This document shows positions 1-64,000 of a stretch of DNA of 64,000 bases, piece after piece; within the stretch, counting starts at the first letter, position 1, and each line of letters begins with the position of its first letter. This DNA comes from a virus (lineage: Duplodnaviria > Caudoviricetes): IMG/VR virus record IMGVR_UViG_3300025740_000004, positions 28,375-92,374 of that record, one strand, 5' to 3'. Position numbers and translations under genes: made by a program. The notes below the pieces were generated by a model. It was not told where the DNA came from, searched no databases, and saw only the letters and a program-made list of their open reading frames with translations.

Positions 1-144
1 AACTTTATGTTCCTTTATAAACAATTTCAGAAAAGTGTCATATATCAAAGGAACTTCAGATAACTTTCCTTGGAAATTATCTTCATTGAAAAATAATTTC
101 TTCTCTGCTATAATTTTAATCTGTTCAAATTCTTGATTGGTCAT
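1..144 (-). CDS. uvsY: UvsY-like recombination mediator, N-terminal part (runs off window)
   Basis: ATG at 144 with AAGGA RBS and TAAATA box at 165-170; translates MTNQEFEQIKIIAEKKLFFNEDNFQGKLSEVPLIYDTFLKLFIKEHKV, whose spacing resembles the T4 UvsY N-terminus. Not in the ORF track. Confidence 0.55.
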   Translation of the reverse strand, partial: MTNQEFEQIKIIAEKKLFFNEDNFQGKLSEVPLIYDTFLKLFIKEHKV

Positions 145-163
145 GTTTAAATTCCTTCTAGAG

Positions 164-622
164 TTATTTAGTTTGTTCAAGTTGTTGATCAAAAATTTGA
201 AGGAACTCATCTTGATTGGAAAAGTTTGAATTTAACACTTGATTCAAAACATTCAAAGATTTTAAGTTATGCTCAAATTCTGGTTTAGAGACGTTTTGAG
301 AGTGATCAAATTCTGAAGGAGACTTTCTAGGTAAAATTGATTTAGATCGATTACAAGGCTTCTTAGGCAGATTGTAGGTAACAGTTATTAGTCTCTTTAA
401 TGCATTAGCTTTTTCTTTAGAAAGATTAACTTTTATTATTTCAGTTTTAATTAAATTTTGTTCCTTTAGTGATAAAAACTCTGAAAATGAAAAATTTGAA
501 TAAAAATATCTATTACTGAAAGCATAATTAAAATGATGATAGTTATAGTTACATCCAACTTTTACTGAAATAATTTTATTAATATCAATTTGTCTTAAGA
601 CGAAAACATAATAATCATTTAT
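164..622 (-). CDS. Unannotated GIY-YIG-like ORF with non-canonical start (possibly ATA) or 5'-decayed
   Basis: Stop-free frame 637..164 (157 codons); YYVFVL..VKVG and EIIKVNLSKEKANALKRLI..YN resemble GIY-YIG motifs; AAGGA lies ~9 nt before ATA at 622. Confidence 0.55.
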   Translation of the reverse strand: MNDYYVFVLRQIDINKIISVKVGCNYNYHHFNYAFSNRYFYSNFSFSEFLSLKEQNLIKTEIIKVNLSKEKANALKRLITVTYNLPKKPCNRSKSILPRKSPSEFDHSQNVSKPEFEHNLKSLNVLNQVLNSNFSNQDEFLQIFDQQLEQTK

Positions 623-639
623 AGTGAAAAATTCCTTTT

Positions 640-1230
640 AAGTAATTATTCAACTTAAAAATTAACGAAAATGAAGAACTGGAAATCTGACTGTAAGGAA
701 GATTTTTAGTTCTTCGCGCAGCTTGATCAAAATTGTAGAAATATTTTTAAATAAAATTTTGATCAAAGAATCTATTTCCAGATTAATTTATTTTGTCTGA
801 ATCGACTGAAAGGAGATTCATGCGAGTCAACGAGCATTGTAGAAAATATTTAAATTTAAAAGTATTAAACTAATTTATTCCAAAATGATGATAATTTAAA
901 GTTATTATTCAATCTCCTGCGGAGAGAATTTTATTTTTCCACTGCGCTACAAAATAAAATTCATTTTAAACATTTCTTTAATTTAAATTCTTTTCTACAA
1001 AACATTTAAATTTATTTGTATTAAGAGAAAGTTTTATTTAAAGTAATTATTTCAATTTGTATATGTTTTGATCAATATCGCTCGATGCATCGCGATCTAA
1101 AGAGTTTGATTTAATTTTTGATTGAATAATTTTTTAGAAATTTATTTTTAGATACAGTTGCCCCTATTGTCCCCAAAATTTTCTTCAATTTTAATGTAAA
1201 GAAATTAGGAAAAATAGTAACATGCCCCTA
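640..1230. other. Non-coding hairpin/iteron-like cluster, candidate replication origin
   Basis: Inverted repeats at 673-715, 723-766, 798-820, 913-925 and 926-962; repeats AAGT(A/T)ATTATT(T)CAA at ~640, ~899 and ~1041; TGCCCCTA at ~1159 and ~1223. Confidence 0.45.
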
Positions 1231-1289
1231 GAACCAATTTTACAGTTTTCTCCAAAAAGAAATAGAGTTTTACAACATAATTTCTTTAA

Positions 1290-1500
1290 GAATTGCAACT
1301 AACGACATTCATCGAAAATTGATTCTTGTTGTGATACTCAGTTTCTTTAGTAACTTTATCTTCAATTTTTTAGTATGAAGCTTATTTCTTACCAGAGGTT
1401 CTTTTCCACGTTTTTGTTTCAGAAGTGGCGCCTCAGAGTATCACAACCATTCGATCCTTGCAGATCAAGAGATTCATTAAATTTCTTAACTTACTCTTTC
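1290..1500 (-). ncRNA. Candidate structured ncRNA
   Basis: Perfect 12-bp stem 1328-1339/1436-1447 enclosing two hairpin arms; directly downstream of stacked early-type and late promoters; no ORF follows on this strand. Confidence 0.45.
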
Positions 1501-1505
1501 AAATT

Positions 1506-1563
1506 TATTTATAGTATCTTCCAATCTTTAATCTTAGTTGTCAAGTATTTTTTAAATTTAATT
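1506..1563 (-). promoter_or_regulatory. Phage sigma70-type promoter overlapping T4 late box TATAAATA
   Basis: Reverse complement reads AATTAAATTTAAAAAATAC-TTGACA-actaagATTAAAgattg-GAAGAT-ac-TATAAATA. Confidence 0.7.
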
Positions 1564-2064
1564 TCAAACATATGAAAAATTTTCTTTTTTATTGATCCAT
1601 CTATGTAAAGTTGATTTTGGAATGTTTAGTTCTTTTGCAGCAATTCTTAAACTTTCGTAAATATTTCCACAAATTTTTACCATTTTACTTTTATGATTTC
1701 TTTTTCCAGACAAATTTAAAGCATTTTTGTAGTTAGGATTATTTTCACCAGAGTTATATTTTGAATTTTCTTCTCTAAGTTTTTCATATTGTTTTGGTGT
1801 AATTTTTTGTAGATTGTCTTTTTTAGAAAATGTCATTAAATGATATGCTAGAAATAAGTATTTTTCATTTTTGTAATGTTTATGTAAAAGATGGTGACAA
1901 ATATAATGTTCTTTTGCTGTTAATAAAACTAGATTTTCTTTAGAATTATTCCCACCCATGCATTTTGGAATGATATGATGCTTTTCAAAATAACCAAGTT
2001 TTCTAGATCTATTTTTTAATTTAGCTGATTTAATTATTTCGTTATATGCTTTCAAGTGATCCAT
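1564..2064 (-). CDS. HNH homing endonuclease with C-terminal HTH/NUMOD-like DNA-binding region
   Basis: EKHHIIPKCMGG..NLVLLTAKEHYICH motif; C-terminal YESLRIAAKELNIPKSTLHRW. Confidence 0.9.
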   Translation of the reverse strand: MDHLKAYNEIIKSAKLKNRSRKLGYFEKHHIIPKCMGGNNSKENLVLLTAKEHYICHHLLHKHYKNEKYLFLAYHLMTFSKKDNLQKITPKQYEKLREENSKYNSGENNPNYKNALNLSGKRNHKSKMVKICGNIYESLRIAAKELNIPKSTLHRWINKKENFSYV

Positions 2065-2108
2065 TAAAATTATTTATTACGAGAATTTCCAAAATCGATG
2101 AAAATAAT

Positions 2109-2156
2109 AATTAAATTTATAAAGTTCTTGACTATACAAATTAAAGATGGTAAGAT
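2109..2156 (+). promoter_or_regulatory. Phage sigma70-type promoter (family copy)
   Basis: AATTAAATTTATAAA..TTGACT-17 bp containing ATTAAAGAT-TAAGAT. Confidence 0.8.
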
Positions 2157-2177
2157 ACTATTAGTAGAGGTTAGAAC

Positions 2178-3938
2178 ATGTACATAGAATTTGAATATAT
2201 CATCGTCAAGAACTTTTTATCTTATGGGAATTCAGAAACAAAATTTAATTTTCAAACAGGATTATCTTTAGTTACTGCTGAAAATGGTTTAGGAAAAAGT
2301 ACAATTTTACTAGATGCGATTTCTTATTGTCTTTATGGAAAACCTTATAGACAAGTTAAGTTAAATGAATTGATCAATAGAAAGAATAAGAAAAATCTTT
2401 ATACAGAACTTTCTTTTAAAATTGATGGAAAAGATTCTTATAAAATTGTTAGAACACTTGCTCCACAAAAGTTATTCATATATAAAAATGGTTCTGATAA
2501 AGCTTTAGAATCAGCTTCTTCAAAACTATTAGATCAAGAAGAAATTACAAAGCTTCTGGGAATTGATTATGATTTGTTTAAACTTATCATAGCACTTGCA
2601 CCAAACACTAATCGTCCTTTCCTTTCTCTAGGCTTACCACAAAAGAGAGAGGTTATGGAATCGATTTTCTCTATCAAGGTCTTCGGAGAAATGTTGAAGA
2701 AAGCTAGAGCAAAATTAAATTCAATCAAAACTGACAAAACAATTTATCAAAGTTCTATAAAAAATGTAGAATCATTAATAATAACTTTAAAGAAACAAAT
2801 TGATGATACTGAAAATTCTATGAAAGACTTTGATGAAAAGAAGATTGAAGAAATTAATATTTTACAAACTAAGAAAGATGATATTCAAAATCAAATTTCA
2901 CAGATTAATTCTTCTTTAGAAACTTTAATAAAAGAGTTTTCCAAAATTTCTTTAGATGAACATGATTACTCCAAAGAACAGATTGAAGCTTCTGGAAATA
3001 TTAAGATTGAAGAAAACACTATTAAAGAAAAGAAATCTCAAATTAAATTTTTAGAAAAAGGTGGAAAGTGTCCTCTATGCTCTCATGATATTACAGAAGA
3101 ACATAAGACAGAAGAAATTCAAAAACTTAATAACATCATAACAAAATCAGAAACAAAAATTGAAACAAATAAGAAAAAACTTGTTAAGATAAATGAAAAA
3201 CAATCTGAACAAAGAAGAGTTAAAAAGATTTATGATGATTCTAAAAATGATATTCAAATAGCTAAAATAAAACTTTCAAATTTAGAAAAAACTTCTTTAG
3301 ACTTAGATAAACAAATTGAAAATGTAAAATCTAGAGAATTGAAAATAGATCTTACAAATATTAAAGAAGAATATTCAAATAAAATTGAAACATATAAAGA
3401 AGATGTTAAAAAACTTACTACTTTAAATAATGATCAAAAGAATTATGAAATTGTTTCTAAGATGCTTTCAGAAGATGGTATTAAATCTTTCTTCTTCAGA
3501 ATGCTCGTTCCAATTTTAAATAATAAGATTAATGAATATTTAAATATTTTCGATCTTCCTGTTGCAATTTCTTTTGATGAAACAATGCAAGAAACAATTT
3601 CAATCATAGGCTCTTCTGATAAAGATGTTTCCTATAATAGTTTTTCTGAAGGTGAAAAGAAAAGAATAGATATTGCAATTTTACTTTCTTTCATAAGCAC
3701 TACAAAAACAATCTCAAACTGGAATTGTAATCTTTTAACATTCGATGAAATTTTAGATAGTGCTACAGATCTAAATGGATTGGAAAAAATGTTATCATCT
3801 ATAAAACAACTAACTTTAAATGATAATCAACTATGCTCTTATGTAATTTCCCATAGAGATAGTTTCCAAGACATCTATTCGAGAATCATTAAAATCAAAA
3901 AGACAAACGGATTCTCAAAAATCGAGATTGATAAATAA
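2178..3938 (+). CDS. 46: gp46 Rad50/SbcC-like recombination ATPase
   Basis: KNFLSYGN, Walker A NGLGKST, zinc hook CPLC, signature FSEGEK, Walker B/D-loop FDEILDS, ISH. Confidence 0.95.
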   Translation: MYIEFEYIIVKNFLSYGNSETKFNFQTGLSLVTAENGLGKSTILLDAISYCLYGKPYRQVKLNELINRKNKKNLYTELSFKIDGKDSYKIVRTLAPQKLFIYKNGSDKALESASSKLLDQEEITKLLGIDYDLFKLIIALAPNTNRPFLSLGLPQKREVMESIFSIKVFGEMLKKARAKLNSIKTDKTIYQSSIKNVESLIITLKKQIDDTENSMKDFDEKKIEEINILQTKKDDIQNQISQINSSLETLIKEFSKISLDEHDYSKEQIEASGNIKIEENTIKEKKSQIKFLEKGGKCPLCSHDITEEHKTEEIQKLNNIITKSETKIETNKKKLVKINEKQSEQRRVKKIYDDSKNDIQIAKIKLSNLEKTSLDLDKQIENVKSRELKIDLTNIKEEYSNKIETYKEDVKKLTTLNNDQKNYEIVSKMLSEDGIKSFFFRMLVPILNNKINEYLNIFDLPVAISFDETMQETISIIGSSDKDVSYNSFSEGEKKRIDIAILLSFISTTKTISNWNCNLLTFDEILDSATDLNGLEKMLSSIKQLTLNDNQLCSYVISHRDSFQDIYSRIIKIKKTNGFSKIEIDK

Positions 3939-3961
3939 GTATAGAAAAGAGGAACAAATGT

Positions 3962-4390
3962 ATGGTAACCAAAAGAAAAAAGAAAGCTGGATATTTTAAT
4001 AATGAAGAAATGTTAGATCTGTTTATAGAAAGAAATAGACTAAGAGAAATTTCTGAAAAAACTAAAGAAGAAAATTTACAACTTAAGAAAATAGAAAATA
4101 AGATCGGAATTCTATTTTTTAAAATCTCCGAAGGAATGTTACATAGACCAAATTTTTGTAACTATGATTCAGCAACAAAAGCAGAAATGATATCAGATGC
4201 TGTTTATAATTGTCTAAGAGCAGGTGAAAGATATGACGTAAGCTTTAAAAATCCTTTTGGATACTTTTCTCAAATATCTTGGAATGCATTTATCCTCAAT
4301 ATCAAATCTATGAAAAAACGAACAGGAATAATGGTAAATATCTCACATGTAGAAAATCTTGATGGTTGTGATGATACTATTGGAGATTAA
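3962..4390 (+). CDS. 55: gp55 late-transcription sigma factor
   Basis: YFNNEEM, RPNFCNY..EMISDA, NPFGYFSQISWNAF are typical gp55 motifs. Confidence 0.9.
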   Translation: MVTKRKKKAGYFNNEEMLDLFIERNRLREISEKTKEENLQLKKIENKIGILFFKISEGMLHRPNFCNYDSATKAEMISDAVYNCLRAGERYDVSFKNPFGYFSQISWNAFILNIKSMKKRTGIMVNISHVENLDGCDDTIGD

Positions 4391-4393
4391 GAA

Positions 4394-5431
4394 ATGAATG
4401 TTGCTATATTTAACGATCTTCATTTTGGTATTAAAAGAGGTTCTGAAATTTTTCTACAATCTCAATTAAAGTTTATTAGGAATCAATTTATACCAGAATT
4501 AATTGAAAGAAAAATTGATACTATAATTATTCCAGGTGATTTTTTTGATAATAGAATTGCGTTAGATAATAAAATTTTAACACATATTTTAGATCTTTTT
4601 GATAATGAATTTAAAAACTTTAATATTCATATTCTTGTAGGAAATCATGATTCATATTTAAAAAGTTCTATTCATATTAATTCTTTAAGAGTATTTGAAT
4701 TTTATAAGAATGTAAAAATCTATGAAAAAAATGAATCTATAACTTTAGGAAATAGAAAAATCTTTATGTGTCCTTGGATTACTGATAATAAAGTTTTCTT
4801 AGAAGAATTAGAAACTTTAGAAAATCATGATGTTTGTTTTGGACATTTTAACTTTTCAAATTTTCTAATGCATAAAGATCAAGAATCAGATCATGGACTT
4901 TCTCCAGAACTTTTCTACAAAAAATTTAAGAAAACAATCTCAGGACACTTTCATACAAGATCTTCTAAAAAGGTTGGAGAGTCTGAAATCATATATCCAG
5001 GAAATCCATTTCATTTTACTAGAAGCGATATAGATGATGAACGAGGATATTCTATACTAAACTTAGATACCCTTGATTTAGAATTTATAGAAAATAGAGA
5101 ATCTATAAAGTTTGTAAAGTATTATTATCCACAACAATTAGAAGAAAAAGATATTCGAAATAATCATGTAGATATATATGTAAAGTTAGATCAAAATCTA
5201 AACGAACAAGAAGTAGATGCTTATTTCGAAAGGCTTGAGAAATTTGAACCAGCATTTCCTTTGAATAAGAAGACCATAAATATGTTAAATGGTGATTCTC
5301 CTGTAGAAATGTCTGCTACTTCAGGTAGAGAATTAATTGAACAATATGTATTACAGCAGTCTATTGAGAATAAATCAGATATTTTAAAACTTTTATTTGA
5401 ACTCCATGATGATTGTAAGAACGCTTTTTGA
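4394..5431 (+). CDS. 47: gp47 Mre11/SbcD-like nuclease
   Basis: DLHFG, GDFFDNR, GNHD and SGHFH metallophosphoesterase motifs. Confidence 0.95.
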   Translation: MNVAIFNDLHFGIKRGSEIFLQSQLKFIRNQFIPELIERKIDTIIIPGDFFDNRIALDNKILTHILDLFDNEFKNFNIHILVGNHDSYLKSSIHINSLRVFEFYKNVKIYEKNESITLGNRKIFMCPWITDNKVFLEELETLENHDVCFGHFNFSNFLMHKDQESDHGLSPELFYKKFKKTISGHFHTRSSKKVGESEIIYPGNPFHFTRSDIDDERGYSILNLDTLDLEFIENRESIKFVKYYYPQQLEEKDIRNNHVDIYVKLDQNLNEQEVDAYFERLEKFEPAFPLNKKTINMLNGDSPVEMSATSGRELIEQYVLQQSIENKSDILKLLFELHDDCKNAF

Positions 5432-5440
5432 GGTGAATTT

Positions 5441-5626
5441 ATGGGAAAGTATCCAGTAAAGACAGAAGAAGATATAGAGAAAAAAGAATTTGCTAATATG
5501 GTTGCTTCTAAATTGATTGAAAATATTCAAAAAATTGCTAAAGAAAAAAACTTAAATGAAGCAAAAGATTTTAGGAAAATAATGAGAATACTTAAAAAAG
5601 AGGAAAAGTTGAATGAACCTAAATGA
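5441..5626 (+). CDS. Hypothetical protein
   Basis: GAGGT RBS; tightly packed in the operon. Confidence 0.6.
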   Translation: MGKYPVKTEEDIEKKEFANMVASKLIENIQKIAKEKNLNEAKDFRKIMRILKKEEKLNEPK

Positions 5627-6815
5627 TTATAAAAAATCTATAGATGAAATTAAAGATCAAAAAGTTGAAGTAGTAAGATCACAAAATACTTCTAATTATG
5701 TTTCTGTAAAAAAGAATATTTTATTGTCTTATGTATCTGATGCAACTGGTTGTGGACATATTAGAAATATTTTTCCTATGACATATCTTAATGCTATTTT
5801 TGGAAAAGAACAACAAGTTATGCCAATTATTTCACCAATCTTTATTTGGCAAGAAGATATCCTAGCAAGAACTAAATCAATTCTATTCCAAAGACAAATG
5901 GCTCCAGAACATTATAATCTAATCCTAAGATATAAAGAACTCCAACCAAAATATGGATTCAAAATGGTTTATGATATAGATGATTTTATTTGGGGACATA
6001 ATGAGAAACAAGGTGGAGATAAAGAAGATGGCGTTCCTTCTTATAACTTTGGATGGCATGGAATTACAGAACCAGTTAAAAAGTATTCTGTAGAAATTAT
6101 GAAACTTATGGACAAGATTACTGTAACAAGCGAATATCTTAGATTTTATATTAATAAAGTTCTTGATGTAAATGTTCCAGTAGAAATTGTTCCAAATGCT
6201 ATTCCTATGTACTTTTGGGGAAATACTAAAAGAAAACAAATTAAGAAACCTATCACAAAACCAAGAATAGTTTATACAGGTTCACCAACACATTACTCAA
6301 ACCAAGAAAGACTTTTAGGAGATTTTGAAAATGCATTTAAAGAATTTATTATTAAAAACGTACTTGAAAATAAAATTGAATTTGTTGTTATGGGGGATTG
6401 TCCTTGGTTTTTCGAAGGAATCAAAGACAAAATTCAAGTAATAGGTTGGTTAAATTCTTATCAATATCATCTTGGTGTAAAAGCTATTAATGCAGATTTT
6501 GCTATCGGACCTCTTGTAAGAAACAATTTCAATTACTCTAAATCTTATATCAAATATCAAGAAATGTGTGCAATTGGCGTTCCATTTATAGGATCAGTAT
6601 TTACAAATGGAAAACCTTCTCCTTATGATATTTGTGAATTAAAAGTTACTGATAATTGTAAAGTAGAAGACATAGAAAAAATAGTATTCAATCTTTCTAA
6701 TAATATAGATGAATATAATAATGTCATGAAGAAACAATATGACTGGATGGATCGTTCTGGAGGATATCTAGAATCTCCAAAATATGTTCAAATGCTTTTA
6801 GATAATTACTTCTAA
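5613..6815 (+). CDS. GT-B fold glycosyltransferase
   Basis: GCGHIR..P, FQRQ, YDIDD, VPNAIP, ADFAIGPL..NNFNYSKSYIKYQE. Confidence 0.75.
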   Translation: MNLNDYKKSIDEIKDQKVEVVRSQNTSNYVSVKKNILLSYVSDATGCGHIRNIFPMTYLNAIFGKEQQVMPIISPIFIWQEDILARTKSILFQRQMAPEHYNLILRYKELQPKYGFKMVYDIDDFIWGHNEKQGGDKEDGVPSYNFGWHGITEPVKKYSVEIMKLMDKITVTSEYLRFYINKVLDVNVPVEIVPNAIPMYFWGNTKRKQIKKPITKPRIVYTGSPTHYSNQERLLGDFENAFKEFIIKNVLENKIEFVVMGDCPWFFEGIKDKIQVIGWLNSYQYHLGVKAINADFAIGPLVRNNFNYSKSYIKYQEMCAIGVPFIGSVFTNGKPSPYDICELKVTDNCKVEDIEKIVFNLSNNIDEYNNVMKKQYDWMDRSGGYLESPKYVQMLLDNYF

Positions 6816-6827
6816 GAGATAGATTCT

Positions 6828-6863
6828 AAAAGGTTGTGAGATTAATTTTTCACAACCTCTTTT
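6828..6863 (+). terminator. Intrinsic terminator
   Basis: AGGTTGTGAG/TTCACAACCT stem followed by T-rich tail. Confidence 0.65.
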
Positions 6864-6879
6864 CAAAAAGGAATTTAAA

Positions 6880-7278
6880 ATGGCTAGAAAAAAGAAAGAA
6901 CAATATCCAATCGGTCTATGTGGAACATTTTTTTCTACAAAATTTTTGGAAGAATTGAAAGAAGAAGTTTTAGAAGAAGTTAATGATAAAATTGAATTGA
7001 AAGATTTTTATAGTGAATTCATAGGAGCATTTGATTTTAAAGATTATGAACATGTTAAAAACTTTGTTATGATCCATTCTAAAAATGTAAAATTCTATGA
7101 TAATGAAGAAATTGAAGATGGTTATTTCATAGGCGTAAATATTTTTGATGTGCCTGAACATTTCTCTATGAAAAGAATTAAAATAGATGTTAGAAATGTT
7201 ATGGAACAAATAGGTTTAATTTATCATGATGAAGATCCAGAAACTATTCAAATCATTCCTCAAATTATCTCAATCTAA
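6880..7278 (+). CDS. Hypothetical protein
   Basis: AAGGA RBS; 132 aa. Confidence 0.75.
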   Translation: MARKKKEQYPIGLCGTFFSTKFLEELKEEVLEEVNDKIELKDFYSEFIGAFDFKDYEHVKNFVMIHSKNVKFYDNEEIEDGYFIGVNIFDVPEHFSMKRIKIDVRNVMEQIGLIYHDEDPETIQIIPQIISI

Positions 7279-8021
7279 TGATTAGACTTTTTAAAAATGA
7301 TTGTCTTAAAGAAATGGAAAATATAGAAGATAAATCTATTGATATGATTCTTTGTGATCTTCCTTATGGGACTACAAACTGTTCCTGGGATATAATAATT
7401 CCTTTTAATAAATTATGGGAACATTATAATAGAATAATTAAAGATCATCATGCTATTGTTTTATTTGGCAGTGAACCTTTTTCTTCAAATCTTAGAGTTA
7501 GTAATATAAAAAACTATAAATATGATTGGATTTGGGATAAGAAAAAACCAAGCAATTTTCCTTTAGCAAAAATTCAACCAATGAAATATCATGAAAATAT
7601 ATCCGTGTTTAATTCTAAAATTTATTATCCAATTATGGTGAAAGTTCCAGGAAGACATGCTAAAAAAGGAAAGAATGAAACTCCAGAAATTTTTAATGGA
7701 GGACTTTCTGATAAAAAATATTTAGAAAAAATATATACTGATAAATATCCTTCTACAATTTTGGAATTTAGTAATGCTGATCAAACAAATAGATTTCATC
7801 CGACACAAAAACCAGTAGAACTTTTAGAATATCTTATAAAAACTTATACCAAAGAGAATGAAACAATATTAGATAATTGTATGGGATCTGGCTCTACTGG
7901 AATTGCTTGCCTTAATACAAATAGAAATTTTATCGGTATAGAAAATGATGAAAAATATTTTGATATAGCTTGTAATAGGATTTATAAACATGAAAAAAAT
8001 ATTAAACTTATCGAAATCTAA
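7278..8021 (+). CDS. N6-adenine/N4-cytosine DNA methyltransferase (beta class)
   Basis: DLPYG, HPTQKP and LDNCMGSGST motifs. Confidence 0.92.
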   Translation: MIRLFKNDCLKEMENIEDKSIDMILCDLPYGTTNCSWDIIIPFNKLWEHYNRIIKDHHAIVLFGSEPFSSNLRVSNIKNYKYDWIWDKKKPSNFPLAKIQPMKYHENISVFNSKIYYPIMVKVPGRHAKKGKNETPEIFNGGLSDKKYLEKIYTDKYPSTILEFSNADQTNRFHPTQKPVELLEYLIKTYTKENETILDNCMGSGSTGIACLNTNRNFIGIENDEKYFDIACNRIYKHEKNIKLIEI

Positions 8022-8268
8022 ATTAGAATTTGTTTTGAAATATGTTTGGTCATATCTTTCTGCTAAATTTGGGCCAAGAACAGATTTCAAAACTTATCTA
8101 GAAAGATTGAATAAATGCAATGATTGTAAATGGAAAATTGAAAAAGAAAATTTAGCATATTGTAAAAGTTGTTTTTGTCCCACCTCAAAAGCGTTTCCTG
8201 ACAGTATATTATGGAATAAATGCAGAATGAAAAACTCAAAATGTCCGATGAAACTTTGGAATAAATAA
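7990..8268 (+). CDS. Small Cys-rich protein
   Basis: CxxC, CxxCxC and CPxxxW motifs. Confidence 0.7.
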   Translation: MKKILNLSKSKLEFVLKYVWSYLSAKFGPRTDFKTYLERLNKCNDCKWKIEKENLAYCKSCFCPTSKAFPDSILWNKCRMKNSKCPMKLWNK

Positions 8269-8286
8269 TTATAAAAGAGGATTATT

Positions 8287-8922
8287 ATGAAAACTTCTGA
8301 AATACAAAAAGATATTGTTAACATTTCTAAAGATCATATGAAGAAGAAAATGAAAGCTATTCATATTGGAGATCTTCTGGATGGATTACTTAAAAAATAT
8401 GGGATTAAAAGATTTGAAGATGAGGGTTCTGATTTTAAAGATCGATTTTCTGATATTATTGATTCTATGAAAAAATCTGAAATTATTAAAGAAGTTCCAA
8501 TAGGATATATTGTTGTTATTCCTGGTGGTGAAAAACTTATAAAAGAATCTAGAACATTTTCAGAACATTTAAAATTTTTGGTTGAAGGAAAATTAAACGA
8601 AGCTACTAATGATTTTTCAGATACAGCTTTTGACGAACTTAAGAAAATGAATTTTAAGTTTAACGGTAGTAAAGGAGTTTTTTCTAAAGATGTTTTTGCA
8701 GATTCTAAAATTTCAAAAATTCTTGTAATAGCTCCTACAGACGATGAAGATGAAGTTGAACTAAAAATTTATAATTATAAGCTAGATGAAGATAATCTAT
8801 ACTTAGAAGGGTATACAATCCCAACATCCAAACTTTCTAATATAAGTAAAATTGTAACATCTTTAGAAAAATTTGCAGATGAAGAAACTAAATTTCTTAA
8901 AGTCTGGGGAAGTAGGTTTTAA
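8287..8922 (+). CDS. Late protein with internal capsid-targeting-like segment
   Basis: ATAAATA box at ~8261; internal IKES-RTFSEHLKFLVEGKLNEA. Confidence 0.75.
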   Translation: MKTSEIQKDIVNISKDHMKKKMKAIHIGDLLDGLLKKYGIKRFEDEGSDFKDRFSDIIDSMKKSEIIKEVPIGYIVVIPGGEKLIKESRTFSEHLKFLVEGKLNEATNDFSDTAFDELKKMNFKFNGSKGVFSKDVFADSKISKILVIAPTDDEDEVELKIYNYKLDEDNLYLEGYTIPTSKLSNISKIVTSLEKFADEETKFLKVWGSRF

Positions 8923-8979
8923 TATGAGTACATTTTCAGAACATTTAAAATTTTTAGTTGAAGGGAAATTAAACGAAGC
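8554..8979 (+). repeat. 50-bp direct repeat (8554-8603 / 8930-8979) encoding TFSEHLKFLVEGKLNEA
   Basis: 48/50 identity read directly from the sequence. Confidence 0.95.
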
Positions 8980-9310
8980 AGATTCCAAGGATTTTCACCC
9001 AGATGTGAAAGAAGTTTTAGAAGAGTTACCATATATTACTTTTAATAAAGATGCTTTAGGAAAAACAGCAATTGCTAAACTAGATGATGTGAAACGAGTT
9101 GGGGCTTATTCTTGTAACATCTATCCAAATTCTGAAAAAGATATTGCTGTGACTATTTCTCTCAAACCAGTAGATTCTAATAAGATCATAACTCTTTCGG
9201 AAAGATTAATTAATACTGAAGATAGTGCTTGGGAAAAGAACTTTAAGAAATTCATTAACGAAGCAAGAAAAATTGTAGAGAAATTATCTGAACTAAATCA
9301 AGCAGACTAA
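8924..9310 (+). CDS. Putative internal head protein (leader MSTFSEHLKFLVEGKLNEA)
   Basis: ATG at 8924 after AGG, in frame with ORF 8873..9310. Confidence 0.7.
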   Translation: MSTFSEHLKFLVEGKLNEADSKDFHPDVKEVLEELPYITFNKDALGKTAIAKLDDVKRVGAYSCNIYPNSEKDIAVTISLKPVDSNKIITLSERLINTEDSAWEKNFKKFINEARKIVEKLSELNQAD

Positions 9311-9333
9311 TCAGAAATTTAATCTCACATCTT

Positions 9334-9381
9334 AATTAAATTTATAAACCTCTTGACATTCCTGATTAAATATTGGATAAT
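9334..9381 (+). promoter_or_regulatory. Phage sigma70-type promoter (family copy)
   Basis: AATTAAATTTATAAA..TTGACA-17-GATAAT with ATTAAA in the spacer. Confidence 0.75.
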
Positions 9382-9404
9382 CAGATTAATGGAAAGAGGT
9401 TTTA

Positions 9405-10313
9405 ATGTCTTTAACAGATAATTGGAAAAAAATATTAAATAGAAATGGAAGAATATTAAGTGCCTCACATGCTGATCTTGATGGTGTAGGTTGTTCTATA
9501 GTACTCCAAAACATTTATAAAAATATAGAATTCAAATCTTTAAAATATGGTGAAGTAGATAGTTTCTTAAAAACTGTAAATTTCAAAAATTATGATTGTG
9601 TGATTTTAACAGACATATCTCCAGAGTTTAAAGAAACATTTGATTTGTCTGATAAAATTTTCTTATTAGACCATCATGAATCCGCAGTAAAATATCATAA
9701 TCCTGAAAGAAATTTATTAGTCAACACGAAAAATTCTGCATCAGTTTTTGTGAAAGAGTTTTTTGAAAAGTTATTTAATCTAGATCTTTATTATTTAAAT
9801 GATCTAATTTCTATAATAGATGATTTTGATTTATGGAAACTTCAAGACCCAAGATCAAAATATTTTAATGAACTTTATTTTAAAATGTATGAATCAGATT
9901 TTCGAAGAAGGTTTGGAAATGGAAATACAAAACTTACTCAAGAAGAAATTGATTATGTATTAGAAAGAAAGAAACAATTTAAAGAAACTTATGAAAAATT
10001 AGATATATATGAATTTGATTCTATAAATGCATGTTTCTTTATCTCTACAAATTTCGTAAATGATATATGTCACAAACTGATGGAAGAAAAAGGATATCAA
10101 TTAACTATCTGTATAAATCCTAAATCAAGATCCTGCTCAGTAAGAACCAAAGAAGATTGTCTAGATGTTGGAAAAGTTTTAGAAATTTTAGGACTTGGTG
10201 CCGGACATAAAAAAAGTGCTGGTTTTAGACTTTTAGAAAATGAAGAACCATCTACAAAAATTGATATGATTGAGAAATACCTTTATTACAATTATGAGGA
10301 TATTAGAAAATGA
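9405..10313 (+). CDS. DHH/DHHA1 phosphoesterase
   Basis: HADLDG, TD, LDHH and GAGHKKSAG motifs. Confidence 0.88.
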   Translation: MSLTDNWKKILNRNGRILSASHADLDGVGCSIVLQNIYKNIEFKSLKYGEVDSFLKTVNFKNYDCVILTDISPEFKETFDLSDKIFLLDHHESAVKYHNPERNLLVNTKNSASVFVKEFFEKLFNLDLYYLNDLISIIDDFDLWKLQDPRSKYFNELYFKMYESDFRRRFGNGNTKLTQEEIDYVLERKKQFKETYEKLDIYEFDSINACFFISTNFVNDICHKLMEEKGYQLTICINPKSRSCSVRTKEDCLDVGKVLEILGLGAGHKKSAGFRLLENEEPSTKIDMIEKYLYYNYEDIRK

Positions 10314-13234
10314 GAACGTTTAAAAACATTTATTACGACTCTTGGAAAAACAAAATGTATCTTTGGGAATATGACTCGGATACTGATAGAACTGAAATGA
10401 AAGAATTTGATCATGAAATTGAATATTATGTTTTAGATAAATCTGGAAAGAGTTCTATAAAAAGTATCTATGGTGATCCTGTAATAAGAAGAGTCACAAA
10501 GTCTAAAGATAAATTAAAAGAACTTAAAGAATCTGGGGAAAAATTATTCGAATCAGATCTATCAGAAGAAGTTAAATTTCTACATAAAAGATATGATCCT
10601 GAAGAAGATTTATTAGTTGATTATAATAAATTCGTTATAGCAAATATAGATATAGAAATTCAAACAGAAGGAGTATTTCCAAAACCTGAAGAAGCTCTAT
10701 TTCCAATTAATCTAGTAACAATTCAATTATTAAGAACTGGAGAAATTTATACTCTAGGCTTGAATCCATATACAGGAAATAAATTAGATAAATCTGTAAA
10801 TTACCTTCATTGTAAATCTGAAGAACAATTAATACAAAATCTATGTAAAATATTAAAACACAAAAAAGTTACCTCTATCACTGGTTGGAATACGAGTGGT
10901 GATTTAGGTGGTTTTGATATTCCTTATATAGTAAATCGTATCGAAAGACTTAATCTAGATTGTTCCTTATCACCTATGAATAAACATATTAAAAAATATA
11001 ATGGTGATATAGAAATTCCTGGTATTGCAGATTTTGATTTACTAAAACTTTATAAGAAATATACATATGTAAATCAACCATCATATTCTCTAAACTATAT
11101 TGGACTCTTAGAAGTAAATGAAGGAAAGTTAGATACTGAAGGTTCTATCCAAGACTTATGGAAAAGAGATTGGAATTTATTTGTAGAGTATAATATTCAA
11201 GACGTTTTACTAGTTTCTAAAATTGAAAAGAAAAAGAAATTAATAGAACAAGCAATTAACTTCTATACTCTTACTAGAACTCCTCCAAATAAAGTATGTT
11301 CTACTGTGGCAGTTGCTGAAGGATATATTAAAAAATTCTTGATGAGAAGAAATTTAGTAATCCCAAATAGAAAAGAAATTACTTCAAATGAAAAAATTAA
11401 AGGAGCTTTCGTATCAGCTATTCCAGGATTTTATCTATACTCAATTAATATAGATGCTACAAGTCTTTATCCTTCTTTAATGAGACAATTTAATATCAGT
11501 CCAGAAACTCAAAGACTCTATCCAAAAGATATTGAAGGACTTATTAAAACAAATATGGATGGATTGTATTATATAAAAGAACAAGGCATCATTCCAGAAA
11601 TTGTTACGGAAATGTTTAACCTAAGAAAGTATCACAAAGAATTGGCATCAAAATATGAATTAGAAGGAGATGTAGAAAAATTTGAATATCATGATTCACA
11701 ACAATTAATTTATAAAATTTTCATCAACTCAATCTATGGGGCTTTTCTAGAAAAAAGTTTTCATTTCTTTGATATTAATAATGGATCTTGTATTACATCA
11801 ATGGGAAGAGAAATTATTCAATATGTTGCAAAAAATGTAAATAATTTTCTTATAAATGAATTTCCTACATTTGCAAAACAACATTATCCCAACTTTAAAA
11901 ATAGTATCACAAAAAAGAATAAAATTTCGGTTATAGATACGGATTCGGTCGCTGGTTCTTCTTTAATAAATACTGATAGTGGTGATATTAAGATAGAGGA
12001 TATATTCGATAACTATTCATATAATAAACAAGAAAAATCTCAAGATAATTTTATAGCATCTGTAGATAATTTAAAAACATTATCATTCAATAAAGATACT
12101 AAAAAGTCTGAATATAAAGATATAAAATATATTAAGAAACATAAAGTTAAAAAAAGATTATTCAAAGTCAAACATATGAATGATGAAGTTATAGTTACAG
12201 AAGATCATTCTATAATAATTGAACGTAACGGAAAATACTTAGATATATCAGTAAAAGATTTAATCAAAGGAGATAAAATAATAAAATCTTCTTTAATACA
12301 TTCTAATGATTTTGAAATTAAAGATTTGGGAATTCAAGAAGAATGGGTTTATGATATTGAAGTAGATAATAATCATAACTTTTTTGCAAACAATATCTTA
12401 GTACATAATTCAAATTATATTAATCTTGAAGAAATTTTTATATCATGTAATACTGGATTAGATTTCCTACATTTTACTTTAGACTTTGAGGAAAAAATCC
12501 TACAGCCTTTCTTGAATAAAATTATGAAAGAATTTGCAGAAAAATATGACACAGAAAATCTTATTCAATTCAAAAGAGAAAAGATAATTCTAAAACAATA
12601 TGTGCAATGTAAAAAGAAATATATAACACAAATTATAGCAAACGAAAAGAAAATCTATAAAGAACCTATAGTGAAAATTACAGGAATCGAACTTAATAAA
12701 TCAGATCTTTGTAAATTCTCTAAAGATAGTCTTGGTAAACTTTGTGAAATAATGTTCCAAGGAGAAAGGCCAAATAAACAAAATATGCTAAATCATATCC
12801 GACAAGCATTTAATGAATTCAAAACTCATAATATAAATGAAATATCTACCCCAAAAGGTGTTAAAGATTATGATGCATATAGCATAGAACTTGATCAATC
12901 TTATTCAAATTTCAAACCACATACACCAATTCATAATAGAGCTTCCATCATTTATAACCAAACTATAAAAGATAATAATCTACCATATATGGAAATCTTT
13001 AATGGAACTAAATTGAAATATATCTATACAAAAGAAAATAATAAGTATAAATCAAATATCATAGGATTTATAGGAAACTATCCAAAAGAATTCGAATCAA
13101 TTTTTACTATAGATTATGAAGAACAATTTAACACTCAGTATCTAAATATCGCCCAAAGATTCTTCGATACTCTAGGTTTTGGACAAGTTACCCTAAAAGA
13201 TTCTAAACTATTGAGGCTAATTGAAGAGGAATAA
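10310..13234 (+). CDS. 43: gp43 family B DNA polymerase containing an intein
   Basis: DIE exonuclease motif, DATSLYPS, KIFINSIYG, DTD/S split by the intein, KKKY. Confidence 0.96.
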   Translation: MRTFKNIYYDSWKNKMYLWEYDSDTDRTEMKEFDHEIEYYVLDKSGKSSIKSIYGDPVIRRVTKSKDKLKELKESGEKLFESDLSEEVKFLHKRYDPEEDLLVDYNKFVIANIDIEIQTEGVFPKPEEALFPINLVTIQLLRTGEIYTLGLNPYTGNKLDKSVNYLHCKSEEQLIQNLCKILKHKKVTSITGWNTSGDLGGFDIPYIVNRIERLNLDCSLSPMNKHIKKYNGDIEIPGIADFDLLKLYKKYTYVNQPSYSLNYIGLLEVNEGKLDTEGSIQDLWKRDWNLFVEYNIQDVLLVSKIEKKKKLIEQAINFYTLTRTPPNKVCSTVAVAEGYIKKFLMRRNLVIPNRKEITSNEKIKGAFVSAIPGFYLYSINIDATSLYPSLMRQFNISPETQRLYPKDIEGLIKTNMDGLYYIKEQGIIPEIVTEMFNLRKYHKELASKYELEGDVEKFEYHDSQQLIYKIFINSIYGAFLEKSFHFFDINNGSCITSMGREIIQYVAKNVNNFLINEFPTFAKQHYPNFKNSITKKNKISVIDTDSVAGSSLINTDSGDIKIEDIFDNYSYNKQEKSQDNFIASVDNLKTLSFNKDTKKSEYKDIKYIKKHKVKKRLFKVKHMNDEVIVTEDHSIIIERNGKYLDISVKDLIKGDKIIKSSLIHSNDFEIKDLGIQEEWVYDIEVDNNHNFFANNILVHNSNYINLEEIFISCNTGLDFLHFTLDFEEKILQPFLNKIMKEFAEKYDTENLIQFKREKIILKQYVQCKKKYITQIIANEKKIYKEPIVKITGIELNKSDLCKFSKDSLGKLCEIMFQGERPNKQNMLNHIRQAFNEFKTHNINEISTPKGVKDYDAYSIELDQSYSNFKPHTPIHNRASIIYNQTIKDNNLPYMEIFNGTKLKYIYTKENNKYKSNIIGFIGNYPKEFESIFTIDYEEQFNTQYLNIAQRFFDTLGFGQVTLKDSKLLRLIEEE
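11945..12409 (+). mobile_element. Mini-intein (155 aa) in the polymerase catalytic DTD|S motif
   Basis: Starts SVAGSSLI; block B VTEDHS; ends VYDIEV..HNFFANNILVHN followed by S; no endonuclease domain. Confidence 0.92.
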
Positions 13235-13302
13235 ATATAGTTGATCTATGGAAATTCTATTAGATCATTTCTAAAAATCATAATAAAACATAAAGGAAAA
13301 AT

Positions 13303-14445
13303 ATGGCAAAAGAAAAAGTATTAGGAAACAATTTGAATAAAGCTTCAAATTTGATGGAAAGATTATTAAAAAATAGTACACTAAAACATGCTGCAAGACT
13401 TGACGAATCTGAAATATTAAATGAAATTCCAGCAGTCCCGACAAGAATTCCGATGTTAAATTTGGCACTTAATGGAAGAATTGATGGTGGAATCGAACGT
13501 GGACTTACAATGTTAGCAGGTCCGTCTAAAAGTTTCAAGACAAGTTTTTCGCTAGAAATGATTTCGGCGTATTTAAAAGCAAAACCAAACGCGGTATGTT
13601 TATTTTTTGATGGAGAATTTGGTGCTAAGAAATCATATTTTGAACAATTTGATGTACCAACCCACAAAATCCTACATTTGCCGTTCGAAAATATCGAGGA
13701 ATTAAAATTTGAAATGGCAAATCAGTTAACAAATGTGGAATTGGGAGAAGATGTTATATGTTTTGTGGATAGTATTGGTAATGCTGCTTCAAAAAAAGAA
13801 GTTGAAGATAGCATTGATCAAAAGTCTGTCGCAGACCTTTCGAGAGCAAAATCGCTTGCTAGTTTATTTAGAATTATTACTCCAAAGTTATATCTTAAAA
13901 GAATTCCTTGTATTATTGTTAATCATACAATGAAGACGATGGATTTTTATCCTGTCGATTTGCCGAAAGGAGGAAATGGAGGAATCTATAGTTCGAATAC
14001 TATTTGGCTAATTGGTAAAAATAAACTTAAGGAAAAGGAAGAACATACTGGTTATAAATTTCTAATCAAGATGTATAAGAGTAGAGATATTAAAGATAAT
14101 GCTATGTTTCCAATTACCGTAAGATTTGAAGGCGGTATTGCTAAATGGTCTGGATTAGATGAATTAGCATTACAATTAGGTATTATTGAAAAATGTAAAG
14201 AAGGAAGATCATCGGCATATCAATATCAATCAATTAGTGGGGAAATTTTTAAGGTTTTAGAAAAGGATGTTGATGTTGATGATGCATTTTGGGAAAGGAT
14301 TTTTAAGGAAACTGATTTTCAATATAGAGTAGAATGTTTATATCAATTTGGAAAACACTCTGAAGATAAAGTTCATTTCGATTCTTCTGAAGTCGATGAA
14401 ATTATTAAAAATGCTGTAGTAATTGATTTGAATAAACCAGAATAA
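13303..14445 (+). CDS. uvsX: UvsX RecA-like recombinase
   Basis: GPSKSFKT, FDGEFG, DSIGNAASKKE..D, VNHT. Confidence 0.95.
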   Translation: MAKEKVLGNNLNKASNLMERLLKNSTLKHAARLDESEILNEIPAVPTRIPMLNLALNGRIDGGIERGLTMLAGPSKSFKTSFSLEMISAYLKAKPNAVCLFFDGEFGAKKSYFEQFDVPTHKILHLPFENIEELKFEMANQLTNVELGEDVICFVDSIGNAASKKEVEDSIDQKSVADLSRAKSLASLFRIITPKLYLKRIPCIIVNHTMKTMDFYPVDLPKGGNGGIYSSNTIWLIGKNKLKEKEEHTGYKFLIKMYKSRDIKDNAMFPITVRFEGGIAKWSGLDELALQLGIIEKCKEGRSSAYQYQSISGEIFKVLEKDVDVDDAFWERIFKETDFQYRVECLYQFGKHSEDKVHFDSSEVDEIIKNAVVIDLNKPE

Positions 14446-14451
14446 AATATT

Positions 14452-14497
14452 TCTAATATAGGGTCTATTTTTTAATTTTTATAGACCTTATATTAGA
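14452..14497 (+). terminator. Long hairpin after uvsX (probable terminator)
   Basis: TCTAATATAGGGTCTAT / ATAGACCTTATATTAGA inverted repeat. Confidence 0.55.
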
Positions 14498-14528
14498 TCT
14501 TAAAAATTAATTAAAGACTTATCGGATA

Positions 14529-14576
14529 AATTAAATTTCTAAAGGTCTTGACTCTTGAAATTAAAGATTGTAAGAT
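14529..14576 (+). promoter_or_regulatory. Phage sigma70-type promoter (family copy)
   Basis: AATTAAATTTCTAAA..TTGACT-17-TAAGAT. Confidence 0.8.
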
Positions 14577-14598
14577 ATGTATATAAGAGGTGCGATAA

Positions 14599-15984
14599 GT
14601 GCAAGAAGAATTTACTAAAGCATTATATGAGAAGTTATTAATTCAGTACATGTTTAATAATGAGAGAGTTCGAGAAAAGTTAGTTCCGTTTTTAGATAGT
14701 TCTGTATTTTTTTATCAAATGAATTCTCAGGTTATTGAAAGTATTTTAGGATTTATAAAGAGTCATGAACATTTTCCTAGAATTAATGAGATGAAGTTAT
14801 ATATAAAATCTAATGAATTATATGAACATTTGATGGAGATAATGAATACTGATTCTTCTGAATATGATGAGGAATTTATTTTAGGAGAGTTAGAGGAATT
14901 TTACAGGAAGAGTTTGATTTCAAAAGTTATTATAGAATCTCATGAAAAGTTAAATAAAGATTCTAATGAGATGCAGGATTTACCGGATGAGTTATTGAAT
15001 GCATTATCATTTACTTTTGATACTAATATTGGAACTTCTTTAATAGATGATGAAGATAAGTTTTTTGAACAGCTTCACAATAAAGAAAATTTCATACCGA
15101 CTAATATAAAGACATTGGATAGATTAATTGATGGTGGATGTCATGAGAAGACTTTGAATGGAATTTTGGCTGGAACTGGTGTAGGAAAGAGTTTAGCATT
15201 ATGTTCTTTAGCATGTAATTTTATTTTACAGAACAAGAATGTATTATATATTACTTTAGAGATGAGTGAGCAGAAGATTCAAGAAAGAATTTTAGCTAAC
15301 TTATTTGATATAGAAATCTCATCTTTAAAGAATCTTTCTAAAGCTCAATATAAAGAATATTACAAAACATTAAAGAATAGAATTAAAGCAAATTTACATA
15401 TTGTAGAGTATCCAGAGAAAACAATTTCAGCAAATAGAATTGATGCGATTGTTAAAGAATTCCAGACAAAGAAGAATATAAAGTTTGATGTCTTAGTTTT
15501 AGATTATATGGCATTGATGTGTACAAATACTAAAATGAGAGATGTAAATTCTTATCATGAACTAGGATTGATTTCACAAGAATTGAGAGGATGTGCTAAA
15601 AAACATTCATTTCCAGTATGGACGGCCTACCAATCCAACAGAGGAAATATGACAAAAATTGACATCGAAATTGACAGTATTGCCGAAAGTTCAAAAATTC
15701 TTCATACATTAGATTTATTATTTGCATTAACTTCTTCAGATGAGTTGAGAGAAGCTGGAAAATATAAAGCAACAATTTTGAAGAATAGATATGGCACTCC
15801 AAATTTTTCATTTTATGTTGGTGTAGATTATCCGAAAATGAGGATATTTGATTTGGAAGATGAATTAAGTAAGCAAGAAATTTACAAGCCAAAATCAGTT
15901 GTAGATGAAGCTGCTGTAGAAGTTTTGAAAACGATGCAATCAAATGTAAATGAAAAAAGAAAGAAAATTACAGGAATAGAATAA
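14599..15984 (+). CDS. 41: gp41 DnaB-like replicative helicase
   Basis: AGTGVGKS, ITLEMS, LDY, Q.NR and KNRYG; GTG start with GAGGT RBS. Confidence 0.95.
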   Translation: MQEEFTKALYEKLLIQYMFNNERVREKLVPFLDSSVFFYQMNSQVIESILGFIKSHEHFPRINEMKLYIKSNELYEHLMEIMNTDSSEYDEEFILGELEEFYRKSLISKVIIESHEKLNKDSNEMQDLPDELLNALSFTFDTNIGTSLIDDEDKFFEQLHNKENFIPTNIKTLDRLIDGGCHEKTLNGILAGTGVGKSLALCSLACNFILQNKNVLYITLEMSEQKIQERILANLFDIEISSLKNLSKAQYKEYYKTLKNRIKANLHIVEYPEKTISANRIDAIVKEFQTKKNIKFDVLVLDYMALMCTNTKMRDVNSYHELGLISQELRGCAKKHSFPVWTAYQSNRGNMTKIDIEIDSIAESSKILHTLDLLFALTSSDELREAGKYKATILKNRYGTPNFSFYVGVDYPKMRIFDLEDELSKQEIYKPKSVVDEAAVEVLKTMQSNVNEKRKKITGIE

Positions 15985-15993
15985 GGAACAATT

Positions 15994-16395
15994 ATGGACA
16001 ATTTAACAGAATTTTATCAACCATCTCTTACACCAAAACGTGAGAACAATTTCGAAAAGAATACTGAGAATGATATTGTGAGATCATGTTTGAAGACAAG
16101 ATTTTTCGATAAACTTTCTTTAGAAAATTTAGATTTAGATATTGTTTCTAATGGTAAGAGAAATAGAAATGAGCAGTTTCATAGATTTAATTTATTCATT
16201 AAGATGATGTATGAGAAACATAGAATTTTAATGCATGATATGGTACAGTTTTTAGAAGAAGATTGGTTTGATTATAAGTCTGTTTTGCAATGTTTAAATG
16301 AAGAAAATTATTTTATTTTAAGAGAAGAGTTGCAGATAAAGTATCATAGAAAACAAAAAAGAAGCAAATTAGAATTATTGATTGAGGAAGAATGA
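15994..16395 (+). CDS. 33: gp33-like late transcription co-activator
   Basis: C-terminal DMVQFLEEDWFD..LREE resembles gp33; T4-like order 33-59-32. Confidence 0.55.
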   Translation: MDNLTEFYQPSLTPKRENNFEKNTENDIVRSCLKTRFFDKLSLENLDLDIVSNGKRNRNEQFHRFNLFIKMMYEKHRILMHDMVQFLEEDWFDYKSVLQCLNEENYFILREELQIKYHRKQKRSKLELLIEEE

Positions 16396-16949
16396 CAGAA
16401 GCTAAATTAGATCATTTTTACATATTCTATACAAAAGTAAAAAAAGCATTAGATGGATATAAAGTAAAATGGGATTTTCAAAAAGGAATTGTTGGAAAAA
16501 GAAGTATTCCGTGGATTGTTAAAAAACTTACGGAATTTTATGCATGTTACAGATCTAATCATTTTACAGAACTAGATTTTCAACTTTATTTTTTAGAGAA
16601 TGTATTAAAGAATGAGAAATTTTTAGAAAATTGCAGTCTATGGAATGTTAGAGATGTGAAAAAGATATCGAGAATAGAAATGACTGAAATGATTGTAAAA
16701 GATCAAGAATTCATTTTGAAAGTATCTAAGAGTTCAGGTGTTAAAGACCCTCAGATATTTTTCGATATAAATAATAATGGAGAGAGTTTGATATCTTCTT
16801 TTTATGAGAAGGGACTAATTTCAATCCATTTTTTGGTAAAGTATTGTATGTACTTTATTGAATCAGAAAACGAGACAGAAAAACACAAAAAACTAGTAAA
16901 AATTTCTAAAATAATAAAAGAAATATTACAAAACTATAAGGAAAACTAA
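16392..16949 (+). CDS. 59: gp59-like helicase loader
   Basis: Size and position between gp33-like and gp32; sequence match weak. Confidence 0.45.
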   Translation: MTEAKLDHFYIFYTKVKKALDGYKVKWDFQKGIVGKRSIPWIVKKLTEFYACYRSNHFTELDFQLYFLENVLKNEKFLENCSLWNVRDVKKISRIEMTEMIVKDQEFILKVSKSSGVKDPQIFFDINNNGESLISSFYEKGLISIHFLVKYCMYFIESENETEKHKKLVKISKIIKEILQNYKEN

Positions 16950-16951
16950 TC

Positions 16952-17863
16952 ATGGCAGTAAGAAAAATTAATTGGGAAAATGTTGCAAGTGAAATGTCAA
17001 ATGTTGGTAAGAAGCCTGCTTTCGAAAAGAAGGTTGATGCAAATCTTTACAAGTATAAGGCAAAGAATGGAGAATCTACAGTTCTTCTAAGATTTCTTCC
17101 AGCACCTGTAGGAGATATTGAGCTTCCTTACGCAGAAGTATTTCATCACTCATATAAGAATAATGGGAAACTTCTTTTAGAAAAGTGTCCTCAATCTATG
17201 TCTAAGACTAATAAGTGTCCTGTGTGTGAATATGGAACGAAGCTTTGGAGAAATGGTGACAAGGAAGTTGCGAAGCAATTTTTCCATCAAGTTTCATATT
17301 ATGTAAATGTTCTTATCATCAATGACATCAATACTCCAGAAAATAATGGAAAGATTTTTGTACTAAAGCTTGGTAAGAGTTTATTCAAGAAGATTAAGGA
17401 TAAGATGGCTCCTTCAGAAGAGGATAAGGAACTTGGTGCAACTCCTGTAAATATCTTTGATTATGAAGAAGGTCTTAACTTTAAACTTAAGATTTCTGAA
17501 ACTCTTATCAAGGAAAAGAGAAATGGAGAAGAATATTCTTATACTGTTCCTAGATATGATGGCTCAACTTGGGTAGACGTTCCTACAAAGATTGGAATTG
17601 ATCCTAAGAAGCCTTTTACAGAACAAGAAATTGAAGAAAAGGTTGAGCAAAATCTTATCCCACTCAAGCCTTATATTTTCGATGATCAGAAGGAATACAG
17701 TGCTCTCCAGGAGCGTTTAAACAGGGTTCTAGGACGTTCTGACGAGTCTGTTGAACATTCCGATGGGTTTGAAAAGACTATGGCTCAAACAAGCTCTGAT
17801 AAGTATGCAGCAACTAATGAAGACGATGACAAGGAATTTCTGAAGAACCTTTTGGGTGGATAA
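16952..17863 (+). CDS. 32: gp32 ssDNA-binding protein
   Basis: LRFLPAP, H..C..CPVCE zinc site, NIFD..EG.NFKLKI, acidic tail. Confidence 0.93.
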   Translation: MAVRKINWENVASEMSNVGKKPAFEKKVDANLYKYKAKNGESTVLLRFLPAPVGDIELPYAEVFHHSYKNNGKLLLEKCPQSMSKTNKCPVCEYGTKLWRNGDKEVAKQFFHQVSYYVNVLIINDINTPENNGKIFVLKLGKSLFKKIKDKMAPSEEDKELGATPVNIFDYEEGLNFKLKISETLIKEKRNGEEYSYTVPRYDGSTWVDVPTKIGIDPKKPFTEQEIEEKVEQNLIPLKPYIFDDQKEYSALQERLNRVLGRSDESVEHSDGFEKTMAQTSSDKYAATNEDDDKEFLKNLLGG

Positions 17864-17883
17864 TTTAGAAATTTAATTTTTGG

Positions 17884-17912
17884 AAAGCTCTGGAGAAATC
17901 TGGAGCTTTTTT
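17884..17912 (+). terminator. Intrinsic terminator
   Basis: AAAGCTCTGGA/TCTGGAGCTTT stem plus T-tract. Confidence 0.75.
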
Positions 17913-17913
17913 A

Positions 17914-17961
17914 ATTTTAATTTGAGAAAGGCTTGACAAAACAAATTAAAGGTGTTATTAT
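17914..17961 (+). promoter_or_regulatory. Phage sigma70-type promoter (family copy)
   Basis: TTGACA-aaacaaATTAAAggtgt-TATTAT; primase ATG follows 6 nt later. Confidence 0.75.
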
Positions 17962-17967
17962 AAGTTT

Positions 17968-18966
17968 ATGTTAGAACAAGATCCAGAAATTTTATTAAGG
18001 TTTGTAGAAAGAGCTATAGAATCTTTTGATACAAATGCTCATCATTCTAGAAATTATATAAACTTTAAGTGTAATTGTTGTGGTGAAAATAATAGAAGAG
18101 ATAAGAAAGCATATGTTTTAAAAAATAGTTACAAACATAATGATAGGATTACGATATATTGTCATAAAGCAAGTTGTGTATTAAATTCTGGAAAGTCTGG
18201 ACAAAATTGGTTGAAAGAATTTTTTCCACAAATGTATTCAGAATATCGTAGAGAATCTTTTCTAAACTTTTGTGAAAAATCTCCTAAGAAGCAAACTGTA
18301 AAATATGTAGAAAAAAAGATTGAAGAAAAAGATGATGTTAAATTTTTCGTTCCTATTCTAAAAGGTGAAGGAGAATTATTTCAAACTGCTATAGAATATT
18401 GTGTTTCTAGAAAGCTATCTGAAAATGTTTGGAAGAAATTTTTTGTAGCAACTGGTGGATTTTTTCAAGGAAGATTGATTATACCTTTTCTAGATGCTGA
18501 AGATAAAATTTATTATTATCAAGGAAGAACTTTATTAAACTCTAAACCAAAATATTTAAATAGAAGAGTTGGTGATAAGGCTATATATAACATTTTCAAT
18601 ATAGATAAAAGTCTTCCTGTAATTATTGTAGAAGGTCCGATTGATTCATCCTTTGTAAAAAATTCTATAGCTATTGTAGGATTGATTGGTAAAAGAATGT
18701 CTGAAAATGTTTATGAACAGATTAAAGACTTGAAGAAATTTTATATGTTAGATAATGATGAAGAGGGTAAGAAAAACTCTATTCAATTATTACAAAATGG
18801 TGAGAGAGTTTTTAATTGGACTAGATTTTTAAAAGATCATGAAATTGTTGGTAAGATTAAAGATGTGAATGATTTTATTTTAGCTTCTGGAAAGGAGTTT
18901 TTAGAATTTAAAGATTTAGAAAAATATTTCACGAATGATTATATAGATGTTATATATTTCAAATGA
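17968..18966 (+). CDS. 61: gp61 DNA primase
   Basis: N-terminal CxxC zinc site, RLIIPF, YQGR, TOPRIM VEGPIDS and DNDEEG, KDVND. Confidence 0.93.
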   Translation: MLEQDPEILLRFVERAIESFDTNAHHSRNYINFKCNCCGENNRRDKKAYVLKNSYKHNDRITIYCHKASCVLNSGKSGQNWLKEFFPQMYSEYRRESFLNFCEKSPKKQTVKYVEKKIEEKDDVKFFVPILKGEGELFQTAIEYCVSRKLSENVWKKFFVATGGFFQGRLIIPFLDAEDKIYYYQGRTLLNSKPKYLNRRVGDKAIYNIFNIDKSLPVIIVEGPIDSSFVKNSIAIVGLIGKRMSENVYEQIKDLKKFYMLDNDEEGKKNSIQLLQNGERVFNWTRFLKDHEIVGKIKDVNDFILASGKEFLEFKDLEKYFTNDYIDVIYFK

Positions 18967-18973
18967 GGTTTTG

Positions 18974-19189
18974 ATGAATTATGCAGAAGAAATCACAAAA
19001 CAAGTTACTCAGATAATTTTAGAATCTGGTGATATAGAAGGCTTTGATGTAGAGTCTTGGGTTAAAAATTGGATAAATTCTCCTACTCCTTGTTTGGGAG
19101 GAAGATGTCCTATAGAATTTTTAGAAGATGAAAAAGGGTATAAGATGATTTCAGATACAATTTCTAGAATCCAAAGCGGAGCATTTTAA
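18974..19189 (+). CDS. Stand-alone Xre/MbcA/ParS antitoxin C-terminal (DUF2384-like) domain
   Basis: WINSPTPCLGGRCPIEFL..G..ISDTISRIQSGAF matches the family pattern; GAGG RBS before ATG 18974. Confidence 0.75.
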   Translation: MNYAEEITKQVTQIILESGDIEGFDVESWVKNWINSPTPCLGGRCPIEFLEDEKGYKMISDTISRIQSGAF

Positions 19190-19278
19190 TGAAAAAATTT
19201 GAAGAAAGCGTTTTAGGAAATGTTTTGTTATTCCCAATTATGATAGGATTATTAATTTTGTTTTGGATCTTTTCATGA
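19189..19278 (+). CDS. Small membrane peptide
   Basis: MKKFEESVLGNVLLFPIMIGLLILFWIFS; overlaps both neighbours at start/stop codons. Confidence 0.5.
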   Translation: MKKFEESVLGNVLLFPIMIGLLILFWIFS

Positions 19279-19607
19279 TCTTTACTAGTAATTTTTCTAA
19301 GAATGGTTATAATGAAAATGCTGTTGCTATTTGTGGAAAGTCTCCTGAATGGTATTTTGGTAAAGAATATAAGAAACTTGCTCCGAAATATTGGTTCTTC
19401 AAAAAGTATAAAGAAGATCATGATGAAGACTTTTATATTAAACATTACTATGCAGAAGTTTTATCACAATTAGATCCTAAGAAAGTTTATGAAGAACTTG
19501 ATGGAAAGATTTTATTATGTTATGAAAAAGAAACCGATTTTTGTCATAGATTTTTAGTAGCAGATTGGTTAGAATATAATTTAGGAATTGAGGTAAAAGA
19601 AATATGA
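19275..19607 (+). CDS. DUF488-like protein
   Basis: IFTSNF, LAP, LLCYEK..FCHR..VADWL. Confidence 0.75.
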   Translation: MIFTSNFSKNGYNENAVAICGKSPEWYFGKEYKKLAPKYWFFKKYKEDHDEDFYIKHYYAEVLSQLDPKKVYEELDGKILLCYEKETDFCHRFLVADWLEYNLGIEVKEI

Positions 19608-19780
19608 ATAGATATGAAGTCGGTTATGAAGATGAAATGATTGGTATTTATTATGGTAAAGATGAATTAGAAGCCATACAAAATTGTAAAAAAGATATTA
19701 AACAAAGTAATTTTATTCCAGACACTCCATTTAAAAATCGAGTATTAAAAGGAATGATTGCAAATAAAATAGATTATTAA
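19604..19780 (+). CDS. Hypothetical protein (58 aa)
   Basis: GAGGT RBS, ATGA overlap, MNRYEVGYEDEM... Confidence 0.5.
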   Translation: MNRYEVGYEDEMIGIYYGKDELEAIQNCKKDIKQSNFIPDTPFKNRVLKGMIANKIDY

Positions 19781-19781
19781 T

Positions 19782-19970
19782 ATGAAGACTAGAAAACCAA
19801 GAACTACTGGATCAAGTTTAAGATTTGAATTAAGTCATCAATTTGGAAGAGAAGATATTGGAATTTATTCACCAGCAAATTCTAAATTAACTAAAAGATT
19901 ATTAGAAGGTCTTTGCTTAGGATGTGGTAAAAAGATTTGTAAATGTAAATCTAAAGGAAATATAAAATGA
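19782..19970 (+). CDS. Small basic Cys-containing protein
   Basis: CLGCG..CKC; operon packing. Confidence 0.6.
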   Translation: MKTRKPRTTGSSLRFELSHQFGREDIGIYSPANSKLTKRLLEGLCLGCGKKICKCKSKGNIK

Positions 19971-20236
19971 ATTTGACAGTCCTAATTGAAGCAAAGTATA
20001 TTCCAAATGGCTCTAAAGTTTATAAAGCTTCTGGAACATATCCATCTATATTAAAAGATAAAATTTCTGTTTATAATGAATCTGGGAAATCAGAAAGTAT
20101 AGTTACAAATGGATGTAAATTTTTAATATCAGATACTGGAAATATTAATGCAATATCTGAAAATTTAATATTAAAATGGGAAACGGATTTACATACTTTG
20201 AACTGTTTATTTGGTGAGGATGTTGACGATGTTTAA
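19967..20236 (+). CDS. Hypothetical protein
   Basis: AAGGA RBS; overlapping start. Confidence 0.65.
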   Translation: MNLTVLIEAKYIPNGSKVYKASGTYPSILKDKISVYNESGKSESIVTNGCKFLISDTGNINAISENLILKWETDLHTLNCLFGEDVDDV

Positions 20237-20526
20237 CTTTATATGTTGTTTGTTTGGGTTTAATAAGTTTGAATTTATCGTTGAGAGTGAATTTAAAACG
20301 GATTCTTGTAAATGTAAAAATTGTGGTTTTGTAAAATGACGACGTTATTATGATAGTAGAAATAATATTATAATGTTGTATAGTGAAGAGTAGTAAAAAG
20401 GAAATATAAAAATGTTAGTAAAAGATTTAATAGATTATCTAAAAAAATTTGATCCAGAATTTGAGGTATTAATAGAAAAAGATTTTGGTTGTTTTACTAT
20501 TACATTTGATGAGATTATAATACGAG

Positions 20527-20733
20527 ATGAAAATAGTAGAAATAATACAAACTAAAGAAATTGGATTAACTGACGGAAAGTATGATGAAGAAAATCCTTT
20601 GTTAAATGTTTTCACTAAAAATGGATATAAAAAAGTTACTTTGAAAGAAATAGTTTTTATAGATTGGTTGGAAGATTTAACAAAAGATGAATTGAAACAA
20701 TATAAGAAATTGAACAAACTTTTAAGGAAATAA
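20527..20733 (+). CDS. Hypothetical protein
   Basis: ORF track; 3' end partly duplicated downstream. Confidence 0.55.
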   Translation: MKIVEIIQTKEIGLTDGKYDEENPLLNVFTKNGYKKVTLKEIVFIDWLEDLTKDELKQYKKLNKLLRK

Positions 20734-20899
20734 AAATGGGTGATTGGATTGAAATGAGTAATAAGTTTTGTTTGTGGATGATTATAATGTGTGTTATTAC
20801 AGTTGGATTTTGTATTTTATGTATATGTACATTATAATGGATATTGTTAAATGAAACCATATAAGAAATTGAACAAAATTTTAAGGAGATAAAAATGGG
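20701..20899 (+). repeat. 40-bp imperfect direct repeat (20701-20740 / 20860-20899) flanking a 33-aa hydrophobic ORF starting at 20736
   Basis: TATAAGAAATTGAACAAA(C/A)TTTTAAGGA(A/G)ATAAAAATGGG occurs twice. Confidence 0.9.
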
Positions 20900-21227
20900 A
20901 ATTGATTATGATGGAGTTGGTGGAATTGGTATAGAATTAACCGAAGAAATCATTCAAAGATTTATTGCTGCTGAATATTTTACAGAGGATGAATGGAATG
21001 AAAGTTATGAAGATTGTTTAGAAACAATTGGTGAAAAGTTTAACATTTCTTTTACTTCTGGTGGAAATTTTTATTCCGGAGATATTGTTCATTATCTTTT
21101 AGTAGATGGTGAAAATCTCAAAGAAATTAATGAAAATTCTAAAACATTTATAGAGAAGTTAAAGATTATTGGTTTAGAACTTTCCGAAGAATCTTTAAAA
21201 GTAATTTCTGATTATAAGGTTTGGTAA
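20895..21227 (+). CDS. Hypothetical protein
   Basis: AAGGAG RBS. Confidence 0.75.
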   Translation: MGIDYDGVGGIGIELTEEIIQRFIAAEYFTEDEWNESYEDCLETIGEKFNISFTSGGNFYSGDIVHYLLVDGENLKEINENSKTFIEKLKIIGLELSEESLKVISDYKVW

Positions 21228-21587
21228 ATGAAGATTGAAAATATAAATGGTGAAGATTTTAGAAGCATTCCAAAATTATTTGAAGATAGAATTTCTCAAA
21301 GATTAATTGAAGAAGTTTTATTGCATTGTATTAATAATTGGAATTTTGAATATGATGAATTTGAACTTTCTAATAATAGTTCAATGAAGACTTTTAAATT
21401 TTGGTTAGTTATGGATGATAGATGTTATATAAATATAGATTATTATGAAAACGCTAAATTTTTTGATATAGAATTTTCTTATAAAAGATTTGGTGAAGAT
21501 TTTTATAGAAATAGTTTAAAAACTCATCAAATAGAAATTGTATTAAGTTGTTTAAATTGTATTTCAAATATTATAAATCGAGGATAA
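21228..21587 (+). CDS. Hypothetical protein
   Basis: Operon packing. Confidence 0.7.
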   Translation: MKIENINGEDFRSIPKLFEDRISQRLIEEVLLHCINNWNFEYDEFELSNNSSMKTFKFWLVMDDRCYINIDYYENAKFFDIEFSYKRFGEDFYRNSLKTHQIEIVLSCLNCISNIINRG

Positions 21588-21588
21588 A

Positions 21589-21774
21589 ATGAAAGCAAGT
21601 GAATTGATAAAAGAGTTACAGAAACAAATCTCAAAATATGGTGATTTAGAATTTATGAGATACGATCCAATAGATTCTAAATACCTTGGGATTACTATGC
21701 TTGAAATTCATGCTTTAGAAAATCCTACACCAGATGATGAAGATGATGAAATTGATGTATTTGTATTGGAGTAA
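21589..21774 (+). CDS. Hypothetical protein (MKASELIKELQ type)
   Basis: GAGGA RBS. Confidence 0.65.
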   Translation: MKASELIKELQKQISKYGDLEFMRYDPIDSKYLGITMLEIHALENPTPDDEDDEIDVFVLE

Positions 21775-21776
21775 AT

Positions 21777-22541
21777 ATGATTAAAATTTTAACTGGATGG
21801 GGAAATCCAGGTGGAAGTACGACCGCACATATAAATTTAGTAAATGCTTTTAATGAATATGGTTTAGAAGCAAAATTATATTCACCTCATACATACCATT
21901 TTGATAAGTGTCCTTCTGGAAGTTTACAAGAAGTTAATATTCAAAAGAGTGATATTGTAATTGGGCATTTTATTAATTTACCAAAGTTGAATTGTAAAAA
22001 AATGATATATTCTTGTCACGAATCAGATTTAGATCCATTATGGAAAAAGGATTTATCTATGTATTCAAAAGTTCATTATGTTAGTAGATGGCAACAGCAA
22101 TTTCATAACATAAAGAAATCGTATATTATTATTCCAAATGTATTAGAAGATCTTAAACCTAATGAAAAATCCAATATTAAAATTGGTGGTGTTATAGGTT
22201 CTATAGATTATAATAAACAAACACATTTATCTATATTACAAGCTTTAGAAGATGGTTGTGAAAAAGTTTATTTGTTTGGAAAGGTTACTGATGAAAACTA
22301 TTTTAATAATCATGTAAAATCTTTAATTTCTGATAAAGTTATTTTATATGGATATTGTGAGAGTAAACAATTAATGTATGATATGATTACTGATGTTTAT
22401 CAAAATTCTATTAAAGAAACTTGGGGTTATGTTGCTGGGGAATGTCAATTAACTGGGACTAAATATCATAGTACTGGTATGTGTAATTTTGAATTCATGT
22501 CTAAGAATGAAATAATTGAAAAATGGAGAAAAATACTGTGA
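21777..22541 (+). CDS. GT-B/GT4-like glycosyltransferase
   Basis: GGST, HE, VS..Q, IPN, K, ETWG.VAGE motifs. Confidence 0.75.
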   Translation: MIKILTGWGNPGGSTTAHINLVNAFNEYGLEAKLYSPHTYHFDKCPSGSLQEVNIQKSDIVIGHFINLPKLNCKKMIYSCHESDLDPLWKKDLSMYSKVHYVSRWQQQFHNIKKSYIIIPNVLEDLKPNEKSNIKIGGVIGSIDYNKQTHLSILQALEDGCEKVYLFGKVTDENYFNNHVKSLISDKVILYGYCESKQLMYDMITDVYQNSIKETWGYVAGECQLTGTKYHSTGMCNFEFMSKNEIIEKWRKIL

Positions 22542-23254
22542 ATTGGATTGAAATAACAACTAAAATTGGGTGTAAGAATATGTGTTCTTATTGCCCACAA
22601 ACTAAGTTTTTGAAAGAATATAAAGACACTAAGAAATTAATGACACTAGACGATTTTAAGTTTTTCCTTTCAAAAATTAATAACAAAGAAACAAAAATTC
22701 ATTTTTCTGGTTTTTCGGAATCTTTTATTAATGATGAAAGTGTTGATATGATGATACACGCTTTCAATTCTGGTTTTGGTGTTATTTTGTACACTACATT
22801 GGTTGGATTTACTTTAGAGAAAGCTAAGAAGTTGAAAGAATCTGGAATGATTTTTGAACAAACTAGAATGCATGAATTTGATGGTGTTGGTTTTAATAGA
22901 GAAGTTTTTAACAACTCTGAAGTTATGTTTAGAGAAAATGTAAAAAGTCTAGATCATAGAATTGTTAGAGTTGATAATCCGATGTCTAGAGGTGGTTCTT
23001 TGTTTGAGGTTCATCACAAACTTGGAAAAATTAGATGTGTCGAAAATAGATATTTCAATAATGTTTTATTGCCAAATGGTGATTTATATATGTGTTGTTC
23101 TGATTGGTTACTAAAACATAAGATTGGTAATTTGAATGAAGATATATATTCTAGCAATGAATTAAATGAAAATAGAATTAAAAATATAAAGTTGTGTGAC
23201 TCATATGATTCTGATATCATTTGTAGAGATTGTGAATGGAGTTACAATGTTTGA
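22523..23254 (+). CDS. Radical SAM/SPASM protein
   Basis: CKNMCSYC plus C-terminal C..GDLYMCC..CRDC. Confidence 0.88.
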   Translation: MEKNTVNWIEITTKIGCKNMCSYCPQTKFLKEYKDTKKLMTLDDFKFFLSKINNKETKIHFSGFSESFINDESVDMMIHAFNSGFGVILYTTLVGFTLEKAKKLKESGMIFEQTRMHEFDGVGFNREVFNNSEVMFRENVKSLDHRIVRVDNPMSRGGSLFEVHHKLGKIRCVENRYFNNVLLPNGDLYMCCSDWLLKHKIGNLNEDIYSSNELNENRIKNIKLCDSYDSDIICRDCEWSYNV

Positions 23255-23981
23255 AAATGTTTACTATGTAATTGTTCATAGAGATAGTGACGAAAAAAGA
23301 ACTAGAAATTTAATTTATACATGCAAATATATTCGTTCTTTAGGTCTTAATGTTTTAGTTATTGAACAAGACACAGAAAAGAAAATAGAATTGTTGTGCA
23401 AATCTTTGGATGTTGAATATGCATTTATTAAAAATTCTGGTTTGTTTAATAGAGCTTGGGGATTTAATTGCTTCAGGAATTTCATAAAAAGCGATAAGGT
23501 ATTTTTAGCAGACAATGATATAATTTTAGACAAAGATGTTATTTACAACACAATAAAACTTTTAGATACTTACGATGTTGTTCGTCCTTTTAATGGTGTT
23601 GTTTCTTATTATGATGAATCTGCGACGGACAAACTTTTCAAAACAAATGAAAGGACATTAGACAAACAATTTAAACTAGTCAACATTTTTAATTTGTCTG
23701 GTGGTATTTGTGCTTTTAGAACAGATTCTTTTTACAATAAACTTGGTGGATTTGATGAAAGATTTGAGGGTTGGGGTGGTGAAGACGATGAAATGCACAA
23801 ACATATACTTCAACTTGGTTTGGATGTTTTTTCGTTTACTTCAGTTGGAATTCATATGAATCATGAAAGAAATCATAATGAAGGAAATTGGCAACCGAAT
23901 TATAATAAAAATTTGGTTTATATAAATGATAATAAGAGAAATGAAAACATTTCTATAGGAAACATTAATAGGTATGAGTAA
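23247..23981 (+). CDS. GT2/GT7C-type glycosyltransferase
   Basis: FNRAWGFN, DND, GGFDERFEGWGGEDDE. Confidence 0.85.
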   Translation: MFENVYYVIVHRDSDEKRTRNLIYTCKYIRSLGLNVLVIEQDTEKKIELLCKSLDVEYAFIKNSGLFNRAWGFNCFRNFIKSDKVFLADNDIILDKDVIYNTIKLLDTYDVVRPFNGVVSYYDESATDKLFKTNERTLDKQFKLVNIFNLSGGICAFRTDSFYNKLGGFDERFEGWGGEDDEMHKHILQLGLDVFSFTSVGIHMNHERNHNEGNWQPNYNKNLVYINDNKRNENISIGNINRYE

Positions 23982-24603
23982 AGAAATTTTCACAAACATT
24001 TATAATAATCATTCTTGGGGTGGTGTTAGTAAATCTGGTCCTGGAAGTGATTTAGAACAGACGAAAGTTTTGATAGAAGAACTTCCAAGACTTTTTATGA
24101 AACATGATATTAAAACATTTTTAGATGCTCCTTGTGGAGATTTTCATTGGATGAAGTTTGTAGATAAAACAAATGTTAAGTATATTGGTGGTGATATTGT
24201 ATCTAATGTAATATCTTCTAATAAAAAGAATTTTGAAACAGATGATATTAGTTTTTTGGAATTGGATATCATTAACGACAAATTACCAAAAGCAGATGTC
24301 ATATTTGTTAGAGATTGTTTGGTTCATTTTCCTATACAATCTATATATAAATTTTTGTTCAATCTTATTTCAAGCGACATTAGATATTTGATGACAACTA
24401 CATTTGTTAATAGAAATGTTAATTATGATATTAACTTTGGTGAATGGAGACAGTTAAATTTGTTGGTATCTCCTTTCAATTTTCCAAAACCATTAGAGAT
24501 TATAAATGAGGGTTGTACAGAAAACAATAACTCCAACGCAGATAAGTCTATGTGTTTGTGGAATGTTTCTGATATCGAAAAGATTTTATTGAGAGCTAGA
24601 TAA
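23974..24603 (+). CDS. Class I SAM-dependent methyltransferase
   Basis: SGPGS, LDAPCGDFHW, RDCLVH. Confidence 0.82.
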   Translation: MSKEIFTNIYNNHSWGGVSKSGPGSDLEQTKVLIEELPRLFMKHDIKTFLDAPCGDFHWMKFVDKTNVKYIGGDIVSNVISSNKKNFETDDISFLELDIINDKLPKADVIFVRDCLVHFPIQSIYKFLFNLISSDIRYLMTTTFVNRNVNYDINFGEWRQLNLLVSPFNFPKPLEIINEGCTENNNSNADKSMCLWNVSDIEKILLRAR

Positions 24604-25442
24604 TGATCAGAGTTAAGTTTCATCAAAATTTTGAAGCAGACGAACAGATATACTATAAAGTTTTATCTATGTCACCAAATAACAAAAATATATGGAAAAA
24701 TATTAAAGTTGTTTCTGATGATGATTATGATATTTTTGTCATATTGAATTGTCCTACTCATCAAAATTATGATAGATCTAGAACAATAGTTTTTAATTGC
24801 GAAACAAAAAGCACAAGAGATAATCTTTCTACTTTTTATAAGGGAATTGAGTCTGAATTTCTTTATATTCATGATACCGAAAATCATTTTAATGTAGATC
24901 TTTGGTATCATGGTTTAACTTTTGATCAATTAAATAATGAAGAAATGTTTCAAAAGAATAAAAATTTTAGTGTTATAAATTCAAATCTTAATAATTTATC
25001 TGGGCATATTATTAGAAATAATTTTATAAAGTATATGTGTGATAGAATTGAATATGATTTGTTTGGTAGATTTCCAACAAATGATAAAAATTATAAAGGA
25101 AGATTGGTTAATAAATATGATGGTTTGATTGGTTATAAATACACATTCAATCATGAAAACGATATAGAAAATAATTACTTTACAGAAAAACTTTTGGATG
25201 GAATTTTTTGCGAATGTTTAACTTTTTATGGTGGTTGTCCTAATATAGAAAAATTCATAAACCCAAATTCTTTCATAAAACTTAATCTTGAAAACTTTGA
25301 AGAATCGTTCAATGTGATTCGAGATGTCATATCAAATGATTTGTGGAAAGATTATGTAAAAGATATCAAAGAAGAAAAAAGAAGAATCATGGTAGATTAT
25401 AATATTTTAAATATAGTGAGCAATATATTGGAGAAAATTTGA
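24603..25442 (+). CDS. GT10 (fucosyltransferase-like) glycosyltransferase
   Basis: YKYTFNHEN..NYFTEKLLD..FYGG. Confidence 0.8.
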   Translation: MIRVKFHQNFEADEQIYYKVLSMSPNNKNIWKNIKVVSDDDYDIFVILNCPTHQNYDRSRTIVFNCETKSTRDNLSTFYKGIESEFLYIHDTENHFNVDLWYHGLTFDQLNNEEMFQKNKNFSVINSNLNNLSGHIIRNNFIKYMCDRIEYDLFGRFPTNDKNYKGRLVNKYDGLIGYKYTFNHENDIENNYFTEKLLDGIFCECLTFYGGCPNIEKFINPNSFIKLNLENFEESFNVIRDVISNDLWKDYVKDIKEEKRRIMVDYNILNIVSNILEKI

Positions 25443-26359
25443 TGGATCTAGCGATTAATTTTTTACCACACAACAGAAGATATTTGATGTTACATACGTT
25501 GAAAGAATTTTCTAAGACAAACGAAAAATACAAAAACAAATTTAAGATTTATATTCATGATAATATTGACAACGATTATGTAAAAGATATTCTTAAAGAC
25601 ATAAATTATGAAATTGTTAATCATGGAACACACAATTATATTACAAAAATAAACTATGCTATAAATTTACATCATGCTTATTCTATGAAAATTGATGAAG
25701 ATATTTTTATGAATCATCATGTTTTAGAATATGTATTAGACAATTTAAATTTGATTTCTGATGAGAATTTTATACTATCTCCTATTTTATCTACAGGAAT
25801 CCCAAGCACCGAAATGTTTGTTGATGATTTTTGTCCAGAAGAAAAAGAAAATATTTTTAAAATGTTTTGTGATACACATGTTTGTAATTTATGGGGAGCA
25901 AACTATTCTTCGTTAAATTATAACAAATCGCGTTGGTGTGCTAATGAATATTATGATAAAGTAAATCAATTAGATCATTATTATAAAGGAATCCATCCAA
26001 TAAGAATAAATGTTAGTATTCAAAATTTTCTATTAAATGTAATCAAAAACAAAAAACAAAAATTATACGAAAAACAAGAATATTATACAGAGTCAAAACA
26101 AATTCCTTATATTTGTAATTCGTTGTTTGTTATAAAAACCGATGAATGGAAAAAGATTATAACAAATGGTTCTTTGTATAGAGATGAATATGACGAAGTT
26201 CCTTTAAATCTTTATATGAAACAATTTGATAAGAATGTTTTGTTTGTGCGAAATGCTAATTGTATTCATCCAGTATATAATACAGTAGATGTTTTTAATC
26301 AAGGTATGTATAATTCTTTGTCTATTGAATGGAATAAAATTTTGGAGGAATCTGTATGA
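25439..26359 (+). CDS. Putative GT-A glycosyltransferase
   Basis: KIDEDIF DxD-like motif; island context. Confidence 0.55.
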   Translation: MMDLAINFLPHNRRYLMLHTLKEFSKTNEKYKNKFKIYIHDNIDNDYVKDILKDINYEIVNHGTHNYITKINYAINLHHAYSMKIDEDIFMNHHVLEYVLDNLNLISDENFILSPILSTGIPSTEMFVDDFCPEEKENIFKMFCDTHVCNLWGANYSSLNYNKSRWCANEYYDKVNQLDHYYKGIHPIRINVSIQNFLLNVIKNKKQKLYEKQEYYTESKQIPYICNSLFVIKTDEWKKIITNGSLYRDEYDEVPLNLYMKQFDKNVLFVRNANCIHPVYNTVDVFNQGMYNSLSIEWNKILEESV

Positions 26360-26709
26360 AAACAATTTTTTGTGATATTGATGGGACTCTTCTTAAACAT
26401 ACAGGTGATATTTCAAAACAACACAAAATAAATGGTGACGTAATTCTTCTTCCAGGAACATTACAAAAATTAAAAGAGTGGGACAAAAAAGGTTATAGAA
26501 TTATCTTAACAACAGGAAGAAGAGAAAGTACTAGAAAAAGAACAGAAGAACAACTGTTAGAAGCTGGTATATTTTACGATTTGTTGATTATGGGTCTTAG
26601 TAATGGCAATAGAGTTTTAATCAATGACAGAAAGGTAGATTCTGTTTTGGATACTGCGTTTGGTATAAATATAGATAGAAATGTAGGTATTGAAAATGTT
26701 GAAATCTGA
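26356..26709 (+). CDS. Small HAD-family phosphatase
   Basis: DIDGT, TTGR, LINDR. Confidence 0.85.
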   Translation: MKTIFCDIDGTLLKHTGDISKQHKINGDVILLPGTLQKLKEWDKKGYRIILTTGRRESTRKRTEEQLLEAGIFYDLLIMGLSNGNRVLINDRKVDSVLDTAFGINIDRNVGIENVEI

Positions 26710-27052
26710 TATAAAAATAATTGAAAAACCTTGGGGTAAAGAAGAGTTATTAGAAAAAAATGATTTTTATGTCGTTAAAAGATTGTATATGAAATGTGGA
26801 CACAAATGTTCTATGCAATATCATGTAGATAAAATCGAAACAATATATGTTTTAAGCGGAGCTTTGAAAATTTATATTGGAGAATCTTTAGAAAATATTA
26901 AAGAAGAAAACTATCATGAAGGAGATTTTGTAACTATCAAAAACAATATGATTCATAGAATGGAAGGTGTTACAGATTGTGTTTATTTAGAATCATCAAC
27001 TACTCAATTGGACGATGTTGTTAGGATTTCTGATGTCTACTCAAGAATATAA
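26696..27052 (+). CDS. Cupin (mannose-6-phosphate isomerase-like)
   Basis: KPWG, SMQYH..K.E, IHRM, DDVVR. Confidence 0.85.
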   Translation: MLKSDIKIIEKPWGKEELLEKNDFYVVKRLYMKCGHKCSMQYHVDKIETIYVLSGALKIYIGESLENIKEENYHEGDFVTIKNNMIHRMEGVTDCVYLESSTTQLDDVVRISDVYSRI

Positions 27053-28574
27053 AGTTTTAATAACTGTTAGTGGTTTGGGTTCAAGATTAGGAGATTTGAC
27101 AAAGTATATTAACAAATCTTTAATTAAGGTCGGGAAGAAGCCAGCAATATCATACATTATAGAATCGTATCCTAAAGAAACACAATTTGTTATTACTCTT
27201 GGTCATATGGGAAATGTTGTTAAGCAATTTTTAGAATTGGTTTATTCTGATAGATTTTTTGAGTTTGTTTATGTTGACAAGTATGAAGGAACTGGTAGCA
27301 GTCTTTTGTATTCTATAAATTGTGCTAAAGAAAATCTACAATGCCCTTTTATTTTTCATGCTTGCGACACTATAACAGATGATATTAAATTTTCTGGAAA
27401 TTGTTTATATTTAAGTAAATCTTTTGAAAACATAAATGAATACAGAACAGTTAATATAGATAAAAATATAATTCTAGAAAAATCAAATCATGCTAATTCA
27501 TATCCTTACATTGGAGTTTGTTCTATAAATGATTATAAATCTTTTTGGAAATCTCTTCAAGTTACATTAAATGGTGAATTTGAACAAAGTGATTGTAGTG
27601 TTATTAATGCAATGCTAAACAGTGGTATAAAGTTTGATTATAAATTTGTAGAGAAATGGTTTGATGTTGGTAATTTAGAAAGTTTAAATCGTGCTAGGAA
27701 AAATATAGAAGATAGATTTGATATTCTAGACAAATTACAAGAAAGTATTTACATTTTTAAAGATTTCGTAGTTAAATATTTCTATGATAAAAATCTGATC
27801 AAAAATAGAGTAGATCGAACAAAATCATTAAATGGAACTGTTCCCGACATAATAGGACAAACTGAAAATTTTTATAAGTATTCTTTCGTGTTTGGTGATG
27901 AATATTCCCATATAGTGAACGATGATAATTTTTTAGAATTGTTAAGTTTCACTAATAACAAATTGTGGAAAATTAAAGGACCAAATATAAAGAATGAGTG
28001 TTTGAAATTTTATAAAAACAAAACAAATGATAGACTGAAAGAGTATTTTTCTCGTTTTAATTTACAAGACACATCATATGAAATTAATGGGATTATTGTA
28101 CCATCAACAAAAGAATTATTATCTAATATAAATTTTGAAGAATTTTGCGATATCGAATCTTCAAAATTTCATGGTGACTTTATTTTAGAAAATATTATAA
28201 AAGGTGAATATATAGCATTGATTGATTGGCGACAAGATTTTGGTGGATGTTTGGAATATGGAGATTTGTATTATGATTTGGCGAAAATGAATCATAATTT
28301 AATCATAGACCATTCGATTGTTTATAGAAATTTGTTCACATTAAATAATACTGATAGTGGTGTGGATATTGATATTCATGTTTCTTTTAAGAATATTTCT
28401 TTGAAACAAGTTTTTGACAAATTTTTGAACGAAAATAATTATGATAAAAATAGAGTTGAAATTCTCACTGGGTTAATTTGGTTGAATATGTCTCCATTAC
28501 ACGATGATAATTTTTCTAAATTTATTTTCAATATGGGCAAATTAAAATTATATAGGAGTTTGTATGGTAAGTAG
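27033..28574 (+). CDS. Nucleotidyltransferase fused to APH/choline-kinase-like phosphotransferase
   Basis: SGLGSRL..NKSL and WFDVG; C-terminal HGDF..EN, IDWR, YDLAK. Confidence 0.85.
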   Translation: MSTQEYKVLITVSGLGSRLGDLTKYINKSLIKVGKKPAISYIIESYPKETQFVITLGHMGNVVKQFLELVYSDRFFEFVYVDKYEGTGSSLLYSINCAKENLQCPFIFHACDTITDDIKFSGNCLYLSKSFENINEYRTVNIDKNIILEKSNHANSYPYIGVCSINDYKSFWKSLQVTLNGEFEQSDCSVINAMLNSGIKFDYKFVEKWFDVGNLESLNRARKNIEDRFDILDKLQESIYIFKDFVVKYFYDKNLIKNRVDRTKSLNGTVPDIIGQTENFYKYSFVFGDEYSHIVNDDNFLELLSFTNNKLWKIKGPNIKNECLKFYKNKTNDRLKEYFSRFNLQDTSYEINGIIVPSTKELLSNINFEEFCDIESSKFHGDFILENIIKGEYIALIDWRQDFGGCLEYGDLYYDLAKMNHNLIIDHSIVYRNLFTLNNTDSGVDIDIHVSFKNISLKQVFDKFLNENNYDKNRVEILTGLIWLNMSPLHDDNFSKFIFNMGKLKLYRSLYGK

Positions 28575-29118
28575 TATAGAATATTCTTGTGGCCTGTTGA
28601 ACGAAAAGTATAAAGACATTTTAGAATTTGGTGTATATCAAGGAACAACAATCAGAAAAATAGTTGATTGTGTAAATGGGTTTAGAATTTTTGGATTTGA
28701 TACGTTTGAAGGATTGCCAGAAGATTGGAAAGGAACTGTTTGTGATAAAGGTTTCTTTTCTACAAATGGATTAATTCCAGATATTAAAGGTGTTCATTTT
28801 TTCAAAGGGTTGTTTTCTGACACTCTAAAAGAATATCTATTAGACCCAAAAGACATTTCATTGCTTCATATTGACTGTGATTTATATTCATCAACAAAAG
28901 ATGTTTTATATGGTTTGAATGAATATATAAAAGAAGGAACAATAATTTGTTTTGATGAATGGTTATATTGTGGTATTGATGGAACTATGAAAAATGATTG
29001 TGAACAAAAATGTTTTTATGAATGGGTGTCTGATTTTGATAGGTCTTTTGAATTTGTTGATTTCGTAGACAATACTGCTTGTGGACACGAACGAAAGATT
29101 GTAAGGATCATCAAATGA
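28564..29118 (+). CDS. TylF/MycF-type O-methyltransferase
   Basis: EFGV..G, GFDTFEGLP, HIDCDLYSS, FDE. Confidence 0.85.
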   Translation: MVSSIEYSCGLLNEKYKDILEFGVYQGTTIRKIVDCVNGFRIFGFDTFEGLPEDWKGTVCDKGFFSTNGLIPDIKGVHFFKGLFSDTLKEYLLDPKDISLLHIDCDLYSSTKDVLYGLNEYIKEGTIICFDEWLYCGIDGTMKNDCEQKCFYEWVSDFDRSFEFVDFVDNTACGHERKIVRIIK

Positions 29119-30068
29119 AATATTGTATAGGACCAATGAGTAAAAATGTTGTTGATTCTGTTATTGATTTCGTTAATAATAATAATGTAGAAATTGGTTT
29201 GATTCCATCTAGAAGACAAGTTGATTATTTTGGTGGATATGTTAACCATTGGAACACTAAAACTTTTGTAGATTATGTTAAATCTAAAACACATAATATA
29301 AAAATTATAAGAGATCATGGTGGAGAATTTCAAGGAAGTGTTGAAGATGATGGTGTTGTTTCATTTTTTATAGATTCTGTTTTTGTTGATGGTATTCATG
29401 TTGATGTCTGGAAAAAGAATAAAAATTTAGAAGATGCAATTTTATCTACAATTAAAAATATAAAACATTGCTTGACCATAAACGATAATCTATTTTTTGA
29501 AATTGGAACAGAACAATCAATTAGAGAATATAGTGCCGATGAATTAGATTATTTTATAGAAAATGTTAAAAATGGTCTTGCTGACGATTTTTGTAAAGTG
29601 AAATATGCGGTCATTCAATGCGGAACTTCTTTAAAATCAAACATCAACACTGGAAATTATTCAGAAACAAAACTTATAGATATGTTAAGCGTAGTAAAAA
29701 AACATGGTTTGATGTCAAAAGAACACAATGGAGATTATACTACAAAAGATATTAAATATAAAAAATTTTCAAATGGTTTAGATTGTATAAACATCGCTCC
29801 AGAATTTGGTCTTATTGAAACAGAAACTATTTTAGAAAGTATGAAAGAATATGAGTTTCAAACATATTTTGATATTTGCTATTCTTCAAACAAATGGAAA
29901 AAATGGGTGAATGAAGATTTTGATCCACATAACAACAAAAATGAACTTATAAAAATTTGTGGTCATTATGTAAGAACAGATTCTTGGGTTGATAATTATG
30001 TTGTTGAAAATAATTTAAATGATGTGATAAAAACAAACATATATTCTTTTTTGGAGAGCCTTTATTAA
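29115..30068 (+). CDS. GatZ/KbaZ-like TIM-barrel sugar-phosphate epimerase/aldolase
   Basis: RDHGG, IHVD, EIGTE, EHNGDY and NIAPEFG parallel GatZ-family motifs. Confidence 0.65.
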   Translation: MKYCIGPMSKNVVDSVIDFVNNNNVEIGLIPSRRQVDYFGGYVNHWNTKTFVDYVKSKTHNIKIIRDHGGEFQGSVEDDGVVSFFIDSVFVDGIHVDVWKKNKNLEDAILSTIKNIKHCLTINDNLFFEIGTEQSIREYSADELDYFIENVKNGLADDFCKVKYAVIQCGTSLKSNINTGNYSETKLIDMLSVVKKHGLMSKEHNGDYTTKDIKYKKFSNGLDCINIAPEFGLIETETILESMKEYEFQTYFDICYSSNKWKKWVNEDFDPHNNKNELIKICGHYVRTDSWVDNYVVENNLNDVIKTNIYSFLESLY

Positions 30069-30742
30069 TGTTCTGTATTCCTTGTAAATATAATAAAACA
30101 AGTAATAACATAATTGAATTAGTTAAACAAATAAGACATTTTCATAAAAACGAAAAGATTGTTGTCGTTGATTCTTGTTCAGAAGATAAATCTTATTTCG
30201 AAGAATTGGAAGTTTATGATGCTATTGTTTTAGATGTGAATAATACTAATTGGATGGTTGGTGCGTATCCAAACGAAGAGCATTACTATTTCATCCACGA
30301 TTCTACAAAAATAAAAGCTTCTTTAGATTATTTGAAAACAGACGAGTTAACTTTAATCGCAACGTTTGATAAGAGTGTTGGTAATTTTAATGGATTGAAT
30401 GAAGAAATCAGACAAAAAACAAAGTACAAAAATATAAAAGATTTTGGGTTTGGTTGTTATGGTCCTATGTTTTTTTGTAAAGGAAAATTGATGAATAAAT
30501 TGTATGATAACGATTTTCATTTAATATTACCAAACAACAAACAAGAAACTGGTTGGATGGAAGGTGCATTTGGTGCCGTGTTTGAGGAAGAAGGTTTTGA
30601 TTTAATGAAGTGTTCTCTTTATGGAAACATTTTAGAACATGAATCTCTAGGAGGAAAATCATATCCACACCCTTTTAACACATCTTGGCAGTTTCCAATT
30701 GAAAAATTTTATGCATCACATTTAGACATATCGAGGTTATGA
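30068..30742 (+). CDS. GT2-like glycosyltransferase
   Basis: VVVDSCSED, IHDS. Confidence 0.6.
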   Translation: MFCIPCKYNKTSNNIIELVKQIRHFHKNEKIVVVDSCSEDKSYFEELEVYDAIVLDVNNTNWMVGAYPNEEHYYFIHDSTKIKASLDYLKTDELTLIATFDKSVGNFNGLNEEIRQKTKYKNIKDFGFGCYGPMFFCKGKLMNKLYDNDFHLILPNNKQETGWMEGAFGAVFEEEGFDLMKCSLYGNILEHESLGGKSYPHPFNTSWQFPIEKFYASHLDISRL

Positions 30743-31437
30743 TGGGGATTACTTTCGGAATAATAACAAATGGCGATAGAGATATTTCTGATGTTCTTCA
30801 GTCTATAGTGGATAATAACATAGAACATTTTGAAATAATAGTTGTTGGTGGATTTAGAAAATATGAAAATTTTAAAGTTACTTATATTGAATTTGATGAG
30901 TCTATAAAACCAGCGTGGATAACTAGAAAGAAAAATTTAATAACAAAATATGCAAAATATGAAGATATTGTTTATATGCATGATTATATATTATTATCAA
31001 AAGATTGGTACAAAAACTATAACACAAATTATGATATCTGCTGTAATAGAATATTGAATTCTGATAAGACAAGATTTAGAGATTGGTGTTTGAATGAATT
31101 ACACATGAATACTTTTAGATATATCGGTATGAAACTTTATAATAGAAATATGATAATACCTTATAACTACAACTTCAGCAAATTCATGTACATATCTGGT
31201 TCGTATTTTTTGGCTAAGAAGTATGTGATGGAAGAATTTCCTTTAGACGAAAACTTAGTTTGGGGTCAAGGCGAAGATGTTTATTGGTCTATGAATGTGT
31301 TGTCTAAATATAATTTTACAATGAACGAAAGATGTGAAGTTTATCTTACAAAATACAAAGAACTTGCTTTAGATTTTATAGATGAAACTGATTTGAAATT
31401 GATAGACGATAATTACAAAAATTTGACAAGGGGTTGA
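30739..31437 (+). CDS. GT2-like glycosyltransferase
   Basis: WITRKKN, HDY, WGQGED. Confidence 0.7.
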   Translation: MMGITFGIITNGDRDISDVLQSIVDNNIEHFEIIVVGGFRKYENFKVTYIEFDESIKPAWITRKKNLITKYAKYEDIVYMHDYILLSKDWYKNYNTNYDICCNRILNSDKTRFRDWCLNELHMNTFRYIGMKLYNRNMIIPYNYNFSKFMYISGSYFLAKKYVMEEFPLDENLVWGQGEDVYWSMNVLSKYNFTMNERCEVYLTKYKELALDFIDETDLKLIDDNYKNLTRG

Positions 31438-31438
31438 T

Positions 31439-31984
31439 ATGGAAAACATTTTAGAAGAACTCGCTATAAAATATGGAACAGACAAGCAAATTAAAAATGG
31501 TCATGGATATACTCAATTATACAATGATCTTTTTAAAGACATAAGATTAAATGAGTTAAATTTTTTTGAACTTGGTGTTAGAGGAGGTTGGTCTATTAAC
31601 ATGTGGGCAGAATATTTTCCTAATTCTAAAATATGGTGTATTGATAATGATTTTGAAAAATTGTGTCCAGAAAAATTTGAAAATGATAGGATTAATTTTA
31701 CAATATGTGATCAAGATGATTCGAACAAATTGTCAGAAATTCATAATTTTTCAGGAGATTTTGATATCATTATAGACAACTGTTCTCATATATCACACTT
31801 AACAATTAAAAGTTTTGAAATTCTATTTCATTTCTTAAAAAAAGATGGTATGTATGTTATAGAAGATTTGCATACATGCGATTTTAAAAACTATACACCA
31901 CATGGTCCAACAACATTAGAATACTTCAGAGCAAGTAATTATAATGTAGAATATTTTGGAAAGGTTTGTGTTGTTAGAAAATAA
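31439..31984 (+). CDS. SAM-dependent (sugar O-)methyltransferase
   Basis: YGTDK..HGY, ELGVRGG, DQ, IIDNCSH, YVIED. Confidence 0.8.
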   Translation: MENILEELAIKYGTDKQIKNGHGYTQLYNDLFKDIRLNELNFFELGVRGGWSINMWAEYFPNSKIWCIDNDFEKLCPEKFENDRINFTICDQDDSNKLSEIHNFSGDFDIIIDNCSHISHLTIKSFEILFHFLKKDGMYVIEDLHTCDFKNYTPHGPTTLEYFRASNYNVEYFGKVCVVRK

Positions 31985-32519
31985 TATAAAAGTATTTTTT
32001 CACATATATGATTATCCAAAATCAAAAGATATTGTTGATGAAATGTTATCATATTTTGACAATGAATTAAAACAGAAAATTGAATTTAGTCATAATATAG
32101 ATGAGCTTGATACATTAAATCAGTTACACAATTTCTCAAAAGCAAATGCAGATTATAAAATTCTTTATATTCATACTAAAGGTGCTGTTAATCGAAACGA
32201 AAATGTAGATTCTTGGCGAAAGTATATGTGCAGATATTTGATCAATAATTACAAAGAATGTTTATTAAGTTTATATGATCATGATGTTTGTGGTGTTGAT
32301 TTTAGAAAGGAACCTCAGTCGCATTTTTCTGGAAATTTTTGGTGGGCGAATTGTCAGTATCTAAATAAATTAGAAGAACCAGAAAAAACATATTCGTCAT
32401 TAACTCCAAGACATCGTTCTGAATTTTGGATAGGTACAAAAAGTCCAAAAGTATGTTCTATGATGGATTGTGGTGTTGGTGTTTATGAAAGACATCTGTA
32501 TAACTATGATAATTTTTAG
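31956..32519 (+). CDS. Glycan-related hypothetical protein (HTKG / FSGNFWW family)
   Basis: LYIHTKG, HFSGNFWWAN, E.WIG motifs; start uncertain. Confidence 0.6.
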   Translation: MERFVLLENNIKVFFHIYDYPKSKDIVDEMLSYFDNELKQKIEFSHNIDELDTLNQLHNFSKANADYKILYIHTKGAVNRNENVDSWRKYMCRYLINNYKECLLSLYDHDVCGVDFRKEPQSHFSGNFWWANCQYLNKLEEPEKTYSSLTPRHRSEFWIGTKSPKVCSMMDCGVGVYERHLYNYDNF

Positions 32520-32526
32520 GTGATAT

Positions 32527-33912
32527 ATGAACAAAAAATTGATAATATTCGATCTTGATGGTGTTATAATTGATTCTAGACAACTTCATTTTGATGCTTT
32601 AAATAATGCTTTAAGAGAAGTATCTGAACAGTTTGTCATTTCTACAGAAGATCATAACAAAAGATTTGATGGTCTTCCTACAAACAAAAAATTAGAAATA
32701 CTAACTTCTGAAAGAGGATTGTCTAAAGAACTTCATTCAAAAATATGGAAAGATAAACAAGAAAAAACATTTGAATCAATTAAACATACCGTTGTTAAAG
32801 ACGAAAAACTTATAGATATTTTCAATAATCTTAAATCAATTGGTTGTAAAATTTGTGTTGCTTCTAATTCTATCGCACTTACAATTGAACTTATATTGAA
32901 ACAAAAAGAAATTTATGATTTGGTTGATTTGGTTGTATCTAATGAAGATGTTAAATTTCCAAAACCAAATCCTCAGATGTATTTAAAGTGTATGACAACT
33001 TTCGGGATTTCTCCAAGGGACACAATTATAGTAGAAGATTCTTTTGTTGGTAGACAGGCTGCATTTGATTCTGGGGCTGTTGTGTGTCCTGTAAAAAATA
33101 CAAAAGAAGTAACATTTGAAAGAATTTATAATTACATAGATAGGAAAAAAGATAAAATGAAATGGACAAACAAAAATTTAAATGTGTTGATTCCTATGGC
33201 AGGAGAAGGATCTAGGTTTTCAAAAGCTGGTTATACATTTCCAAAACCAATCATAGAAGTAAATGGAAAACCTATGATTCAATTGGTTGTAGAAAACCTA
33301 AACTTAGATGCCAATTACATTTATATTATTAGAAAAGAACACAATGAAAAGTTTGGAATTTCTAGTATGTTGAATCAAATTACTCCTGGTTGTAAGATCG
33401 TAGAAGTAGACTATCTCACAGAAGGAGCAGCATATACAACTCTATTAGCAAAAGAGTTTATAGACAATGATATGGAGCTTCTTATTGCTAATTCGGATCA
33501 ATATGTAGAATGGGAATCTGGAGAATTTTATCATACAATTAACAATCCAAATATAGATGGTGCAATTTTATGTTTCGAGAACACTAATCCAAAATGGTCT
33601 TATGTTAAATTGAATTCTGATGGAAATGTTTCTGAAGTTAAAGAGAAAGAAGTCATTAGTAATTTAGCAACAATAGGAATTTATTATTGGGCTTCTGGTA
33701 AAGATTATGTTAAATATGCAGAACAAATGATTTCTAAAGATATTCGATATGGACAATTATTTAATGGACGAAGAGAATTTTATGTAGCTCCTGTATACAA
33801 TGAAGCATTTTTAGAAAACAAAATTGTGAAACCATATACTGTTCAAAAAATGTATGGCCTTGGAACACCAGAAGATCTTGAAATTTTTGTGAGAAATTAT
33901 GAACCTAAATGA
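32527..33912 (+). CDS. HAD phosphatase fused to nucleotidyltransferase
   Basis: FDLDGV..KPNP..EDS, then IPMAGEGSRF..PKP..GLGTPEDL. Confidence 0.88.
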   Translation: MNKKLIIFDLDGVIIDSRQLHFDALNNALREVSEQFVISTEDHNKRFDGLPTNKKLEILTSERGLSKELHSKIWKDKQEKTFESIKHTVVKDEKLIDIFNNLKSIGCKICVASNSIALTIELILKQKEIYDLVDLVVSNEDVKFPKPNPQMYLKCMTTFGISPRDTIIVEDSFVGRQAAFDSGAVVCPVKNTKEVTFERIYNYIDRKKDKMKWTNKNLNVLIPMAGEGSRFSKAGYTFPKPIIEVNGKPMIQLVVENLNLDANYIYIIRKEHNEKFGISSMLNQITPGCKIVEVDYLTEGAAYTTLLAKEFIDNDMELLIANSDQYVEWESGEFYHTINNPNIDGAILCFENTNPKWSYVKLNSDGNVSEVKEKEVISNLATIGIYYWASGKDYVKYAEQMISKDIRYGQLFNGRREFYVAPVYNEAFLENKIVKPYTVQKMYGLGTPEDLEIFVRNYEPK

Positions 33913-34210
33913 TTTTACAAAAGGATGGTTGGTTGGGGATTTTGTTCCAGCTATTATAAATTCAAAAGATATAGAAGTTGGTGTAAAAAAATATAAAAAA
34001 GGAGATGTTGAAAATACGCATGTTCACAATATCATAACAGAATACACAATCATATTGATAGGAAAAGTTAAAATGCTTGATAAAATATTTTTTGAAAACG
34101 ATGTTGTGAAAATTGATCCAGGCATTCCTACAAGTTTTGAATGTTTAGAAGATTGTATAACTCTTGTGATAAAAACACCAAGCATTCCATCTGATAAAGA
34201 AATTCTATAA
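33899..34210 (+). CDS. Cupin-domain protein
   Basis: GWLVGDF.P, H.H....E. Confidence 0.75.
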   Translation: MNLNDFTKGWLVGDFVPAIINSKDIEVGVKKYKKGDVENTHVHNIITEYTIILIGKVKMLDKIFFENDVVKIDPGIPTSFECLEDCITLVIKTPSIPSDKEIL

Positions 34211-34264
34211 TCTCTTTTCTATAAAGTCTTGTTTGATTAAAGGAAATTTGTTTGTTTTTGTAGT

Positions 34265-34612
34265 ATGAGTTAATACATGTTGTTCTATAGGAGTTAGATC
34301 GTTTAATTCTAATAATCCAAATGCTAATCTAGTTGGAAATGGTGGTTTAGTCTTAGATCTAAAAAAATATTAGAACTTCCATCGGTAAAGAATATTAAAT
34401 TAATATCTACTAATGATATGCCTTATCCAGTAGAAGATATTAATTATTGTGCGTATAATTTGAAGACATTTTTGGATAATAATATAAAATATGTGCCTAT
34501 ACAATTGGCTTCCAAATTTTCAACAGAAATTAATATACCAAGTATTTCTAGAGAATCTTTTGGGTTTCATAGCTTTAAATTTAATCCGCAATATTCAAAT
34601 ATATTAATTTAA
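34265..34612 (+). pseudogene. Frameshifted DUF5672-like glycan gene remnant
   Basis: GTT GGA AAT GGT GGT TT AGT CTT AGA TCT AAA reads VGNGG(F)SLRSK with 1 nt missing; downstream ED..C, A..FS.E and FGFH motifs. Confidence 0.7.
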
Positions 34613-34622
34613 CTTTCTTTTG

Positions 34623-34670
34623 AAAATTTTAAAAAAATCCCTTGACAACCAAAATTAAATGTGCTATCTT
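34623..34670 (+). promoter_or_regulatory. Phage sigma70-type promoter (family copy)
   Basis: TTGACA-accaaaATTAAAtgtgc-TATCTT. Confidence 0.75.
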
Positions 34671-34692
34671 ATGTTTAGAAAAGGAACCAATT

Positions 34693-35040
34693 ATGAAAAA
34701 TTACTCTATTAAAACTCTAGTGTCTAAAAATCTTATCGATCCAAATGAATATAAATTCTTCTATACTCCAGAAGATGGGATAATATTAAACTATATTGAT
34801 ATCGAAAAGTATAATAATTCTCTATCAAATATTGAAAATGTTTCGTTTGAACCTGTATGCGATGATACTTATGAAAAATTCGAATTTAATAACAAACAAG
34901 AATATCAAGTTGTTAAGAGTATTATTGTTGATAAACTTAATGCTCTAGGATTTCATCATGATCTAGTGACTCAAAAATACTATGACGATATTTTAGAAAC
35001 AGAAGATGATGTAGAATATTGTTGTGTGACGTATTGGTAA
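34693..35040 (+). CDS. Hypothetical protein
   Basis: AAGGA RBS before ATG 34693; the TTG at 34642 in the ORF track is the -35 box. Confidence 0.7.
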   Translation: MKNYSIKTLVSKNLIDPNEYKFFYTPEDGIILNYIDIEKYNNSLSNIENVSFEPVCDDTYEKFEFNNKQEYQVVKSIIVDKLNALGFHHDLVTQKYYDDILETEDDVEYCCVTYW

Positions 35041-35048
35041 AATTTTAG

Positions 35049-35765
35049 TCAAACTTTCTTTTGGATAAAGTCTCTTCTAATCAAAGGGATTTTATTTTTT
35101 GGAGTAGTATGTGTAAGAACGTGTTTATATTTTTCTGATAAACATTCTACATCAATTGTATGAGTCTTTACCAAAAGTTCATTGTAAAGTAAATAACACA
35201 TCCAAAAAGAGTCTATGAGATCACTGCGAGGAGATATCCCATTACGATCTCTTAAATTTACAAACTTTCCTCTTTTATGAATAGGAATTTCTGGTAAATA
35301 TGAAACATCAATTTTTTGAACATCTAGTTTATTAAATTCATCTTCCATATCTGGTTTTTCATGTTTACCATTTCCAGCAAATTGTTTAACTTGTAATGGA
35401 CTGATCAATCTTATTTTAGTTCCTTGTCTTAATAATTGAAATTTAACTTGTGAACAAAACTCTGCAATTTCAGTGATATCACCATTCCCAGCAAACGCAT
35501 AGTCTTCCAAAATTGCATAGTCTACATCTTTAATAAAATCAAAAATATATTCATCCATCATAATTGTTCTATTAAAGAAATCATATTTTTCTTTTTCGTA
35601 ACTTATAATATCTTTATATTCAGGAACTTTAAATTCCTTTTTCTTAGGAACTGTATAAGCACAAAATCCTAATTTCTGTATATCTAAAATTTTCATATCT
35701 TCATCTAAAATAAATTTAGTAAATCCTGATGAGGTAGGGCTTAAATCTGCTCCTAAAATGATCAT
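35049..35765 (-). CDS. RuvC-like Holliday junction resolvase/nuclease
   Basis: ILGADLSPTSSG, LEDYAF, P..VK.FAGNG, DLIDS. Confidence 0.8.
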   Translation of the reverse strand: MIILGADLSPTSSGFTKFILDEDMKILDIQKLGFCAYTVPKKKEFKVPEYKDIISYEKEKYDFFNRTIMMDEYIFDFIKDVDYAILEDYAFAGNGDITEIAEFCSQVKFQLLRQGTKIRLISPLQVKQFAGNGKHEKPDMEDEFNKLDVQKIDVSYLPEIPIHKRGKFVNLRDRNGISPRSDLIDSFWMCYLLYNELLVKTHTIDVECLSEKYKHVLTHTTPKNKIPLIRRDFIQKKV

Positions 35766-35815
35766 AAATAAATTTCCTTTCAATAAATAGTTATGATTAT
35801 TTATAAGGATCTAAA

Positions 35816-36370
35816 ATGGGATTTAAACAATTTTTATTAGAAGCTAGACAAACGATTCCTCAGATTTGGTATCATGGGACTTCTGTGGATTTTAAAGAGT
35901 TTGATCTAAAATATATAATAACTGATAAATCAAATGCTGCTGATGGTCCTGGATTTTATTTAACCAATCAAGATGAAGATGCTGGAAATTATGCTAGAGG
36001 TTATATTAAAACTGTTGAACTTTTAAAAACATCAAATATAAAACTAGGATCTTCAAAATTTAATAAACAATTTTTTGAAAAACTTGTAGATGATATGCCA
36101 GATAAAGAAATAGTTTTATCAAATTGGGACGAAAATCCAAAAATTGCTATGAGAGATCTAAAGAAATCTATTTTTGATACGACTAAAACTCTTAGAGATA
36201 TTATAAATGAAGTTTGGGGTGAATGTTATAAAGGATATGAAAAAGAATTATTAAAGAAATTAGTAGATGAAGGAATTGATGGAATTATTGTTAAACAAAG
36301 ATTCGGAGTTCTTCATCTAATATGTTTTAATAAAGATATTCTTAAAATTGTAAAAACAGAAAAGCTCTAA
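35816..36370 (+). CDS. ADP-ribosyltransferase-like late protein with capsid-targeting-like leader
   Basis: MGFKQFLLEA; WYHGTS..F..FD, GPGFYLT..A..YA, GIDGII; ATAAATA at ~35783. Confidence 0.7.
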   Translation: MGFKQFLLEARQTIPQIWYHGTSVDFKEFDLKYIITDKSNAADGPGFYLTNQDEDAGNYARGYIKTVELLKTSNIKLGSSKFNKQFFEKLVDDMPDKEIVLSNWDENPKIAMRDLKKSIFDTTKTLRDIINEVWGECYKGYEKELLKKLVDEGIDGIIVKQRFGVLHLICFNKDILKIVKTEKL

Positions 36371-36534
36371 GAAATTATATCTTTGAATTTTGGTATTTCG
36401 AATTTCTTCTTTTTTGGAATTTCATATGCGTAAAATCCAAGTTTCTTAATTTCAAGTATATTCATTTCTTCGTCTAAAATAAATTTGACGAGTCCTGACG
36501 ATGTGGGACTAAGATCTAATCCAAGTATATTCAT
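36367..36534 (-). pseudogene. Truncated diverged copy of the RuvC-like gene 5' end (55 aa)
   Basis: MNILGLDLSPTSSGLVKFILDEEMNILEIKKLGFYAYEIPKKKKFEIPKFKDIIS* versus MIILGADLSPTSSGFTKFILDEDMKILDIQKLGFCAYTVPKKKEFKVPEYKDIIS. Confidence 0.9.
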
Positions 36535-36574
36535 ATATTCCTTCAATTGTTTATGATATTTATAGATAATAGTT

Positions 36575-37057
36575 TCAATTATTTTTTATCATTTGTTCAT
36601 AATATCTAATTAGTTGATCTTCTGTTTTGAAATATAATATGTCTTTTGGTTTATAATTTACTATTTCTCGTCCTTTAATTATAAATCCATCATATCCAAT
36701 ATTTAACATTTCTTTTTCGAATGATGTATTATTTTCAAAGAATCCGATGTTATATGATTCATTATGTTTGTCGCAGAATTTTTTAATTATTGTCTGTCTC
36801 CAAATTTCAGCATCATTCAAGGAGTTTACAATTTTTGGATTTTTTGGAATTGCATTTACTACAAATCTTAATTCTCCATATTGTTTAATGAATTTTTTAT
36901 TGCTTAATGGAACTGTGTATAATCCAGAACCAAATGATCCATATATTTGATTATCATTGTTTCCTTCTTTTACTCCACGCAATGTAACATTATTTTTCTT
37001 CCAATTTTTATAATCATCAATGCTTTCATTTAATATTAAAAATTCTGTAAATAACAT
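36575..37057 (-). CDS. ART-like late protein with capsid-targeting-like leader
   Basis: MLFTEFLILNES; TLRG..FGSGLY..YG..GYDGFII; TATAAATA upstream. Confidence 0.6.
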   Translation of the reverse strand: MLFTEFLILNESIDDYKNWKKNNVTLRGVKEGNNDNQIYGSFGSGLYTVPLSNKKFIKQYGELRFVVNAIPKNPKIVNSLNDAEIWRQTIIKKFCDKHNESYNIGFFENNTSFEKEMLNIGYDGFIIKGREIVNYKPKDILYFKTEDQLIRYYEQMIKNN

Positions 37058-37094
37058 ATGATTCCTGGTATTTGTTGAAATATTTATATAAAAA

Positions 37095-37123
37095 TGCTTT
37101 AGAATTTTATTTCTAAAGCTTTT
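37095..37123 (-). terminator. Intrinsic terminator
   Basis: GCTTTAGAA/TTCTAAAGC stem with T-rich tail on the minus strand. Confidence 0.6.
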
Positions 37124-37146
37124 CGATAATCAATCTATAAAATTAA

Positions 37147-37434
37147 TTAGTCTTCGTCTTCTTCAGTTTCTAATTCTGTACCAACGAGTTCTGCAATCTT
37201 TTGAACTGCTTTAAGAGCCTTTTCATCTTCAGTTTTGGTAAGATATTCAGCAAGCTTTGAAACAACAGTATCTAAAGCTTTGAAATTCTTTACCTTTCTC
37301 TCTTCCTTCTCGTCTTCCATTTCATCCTTCTGAACTTTCTTAGAAGGTTTTTCTTCTTTCTTCATTTCTTTAGGACAAATAGTAGCCTTTTCAGTAAGGT
37401 ATCTATTAACTTTATCAAAATCTACATCTTTCAT
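37147..37434 (-). CDS. Small charged late protein (scaffold/internal-like)
   Basis: CAGGAG RBS, ATAAATA box; leader ends YLTE. Confidence 0.7.
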   Translation of the reverse strand: MKDVDFDKVNRYLTEKATICPKEMKKEEKPSKKVQKDEMEDEKEERKVKNFKALDTVVSKLAEYLTKTEDEKALKAVQKIAELVGTELETEEDED

Positions 37435-37480
37435 ATTGGTTTAACTCCTGTTATTAAAATTATTTATCGAAACTATAGAA

Positions 37481-37714
37481 TTATTTTTCTAAAATCTTCT
37501 GAATCTTTTCGAACTGCTCTTTGGTAATAGATAACCAACGAGTTTCAGATTTTTCTCCCATAATTTTAATTTGAGGTTTAAAATCTTTAGAAAGTTTTAT
37601 TTTAGAAAACTCGTACTTAATATAATCCTTATCACTAAAATTAGTTTCCTTGTCTTTTGAAATAGTATTCTTCTCTTCGAGTAAATAATTTGTCTTAGTA
37701 AAATCTATATTCAT
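37481..37714 (-). CDS. Small late protein (leader MNIDFTKTNYLLEE)
   Basis: GGGAG RBS before ATG 37714. Confidence 0.65.
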   Translation of the reverse strand: MNIDFTKTNYLLEEKNTISKDKETNFSDKDYIKYEFSKIKLSKDFKPQIKIMGEKSETRWLSITKEQFEKIQKILEK

Positions 37715-37716
37715 TT

Positions 37717-38469
37717 TTATGCTCCCTTCTTTGTAATAGCTTTGTAAATTGCTTTCTTCTCTTCTTCTGACCAATTTCCAGATAAATGATAAGTTAAATA
37801 TTTTGTTTCACCAGTCTTATAATTTTCTTCACCATCATCTTTATAATATGTCCCAGAATGATATGATCCATTTGAAGGATTATTAGCAAAATTGTTCTTT
37901 AAGAATTTAATCGCATCTTCTACAGAATCAAATTCTTCACCTTCTTCATCTTCCCAACCCTTATCGTCAGTTTCACCAGCTTCTATAGAATCTTCATCCC
38001 AAATTTCATAAGAGACTGTAATTCTTTTACTATCATCTTTAGATTCATTAATGCTTTTATTATATTTGTCTGCAATTTTTTTAGCAGTTTGTTTTGATTT
38101 TTCAGAAATATCACCTTGAAAGTCTGACCAAGTTTTTGATTTTTTATCATATACTGCATATTCAGCATCATCGGCATCTTCTCTAGGATATATACCAACT
38201 TCAAAGGTTTTAACAGATTCTAATAATTTATTTTTAATATTTTCATTGATAGGTTCTACTTTAACTGCTTTTAACATAACTGGAGTTTTATCTTTAGACA
38301 TAGCTTTAACATTCTTTCCTAGATACGCCTTTTTACCAGCTTCGAAAGATCCTTTAAACTCTATATCTTTTTTCATGCCATTATCAAAAGTAACTCTTAA
38401 AACAGTTTTCGCTTCTGTTAGAGTATGTTTATCTTGTAAAAGTTTGTTTACTGATTCAAATAAATCCAT
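37717..38469 (-). CDS. Multi-domain late protein with repeated (L/I)xE cleavage-like sites
   Basis: LFES, LTEA, INEN, LLES and INES separate short domains; GAGGA RBS. Confidence 0.7.
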   Translation of the reverse strand: MDLFESVNKLLQDKHTLTEAKTVLRVTFDNGMKKDIEFKGSFEAGKKAYLGKNVKAMSKDKTPVMLKAVKVEPINENIKNKLLESVKTFEVGIYPREDADDAEYAVYDKKSKTWSDFQGDISEKSKQTAKKIADKYNKSINESKDDSKRITVSYEIWDEDSIEAGETDDKGWEDEEGEEFDSVEDAIKFLKNNFANNPSNGSYHSGTYYKDDGEENYKTGETKYLTYHLSGNWSEEEKKAIYKAITKKGA

Positions 38470-38493
38470 TGGAAAATCCTCTTTTATCATTAT

Positions 38494-38865
38494 TTATTTT
38501 AATTGATTTAATGCTATTCTAATTTGATGGGCAATCTCAGATTCATTTCCCATAAAGAAATATCTCTTCTTATCATACTCTATTCCAAAAACCTTTCCGC
38601 CCATCTTTGCATGAATAAATCCTAAAACATATCCAGAGTCTAAAAGTTCTTCATGATCATTTAAACCATAGTCATCATAAGTCACTGCAATATCTTGTAA
38701 TACTGTATGAACTTTTCTAGGATCTATTCCTTTCTCTTTTAGATAATATTTTAAAATATCTTCTATAGTATCTGATTCTGAAAATTCAAATTTTAATTTA
38801 GAAAAATCCCCATTATTACTTTCCATGAGATTTTGTCTTTTTTCTTTTAGATAACTTTTAAACAT
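38494..38865 (-). CDS. Late protein with leader MFKSYLKE..LMES
   Basis: AAGGAG RBS; leader motif. Confidence 0.7.
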   Translation of the reverse strand: MFKSYLKEKRQNLMESNNGDFSKLKFEFSESDTIEDILKYYLKEKGIDPRKVHTVLQDIAVTYDDYGLNDHEELLDSGYVLGFIHAKMGGKVFGIEYDKKRYFFMGNESEIAHQIRIALNQLK

Positions 38866-39604
38866 TCTTACTCCTTCCTTTATCTAATAATAGCTTCTTC
38901 ATAAACTCTTTGTAACTCTTCCATGCTTCTTTATCATCAAAATAATCTAACTCTTTTTGATAATTTGAATGTGAAATTTTTGGAATCCATTGATCAATTT
39001 CTTTTAATATCTTAGAATATTCCATACCTTTTAAAATCATATTCTCTATATTTCTCTCGGCCATTGTAGAAAGATTTGCCTTCTTCTCCCAAGGGAATGA
39101 AATGTATTGTTTATAATTTTTTGACTTCAATTGATCTTGCATTTGACCATCGACATCTAATTCTTTTCTAATCGTCCTGTCGTTATTAATAGGGTCTAAT
39201 GCGTGGCAAATTTCATGTCTAACCCTATCTATAAAATCTTCTTTGATAGATTTGTCTGAAAAGTTTTTAATCTGCTTTGGAGACATAAAATAAATTGTAA
39301 CTCTATTCATTTTTCCTACATCAAATCCACCATCGAATCTAATCAAATCTTTTTCAGGTTTTTGTGAAATTGTAAAAATGATCTTGTTAGAATTTTCATA
39401 AACATCATGAGTTATTCTTCTTTTAAAAATGTCTACAGAATCATGAGATAAGTTTCCTAAAATATGCTCCGGAGAATAACCTTCACGTTTTTGTAATTTC
39501 AACCATTCAGAAGTTAATTCATAAGCTTGATTTGCATAGTCTTTCATATCATCAGAAAGAGTCATTAAATTTGTAGATTCGAAAAGTGCTCTAAAAGAAA
39601 TCAT
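38858..39604 (-). CDS. HExxH zinc-metallopeptidase-like late protein
   Basis: MISFRALFES; RHEICHALDP..Y..FPWE. Confidence 0.7.
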   Translation of the reverse strand: MISFRALFESTNLMTLSDDMKDYANQAYELTSEWLKLQKREGYSPEHILGNLSHDSVDIFKRRITHDVYENSNKIIFTISQKPEKDLIRFDGGFDVGKMNRVTIYFMSPKQIKNFSDKSIKEDFIDRVRHEICHALDPINNDRTIRKELDVDGQMQDQLKSKNYKQYISFPWEKKANLSTMAERNIENMILKGMEYSKILKEIDQWIPKISHSNYQKELDYFDDKEAWKSYKEFMKKLLLDKGRSKNV

Positions 39605-40338
39605 TGAAAATCCCTATCAATAAGTTTATTTATAGATAGAATAAATCTCTTCCAAACTTTAGGATCTTCGTGATAAAATTTTAATAAAGAATTTTCTGGA
39701 GTATAGTTTTTCAAATAATTCAAAGCGTCTTTTTTAGATCTGGATTTCTTCTTAATATCTTTAAAAACTTCTTCTGCTTCTGTAGATATATAAGCATCAA
39801 GTTCCCAAGGAAATTTATAATACTCTTTAAATAATTTTTCTAAATCTTTTTTAGCATTTTGTCTCTCGTCAAAATCTTTAGAATAGATAATAATTTTCTT
39901 TAACTTTTCTACATTATCCCTAAAAGATTTTATAACTTTATCAGACTTTTCTTTTAATTCTGGTTTGTTTAATTTTGGATCTATAGAATGAATTAACTCA
40001 TGTAAAATAAGTCTTCTAACATTTTTAAATTCATTTCCGCCTTTTTTAAAATCATTGTAAAGATCTTCTGAAACTGTTATCCAAAGAACATCATCCTTAA
40101 TCCAAAAGTGATATTTACTATCTTTTATATTAATATTTACTTTAACTTCTTTATCACCAAACTTAGATTGAATTTCTCCAGAATATATTTCTTTTTGATC
40201 AAGTTTCTTTTGAAAATAATTGTAAGTAACATGAGAATCTATAAGTTCATAAAGTTTTTTAATAACTTCATCCGCAAAATTTTCCATAGATTTATTAATT
40301 TGAATAGATGCTTCTGTTAAAAATGTAGTAAAGTTCAT
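39601..40338 (-). CDS. HExxH zinc-metallopeptidase-like late protein (paralog of previous)
   Basis: MNFTTFLTEA; LHELIHSIDP..YY.FPWE. Confidence 0.7.
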   Translation of the reverse strand: MNFTTFLTEASIQINKSMENFADEVIKKLYELIDSHVTYNYFQKKLDQKEIYSGEIQSKFGDKEVKVNINIKDSKYHFWIKDDVLWITVSEDLYNDFKKGGNEFKNVRRLILHELIHSIDPKLNKPELKEKSDKVIKSFRDNVEKLKKIIIYSKDFDERQNAKKDLEKLFKEYYKFPWELDAYISTEAEEVFKDIKKKSRSKKDALNYLKNYTPENSLLKFYHEDPKVWKRFILSINKLIDRDFQ

Positions 40339-40367
40339 ATGATTATTTATGTTTTCTAAATAACTAT

Positions 40368-40754
40368 ATGATAAAAACTATTCCAGAACATTTAATTTTA
40401 GTCGATTTATCTTCAGGTCCAGATGATATTTTATTTGAACTTTATTGTGATGTAGATTTAGAATTTTCTTTTAGAAATAAACTTTATAAAGTGACTATTC
40501 CAAAAGGATTTAGAACTAATTTTGCATCTGTTCCGAAAAAGTTTAGAAATGTTATATCAAATGTTTCTATGTTTAATAAATGTTATCTTCTTCATGACTA
40601 TATCTATTCTAAAGATTGTTTATTAAACTTTTCTAGAAGTGATGCTGATGTAATGTTAAGAAGAAATTTAGAAGATTTTGGAATGGATTTTATAGATAGG
40701 TGGACTGTATATTTTTCTGTTAAATATTTTGCAAAGAAACATTGGAAATCTTAA
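40368..40754 (+). CDS. DUF1353 family protein
   Basis: IPKGFRTNFASVP, LLHDYIY, R..AD. Confidence 0.8.
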   Translation: MIKTIPEHLILVDLSSGPDDILFELYCDVDLEFSFRNKLYKVTIPKGFRTNFASVPKKFRNVISNVSMFNKCYLLHDYIYSKDCLLNFSRSDADVMLRRNLEDFGMDFIDRWTVYFSVKYFAKKHWKS

Positions 40755-41203
40755 AACTTCTTCATTCTATTTCTAGTTTTTTCATTTCTTAATTTTACAA
40801 AGTTTGTATTAAAGTTTCTTTTAAAATCTTTTCTAATTTGTATTGCATCAAGTCTATTATTATTTTCTACCATAGCGATACCTTTCACCATCAACTTTCT
40901 ATAGGCAACTATTCTATTATATAATTGTAAAAGCTTTAGATTTAAATTTTGTCCAACTCTTCCTTGTGAAATGTTTTCTAATAATTCATCTGCAACTTTA
41001 TAAAGATCAAAAATAATATCATAAGTAAGTTCCGTAAATTCTTCAGACTTTTTCTTTGTTAAATTTTCTTTACTCTTTTGAATTTCTATAACTTGTTTTT
41101 CTAATTCAGTTTGTTGTTTGTCAACTTTCCTTTCAATTTTTTGTCCTATGCTCTGAGTCATTTTTTGAATCTGTTCTTGTAAATCTTTTTCAATATCTTT
41201 CAT
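40751..41203 (-). CDS. Coiled-coil late protein
   Basis: GAGGA RBS, TAAATA box upstream. Confidence 0.7.
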   Translation of the reverse strand: MKDIEKDLQEQIQKMTQSIGQKIERKVDKQQTELEKQVIEIQKSKENLTKKKSEEFTELTYDIIFDLYKVADELLENISQGRVGQNLNLKLLQLYNRIVAYRKLMVKGIAMVENNNRLDAIQIRKDFKRNFNTNFVKLRNEKTRNRMKKF

Positions 41204-41239
41204 AAATTCCTCTTTTGGATATATTTAGTCTATCGGGAA

Positions 41240-41287
41240 AATTAAATTTCTAAAATCCTTGACAACACAAATTAAAGATTGTAATAT
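41240..41287 (+). promoter_or_regulatory. Phage sigma70-type promoter (family copy)
   Basis: AATTAAATTTCTAAA..TTGACA-17-TAATAT. Confidence 0.8.
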
Positions 41288-41304
41288 AACTATGAGGTAA
41301 CAAG

Positions 41305-42270
41305 ATGAAACCTAATTTATTTGAAGAAGAAATTTATGATCATGTTCTGTTAGTTGATGGACATAGTCTAATTTTCAGAGTTGTTAATGCAGCACAATCA
41401 GAACTAGACAAAGAAAAAATGACAGATCCAGAGTTTACATATTTTAAAATTTACTTTATGAACGCTTTGAAAACCTTAGTTGAGAAGTTCAATCCTACTC
41501 GTGTAATCGTCGCTATAGACCCTAAAAACGGCTGGAGAAAGGGAGTATACAAAGAGTACAAGGCGAAGAGAAAGGCTGCTAGAGACTCTTCTAAAGTGGA
41601 TTTTGAGGCATTCTTTAAAGTGTTGGATCCTTTCTTAGAAGATTTCAAAAAAGCATTTCAAAATATAGAAGTTTTAAAGATCGATGAAGCTGAAGGTGAT
41701 GATGTTATTGCGGTAGCTTGTCAAAATATTAAGTCTAGAATCACTATAGTTTCTGTAGATAAAGATTTCTATCAATTACAAATTTTCAAAAATGTTAGTC
41801 AGTATCATCCTATAGAAAGAGTTATGAAAAAATCTTTAAATCCTATGAATGATCTACAGACAAAAATTATTGGTGGAGATGAAAACGATAACATTCCAGC
41901 AATATATCCAAGATGTGGACCAAAATCTGTAGAAGCTGCTATTAAGAATAATTTTATATATAACTTACATGATGAAGAGTATATAAAAGATGAAAAAAAC
42001 TATGCTGAAATTATTAAAAAATGTAAAATTGAACCAAAACAAATTCTAGAAAATTATGTAAGAAATACTCAACTAATTGATTTCAAACATATTCCTCAAG
42101 AAATTGTAAATAGAATTTTAAATGAACTTAATAATCCAGTTACTAAAAAATTTGATGGAAGAAAGTTTATGACATTTGTAGTAAAACATAATCTTAAACC
42201 AATTCTAGAACGTGCTCAAGACTTTACAAACAGTTTAGGAAGGATATGGTATCAAAATGACTCTATCTGA
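41305..42270 (+). CDS. rnh: T4 RNase H-like 5'-3' exonuclease
   Basis: LVDG, WRK..Y.EYKAKR, EGDD, DKDFYQL, GD.NDNIP. Confidence 0.92.
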   Translation: MKPNLFEEEIYDHVLLVDGHSLIFRVVNAAQSELDKEKMTDPEFTYFKIYFMNALKTLVEKFNPTRVIVAIDPKNGWRKGVYKEYKAKRKAARDSSKVDFEAFFKVLDPFLEDFKKAFQNIEVLKIDEAEGDDVIAVACQNIKSRITIVSVDKDFYQLQIFKNVSQYHPIERVMKKSLNPMNDLQTKIIGGDENDNIPAIYPRCGPKSVEAAIKNNFIYNLHDEEYIKDEKNYAEIIKKCKIEPKQILENYVRNTQLIDFKHIPQEIVNRILNELNNPVTKKFDGRKFMTFVVKHNLKPILERAQDFTNSLGRIWYQNDSI

Positions 42271-42487
42271 ATAAGTAAAACAAATAACAAAAAATTATAA
42301 AAATGTGTCTGTAGTAGATTTTGTAATAGATGAAATAAAACATCAAGCAAGAAACGGAAACTTTTATCTCAAAATCGATGCATATTTTCTAAGAAGCAAA
42401 TTTCTAACAGACTTTCTAATCAAAGAAGGATTTGAAATAACTTATGAAAATGATCTTGTAGGAATAATTAGCTGGGAGGAAAAATGA
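42257..42487 (+). pseudogene. First of three ...(I/V)SW-ending paralogs; in-frame TAA at codon 6
   Basis: ATG 42257 is in frame with ORF 42305..42487 but interrupted by TAA at 42272-42274. Confidence 0.5.
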
Positions 42488-42735
42488 ATTTAGCAAAACA
42501 AATGCATATACTAGCAGATAAATCTAAAAATAATCATGAAGATATTTTAAAAAAGAGAATCCTAGACTCTATCAAAACTAGTGCAGAATTAGGTTTGTTC
42601 AGTCTAGAATATAAGTTTAAATCACATCTTTCGTATATTCAATTAGAGATGATTAAAATCGCTTTAGAATATGAAGGATTTAAAGTAGAATTTTTAGATG
42701 ATAATAGATATATCTTTATTTCATGGGATTTATAA
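42484..42735 (+). CDS. Small phage protein (EGF.V..ISW family)
   Basis: GGAGG RBS; similar to flanking ORFs. Confidence 0.7.
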   Translation: MNLAKQMHILADKSKNNHEDILKKRILDSIKTSAELGLFSLEYKFKSHLSYIQLEMIKIALEYEGFKVEFLDDNRYIFISWDL

Positions 42736-42737
42736 TA

Positions 42738-43013
42738 ATGGAGAAAACAATGAACGCAAAAGAAATGAACAAATTTACAACAGATAATATTTTCTTAGGA
42801 ATAGAAACTTTAAAAGACTCTATCAAAAAAGAAATCACTCATCAATCAAATCTAAAACAGTTTAATACTGAAAGAGATTTCTCAAATGAAGTTTCTTTAC
42901 AAACTAGATTTGAACTAGTAAACTATTTAAGATCAGAAGGTTATTATTCAACTCTCTTAAATAATAATCAAACAATCTATGTAAGTTGGGGTGAAACAGA
43001 ATATGTAAACTAA
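42738..43013 (+). CDS. Small phage protein (EGY..VSW family)
   Basis: Similar to the previous ORF. Confidence 0.7.
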   Translation: MEKTMNAKEMNKFTTDNIFLGIETLKDSIKKEITHQSNLKQFNTERDFSNEVSLQTRFELVNYLRSEGYYSTLLNNNQTIYVSWGETEYVN

Positions 43014-43072
43014 GAATTTTCCATGTAAATTTCTCTAATAAATATTAAAACAATTGAAGAGAGATTATTTAC

Positions 43073-43567
43073 ATGGCTAATAATAGAGTATATAAAACTG
43101 GTGAATATAAATTAGTTAATCCAGGAAAGTATAAAGGATCTAAAGCACCAAAATATAAATCATCATTTGAAGAAAGAATATTTTGGTGGTGTGATGTAAA
43201 TGAAAATATTATAGAATGGTCTTACGAAGCGTATCCTATACAATATATTTTTGAAGGTGATAATACTTGGACAGATTATGAAAAAAGTCTAGCAGATAAA
43301 CTTTCTCATAGATACTATCCAGATATTTTTATTAAAGTTAAAGATAATGATGGAAAACTTGTAAACTATATTCTTGAAATTAAACCATACTCACAAACAG
43401 TTAAACCAGTAGAACCTAAAAAGAAAACCAAAAAAGCTTTAGCAAAATTTGAAAATGCGTTAACAGAATTTTTAAAGAATGCTAAAAAATGGGAAGCTGC
43501 TAGAAAATTTGCTAAAGAACGAGGAATGTTGTTTAGTGTATTGACAGAAAGAAATTTGTTTACTTAA
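43073..43567 (+). CDS. 4: gp4 head-completion nuclease (TnsA-like PD-(D/E)xK)
   Basis: NPGKYKG, YKSSFE, HRYYPD, EIKP..Q, KWEAA; late box at ~43039. Confidence 0.9.
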   Translation: MANNRVYKTGEYKLVNPGKYKGSKAPKYKSSFEERIFWWCDVNENIIEWSYEAYPIQYIFEGDNTWTDYEKSLADKLSHRYYPDIFIKVKDNDGKLVNYILEIKPYSQTVKPVEPKKKTKKALAKFENALTEFLKNAKKWEAARKFAKERGMLFSVLTERNLFT

Positions 43568-43604
43568 TACACGAAATTTGTTGGAAAGAGTTTGAGATAA
43601 AATT

Positions 43605-46600
43605 ATGATAAAATTGAAGGAGAATGAAAGAATGGTTAAATATGATGATGTGAAGGATTTGACTACAGAAGAATATTTTAATGGTAATAATTTTAGTATA
43701 GATATTTTTAATAAGAAATATTCTTTGAACGGTGAAACATATGTTCAAACATTAAAGAGAGTTTGTGATTATATCGCATCGGCTGAAGATACTGAAGAAA
43801 AAAGAAAATACTGGTCTGATAGATGGTTTGATGAAATATTTAATGATTGGTGGCACCCTGCTGGAAGTATTATGCAAGGAGCAAATTCAGGTAAAAAAAT
43901 TTCAATGGCTAACTGTACTACAATTTCTTTGGGAGTAAATGATGAAGATTCTGAATGGGATAATTTAGAATCTATTTATAAAAATACAGCTTATACTGTT
44001 GCTAAGACCGCAGCATACAGACAAGGTCTCGGTTTGGACTTTTCTAGAATCCGTCCACAAGGTTTGAATGTTTTGAATAGCAGTAAAGAATCTCAAGGTG
44101 TTATTCATTGGATGAAATTTATTGATTCTATTGGAAATTTTATTGGTCAATCTGGTAGAACTCCTGCTATGCTTATGTCATTAAATATTTCTCATCCAGA
44201 TATTGAAAATTTTATTACTGTCAAATCAGATTATACAAAAATTCAAAATGCTAATATTTCAGTACAAATTACAAATGATTTTATGGAAGCCGTTAAGACA
44301 AATTCTGATTGGGAGTTGATTTTTGAAATTCCTGAAGTAAAAGTAGGCGATAAAGTTTATGTGGATGTACATTCTATTGATATGGATTGTTTAAAAGATG
44401 AATCTGGAAAGTATTATAAAATTGCTACAAAAAATCGTCCTTATGAAAAGATTGTAAAGAAAGTAAACGCAAAAGAATTGTTAGAACTTCTCGCAAAAAA
44501 TATGTTACAAAATGCAGAACCAGGAGTTCAATTTATAGATATGGCGAAGTATTGGAGTAATTCAGATTATCTTTATGAAGAAAATGTAGAATACGATCCA
44601 AGAATTATTTCCACAAATGCTCCATTAGTAGGTGATACTATAGTAAATTCTATAGAATATGGTAAAACCACTATAAAAGATTTATATAATAATGGTAATG
44701 CTAGTTTATTTGTTTATAATATAGCATCAAAAGCACCACAAATATTAACAATTAATTCACAATTTAAGAAATTTGAAAACCAACAAGTTTGGAAAATTAT
44801 TCTTGAAAACGGAAAAATATTTAAATGTAACGGAGAACATAAGTGGTATGTAGATGGTTCTATGAAAGAAACTTATAAATTAATTGCTGGAGATTCTTTT
44901 GTATTAATTTCTGGTCTAGAGACACAATTAATTAAGATTATTTCTATAGAAAAATTAAATGAATTTGAAGATATGTATTGTGCTGTAGTTCCGACATATC
45001 ATTCATTTTTAGTAGATGATGGTTATGTAACATCAAATTGTTCAGAACAATATCTATCAAGAGAAAGCTTATGTGTTCTAGCATCAATTAATTGTGGTAA
45101 ATTTTCTACAAATAAATACGAAGAAGAACTTTCTATTATTGCGCCATCTGTAAATAGATTTTTGGATAATGTAAATGAAATGGAAGTTAGGGATAATACA
45201 TATGCGACACCTCATCAAAAAGTTGCAATTCAAGCTTTACGAAGAACTGGCGCAGGGTTAACAAATCTTTCTGGATGGTTATTTAAGAATAATGCTGCTT
45301 ATGGATCTACAGAAGGAAATGAACTTTTAGAAAAATTTAATGAAAGATATAATTATTTCCTTTATAAATCTTCTATTGAACTTGGTGAGGAAAAAGGTTC
45401 ATTTGGAATGTTTTCAGAAGAAAAATATACTAAATCTCCATTCATTCAAAATCTTATGAAAAAGGGATTAAATTTTAAAACAATGAGAAATGTTACTTGT
45501 TCATCAATCGCACCAGCAGGAACACTATCTACCATGTTTAGAGATTTCGTTATGTCATATGGTGTAGAGCCAGCATTTGGATTATATTTCTGGAAAAGAA
45601 CTAGGATATCTGGAAAGTATGAATATTACTTTTGTGTTCCTAATGTTGTTAGAGAATATTTTAAACAATCCGGATATGAAATTCCAATGACAGTGGATTG
45701 CTTAAAAGATACATGGGACGGTTCTTTAGGAGCACCTATCGCAAAGTTTATTGATGAGTCTAGAGAAAAGTTAGCAATCAGATTTAAAACTGCTACAGAA
45801 GTTCCAGTTCAAGATAAATTAGATCTTATGTCTAGGTTAATGAAAGATGTAGACTCTTCAATTTCAGTTACTTATACTCTTCCTGAAGGTTCTACTTGGA
45901 AAGATACTTATGATCTTATCGTAGGAGCTTATGAAAAGGGTGTCAAGTCTATTGCAGCATTCCCAGACAAGAAAATGTATGGAATTATTTCATTCATTCC
46001 TTTTAGAGATCTTGCTGTAAAGTTGACTAAAGAAAATGTCGCAATTTATGATGGTAATTTATCTGAAGAAGAAAAGAAAGAATTGGGTATTGTTAAAGCT
46101 GGTTCACAAAAATCATTTAGTTCAGATGCACCAAAGAGAAATAAAACTTTAGATCAAGATGTTTATGTTGTAACGTCTAAAGGAAAAAAATATATTATTT
46201 CTGTTGGTAAACAAGATGGTAAACTTTATGAGATTTTTGGTGGATTAATTCCAGATAATCTTTCTTTTAAGTTCACACACAAACATGGAAAAATGACAAA
46301 AGTTTCACAAGGTCATTATACATTAGAAATTGGTGATGATATAGTTGTTAACAATTTTGGAGAAATTTTTACTGCGGAAGAACAAATGTTATTTAGAATG
46401 ATTTCAACATCTTTACGTCATGGAATTCCAGTAAAGTTTATTGTTCAACAAATGGCAAAATCTGCTGAAGATATGTCTTCGTTAACATCAGTAGTTAGTA
46501 GAGTTTTGAAGAAATATATTCAAGATGGTGAAACTGCAAATGGAATGAAATGTCCTGTGTGTAGTAGTAAAGAACTGATATATGGTGATGGATGTGTTAG

Positions 46601-46631
46601 CTGTTCTTGCGGATGGTCACGATGTTCTTGA
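43605..46631 (+). CDS. nrdJ: Class II (AdoCbl-dependent) ribonucleotide reductase with intein
   Basis: ANC, NA|CSE, CVLASIN, SIAPAGT, C-terminal TSCPD-like/zinc-ribbon region; no nrdB nearby. Confidence 0.88.
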   Translation: MIKLKENERMVKYDDVKDLTTEEYFNGNNFSIDIFNKKYSLNGETYVQTLKRVCDYIASAEDTEEKRKYWSDRWFDEIFNDWWHPAGSIMQGANSGKKISMANCTTISLGVNDEDSEWDNLESIYKNTAYTVAKTAAYRQGLGLDFSRIRPQGLNVLNSSKESQGVIHWMKFIDSIGNFIGQSGRTPAMLMSLNISHPDIENFITVKSDYTKIQNANISVQITNDFMEAVKTNSDWELIFEIPEVKVGDKVYVDVHSIDMDCLKDESGKYYKIATKNRPYEKIVKKVNAKELLELLAKNMLQNAEPGVQFIDMAKYWSNSDYLYEENVEYDPRIISTNAPLVGDTIVNSIEYGKTTIKDLYNNGNASLFVYNIASKAPQILTINSQFKKFENQQVWKIILENGKIFKCNGEHKWYVDGSMKETYKLIAGDSFVLISGLETQLIKIISIEKLNEFEDMYCAVVPTYHSFLVDDGYVTSNCSEQYLSRESLCVLASINCGKFSTNKYEEELSIIAPSVNRFLDNVNEMEVRDNTYATPHQKVAIQALRRTGAGLTNLSGWLFKNNAAYGSTEGNELLEKFNERYNYFLYKSSIELGEEKGSFGMFSEEKYTKSPFIQNLMKKGLNFKTMRNVTCSSIAPAGTLSTMFRDFVMSYGVEPAFGLYFWKRTRISGKYEYYFCVPNVVREYFKQSGYEIPMTVDCLKDTWDGSLGAPIAKFIDESREKLAIRFKTATEVPVQDKLDLMSRLMKDVDSSISVTYTLPEGSTWKDTYDLIVGAYEKGVKSIAAFPDKKMYGIISFIPFRDLAVKLTKENVAIYDGNLSEEEKKELGIVKAGSQKSFSSDAPKRNKTLDQDVYVVTSKGKKYIISVGKQDGKLYEIFGGLIPDNLSFKFTHKHGKMTKVSQGHYTLEIGDDIVVNNFGEIFTAEEQMLFRMISTSLRHGIPVKFIVQQMAKSAEDMSSLTSVVSRVLKKYIQDGETANGMKCPVCSSKELIYGDGCVSCSCGWSRCS
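44622..45038 (+). mobile_element. Class 3 mini-intein (139 aa) starting with Pro
   Basis: PLVGDTIV..CNGEHKW..MYC..VTSN|C; W(B12)-C(F4)-T(G5) triplet. Confidence 0.85.
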
Positions 46632-46661
46632 AAATTTTCCCTTGACAAACTAAATTAAATG

Positions 46662-48067
46662 TGTAAATTCATTTATATGATGTTATATATAAACATGAGT
46701 GAATATAAATTTTTATTTTAAAGAAAATATAAATAATTATATAAATCTAAGGAAGTAAATGATCAGAAGTTCTAAACATAGTGTGAAATTCGCAAATGGT
46801 GGAAAGCAAGAACTGCTTTCCATGTTTGTAGATTGTTACAAAGATGCTTTAGAATTTTATGTTTCTTATTTGTGGGATTCTAGAATTGAACATGATGGTT
46901 ATTTGTTAGATGTTGCTCAAGGGTTTTATGTATGTCCTAAGTTCATTTCTTCGGAAGTGAAACCAAAGGTTTCACGATTGACCGCAAGAGCTTTAAAATG
47001 TGCAGCTACACAAGCAAGTGCGATTGTAAGATCAGTGTTGAATAAAAGAGAAAGAGACGAGAACCGTCTAGAGTGGAAGAAATCTAAAGGGATGAAAGAT
47101 GAAAGGTTAGAGAAGAAACTTTCAAAGGCTCCAACTAAGCCAAATTTAAAAAATATTCATTGTGATTTGAATTCTATTTTGTGCAGTTTGACCGAAGGTC
47201 AAAACACTTTTGATTTTTGGTTAGAATTGCATTCTTTGTTTTCGGATGTTCGTGGATTGAAAGTTTTTCTTCCTTTGAAGAACTTCACTAGAGCGAAGAA
47301 GTGGCAGTCTCAAGGAGAGATTCTAAATGGGATTTCAGTTTCTAAAGAGACGGTGACTTTGCGTTATGAAGTTGCAGGAGTGCCTAAGAAAGAGATTGGA
47401 GATGTCATAGCAGTTGATCAAGGCTTGTCAACTTTATTGACAACTTCAAGGAATGATGAGTTTCCTTTAGATATACATGGTCATACATTGAGTTCAATTT
47501 TAGAGAAGCTATCTAGTTGCAAGTTAGGCTCAAAGGGATTTGATCGCGCTTCCGCGCATAGAAAGAATCACATCAATTGGTTAGTTAAACAATTAAACTT
47601 AAGCAATGTCAAAGAGTTAAAATTAGAGAACATAGAGAATATTAAATATGGAGTGTGTGTTTCTAGATTGTTGAAGCATTGGAGTAATCCATTGATTCGA
47701 GATTCGTTAATTAAACTAGGTGAGGAACTAGGCGTCCTAGTGACTCTTGTAGGTAACGAATTTAATAGTCAGAGATGTAACAAATGTGGATGGGTCCAAA
47801 AATCAAACAGAAAGGGAAAAGTGTTTCATTGTAAACACTGTCATCATGAAGATGATGCAGATGCTAACGCATCTAAAAACATCTTAGATAGACATATGTT
47901 GTTTGAGTTACCTTTTGGGTTCAGGTCATTGAAGAAAAACTTAGTTGGTTTCTTTTGGAATCAGAATGGTTTGTTTTCAAAGACTGGTGAGGAGATTACA
48001 GTCCCTCAATCCATAAAAACGTAAAAATATAACTAATCAAAAGATTTACTTATATTCTACGTAACTG
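46662..48067 (+). mobile_element. Non-autonomous TnpB element (IS607/IS605-like) inserted in a phage promoter
   Basis: TG(T) at both ends; removal rebuilds TTGACA-17-TATCTT; ATATAAA repeats at the left end; no tnpA. Confidence 0.7.
46759..48024 (+). CDS. tnpB: TnpB RNA-guided endonuclease
   Basis: RuvC VDQG / LENI / DADANASKNI; zinc finger SQRCNKCG..CKHC. Confidence 0.92.
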   Translation: MIRSSKHSVKFANGGKQELLSMFVDCYKDALEFYVSYLWDSRIEHDGYLLDVAQGFYVCPKFISSEVKPKVSRLTARALKCAATQASAIVRSVLNKRERDENRLEWKKSKGMKDERLEKKLSKAPTKPNLKNIHCDLNSILCSLTEGQNTFDFWLELHSLFSDVRGLKVFLPLKNFTRAKKWQSQGEILNGISVSKETVTLRYEVAGVPKKEIGDVIAVDQGLSTLLTTSRNDEFPLDIHGHTLSSILEKLSSCKLGSKGFDRASAHRKNHINWLVKQLNLSNVKELKLENIENIKYGVCVSRLLKHWSNPLIRDSLIKLGEELGVLVTLVGNEFNSQRCNKCGWVQKSNRKGKVFHCKHCHHEDDADANASKNILDRHMLFELPFGFRSLKKNLVGFFWNQNGLFSKTGEEITVPQSIKT

Positions 48068-48075
48068 TTATCTTA

Positions 48076-48107
48076 GGCTGATGGGTTGAGCTATGTCAGT
48101 CTTTTTT
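48076..48107 (+). terminator. Intrinsic terminator
   Basis: GGCTGA/TCAGTC stem followed by TTTTTT. Confidence 0.7.
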
Positions 48108-48121
48108 ATTAGAAAGGTTTC

Positions 48122-48568
48122 ATGAAAGTTATTAATAAAAATATTTTAGAAATTTCTGATGGATTGATTTGCCATGCTTGTAATTGTCAGAACAAGTTTG
48201 GAAAAGGTTTAGCTAAAAGTATTCGAGATAAGTTTCCGCAAGTTTACCATGAGTTTTTAAAATTTTCTTCGCTACATAATTTTCCAAAAGATAGATTGGG
48301 AAAGATTCAGGAAGTTTATATTAATAAAAATTTATCTGTAGTGAATATTTTCTCACAACTTTATTATGGAAATTCTAAAGAGACTAGAATAGATTATAAT
48401 AATTATCCAGAAATGAGAAAATGTTTTATAGAGTTAAGTAAAATTAGAAACAATAGACCTATATATTTCCCATATGGTTTTGGATCTGGTTTAGCTGGTG
48501 GTGATTGGAATAAAATTTCTAGTATGATAGAAGAATATTTTCCAGATGTTATTTATTGTAAAATTTAA
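48122..48568 (+). CDS. Macro-domain (ADP-ribose processing) protein
   Basis: HACNC..GKGLA, NIFSQ, GSGLAGGDW. Confidence 0.88.
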   Translation: MKVINKNILEISDGLICHACNCQNKFGKGLAKSIRDKFPQVYHEFLKFSSLHNFPKDRLGKIQEVYINKNLSVVNIFSQLYYGNSKETRIDYNNYPEMRKCFIELSKIRNNRPIYFPYGFGSGLAGGDWNKISSMIEEYFPDVIYCKI

Positions 48569-48580
48569 AGAAAGGTTTCT

Positions 48581-49117
48581 ATGAATAGTTATGAATTTTC
48601 TAAATTTTATTCTGGAAAGGTTATTAAAATCGTTCAGAATTTGATCGATGGAAAGAAATATAAAAATTGTAAGAATAAAAATGGTTATACGTTTAATATG
48701 AAGAGTTATGGTTTTAGAACAAACTTTTGGATTGAATTTGTTTCTGGAACTCTTCGAAATGGTGATTTATTTTTATATGATGATTGTAGAGGAATTTGTA
48801 CACCAGATTTTATTAGAATTCCTATCTTTCATAATGATAAAGTTTTTGTAGAATTAGATTATTTAAGATCAGTTTTAATTCATGAGTTTACGCATTGTTA
48901 TCAGAAACAATATACAGTAAGTTTTAAAAGTTCTGAAGATGATTATTATTTGTGGTTGGCTGATGAGAATGAACAGGAAGCTATTTTAAATCAATTTGAA
49001 TTTGGATTAGAAAGTGGAAAGAGTTTTGGAGAATTACTTAAGATAAGAAATTTCAAAGAGTTGTATAAAATTTATCCTGAATTGTTTGTAAAATTTAAAG
49101 AAAGATCAAGAGAATAA
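48581..49117 (+). CDS. HExxH-motif protein
   Basis: LIHEFTHCYQ..E.EA. Confidence 0.65.
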   Translation: MNSYEFSKFYSGKVIKIVQNLIDGKKYKNCKNKNGYTFNMKSYGFRTNFWIEFVSGTLRNGDLFLYDDCRGICTPDFIRIPIFHNDKVFVELDYLRSVLIHEFTHCYQKQYTVSFKSSEDDYYLWLADENEQEAILNQFEFGLESGKSFGELLKIRNFKELYKIYPELFVKFKERSRE

Positions 49118-49168
49118 AGAAAATTCTGAACGTAAACTTTTAGAAAAATTGAAAAGGAAATATGAAAA

Positions 49169-49456
49169 ATGAACTATATATCTGAGCAAAAGAGATTAAA
49201 TATTGTAATAACTATTTGGTCTAGCATTTCTGGAATGTTTTGTAATATGTTAAATCCAGAATTTCGAGGACATAATTTTAAATGGAAATCTGATTTGATT
49301 ATAAACTATGCTTGTGATATGGTGTGGTGTCAACATAATTGTAATGATAAGATGGTTAGAAATTTTGAATGTACTGTAAAAGAATATAGTAGAAAACTTG
49401 CAATAGAAATATATAATGATATGTTAGAAAAATCTAATTTAAAGGATGAAAAATGA
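49169..49456 (+). CDS. Hypothetical protein
   Basis: ORF track. Confidence 0.6.
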   Translation: MNYISEQKRLNIVITIWSSISGMFCNMLNPEFRGHNFKWKSDLIINYACDMVWCQHNCNDKMVRNFECTVKEYSRKLAIEIYNDMLEKSNLKDEK

Positions 49457-49695
49457 TTAATATTTTGTTACTATTATTTTCTACAAATTGTGATTCTCTA
49501 AATTCTGAGATTTATAATTTTTCTAGAAAGTTAAAAGAAGTAGAGTTTTGTAAATGTGTTTCTAGAAAGAGTTTTGTAAGTTCTGTAAAGATTCCAAAAC
49601 TTTCTTCTGACGATAAAGAAAATTGTTCTATGTTATTAAATGATATAGAAGGACTTACAGAAAAATACAAACAAATTAAAAAGGAATTAAAATGA
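49453..49695 (+). CDS. Hypothetical protein with short hydrophobic N-terminus
   Basis: AAGGA RBS; MINILLLLFS. Confidence 0.6.
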   Translation: MINILLLLFSTNCDSLNSEIYNFSRKLKEVEFCKCVSRKSFVSSVKIPKLSSDDKENCSMLLNDIEGLTEKYKQIKKELK

Positions 49696-50130
49696 ATGAT
49701 TCTAGATATGATATTTTTAAAAAATATAAATTCACTAGTGATGGAACTTGGTTTGTAGAAGGAACTGATGTGTTTTTAGATTTTTTTTCATCCTAATGTT
49801 TTAGTTCCATATGGTATTAGACAAAATGAAAATGACTTTAAAGGTTGTGTCGTTGGTGATTATAGATTTGATGAAGAAAATTGCGGAACTGATGAATTTT
49901 ATATTAATGGTAAACCTTCTGAAGAATATACATTGGAAGAGTTAGATGAAATAGAAAAAGAATATAATGAAGCGATTTCTAAATTTACTAAAGAAGAGTT
50001 AAATGAATATGCTGAAAAGTTTCTTTCTGTTCAATTAGTCAATCTTAAATTTAAAAAGGTTGATGAAATTAGAAGAATTGATAAATTAATCTCGGAGAAA
50101 TGGAATGAAAAAGAAACTATTAAATTTTAA
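49692..50130 (+). pseudogene. Gene split by a T8 tract (frameshift)
   Basis: ATG 49692 frame stops just after T8 (49781-88); T7 would join the open frame of ORF 49933..50130. Confidence 0.6.
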
Positions 50131-50542
50131 TGAACCACTTAAAGAAAATATTTCTGTTGGTGAAATTTTAGATATTATAAATCAAAGATATGGAAAAGTT
50201 AATCTATATGAATGTCAATTTTATATAGATGATCCAAATTATGATTATGATGAATACTCTACTTTACATTTAAAAATTCAAAGAGAAGAAACTGATGAAG
50301 AGTTTAATAAAAGATGTAAAAAGTCTAAGAAGAAATATAAACCAACATTAGAAGATTTGAAGAAAGAGTTTGGAGATTTTAATCATTTTAACTCAGATGT
50401 TGTAGAATCATTTCAAGCATTATATAATCTAAAAATGAAATCTAAAGATGATCCTAATTATATAAAGAATGTTTTAATCAACGCTGGAATCATAAATGAA
50501 GAAGGAAATTTAACAGAACATTATAGGAATGAAAATACTTGA
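50105..50542 (+). CDS. Hypothetical protein
   Basis: GGAG RBS; REETDEEF motif. Confidence 0.7.
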   Translation: MKKKLLNFNEPLKENISVGEILDIINQRYGKVNLYECQFYIDDPNYDYDEYSTLHLKIQREETDEEFNKRCKKSKKKYKPTLEDLKKEFGDFNHFNSDVVESFQALYNLKMKSKDDPNYIKNVLINAGIINEEGNLTEHYRNENT

Positions 50543-50554
50543 ATAAATAATTTC

Positions 50555-51394
50555 ATGCGATTTAAAACATTTTATTTAAAAGAAGTTGTTTCTCCAGAAA
50601 AGCCAAAAAAAGTATATTCAAAAAGCGTAATTAAAAACGCTGGGACAAATACCGCACATAAACTTAGATATAAAGAATTCGTAACAAAAAACGGAAATAA
50701 AGTTTATGTTACATTTAAAGATACTTTTGATGATGGTATTAAAATAGATTTTCAAGTAAATGATTCTTTTGATGATTCTAATTTAAACGATGTGAATGTA
50801 TTAAAAAATGTTTTATATGTTGTTTTAAGAGAAGTTAATAAAAAGAAATATAAAAGAATCGAATTGAATCCAAAACATAGATCAGATTTAAATAGAAATA
50901 ATAAACATATTAGATTTGATTTATTTAGAAAGTTGATTAATAAAAATCTTAATGATTATTCGGAATATTATGTTGATCGTTCTGATTATGGCGAATCAGA
51001 TCATATTTTATTAGTAAGAAAAGAAGATATAAAAGAATCTGAAGAAAGAACTCATGGAAAACTTTTATCCGAATTAAAACCTTCTTTGAAAACAGTTATG
51101 ATTTTTAGAGCAAGAGATTCTAAAGGTGATGAATTTGATTCTAAAGATTATGTAACATTGTCTTCAAAATTTGCTCTAGAACATGCTGAATCAAATCATG
51201 TATATAATGATGAACAATATATTGTAATAAGAGCGATAGTTCCTACAAATCAATTAGCAGAAGCATCAAATCCTGGAGAATGGTTTTATATAGGTCCGAA
51301 AATTCATGGTGATGTCGTTTATAAATCTCTTGGTCCAGATGATTATGAAGGGAAAATAATTGATTTAAAATTTGCTAGGAAATTAAAATTATGA
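50555..51394 (+). CDS. Two-domain late protein, leader MRFKTFYLKE, C-terminal ART-like domain
   Basis: ATAAATA upstream; internal IKES; IFRA..YVTLS..A..HA..GEWFY. Confidence 0.65.
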   Translation: MRFKTFYLKEVVSPEKPKKVYSKSVIKNAGTNTAHKLRYKEFVTKNGNKVYVTFKDTFDDGIKIDFQVNDSFDDSNLNDVNVLKNVLYVVLREVNKKKYKRIELNPKHRSDLNRNNKHIRFDLFRKLINKNLNDYSEYYVDRSDYGESDHILLVRKEDIKESEERTHGKLLSELKPSLKTVMIFRARDSKGDEFDSKDYVTLSSKFALEHAESNHVYNDEQYIVIRAIVPTNQLAEASNPGEWFYIGPKIHGDVVYKSLGPDDYEGKIIDLKFARKLKL

Positions 51395-51811
51395 GATTTA
51401 AAACATTTTATTTGAAAGAGAATATTAAATTTTTTTCGAAAACTACATTAGATTTTGTGAAGGATCTTGGATATTCTAAATCCATCACTCCAAGAAATAC
51501 AATAATCGTTTATCATGGAACTTCAAAAAAGAATGCAGATAACATTTTAAAAACTGGAAAATTTAAAGGACATCCGTGGTTTGCGTTGGATAAATCAATT
51601 GCTGAAAAATATGCTACTTCTCATGGTGGAAAGAATAATACAATTTTGACTTTAGAAATCGATCCATCATCAGTTCTTCCAGTAGCTGGTTCATATTTAT
51701 CTGCTAGAATGGAAGGACTAACAATTCATGGAAAAGATTCTAATAATAATGTTTGGCATCTTCCGAATGAGGAATTAAAATTATGAGATTTAAAGAATTT
51801 TATTTGAAAGA
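51381..51811 (+). repeat. 39-bp junction repeat (51381-51419 / 51773-51811; partial copy 50555-50583)
   Basis: AATTAAAATTATGAGATTTAAA(AC/GA)ATTTTATTTGAAAGA, 37/39 identical. Confidence 0.95.
51391..51786 (+). CDS. ART-like late protein, leader MRFKTFYLKE
   Basis: VYHGTS..NA..I...G, WFA...A..YA. Confidence 0.7.
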   Translation: MRFKTFYLKENIKFFSKTTLDFVKDLGYSKSITPRNTIIVYHGTSKKNADNILKTGKFKGHPWFALDKSIAEKYATSHGGKNNTILTLEIDPSSVLPVAGSYLSARMEGLTIHGKDSNNNVWHLPNEELKL

Positions 51812-52364
51812 AGCATCTGGTCAAAATTTAATAATTGTTGATATACAACCTTCTTATAAAAAGGCTATTAAATTTTCTATAGAATCTTTTTGTGATCATT
51901 TAATTGAAGAAGATTATACTAAGATTCTATATTTATATAATGGACCAGATTTGGGTATGGAAAATTCTGATGATATAATGGATTTTCTTATTGAAGATGG
52001 TTTAGATTATGATGAAGAAAAAGTTGAACAAATGCCTCATATGACATTTTATGAAAAAGGATATGCATTTTATAGGGATATGATGGATTCTGGTTATGAT
52101 TATAAAGACATTGTAAAACTTATTAAATATATGTTAAGTAAAAATTATAATACGTCTGAAGATTTAGAAGAAGATGAATGGAAGACCTTAAAAATTGAAG
52201 ACCCTGCACCTAATAGAATTTTTATACCAGATGTTCTAGATATGCTTAAAAAATATAATAATATTGTTTTGTGTGGTGGAAAGAATGAATGTTTAGCAGA
52301 GATTGAAATTTGTTTAGATGTTCTTGACAAACCATACACATTATTAAATAAGTTTGTTTATTAG
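51783..52364 (+). CDS. Isochorismatase/cysteine-hydrolase-like late protein, leader MRFKEFYLKE
   Basis: LIIVDIQP..EKG..LCGGKNECL (D/K/C triad pattern). Confidence 0.65.
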   Translation: MRFKEFYLKEASGQNLIIVDIQPSYKKAIKFSIESFCDHLIEEDYTKILYLYNGPDLGMENSDDIMDFLIEDGLDYDEEKVEQMPHMTFYEKGYAFYRDMMDSGYDYKDIVKLIKYMLSKNYNTSEDLEEDEWKTLKIEDPAPNRIFIPDVLDMLKKYNNIVLCGGKNECLAEIEICLDVLDKPYTLLNKFVY

Positions 52365-52403
52365 TCGTTATATAAATACTTGAAACCTTAAAGGAAATAA
52401 ACT

Positions 52404-53075
52404 ATGTCAGAATTTAGAAATTATGTAGAAGATACTATGTTATTTGAATCTTATGTTGGAGAAGTTGAATCTAAAGAAGATTTTCAAGAACTTCTAACAG
52501 TTTTAACAGAATGTGAAGAAAGACTTGATGAATTTCTTGGTCTAGGAAAAGTTGGATCCGCTCTTAAGAAGCTTTCTGATAAAGGTGATAAGAAAGCCGA
52601 AGAGGTCAAGAAGGCCACTAAGGAGACTGTAGAGAAGGGTAAAGATGTGGTCAAGGGAATGGCTAAAGATGCTGTAGACGCTGTTAAAAGGGATGCTAAA
52701 GAAGTTGCGCAGAGTCATAAAGAGATTGCTGTAGCTGTTGGAAAGAAAACATCTGAACTCGCGAAAGAAGCTAAAGATAAGTTCGTAAAAGTTTCTGCTC
52801 AAGGTCGAGATGCTTTAAAGAAGATTTTCAAAAATATTAAAGATGCTAGTGAAGATCAGAAGAAAGTATTAGCAGAACTCGAACCATTGTTTATGAAAAT
52901 TGATGATGGAAAGAAGTCTGTAAGCGGTAGTGAAGGAATTAAAATTTTGGCGGCAATCCTCGGAATGGGACCAGATGGACAAACTCCTTCTTACAAAAAC
53001 TATACTAAGAAACTTGAAATGCTTCGTACTACTCCTATGTTAAGTTCTTTCAAGATTTCTGTAAAAAAGATTTAA
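52404..53075 (+). CDS. Ala/Lys-rich helical late protein (probably abundant)
   Basis: TATAAATA box, AAGGA RBS, LFES and LDEF sites. Confidence 0.75.
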   Translation: MSEFRNYVEDTMLFESYVGEVESKEDFQELLTVLTECEERLDEFLGLGKVGSALKKLSDKGDKKAEEVKKATKETVEKGKDVVKGMAKDAVDAVKRDAKEVAQSHKEIAVAVGKKTSELAKEAKDKFVKVSAQGRDALKKIFKNIKDASEDQKKVLAELEPLFMKIDDGKKSVSGSEGIKILAAILGMGPDGQTPSYKNYTKKLEMLRTTPMLSSFKISVKKI

Positions 53076-53096
53076 AAATTTCATAAAACTCTTTCA

Positions 53097-53135
53097 AAAT
53101 GCTAATTGATTAATCTCTTTTAGCATTTTCTTTTT
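53097..53135 (+). terminator. Intrinsic terminator
   Basis: AAAATGCTAA/TTAGCATTTT stem plus T-tract. Confidence 0.6.
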
Positions 53136-53149
53136 GGATAAATACTCAT

Positions 53150-54478
53150 ATGATAAACGAAAATTTACTAAACATTGCAGATCATTATTTAACAGAAGCT
53201 TCAAATACTTATTTAACAGTTTTGAATCAATATTATAATAAAAAGACTGGAAATAATTATCCAAATCCAGATGAATCTAGAGAAGATCTTCAGCAAAAAG
53301 TTGTAGATATTGCTTCCGAAATGAATCTAGATGTTCCTGGAAAAGATCTTAGAACAAAAGCTAATAATGCTAATCGATTAATCTTAGCAAATTTAAAAAA
53401 TGTAAAACCAGATACTGAAAAGAAAACTGGTCCAAAAACTTCTATCACTACAACTGGAACAGATACTGAAGAAGCACCTAATGATATAGAACAAAAGAAA
53501 TTCCCTAAGTATGATGAGTTTAGAAAAAAATGGTATGCCACAACAGTTTCTATGGGTTGGCCTAAAGATTTAAAAGTTCCAGATGTAAATGATAGTCTTT
53601 CTGAAAAAGGTATTATATATCCTTGGAGTAGTGTTACAAAATCTGCTTATCCATTTAATAAGAGAGGAAAAGGTGTAGTAACTTTTAGAAACTATACCAA
53701 AAAAATTCAAGATTATTTGTATACTAAATTTGAAAATGATCTTCCAGGATTAAAGAGATTATTAGAAAAGGTTGAATCTATTGTAGAAGTTGAGAAACAA
53801 TTTTTAAAAAAGAAACCTACAAATTTCGTCGGAACTCTTTTATTGAATATGTTTAAAGGAATTGGTGGAACTGAAAAGGATGAAGCTATTTTAAAATGGT
53901 TAGGTCAAAAGTCTACTGGAATGACTGTATTTGAATATCAGAAATATATTTTAGAAGAGATGTTAACAAAAATGTCTGTAGGTGATGATGTATCTAAAAC
54001 ATTAAAACTTATTCTATTTCCTTTATATAAACAGATTAAGAATACTTGTGAGAAATATTTTATTATAGAACCTGTTAAATTTGAAGATAGAAATTTCCAC
54101 GACAACGAATACCAAGCATATTTTAATGTAAAGGTTCGTCCTGGTACAAAATCTCAACAATACTCTATGGCTTATTCTCCTTTCGTATTTGTTTTAGAGA
54201 ATAATGTTTTACCACTCCTTGAAGGAAAAGGTATAGGATCTAAGTCTGGAAGAAAGTTAGAATCAGATGTAGATGTAGATGATGTAAAAGGGTTAATAAA
54301 ATCTTTAAAGAATACTACAGAAGATGAAGCATTAAAGAAAATAAATAAATCTCCAGATATAGAATTGGTTTATGATGCTTTAGATGATCAAGATAAAGTT
54401 ATAGGAAAATATTTTATAGAGTTTGGATATTTTAATAAAGGTTGTAAGATAACTGTTGGATATCGTTCGGAGAAATAA
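53150..54478 (+). CDS. Large late protein, leader ending YLTEA
   Basis: ATAAATA 5 nt before ATG. Confidence 0.75.
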   Translation: MINENLLNIADHYLTEASNTYLTVLNQYYNKKTGNNYPNPDESREDLQQKVVDIASEMNLDVPGKDLRTKANNANRLILANLKNVKPDTEKKTGPKTSITTTGTDTEEAPNDIEQKKFPKYDEFRKKWYATTVSMGWPKDLKVPDVNDSLSEKGIIYPWSSVTKSAYPFNKRGKGVVTFRNYTKKIQDYLYTKFENDLPGLKRLLEKVESIVEVEKQFLKKKPTNFVGTLLLNMFKGIGGTEKDEAILKWLGQKSTGMTVFEYQKYILEEMLTKMSVGDDVSKTLKLILFPLYKQIKNTCEKYFIIEPVKFEDRNFHDNEYQAYFNVKVRPGTKSQQYSMAYSPFVFVLENNVLPLLEGKGIGSKSGRKLESDVDVDDVKGLIKSLKNTTEDEALKKINKSPDIELVYDALDDQDKVIGKYFIEFGYFNKGCKITVGYRSEK

Positions 54479-54479
54479 T

Positions 54480-54698
54480 ATGTCAAAATATAATAATGCA
54501 TTACAAGAAGCAAGAAGACTTTTAGGAGAAACTGAAATTCAAGAAGAAGTGTCTCCACAAATTCAAAGTCTATTAAATCAAAAAGCTAGTTTACAAAAGA
54601 GAATAGATAATTTAGATAAACAAAGAAAGCCATTAATTCTTCAAATGCAAGAAATTAATAAAAAACTTACTATGTTAAATCAAGATATCAACGCTTAA
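54480..54698 (+). CDS. Small coiled-coil late protein
   Basis: GGAG RBS; MSKYNNALQEA. Confidence 0.65.
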   Translation: MSKYNNALQEARRLLGETEIQEEVSPQIQSLLNQKASLQKRIDNLDKQRKPLILQMQEINKKLTMLNQDINA

Positions 54699-54745
54699 CT
54701 TGAAATTAAATTTTTGAAGACTATTTTAATTTTGAGCTTGTGAGA

Positions 54746-54793
54746 AATTAAATTTATAAAATCCTTGACAATCTAAATTAAAGATGCTATCAT
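54746..54793 (+). promoter_or_regulatory. Phage sigma70-type promoter (family copy)
   Basis: AATTAAATTTATAAA..TTGACA-17-TATCAT. Confidence 0.8.
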
Positions 54794-54811
54794 AGAATAA
54801 GTGAGGAACCT

Positions 54812-55735
54812 ATGATAAGTCATTTTAACGAAAACTTTACAAAAGAATATTATAACAAAAATCCTAATTACATTTTACATAACTTTGATGAGAATATGAG
54901 AAATGTTTTAGAGAATGGATTTCAGTTAAATGATAGGACTGGAGTTGGATGTAAATTTCTTCCAGGGATTTTGACCACAGTAGATGTTTCTAAAAGAGTT
55001 CCTGTCCCGACCAGAAGAAAAACTGCTTGGAAATCTATGTTGAAAGAATATCTTTGGTTTATTTCTGGTTCTAATAATATAAAAGATTTGAATAAAATGG
55101 GATCTAAGGTTTGGGATTTTTGGAGAGATGATGAATGGTCTTTAAAAAATGGATTTGAAGAAGGTTCTATAGGATATGGTTATGGCACAAATTTAATTAA
55201 TTATGGTTGCGATTTAAATGATATGGAAAATAATCCTGGATTTAATCAATTAGACTATGTGATAAACGAATTGAAGAATAACAAAAACTCTAGAAGAATT
55301 TTATTTAATTTTTATAGGCCAGATAAGTCCGGGAAAAATGATACTATATTACCACCTTGTCATAATCAATATCAATTTATTCCAGAACCTGATTCAAATG
55401 GGATTTTATCAAACCTGTCAGTATGTGTAACCCAAAGATCTTCTGATAGCTTTGTCGGAAACTTATCTACAAACCTTCAAGGTGCTGCGTTTTTACTTTA
55501 TATGATTTGTCAACAAGTAGATATGAAACCAAGTAAAGTATTTCATTTCTCTGGAAACTTTCATGTATATAATAATCACGAAAGTTCTTTAAGAGAATAT
55601 TTGAATAGAGATTGTCCAGATTCGCCTATATTAAAATTGAATCCCAAAAACTCTATCTATGATTATACCGCAGATGATTTTGAATTGATTGAATATAACC
55701 CTTTAGAAAAAATGAAATTGGAGATCGCTGTATGA
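54812..55735 (+). CDS. td: Thymidylate synthase (ThyA type)
   Basis: DRTGVG, EYLWF, SRR, LPPCH, QRSSD...N, H.Y.NH. Confidence 0.92.
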   Translation: MISHFNENFTKEYYNKNPNYILHNFDENMRNVLENGFQLNDRTGVGCKFLPGILTTVDVSKRVPVPTRRKTAWKSMLKEYLWFISGSNNIKDLNKMGSKVWDFWRDDEWSLKNGFEEGSIGYGYGTNLINYGCDLNDMENNPGFNQLDYVINELKNNKNSRRILFNFYRPDKSGKNDTILPPCHNQYQFIPEPDSNGILSNLSVCVTQRSSDSFVGNLSTNLQGAAFLLYMICQQVDMKPSKVFHFSGNFHVYNNHESSLREYLNRDCPDSPILKLNPKNSIYDYTADDFELIEYNPLEKMKLEIAV

Positions 55736-56235
55736 TAACACTAATTGCGGCAACTGATAGAAATAATTTAATTGGAGATAATGGAAAGTTACCTTGGAAA
55801 GTTCCGGAAGATATGGCATTTTTTAAGAAAATTACTTCAGGAAATATTGTAGTTCTTGGAAGAAAAACTTATATATCTATAGGAAAACCTTTAACAAATA
55901 GAATTAATGTTTTAATTTCTGAAAGTATTTTAAAAACGTTAGATACTACAAAACCTTTATCAGATTATGAAAATGATATTGTAGTAATAAACTCTTTTGA
56001 AGATATGTTAAATCCATATTTCAATTGTAAGAAAGATATTTTCATAATTGGAGGAAGATCGATTTATAGACAATCCTTAGAAAAATCTATTCCAGAAAAG
56101 TTATTAATTTCAAGAATAGATGATGAGTATGAAGGGAATGAATACTTTCCAGAGATTCCTAAAAATTATAAGTTAGTCCAAAAGTTTAGAATTTCACCAA
56201 GAATTTTAGTAGATGAATATAGGAGAATAAAATGA
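55732..56235 (+). CDS. frd: Dihydrofolate reductase
   Basis: IG..GKLPW..PED..FF, GRKTY, PL.NR, IIGG. Confidence 0.93.
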   Translation: MITLIAATDRNNLIGDNGKLPWKVPEDMAFFKKITSGNIVVLGRKTYISIGKPLTNRINVLISESILKTLDTTKPLSDYENDIVVINSFEDMLNPYFNCKKDIFIIGGRSIYRQSLEKSIPEKLLISRIDDEYEGNEYFPEIPKNYKLVQKFRISPRILVDEYRRIK

Positions 56236-56570
56236 GAGAAGAATTTTTAACATACAAATATAAGATAGATAATATCATAAGAGAATTAGAAAGACATATC
56301 AAAACAAACATTAAACATTATTATAAATTTCAAGTAAATGATGTTTTAGTAGATGTTGTTTCTGAAAATATGTATAAAGTTTTAGAAATTAAAGTAGATG
56401 TTTCAAATTTTTATAATGGAGATGTAGATATTTTTGCAAAGTTAGAAAGTCATTCTGATTATAGTATCATTTACGATAAGGTTATTTTTAATAGACTATG
56501 CACATTAAAAGATTTCCAAACTAAGAATGAAAATTATATAAAGTGTTTGGAGAGTCTTAATGAAGTTTGA
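56232..56570 (+). CDS. Hypothetical protein
   Basis: AGGAG RBS. Confidence 0.7.
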   Translation: MREEFLTYKYKIDNIIRELERHIKTNIKHYYKFQVNDVLVDVVSENMYKVLEIKVDVSNFYNGDVDIFAKLESHSDYSIIYDKVIFNRLCTLKDFQTKNENYIKCLESLNEV

Positions 56571-56835
56571 AGAAGAATTAAAGAAATATTCTATAGAAAA
56601 GATTCGAGAAGTTCCTAAGAAAATTTGTGAACTCTTGATTATAAACTCTTTAGAATATACAATTTTAGAAAAAGAATCAAAAGATGTTTTAGATACTGCG
56701 TTGATAAATTTTAAAAAGTCTAAAGATTATGTAGGATTTTATAAGAAAGATGAATTTAGAATCTATGTAAAATCTTCTTGGCTTTCTAAAACTGTTTGTG
56801 AAAGAAGAATAATAGATTTTTTAAAAGGAGTGTAG
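56560..56835 (+). CDS. Hypothetical protein
   Basis: Operon packing. Confidence 0.65.
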   Translation: MKFEEELKKYSIEKIREVPKKICELLIINSLEYTILEKESKDVLDTALINFKKSKDYVGFYKKDEFRIYVKSSWLSKTVCERRIIDFLKGV

Positions 56836-57141
56836 ATGAATAATCGCAGAGAATCTATGTATCATTATTATAAAAAATATTATTCGAGATTTAAATATGA
56901 TCATAAAAAATCTCACAAAGTATTTTTAGAAGATATATTTATGTTCTCGTTGGAGGATAAAAATATAAACATATTAAATTCTTTGAAAGGTGTAGATAGA
57001 TTGAATTATGAACGAGACTTATTAGAACGGATTATATTTCCAATATCTGAAAAATATGAAGACTTAACTCTCGATGTTTATGAGAAAAAATGTTTATTTG
57101 TTTTAGCATTCGTGTATATTTTAAGTAAAACTAAAATTTAA
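56836..57141 (+). CDS. Hypothetical protein flanked by 16-bp RBS-start repeat
   Basis: AAAAGGAGTGTA(G/A)ATG at 56823 and 57141. Confidence 0.65.
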   Translation: MNNRRESMYHYYKKYYSRFKYDHKKSHKVFLEDIFMFSLEDKNINILNSLKGVDRLNYERDLLERIIFPISEKYEDLTLDVYEKKCLFVLAFVYILSKTKI

Positions 57142-57153
57142 AAAGGAGTGTAA

Positions 57154-57534
57154 ATGTTTTTAAATTTTTTGAAAAAAGATAAACCACAAGAACCAATTAT
57201 AGATAAGAAGGAAGAAGAAAGACGCATACGAGAAGAAAATGATAAACTCATTGGTGAAAAATGTAAAGAGCTACAGGAAATTATAGATTCTAGATTACCA
57301 TTTGAAAAGACATTTAAAATTGGTGATGTAGTAAAATATACAAAGATTCCAAATGATTTTAAAATGGGGGTTATTCAATTTCATCCACTTAGAATTAGAG
57401 TATATCCTTATTGGGGCTATGCAAAACCAGAACATTATTTTATAGATGAGTCTAGAATGGTTGTCGAATATTTTGATAATAATGGAAATATTCGACAAAT
57501 AAATGAAGAAACTAAGTGGTTTGAATCTGTATGA
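57154..57534 (+). CDS. Hypothetical protein
   Basis: AAGGAG RBS. Confidence 0.7.
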   Translation: MFLNFLKKDKPQEPIIDKKEEERRIREENDKLIGEKCKELQEIIDSRLPFEKTFKIGDVVKYTKIPNDFKMGVIQFHPLRIRVYPYWGYAKPEHYFIDESRMVVEYFDNNGNIRQINEETKWFESV

Positions 57535-58640
57535 AGAAAGGATTTAATCAAATAGCTTCAAACATTCCAGGATTTGGTTCTATAAATATTTTCTATAATG
57601 CTGGTGGAAAAGTTGAGAAAGAAGGCACTAGAGGAATTTCACATTTAGCAGAACATCTTTTATTCAAATCCGTAGACCACATAGATGAAAAATTATCTGC
57701 GTATGGAATAAAGTTTAATGCATTGACTTCCGAAGATTATGTATATTTTTATTTCAATGGTCTAAATGAAAGTCTTAAACTATTTGAAAATGATATTATT
57801 AAAATTCTTTCCTATATTCCTTCTAAAGAAGATTTTGAAAAGGAAAAGAAAATTGTTTTAAGCGAATATTCAAATGTATTTTCTAAACAAAACGCAATTT
57901 TTCCAAATATTTTAAGAAAATACTTTAATAGATTTGGTGCAATTGGTTATAAGAAAGATATAGAAGAAATTACTTATGAACAATTTTTAGATTTTATTTC
58001 TATTCATTTTAAACAACCTACATATATTTCTAGAATTGGTGAAACAGATTTTGAAGAATATTATAAAGCATTAGTTTATTCAGATTTTACTACAATAACT
58101 TATGAAGAAAAAGATTATGGAGAAGAGTTTTTAGAATTTAATACATCTTCAATTCATCCTCTTATTTCTCATTGGTTTACTACAGATCTTGAAACAAATC
58201 TTTTAGACTTTATTTCTTTATATCTTTCGAGCGGTTTATCATCACCTTTATATCAATCGTTAAGAGAGAAAAATGGATTGGTTTATTATGTAGGTGCTGA
58301 TACAATTTTTGATGGTAATATAAAACCTTTCTGCGTCTATTATGAATGTGAAAATAAGAATAAAAAAGATACTAAAAAAGTTGTAAAAGAATTATTTAAG
58401 AGCTTAGAATTAAATGAAGATAGATTTGAAAACATTAAGAAAATGATTGATGTTAAATTGAAGAAACAAAATATCTTTAATTTTGATACTACATTTAATA
58501 AAACAAATTTTGAAGATGTTGATTATGAACCTTTACAAAATTTGACATATGAAGAGTTTCAAAAAATCATGAAAAAGTTTTGTAAAGATTTTTTGAAGAA
58601 TGAGAAAATAGCTATCGCACAAAAAGGAATTAAAATATGA
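57531..58640 (+). CDS. M16 (inverzincin) zinc peptidase
   Basis: GISHLAEHLLFK, NA.TS, EK..V..E, SSPLYQSLREKNGLVYY. Confidence 0.9.
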   Translation: MKKGFNQIASNIPGFGSINIFYNAGGKVEKEGTRGISHLAEHLLFKSVDHIDEKLSAYGIKFNALTSEDYVYFYFNGLNESLKLFENDIIKILSYIPSKEDFEKEKKIVLSEYSNVFSKQNAIFPNILRKYFNRFGAIGYKKDIEEITYEQFLDFISIHFKQPTYISRIGETDFEEYYKALVYSDFTTITYEEKDYGEEFLEFNTSSIHPLISHWFTTDLETNLLDFISLYLSSGLSSPLYQSLREKNGLVYYVGADTIFDGNIKPFCVYYECENKNKKDTKKVVKELFKSLELNEDRFENIKKMIDVKLKKQNIFNFDTTFNKTNFEDVDYEPLQNLTYEEFQKIMKKFCKDFLKNEKIAIAQKGIKI

Positions 58641-59065
58641 ACGTAAAATTTATTAAGATTAATGATAATGCAAAGTTACCATACAAAGCATCAAAATCAG
58701 CAGCTTGTTCGGATCTTTATTCTGTAGAAGATGTTGTAATACTTCCTGGAAAAACTGTGATGGTTTCCACTGGATTAAAGGTAGCATATATTCCAAATGG
58801 TTTTAGATTAGATTTATATGATCGTTCTGGATTTAGAGCTAAAGGAATTTTCGGCTCATCTGTAGGAATTATTGATGAAGATTATAGAGGAGAACTTAAA
58901 GTTATTCTTTTCAATTCTACTGATAAAGATTTCATTATAAAGATTGGTGATAGAATTGCTCAAGCAGCTTTAAGACCAGTTCAGCAAGTTTCTTATGAAT
59001 TTACAGAAACATTTGAAGATACTGAAAGATCTGAAGGTGGATTTGGAAGTACTGGAAAAAATTAA
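58637..59065 (+). CDS. dut: Trimeric dUTPase
   Basis: DL, RSG, GIIDEDYRGE, RIAQ, RSEGGFGSTG. Confidence 0.95.
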   Translation: MNVKFIKINDNAKLPYKASKSAACSDLYSVEDVVILPGKTVMVSTGLKVAYIPNGFRLDLYDRSGFRAKGIFGSSVGIIDEDYRGELKVILFNSTDKDFIIKIGDRIAQAALRPVQQVSYEFTETFEDTERSEGGFGSTGKN

Positions 59066-59107
59066 ATTTATAAAGATCTTGACTATTCAAATTAAAGATT
59101 GTAAAAT
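59060..59107 (+). promoter_or_regulatory. Phage sigma70-type promoter (family copy)
   Basis: AATTAAATTTATAAA..TTGACT-17-TAAAAT. Confidence 0.8.
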
Positions 59108-59130
59108 AAGAATATAGTAAAGGAACTAAA

Positions 59131-59868
59131 ATGACACCGATAAAATATAATTTGAATGCATTGAAGATTATAAATGATTTATCTTCAATTTCAAAAACCA
59201 AAGATGGAAATACACCAATTAAATTTGTAAAGGATCTAGAAGGAGTTCATGTTCGTTCTGGAAACTCTGCTAAGACAATTGTGTTCGCTGTAGATTTACC
59301 TTCAGAGAGTTTTGATATTCCAAATCCTACATTATCTTTTTATGATTATTCTGAATTTTATAAGTATGTAACAACTTTTCCAGATGCTACATTATCTTTT
59401 GGATTAGTCAATGAAGGATCAGAAAGAGAATTTGAAGGAATCATTATTACAAAAGATCGTAAGAAGATTTCATATCAAACCTCAGATGATGAAACTATTT
59501 CTGGAAGTATGAAGAGTTTGAAGCATCCAGATCCTACAACGTCTTTCAATTTTAATTCAGAAAACTTTGTTCAATTAAAGAAGATCATAAATCTTTTCCA
59601 TAGCGATGATGTATTAATCAAATTAAAGTTTTCAGGAAAGTTTGTAGATATTTCAATCAAAGCAGAAAATATAGAAACTCTTTATGAAGATCAATTTGAA
59701 TTAGATATTGAGATTGAAAAGGAATTTGAAATTGTAATTAGACACGAAGTTTTTAAGCATCTATTAAATACAAATTATGTAGTAGAAGCTTCAGAAGAAT
59801 ATCAATGTTTGTTTTTTAATTTTGTATTTGAATCTATCAAGGGTTCAATTCTAGTAACAGGAGAATAA
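59131..59868 (+). CDS. 45: gp45 sliding clamp
   Basis: 245 aa, FYDYSEF motif, located upstream of the clamp loader. Confidence 0.7.
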   Translation: MTPIKYNLNALKIINDLSSISKTKDGNTPIKFVKDLEGVHVRSGNSAKTIVFAVDLPSESFDIPNPTLSFYDYSEFYKYVTTFPDATLSFGLVNEGSEREFEGIIITKDRKKISYQTSDDETISGSMKSLKHPDPTTSFNFNSENFVQLKKIINLFHSDDVLIKLKFSGKFVDISIKAENIETLYEDQFELDIEIEKEFEIVIRHEVFKHLLNTNYVVEASEEYQCLFFNFVFESIKGSILVTGE

Positions 59869-59872
59869 TAAA

Positions 59873-60514
59873 ATGGCTAAGAAAAAAATTGAAGAAGCTG
59901 AATTTCAAGAAGTTGTTCAAGAACCAGTTCAAGATACCACACAAGTTGGATATAATGCTTTAGGAATGGTTGAAAATACTAGAGATGATGAAGACGAAGA
60001 TGAGTCAAGTTCTTCAGAAGATCTACAAAAGTTAAACAATCTTTCAGAACAATATAGAAAGACTGAAGTAGAACAGACTCAAATGTTTATGAATCCTGAG
60101 ACTGGAGAAATGGTTGAAAGATCTAAGCTTCCACCTCTTGAACAAATTAGAGTTACTGCAAAATCTACTGGACATCATATCAACGATCCTAAGAAGAATT
60201 GTAAGAAATGTTTCGGAAGAGGTTATACTGCAATTAAGTTAGAAGGTACACCAATTCCATGTGATTGTATTTTTGAAGAATTCTATAAGGCTAATCCAGA
60301 ATCTAAAAAGACTGCTCAAAATTACAATCCTCCTATGAATAGAAAGCAGAAGAGAATGTATGAAAAGCAATATAAGAAGTATGTTTCAAATATTATTGAA
60401 GAAGAAGTTAAGAAGCAAATGATTATTCAAAAGTCTAAATCAAATCTTAGAAAGAATACTCCAGTGACTGAAACAGAATCAGTTGTTATTGAAACCGCAG
60501 AAGGTGTTATTTAA
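59873..60514 (+). CDS. Hypothetical protein with CxxCxGxG..CxC zinc finger
   Basis: NCKKCFGRG..PCDC; acidic N-terminus. Confidence 0.7.
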   Translation: MAKKKIEEAEFQEVVQEPVQDTTQVGYNALGMVENTRDDEDEDESSSSEDLQKLNNLSEQYRKTEVEQTQMFMNPETGEMVERSKLPPLEQIRVTAKSTGHHINDPKKNCKKCFGRGYTAIKLEGTPIPCDCIFEEFYKANPESKKTAQNYNPPMNRKQKRMYEKQYKKYVSNIIEEEVKKQMIIQKSKSNLRKNTPVTETESVVIETAEGVI

Positions 60515-61470
60515 TGTCTAAAAAGCAGTTGTCTTATACAATATTTACAGAAAAGTATAGACCAATTTCTGTAAAAGATGTTATTATGCCAACGACTTAC
60601 AAGAATGCTTTTTTGAAAATGGTAGAAGAGGGTGAAGTTCCGCATCTTCTTCTTCATTCCTCTTATCCTGGATCTGGCAAAACATCTTTAGCAAAAGCTT
60701 TATGTAATGATATTGGTGCAGATTTTATGTATATTAATGCTTCGGAAGATTCTGGTGTAGATGTTTTAAGAAATGAAATTAGAAGATTCGCATCTGGAAG
60801 AAGTATTGTAGGAAAAAAGAAGATAGTTATTCTTGATGAGTTGGACGCAAATTCAAATACATCTTTACAAAAAGGTTTGAGAGGTGCTATAGAAGAGTTT
60901 CATAATACATGCAGATTTATAGCAACTTGTAATCATGTAAATAAAATCATTTCTCCTTTAAGATCTAGATTTCAAGATTTTGATTTTAATATGAATACTC
61001 AAGAAATTCGTTCTGAAATGATTCCTAAAGTTGTTAATAGAATTAAAGGAGTTTTACAAGTAGAGAAAATTGAATTTGATCTATCTGCTATTCAAGAATT
61101 AGTAGAACTACATTTTCCAGATATTCGAAAAATCTATAATATGGTTCAGAAATATTCTAACATGTCTGGAATGATTGATAGGAATATTTTAAACTTTACT
61201 GAATCTGATGAGAAGCTTTATGAATTAGTTTTATCTAGAAAGTTTACCGCAGCTAGACAATACATTTTAGATAATGGTTATGATTTTGATGGATTGTATA
61301 CAGACTTTTATAAAAACTTAGTTCCAAAGATTAAGAATAAAAAAGCACAATTATCAGTTATCAGAGCTATTGGAGAATGGAATTATAGATCGGCATTTTG
61401 TACTGATAAAGAAATACCATTTGCTACAATGCTTTTAGAAATTATGTCAGAACTTGGAGAAGAAGGATGA
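60514..61470 (+). CDS. 44: gp44 clamp loader AAA+ subunit
   Basis: EKYRP, PGSGKT, ILDE.D, PLRSR. Confidence 0.95.
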   Translation: MSKKQLSYTIFTEKYRPISVKDVIMPTTYKNAFLKMVEEGEVPHLLLHSSYPGSGKTSLAKALCNDIGADFMYINASEDSGVDVLRNEIRRFASGRSIVGKKKIVILDELDANSNTSLQKGLRGAIEEFHNTCRFIATCNHVNKIISPLRSRFQDFDFNMNTQEIRSEMIPKVVNRIKGVLQVEKIEFDLSAIQELVELHFPDIRKIYNMVQKYSNMSGMIDRNILNFTESDEKLYELVLSRKFTAARQYILDNGYDFDGLYTDFYKNLVPKIKNKKAQLSVIRAIGEWNYRSAFCTDKEIPFATMLLEIMSELGEEG

Positions 61471-61745
61471 CAGAACAAGAATTAAAAAATGGTAAAGAAC
61501 TTTCGGGAATAGTTACTTTTGTTTCAGATCATTGTAAAATTTGTTTGAAGCAGAAAGAATTGTTTGATAAAGTTTCTTTAAAATATGATACCATTGTTTG
61601 TGATAATGATCCTAACTATTTTATTTCAAATCATAATATAGATACTTTACCAGAGACTAGAATATATGAATCTGGTAAAGTTGTTTGGTCTAAGGTTGAT
61701 TTTGTTTCAGAAGAAGATCTACAATTTTTAAGGAGTTACATTTGA
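61467..61745 (+). CDS. Thioredoxin-like protein
   Basis: CKIC and cis-Pro LPET. Confidence 0.7.
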   Translation: MTEQELKNGKELSGIVTFVSDHCKICLKQKELFDKVSLKYDTIVCDNDPNYFISNHNIDTLPETRIYESGKVVWSKVDFVSEEDLQFLRSYI

Positions 61746-62026
61746 TTTATAATCTTTCTCTAGAAGGTTTTCAAAGACAAAAGAAACATGGAATTTATAT
61801 TTTCGAAAGTCCTGGATGTTTTACTTGTTCATATCACATAGAAGAATTTTCTAAACACTTTTCGGAATTTTATATCATATCTACTTTAGAAGATCCTGCA
61901 TATTTTGATTCTATAGAAATTGGAATCACACCTACAACAAGAATCTATAAAAATGATAAATTGATTTGGACAAAAGAGGGAGTTCTTTACGATACACAAT
62001 TAGATGAAATGAGAAAATTTTTATGA
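61742..62026 (+). CDS. Thioredoxin-like protein (paralog)
   Basis: CFTC and TPTT. Confidence 0.65.
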   Translation: MIYNLSLEGFQRQKKHGIYIFESPGCFTCSYHIEEFSKHFSEFYIISTLEDPAYFDSIEIGITPTTRIYKNDKLIWTKEGVLYDTQLDEMRKFL

Positions 62027-62457
62027 TAAATCAATTACAAAAATTATGGGAATCTTATATAAACTATTCCAAACTTATAGAATCTAATAATGGGAATTCT
62101 TTTTTATCAGAACTTAGAAAACAAGATTTAGAAAGGTTAGAAATCATTAAGAATCAAATTCAAGAGATTGTTAAAAATAATAAACAAGAACTTGAACAAA
62201 TTTCTTCTGATGAAAATCTTATTCCAAATTTTGTAGCAGAATCTTTGAAGAAAATGTATGCTCCTCAATATGGTCTTCAATCAATTTTAGAAGATTATCC
62301 AGATGATGAAGATGGGAATGATTGTAAAGAAAAATATGAAGAACTTTCTAGATACTGGTATAAACAAAAAGAGTTTTATCATAGTTTAGGAATTAATAGT
62401 TTAAAGACGATTAGATTTTATTTGAATTTAAAAAGTATAATAAAGGAGTTTGAATGA
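62023..62457 (+). CDS. Hypothetical protein
   Basis: Operon packing. Confidence 0.7.
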   Translation: MINQLQKLWESYINYSKLIESNNGNSFLSELRKQDLERLEIIKNQIQEIVKNNKQELEQISSDENLIPNFVAESLKKMYAPQYGLQSILEDYPDDEDGNDCKEKYEELSRYWYKQKEFYHSLGINSLKTIRFYLNLKSIIKEFE

Positions 62458-63167
62458 ATATTAAATTTGTAGTAGCAAGATATGAGAATGATAATTTTGA
62501 AGGATTTTTATCAGAGACTATAAAAGATTATGAACATGAATTTATTTGGAACGATGAAGGAAGTTCTATTTTTGAAAAGTATAATATTGGTGTAAATAGA
62601 CTTGTACAAAAAGGTTTAAATGGAGATGATGTAGTTTGTTTCTGTCATGCTGATGTAAAGTTTATAGATCCTGATTGGGAAGAAAAAGTTAAATATGCTT
62701 TCCAAAATATTCAAGGTCTTGGTGTAGCTGGTGTAATTGGTGCTACTGAACTTCACGAAACTGGAGGATGGTGGTTATCTGATCAATCTTTACATAGAGG
62801 TCATGTTATGCAATGGGTTGATGATAAGGAAGAAAACAAATATCATATGATTCGTAAGGAAGGAAATTTTACAGATTGTTGTGTTGTAGATGGTTTATGT
62901 ATGTTTGTTATCGGCCATATTGCACAAAATCTTAGATGGGATTATCAAACGTTTCCAGAATCTTATGATATGTATGATTTAGATTATTGTCTTTCTGTAA
63001 TGGGTCATGGATATAAAGTTGCTGTTTTAGATATTCTTCTTGAACATAAATCTGCTGGGGTTGGTGTTATGAAAGATTCTTGGAAAATTAATAAAGAAAA
63101 GTTCATTAACAAGTGGAAAGGTGCTGGTGTAAATTTTCCTATAAAGGTTATTACTAAAAATGGCTGA
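62454..63167 (+). CDS. GT-A glycosyltransferase (StrF/GT2-like)
   Basis: YN.G, CHADV, GVIG, VDG, YDLD.C, H.S.G. Confidence 0.8.
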   Translation: MNIKFVVARYENDNFEGFLSETIKDYEHEFIWNDEGSSIFEKYNIGVNRLVQKGLNGDDVVCFCHADVKFIDPDWEEKVKYAFQNIQGLGVAGVIGATELHETGGWWLSDQSLHRGHVMQWVDDKEENKYHMIRKEGNFTDCCVVDGLCMFVIGHIAQNLRWDYQTFPESYDMYDLDYCLSVMGHGYKVAVLDILLEHKSAGVGVMKDSWKINKEKFINKWKGAGVNFPIKVITKNG

Positions 63168-63561
63168 TAAAGAAGAGAAGAAAGATATCTGGTATTTTTG
63201 GAAAGTCTTATGTCAAAAGAAACTACATCCAGACGATTTATCAGAAGATGATTTGTCTGGATACAATGTTTATCAAATGAATCGAATTTTGTCTAGTATT
63301 AATATGTATCTTCCAGAAGTAGCAGAATTAACAAAATATGATCTTCCAAAAGAGGTTCATTATAGATATCTTTACAATCTTCTTCCTAAAAAATATCTGC
63401 CAGTAGAATATCCTAAAGCTAAAAAATCAAATGATGAAGATTCAAAAGTTGTGGCAAAATATTTTGAATTTGGTTCTAGAGATACTAAACAAGCTTTACA
63501 AATTTTAACAGAAACTGATATCAATAATATTAAAAAGAAATATGGTGGAAGAATTCGTTAA
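63160..63561 (+). CDS. 62: gp62 clamp loader small subunit
   Basis: YNVYQMNRILS, HYRYL..LPK, YFEF...A..IL. Confidence 0.8.
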   Translation: MADKEEKKDIWYFWKVLCQKKLHPDDLSEDDLSGYNVYQMNRILSSINMYLPEVAELTKYDLPKEVHYRYLYNLLPKKYLPVEYPKAKKSNDEDSKVVAKYFEFGSRDTKQALQILTETDINNIKKKYGGRIR

Positions 63562-63587
63562 AATAAATACTCTTAAAAAGGTAATTC

Positions 63588-64000
63588 ATGTCTTTCAAAA
63601 ATTTTTATATTTCTGTAGTAGATTCAAAGTTAGAACAAATTAATGAAGTCTTTGAAAACTTATTTGAAGCATCTGAGGGATTTTATAATCTAACATCTAA
63701 TGGAAAGATGCAGTTTGAGAAATCATTTGAAGAAGCTCCGGAAATTTCTAAAGCGTCAAATTTTACAGTATTAAACCTTTCTAATGAAGATGATAAAAAG
63801 AAAATTATAGATCTGAAGAAGAAAGGTTTTGTAAGATTTTTAATGTATGTTGCTGAAAAATCTAGAATAGTAAAACCTTCTATAGACTCTGATTATTTCT
63901 TAGTACCAAAAGAATTTTTCACATTTACTACATTAAAACCTTCCAACGATACAGAAAAGTCTTTATTAAAATCTATTAAAGAAAAAGAATCTCAAAGAAC
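63588..64000 (+). CDS. Late protein with leader MSFKNFY..LFEA (runs off window)
   Basis: ATAAATA at ~63563, AAGG RBS, open to the window end. Confidence 0.65.
   Translation, partial: MSFKNFYISVVDSKLEQINEVFENLFEASEGFYNLTSNGKMQFEKSFEEAPEISKASNFTVLNLSNEDDKKKIIDLKKKGFVRFLMYVAEKSRIVKPSIDSDYFLVPKEFFTFTTLKPSNDTEKSLLKSIKEKESQR

Follow-up and report, generated by a model that had tools for sequence, protein, structure and literature searches.

The three consecutive genes at 50555-52364 of the window (the whole stretch of viral DNA analysed, 64,000 nucleotides) form, with a probability that we put at about 0.78, a locus of internal (injected) proteins that changes by homologous exchange at the leaders of its genes; the phage is T4-like and deep-branching. 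We found a repeat at the gene starts, T4-like head genes, cargo of recognizable folds or families, arrays that vary among relatives and breakpoints at leaders; packaging, cleavage, injection, expression timing and the recombination pathway we infer by analogy with characterized phages. As in T4, the leader would carry the protein into the prohead scaffolding core, where the gp21-type prohead protease would cut after L8-x-E10. The freed cargo would remain in the head, enter the host with the DNA and act early as effectors, namely an ADP-ribosyltransferase (ART) fold, an isochorismatase-like hydrolase and a polyvalent-type two-domain protein, to which the arrays of relatives would add a Thoeris inhibitor, GNATs and a CCA/polyA nucleotidyltransferase. 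The principle of a packaging tag and a shuffled locus has been known since 1994-96, and the array is a further example of it in a distant, uncultured lineage.

Layout of the array and its junction repeat

All three cassettes lie on the + strand. Cassette 1 (50555-51394, 279 aa) and cassette 2 (51391-51786, 131 aa) start with MRFKTFYLKE and cassette 3 (51783-52364, 193 aa) with MRFKEFYLKE; leader 1, which resembles the T4 capsid targeting sequence (CTS), occupies 50555..50584. The preliminary description of this DNA had noted consecutive genes with near-identical starts, MRFK(T/E)FYLKE, and unrelated bodies, and this was borne out: the bodies minus their first 10 residues share no significant mutual similarity (best BLASTP E = 0.06). 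Both cassette junctions are ATGA overlaps, the ATG of cassette 2 overlapping the TGA of cassette 1, and cassettes 1 and 2 end in KLKL and ELKL before their stop codons. A repeat search returned a 39-nt family with three copies, at 50545, 51381 and 51773 (spacings of 836 and 392 nt), which are 85%, 100% and 95% identical to the reference copy. The repeat spans the last codons of the preceding gene together with the ATGA overlap, and the previously reported identity of 37/39 at 392 nt was reproduced between copies 2 and 3. The 29-nt leader pattern occurs at exactly these three places and in none of 100 dinucleotide shuffles, while the strict leader pattern (close variants of MRFKxFYLKE) had no further match in the 92-kb contig.

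Identical synonymous codons in the 30 coding nucleotides number 6/9, 6/8 and 7/8, and codon usage predicts 5.6, 5.2 and 5.2, nearly the observed identity. Therefore, the identity of the leader coding DNA mostly reflects a conserved peptide and codon bias. The DNA identity beyond this expectation lies in the 10-14 nt upstream of the leader, AGGAA(A)TTAAAATT, a Shine-Dalgarno box and spacer within the 3' end of the preceding gene. In cassette 1 this is AGGAAATTAAAATT (51377..51390, + strand, coding for RKLKL) and in cassette 2 AGGAATTAAAATT (51770..51782, + strand, coding for EELKL), and the AGGAA box stands 9-10 nt upstream of the overlapping ATGA starts. Translation would pass from gene to gene through these ATGA overlaps with their AGGAA box.

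That the conserved stretch takes in the Shine-Dalgarno box and the spacer before the ATG, and that the leader region is A/U-rich and unstructured, would also suit an RNA or translation element (a 'downstream box') copied for strong late expression without protein targeting. We consider this improbable, however, as codons and residues vary among relatives whose starts stay rich in aromatics and close with [LI]xE, head-type and overlap-type junctions differ upstream and encode the same peptide, and the motif coincides with the predicted specificity of the phage-encoded protease. Descent as tandem paralogs that diverged everywhere except at the N-terminus, with no cassette exchange, would account for adjacent genes with identical starts; it is barely credible given that two of the bodies differ in predicted fold (ART versus isochorismatase-like), that each cassette has a separate homolog family and that strain variants swap whole cassettes.

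Leader motif, head genes and source phage

The injected-protein locus has its closest analogy in T4, where the first 10 residues suffice, processing depends on positions 8 and 10, and L/I-x-E is the motif after which gp21 cleaves (work of Mullaney and Black, reviewed in PMC9026906). In all three leaders of the array position 8 is L and position 10 is E, which matches the gp21 L/I-x-E motif, and an N-terminal propeptide-like leader of ~10 aa with this ending is common to unrelated proteins. Where targeting in T4 depends most on the residues of the CTS, the leader is different: its position 4 is K, not Y.

The contig derives from a deep-branching, uncultured T4-like phage from activated sludge, with a genome GC content of 27.9%. 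At 92 kb it is ~37% complete, about 63% of the genome being missing. The best gp23 identity to any deposited gp23 is only about 33%, and blastn of the region against deposited phages gave no match. The array shares its contig with genes for a gp21-type prohead protease (Peptidase_S77, PF03420, 73.8 bits) and gp23 (Gp23, PF07068, 225.7 bits), between which a scaffold-like 338-aa protein is encoded; a portal, clamp, clamp loader, gp43, gp41, UvsX and gp46/47 are encoded as well. The phage is accordingly a member of the T4 superfamily with both a gp21-type (Peptidase_S77) protease and a scaffold-like core protein. When cleavage sites were aligned, LFE/S of the phage gp23 stood opposite LTE/A of T4 gp23 and LLIE of its gp21 opposite LLIE of T4 gp21, and the protease of the phage may therefore follow the L/I-x-E rule. 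The shared leader is best read as a putative packaging signal, as had been proposed earlier, and the array appears to be set up for late, coupled expression.

Variation among relatives and cassette exchange

The exact 29-nt leader pattern had 0 matches in IMG/VR, where the back-translated pattern found the locus L005; in a metagenome collection the back-translated pattern found L006 and L008. A further hit, L007, was a chance match to the leader pattern and was discarded. The RNR-to-DHFR locus holds 3 cassettes in the window, 5 in L005 and 8-9 in L016. The L005 and L016 arrays include Tad6, ART-PolyVal (up to 65.9 bits), GNAT and PolyA_pol (CCA/polyA nucleotidyltransferase) cassettes. Tad6, a type I Thoeris inhibitor (Pfam PF25188, cut-off 27), scored 123.8 bits at L005:12117-12638 and 121.2 bits at L016:4531-4989; the Tad6 cassette was found only in these arrays of relatives and not in the window. 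L006 is 98.5% identical downstream and carries a different 180-aa cassette behind a leader identical at 30/30 positions. Upstream of that cassette L006 is ORF-free and matches nothing, and the contig may be partly chimeric.

Closer strain variants, which are metagenome contigs aligned at 88% likeness and not isolates, place the changes at the leaders; they come from runs X5, X6 and X8, among the sludge and wastewater samples (X1-X8) in which the stretch occurs. In the 58.5-kb contig of run X6, 50586-51390 is replaced by 1243 other letters, with the left breakpoint at 50585; in X8 an insertion of about 536 nt separates two leader copies; and in X5 divergence begins 9 nt after leader 2. The locus is polymorphic among close relatives (L006, X5, X6, X8 and the L005 and L016 arrays), and the cassettes differ in number, identity and order with breakpoints at leaders, as the preliminary description had anticipated. 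These strain contigs supply direct examples from nature of cassettes replaced with breakpoints at the leader, and they make 'modular shuffling' testable in a defined wastewater population.

Every cassette begins with the same ~30-40 nt and the flanks are conserved; therefore homologous recombination can swap cassettes in frame. Cassette exchange is most simply explained in this way, the phage having a UvsX-like recombinase (13303..14445, + strand, phrog_97, 1.4e-72) and gp46/47-like genes (2178-3938 and 4394-5431). Recombination by UvsX and gp46/47 could replace, insert or delete whole cassettes in frame, and an incoming gene with the leader would be expressed and packaged at once.

The preliminary description had instead regarded the array as integron-like. 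On such a model the 39-nt junction would be the site of a site-specific recombinase, with circles excised and inserted at the array head. In its favour, the repeated junction does bound cassettes that differ between relatives in how many there are and how they are arranged, and the array has a single promoter-like box at its head. A dedicated recombination site of this kind is nevertheless very unlikely. There is no Phage_integrase (PF00589) match in the 92-kb contig (~37% complete), whereas all control genomes match, and no tyrosine recombinase gene lies beside the array. Integron attC sites are defined by folded hairpins, whereas shuffled sequences fold as well as the junctions do, whichever strand is taken (z = -0.35 to +0.91). 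Synonymous sites vary among the leaders, and codon bias predicts about as much DNA identity as they show, which therefore points to selection on the peptide. The positions of the changes also argue against a single attI-like site, the X8 insertion lying between leaders in the head region and the L006 and X5 changes in the middle or at the 3' end. Two observations had been named in advance as contrary to the integron-like view, invariant array content and DNA identity due to codon bias alone; the first is contradicted by the varying arrays, and the second holds for most of the leader coding DNA but not for the 10-14 nt upstream.

Among 80 viral loci surveyed, 21 carry sets of genes with a shared leader and unrelated bodies (94 genes), and a reversed-sequence control gave 1 shared-leader pair versus 197. 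The [LI]xE motif with E at residues 8-18 was present in 91% of the 94 shared-leader genes; the motif is short, and over that N-terminal span 24% of 921 control ORFs have it too. The comparison overstates independence because leaders within one family share descent. Peptidase_S77 is encoded in both near-complete records with such arrays. A macro-like protein used as anchor led only to distant loci without leader arrays.

Cargo of the three cassettes

The body of cassette 1 consists of two mobile domains, at about residues 8-160 and 160-270, and the C-terminal domain matches phrog_2579 (1.3e-8). In all, 215 library representatives match cassette 1 (E <= 0.001); the two domains are matched independently of each other and occur in differing architectures, and the C-domain co-occurs with ART-PolyVal, GNAT, NUDIX and DUF5661. 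The closest relatives begin MRFKQFLLE, MRFKQFYLKE or MNFKSFYLTE. Judged by these matches, cassette 1 is a putative polyvalent-type two-domain protein.

Cassette 2 is predicted to be a small ADP-ribosyltransferase-fold domain. Its match to Pfam ART-PolyVal is weak and below the cut-off (E 0.002, 19.3 bits vs cut-off 31.2), while the related cassettes in L005, L008 and L016 exceed the Pfam cut-off, and its homolog P0037 carries the JGI label Tpt1/KptA-family enzyme. Residues Y41, H42, T44 and Y102 are invariant in a shallow alignment of 7 sequences, and H42 and Y102 would suit an NAD site of the H...Y...E/Q type. The AF2 model (pLDDT 79.5) gave structural matches that are almost all ARTs or Tpt1, at Z scores of only 7.2-4, with ART toxins and Tpt1 at the top (Z 7.2-5).

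Cassette 3 has 35 homologs, nearly all with a variable leader followed by a conserved LIIVDIQPSY core; one of them, P0003, is 71% identical and starts MKTFKEF, seven residues that it has in common with T4 ipI. As among the closest cassette 1 homologs, the leader is kept and its sequence varies. No significant sequence match to Pfam or PDB, including a PDB profile search, was obtained. The AF2 model has a pLDDT of 91.5 (56 in the leader). Foldseek against PDB gave TM 0.3-0.4 with NgBR as top match, and an alignment-independent structural search gave a clearer picture: against all PDB representatives, 25 of the top 26 matches were isochorismatase-family or cysteine-hydrolase structures, with Z scores of 7.9-9.8 and 114-125 aligned residues at an rmsd of about 3 A. 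D20, K92 and C170 do not vary among 28 sequences and are placed at the ends of strands or at the N-terminus of a helix; they are the proposed catalytic triad, after the D-K-C triad of the family. The predicted fold is thus isochorismatase-like (cysteine hydrolase/nicotinamidase). PADLOC gave no match for any of the three cassettes. Several of the cargo families are uncharacterised, and none of the 50,697 deposited phage genomes contains the isochorismatase-like family: tblastn with cassette 3 found no match in them.

Comparison with known systems

According to Repoila 1994, as cited in PMC2839356, PMC3012670 and PMC12373910, the internal-protein (IP) loci of T-even phages combine a packaging tag and a conserved translation start in a polymorphic locus, and these conserved motifs are where recombination shuffles it; T4 Ip1-3 inhibit GmrSD enzymes (PMC12373910). 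In T4, the DNA of RBS plus CTS is the same in ipII and ipIII, whose bodies are unrelated, and ipI begins with MKTFKEF. The array shares with T4 IPI/IPII/IPIII a 10-residue leader ending in L/I-x-E on unrelated, non-essential-looking genes, identical RBS-plus-leader DNA on neighbouring genes and a gp21-type protease in the genome. Like the T-even loci, it varies between close relatives and would be a late island amid early/middle genes, and as in T4 the cargo would be aimed at host defences. It differs in the leader itself (MRFKxFYLKE here, MKTYQEFIAE in T4), in the ATGA overlaps that join its genes (T4 ipIII and ipII are about 115 nt apart) and in a promoter-like box that abuts the start codon. 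The T4 IPs are small basic inhibitors, whereas the putatively packaged cargo here consists mostly of enzyme folds of 130-600 aa and a Tad6-type inhibitor.

T4 Alt is an ART that undergoes head targeting, gp21 processing and injection (PMC5512222, PMC9026906), and as cargo cassette 2 and the ART-PolyVal cassettes of relatives would be comparable to it. Alt, a protein of 682 aa from another part of the T4 genome, falls in the R-S-E clade (PMC5512222), whereas the cassettes resemble H-Y-type ARTs, having a YHGT core and ART-PolyVal/Tpt1-like matches. The polyvalent proteins of phages and conjugative elements are likewise predicted to be injected (Iyer et al. 2017, PMC5512222). Common to them and the arrays are ART-PolyVal, GNAT, NUDIX and metallopeptidase-like domains and the cassette 1 C-domain, with DNA-linked delivery predicted for both; polyvalent proteins, however, hold many domains in one polypeptide, and here most domains sit alone in a cassette of one gene that brings its own putative targeting leader.

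In the PeSLs of the T4-type phages RB49 and phi1, repeated boundary motifs in hyperplastic regions drive the insertion, deletion and replacement of whole ORFs by homologous recombination (PMC2839356, PMC4122927), and T4-type PeSL mini-circles with one chimeric repeat were shown by inverse PCR (PMC2839356). Those mini-circles are an experimentally tested counterpart of the 392-bp circles named in the preliminary description. The array resembles them in having short repeats at gene boundaries in a variable region. PeSLs consist of an intergenic early promoter and a stem-loop terminator, whereas the repeat here is a coding leader with its RBS and no stem-loop. With integrons (IntI, attI, attC) the array has in common a promoter-proximal position and promoterless, exchangeable single-gene cassettes with repeated boundaries; it departs from them in that no integrase was found in the contig, the sites are unfolded and the boundary is translated.

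The T4 logic of a short N-terminal tag on diverse, fast-evolving head cargo is more than 30 years old. New here are the same logic in a distant lineage with mostly enzymatic cargo, and sister arrays with a recently described Thoeris inhibitor family. Searching for the leader offers a simple way to list genes of metagenomic phages that are candidates for injected anti-defence effectors. A wider generalization is tentative, and we rate it at somewhat less than even odds: lineage-specific CTS-coding leaders would serve as portable adaptors (for translation, for packaging and as homology arms) in a large section of the T4 superfamily that is nearly all uncultured, where arrays of 3 to >12 genes would form a shared effector pool, with some late mRNAs leaderless. 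The phages concerned come from sludge, wastewater and aquatic samples and include records of 200-360 kb. If this holds, the arsenal of injected proteins could be recognized directly in metagenomic sequence by its leader signature, and the fast-moving pool would comprise ARTs, hydrolases, GNATs, CCA-adding enzymes and Tad6-type inhibitors.

Promoter boxes and neighbouring genes

A T4-type, late-promoter-like box, AATAAATA, lies at 50542..50549 on the + strand, 5 nt upstream of the cassette 1 ATG, and is the sole + strand ATAAATA box until TATAAATA at 52371. This fits the earlier claim that one late promoter heads the array, the box being a putative promoter. One late transcript would cover the three genes, probably from this box. 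The T4 late promoter TATAAATA spans -13 to -6, and its T at -13 is weakly conserved (PMC1524935). The AATAAATA box is at -13..-6 relative to the ATG, and the T4 model puts the start site at the A of this ATG, 50555. The head box is AATAAATA and not TATAAATA, and on that model the first gene is without a 5' UTR, which is unusual. Of the 33 boxes in the contig, 6 show the NATAAATA-N5-ATG spacing, more than fall in any other spacing class, and several late genes may be transcribed as leaderless mRNAs, with the NATAAATA box exactly 5 nt before the ATG. A scan of the region for sigma-70 promoters and terminators gave nothing above shuffles.

Downstream of the array, the late-promoter box of the next gene, TATAAATA (52371..52378, + strand), is followed by AAGGAAA and an ATG at 52404. 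This gene (52404..53075, + strand) encodes a conserved array flank, a lysine/alanine-rich, mostly helical late protein of 223 aa that starts MSEFRNYVEDTMLFE/S and is a candidate head-internal protein. It is 98.5% identical in L006, and homologs flank the L005 and L016 arrays. PADLOC gave only weak coiled-coil-type matches for it, and an IMG/VR anchor search with it yielded nothing that was confirmed. The conserved right flank is a 442-aa late protein (53150..54478, + strand) that starts MINENLLNIADHYLTE/A behind GATAAATA-N5-ATG; a homolog closes the L016 array.

Leader-bearing genes also occur separately from the array. One, at 35816..36370 on the + strand, starts MGFKQFLLE/A and has an ART-like YHGTS core, and another, at 39601..40338 on the - strand, starts MNFTTFLTE/A behind CATAAATA-N5-ATG. 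Two further genes on the - strand have leader-like starts, MLFTEFLILNE/S at 36575..37057, behind TATAAATA, and MFKSYLKE/K at 38494..38865.

Array structure and leader identity

Three open reading frames lie head-to-tail on the plus strand of the window: cassette 1 (50555-51394, 279 aa), cassette 2 (51391-51786, 131 aa) and cassette 3 (51783-52364, 193 aa). Cassettes 1 and 2 both start with MRFKTFYLKE and end with KLKL* and ELKL*, respectively, cassette 3 starts with MRFKEFYLKE, and both junctions are ATGA overlaps. Repeat search identified a 39-nt family with three copies (50545, 51381 and 51773; 85%, 100% and 95% identity to the reference copy) spaced by 836 and 392 nt. Allowing up to 3 mismatches, a 29-nt leader pattern matched at the three cassette starts only (0 matches in 100 shuffles), and the strict pattern was not found elsewhere in the 92-kb contig. 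After removal of the first ten residues, the cassette proteins showed no significant mutual similarity. Leaders, overlaps, repeat and unrelated bodies thus bear out the three-gene array with a shared start as it was put in the preliminary description.

Could codon bias alone explain the DNA identity? The genome has 27.9% GC and an extreme codon preference (TTT 83%, AAA 75%, TAT 89%, AGA 77%, GAA 87%). Among same-residue codons, the leader pairs are identical at 6/9, 6/8 and 7/8, against 5.6, 5.2 and 5.2 expected from codon usage, and the leaders differ synonymously (CGA/AGA, TTA/TTG, GAA/GAG). Since codon identity is close to this prediction and synonymous differences occur, selection acts on the leader peptide. 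Codon bias hence largely accounts for the identity of the coding part, which agrees with the codon-bias half of the refuting case set out in the preliminary description, whereas the upstream identity exceeds its expectation: copies 2 and 3 have AGGAA(A)TTAAAATT in common ahead of the ATG, a Shine-Dalgarno box plus spacer embedded in the final codons of the gene before each. Copy 1 has another upstream context, AATAAATAATTTC, which also precedes two cassettes of the related locus L005.

Resemblance to the T4 capsid targeting sequence

Ten N-terminal residues of internal protein (IP) III are enough for head incorporation in T4; targeting by this capsid targeting sequence (CTS) depends on residues 4 and 7 and processing on residues 8 and 10, and the prohead protease gp21 cleaves after L/I-x-E (PMC9026906). 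The CTS is all that the diverse internal proteins share (PMC3012670). According to the T4 record, ipII and ipIII are identical in DNA from the ribosome binding site through MKTYQEFIAE, followed by unrelated bodies, and ipI starts with MKTFKEF. The window leader resembles the CTS in its equal length, basic residue 2, aromatic residue 7, L8 and E10, and P0003, a cassette 3 homolog (71% identical), starts with the same seven residues as IPI, MKTFKEF. Furthermore, LFE/S in the phage gp23 aligns with the T4 gp23 cleavage site LTE/A, and LLIE in its gp21 with LLIE of T4 gp21. AlphaFold modelled the cassette 3 leader as a detached, low-confidence helix (pLDDT 56; 91.5 overall).

The record holding the window (IMG/VR virus, 92,374 bp, estimated completeness 37%) encodes a gp21-type Peptidase_S77 prohead protease (73.8 bits), a Gp23 major capsid protein (225.7 bits), a scaffold-like protein, portal, DNA polymerase, helicase, UvsX, gp46/47, clamp, clamp loader, td, frd and ribonucleotide reductase (RNR). 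Identity of its gp23 to those of deposited phages does not exceed about 33%, the best matches being cyanomyoviruses, and the window stretch is present in activated-sludge and wastewater metagenomes. The phage is an uncultured, deep-branching member of the T4 superfamily. We regard the array as real and biologically coherent: it is a CTS-led internal-protein array, found in a distantly T4-like phage, that carries enzymes as cargo and shows cassette turnover at the leaders. The principle of such an array is already known from T4, and it is from homology of the system that we infer packaging, cleavage and injection as well as their timing.

Several other features of this genome were observed. An intein-like insert interrupts the RNR large subunit gene (43605-46631; weak Intein_splicing match, residues 354-435), and the homolog in the related locus L016 has extra HNH-like sequence. 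Between RNR and a macro-like gene there is a TnpB-like gene (46759-48024; Cas12f1-like TNB domain, 1.3e-12), which the syntenic L005 lacks at the corresponding place. Ahead of the window, the contig carries two identical copies of a 569-aa portal gene, each with its neighbours (contig G000:C1, 12630-14339 and 17298-19007), reflecting either a tandem duplication or an assembly artefact.

Cargoes of the cassettes

Nearly all of the 35 cassette 3 homologs have a variable leader followed by a conserved LIIVDIQPSY core, and the invariant residues include D20, K92 and C170. Neither Pfam nor PDB yielded a match by sequence, and no family member occurred among 50,697 deposited phage genomes. The model shows a confident fold; Foldseek alone gave ambiguous matches, and in a structural search of 48,161 PDB representatives 25 of the 26 top matches were isochorismatase-family, nicotinamidase or cysteine-hydrolase structures (Z 7.9-9.8). 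Cassette 2 has a YHGT...Y core and a weak match to ART-PolyVal (ART, ADP-ribosyltransferase); one source assigns a homolog to the Tpt1/KptA family, and its fold matches are nearly all ADP-ribosyltransferases or Tpt1 (Z 7.2-4). Cassette 1 consists of two separately mobile domains, the C-terminal one recurring in multidomain proteins with ART-PolyVal, GNAT, NUDIX and DUF5661. These partners are the repertoire of the polyvalent proteins, for which injection along with the phage DNA is predicted (PMC5512222). In the library homologs P0007, P0041, P0042 and P0046, a leader of the same type is followed by a fusion of GNAT with the cassette 3 domain or with one or other of the two cassette 1 domains; in P0042 the fusion also includes ART-PolyVal. 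Cargo domains are shuffled inside cassettes and not just from one cassette to another.

Leader arrays in related viruses

L005 (13 kb) is syntenic with the window from RNR onward and carries a cassette 3 homolog, a 595-aa ART-PolyVal gene, a 124-aa gene, a small ART-like gene and a 173-aa gene, followed by a homolog of the window's 223-aa gene (52404-53075, plus strand). At the corresponding locus, L016 has 8-9 leader genes (Tad6, two GNAT-like, ART-PolyVal, a cassette 3 homolog, a PolyA_pol/CCA-type nucleotidyltransferase and unknowns), and the array is bordered by homologs of this 223-aa gene and of the 442-aa gene of the window. The L005 173-aa gene (12117-12638) belongs to Pfam Tad6 (123.8 bits), as does the leader-bearing L016:4531-4989 (121 bits); Tad6 is an inhibitor of type I Thoeris (PMC13728456). 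In both, the Tad6 domain begins only at residue 24-45, so that leader and linker are an add-on to the inhibitor. A third locus, L008, has four leader genes (MSFKQFYLKE, MSFKEFYMIE, MTFKDYYKED, MSFKNYLVEE). PolyA_pol/CCA-adding-type nucleotidyltransferases with CTS-like leaders were seen at L016:7582-8739 (MKFKLFYIQE) and L008:2973-3317 (MKRFKLFYEN), which suggests that a tRNA-repair-type enzyme may be delivered along with the DNA.

Gene sets with common leaders and unrelated bodies were found in 21 of the 80 viral loci having a cassette 3 homolog, and at least five leader families occur, e.g. MKLLREYIRxLLxE, MKITKRQLRRIIKEE, MIKLKxLLxE, MKLxKYLNE and MINFKDFLLE. [LI]xE with E at residues 8-18 is present in 91% of 94 leader genes versus 24% of 921 control ORFs; the leader genes are non-independent, which inflates the p-value, and the motif is present in each family. 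The two near-complete records that contain such arrays each have a Peptidase_S77 gene. Very long MKLLREYIRxLLxE gene runs were also observed in large viral records of 80-285 kb (L075:852-13819, L064:3568-14565, L072, L078, L086, L090), with at least 10 such genes in L075; L064 has 11 genes of the second family, MKITKRQLRRIIKEE, indicating two leader types within one phage.

Cassette turnover and its mechanism

L006 matches window 52369-52850 at 98.5%, and immediately upstream of this match stands another cassette, of 180 aa. Its leader is identical to leader 3 at 30/30 positions, and the cassette is a distant relative of the L016 GNAT-like cassettes. We also placed contigs of four public metagenome runs, matched at 88% likeness, on window 48000-55000, with long flanks (255 letters) at the joints cited. 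A 58.5-kb contig of run X6 is collinear with the window except that 50586-51390 is replaced by 1243 other letters; one breakpoint falls where leader 1 ends and the other at the leader 2 ATG. Run X8 has about 536 extra letters ahead of cassette 1, between two leader copies, and a second X8 contig covers 51143-54698, cassettes 2 and 3 included, without a break. A contig of run X5 includes cassette 1 and diverges 9 nt past leader 2. These contigs place the cassette 2-3 arrangement in independent samples and show array content to vary at leaders. The search for variable content was thus positive, cassettes differing at leaders among relatives (L005, L016) as well as strains. Just upstream of the array, a 413-nt stretch with three small ORFs (49691-50103) is missing from the X5, X6 and X8 contigs, an indel polymorphism with 6 nt microhomology at the joint.

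The preliminary description regarded the array as integron-like. No tyrosine recombinase was found in the 92-kb contig (record about 37% complete) and no hairpin potential at the cassette junctions; the analogy holds for the outcome, not for the mechanism. The phage encodes UvsX and gp46/47, and in T4-type phages ORFs are inserted, deleted and replaced by homologous recombination between short repeated regulatory cassettes, which also gives mini-circles detectable via inverse PCR (PMC2839356). More than 30 IP variants are known (PMC2839356), and Repoila et al. 1994, as told in PMC2839356, described analogous elements at the two variable IP loci. Given this precedent, the recombination genes and the negative searches for a recombinase in the contig and for hairpins, the economical explanation is that cassettes are exchanged by homologous recombination at the leader and conserved flanks.

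Predicted late expression and a probable second leader gene cluster

The T4 late promoter TATAAATA extends from -13 to -6, and relatives show poor conservation of its first T (PMC1524935). Ahead of cassette 1, AATAAATA is located at 50542-50549, which predicts the A of the ATG at 50555 as start site. The claim that one late promoter heads the array is plausible from this box position, and the first array gene would then be leaderless. NATAAATA-N5-ATG is the commonest spacing class in the contig (6/33 box-ORF pairs), with sites at window 50542-50557, 53137-53152 (442-aa gene, 53150-54478, plus strand) and 40336-40351 (minus strand; leader gene at 40338) and, before the window, at contig positions 28111, 25048 and 5233 (minus strand). 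Three of the six share the 16-mer (G/A)ATAAATAATTTCATG, and several genes behind them have CTS-like N-termini. If the T4 rule (box at -13 to -6) holds, these genes would be expressed from leaderless late mRNAs starting at the start-codon A. Ahead of the 223-aa gene come a canonical TATAAATA and then a Shine-Dalgarno box.

Four further genes of the window have looser leaders ending in [LI]xE: 35816-36370 (plus strand; MGFKQFLLE, with an ART-like YHGTS core) and, on the minus strand, 36575-37057 (MLFTEFLILNE), 38494-38865 (MFKSYLKE) and 39601-40338 (MNFTTFLTE). ATAAATA boxes precede three of the four, which probably constitute a second internal-protein cluster.
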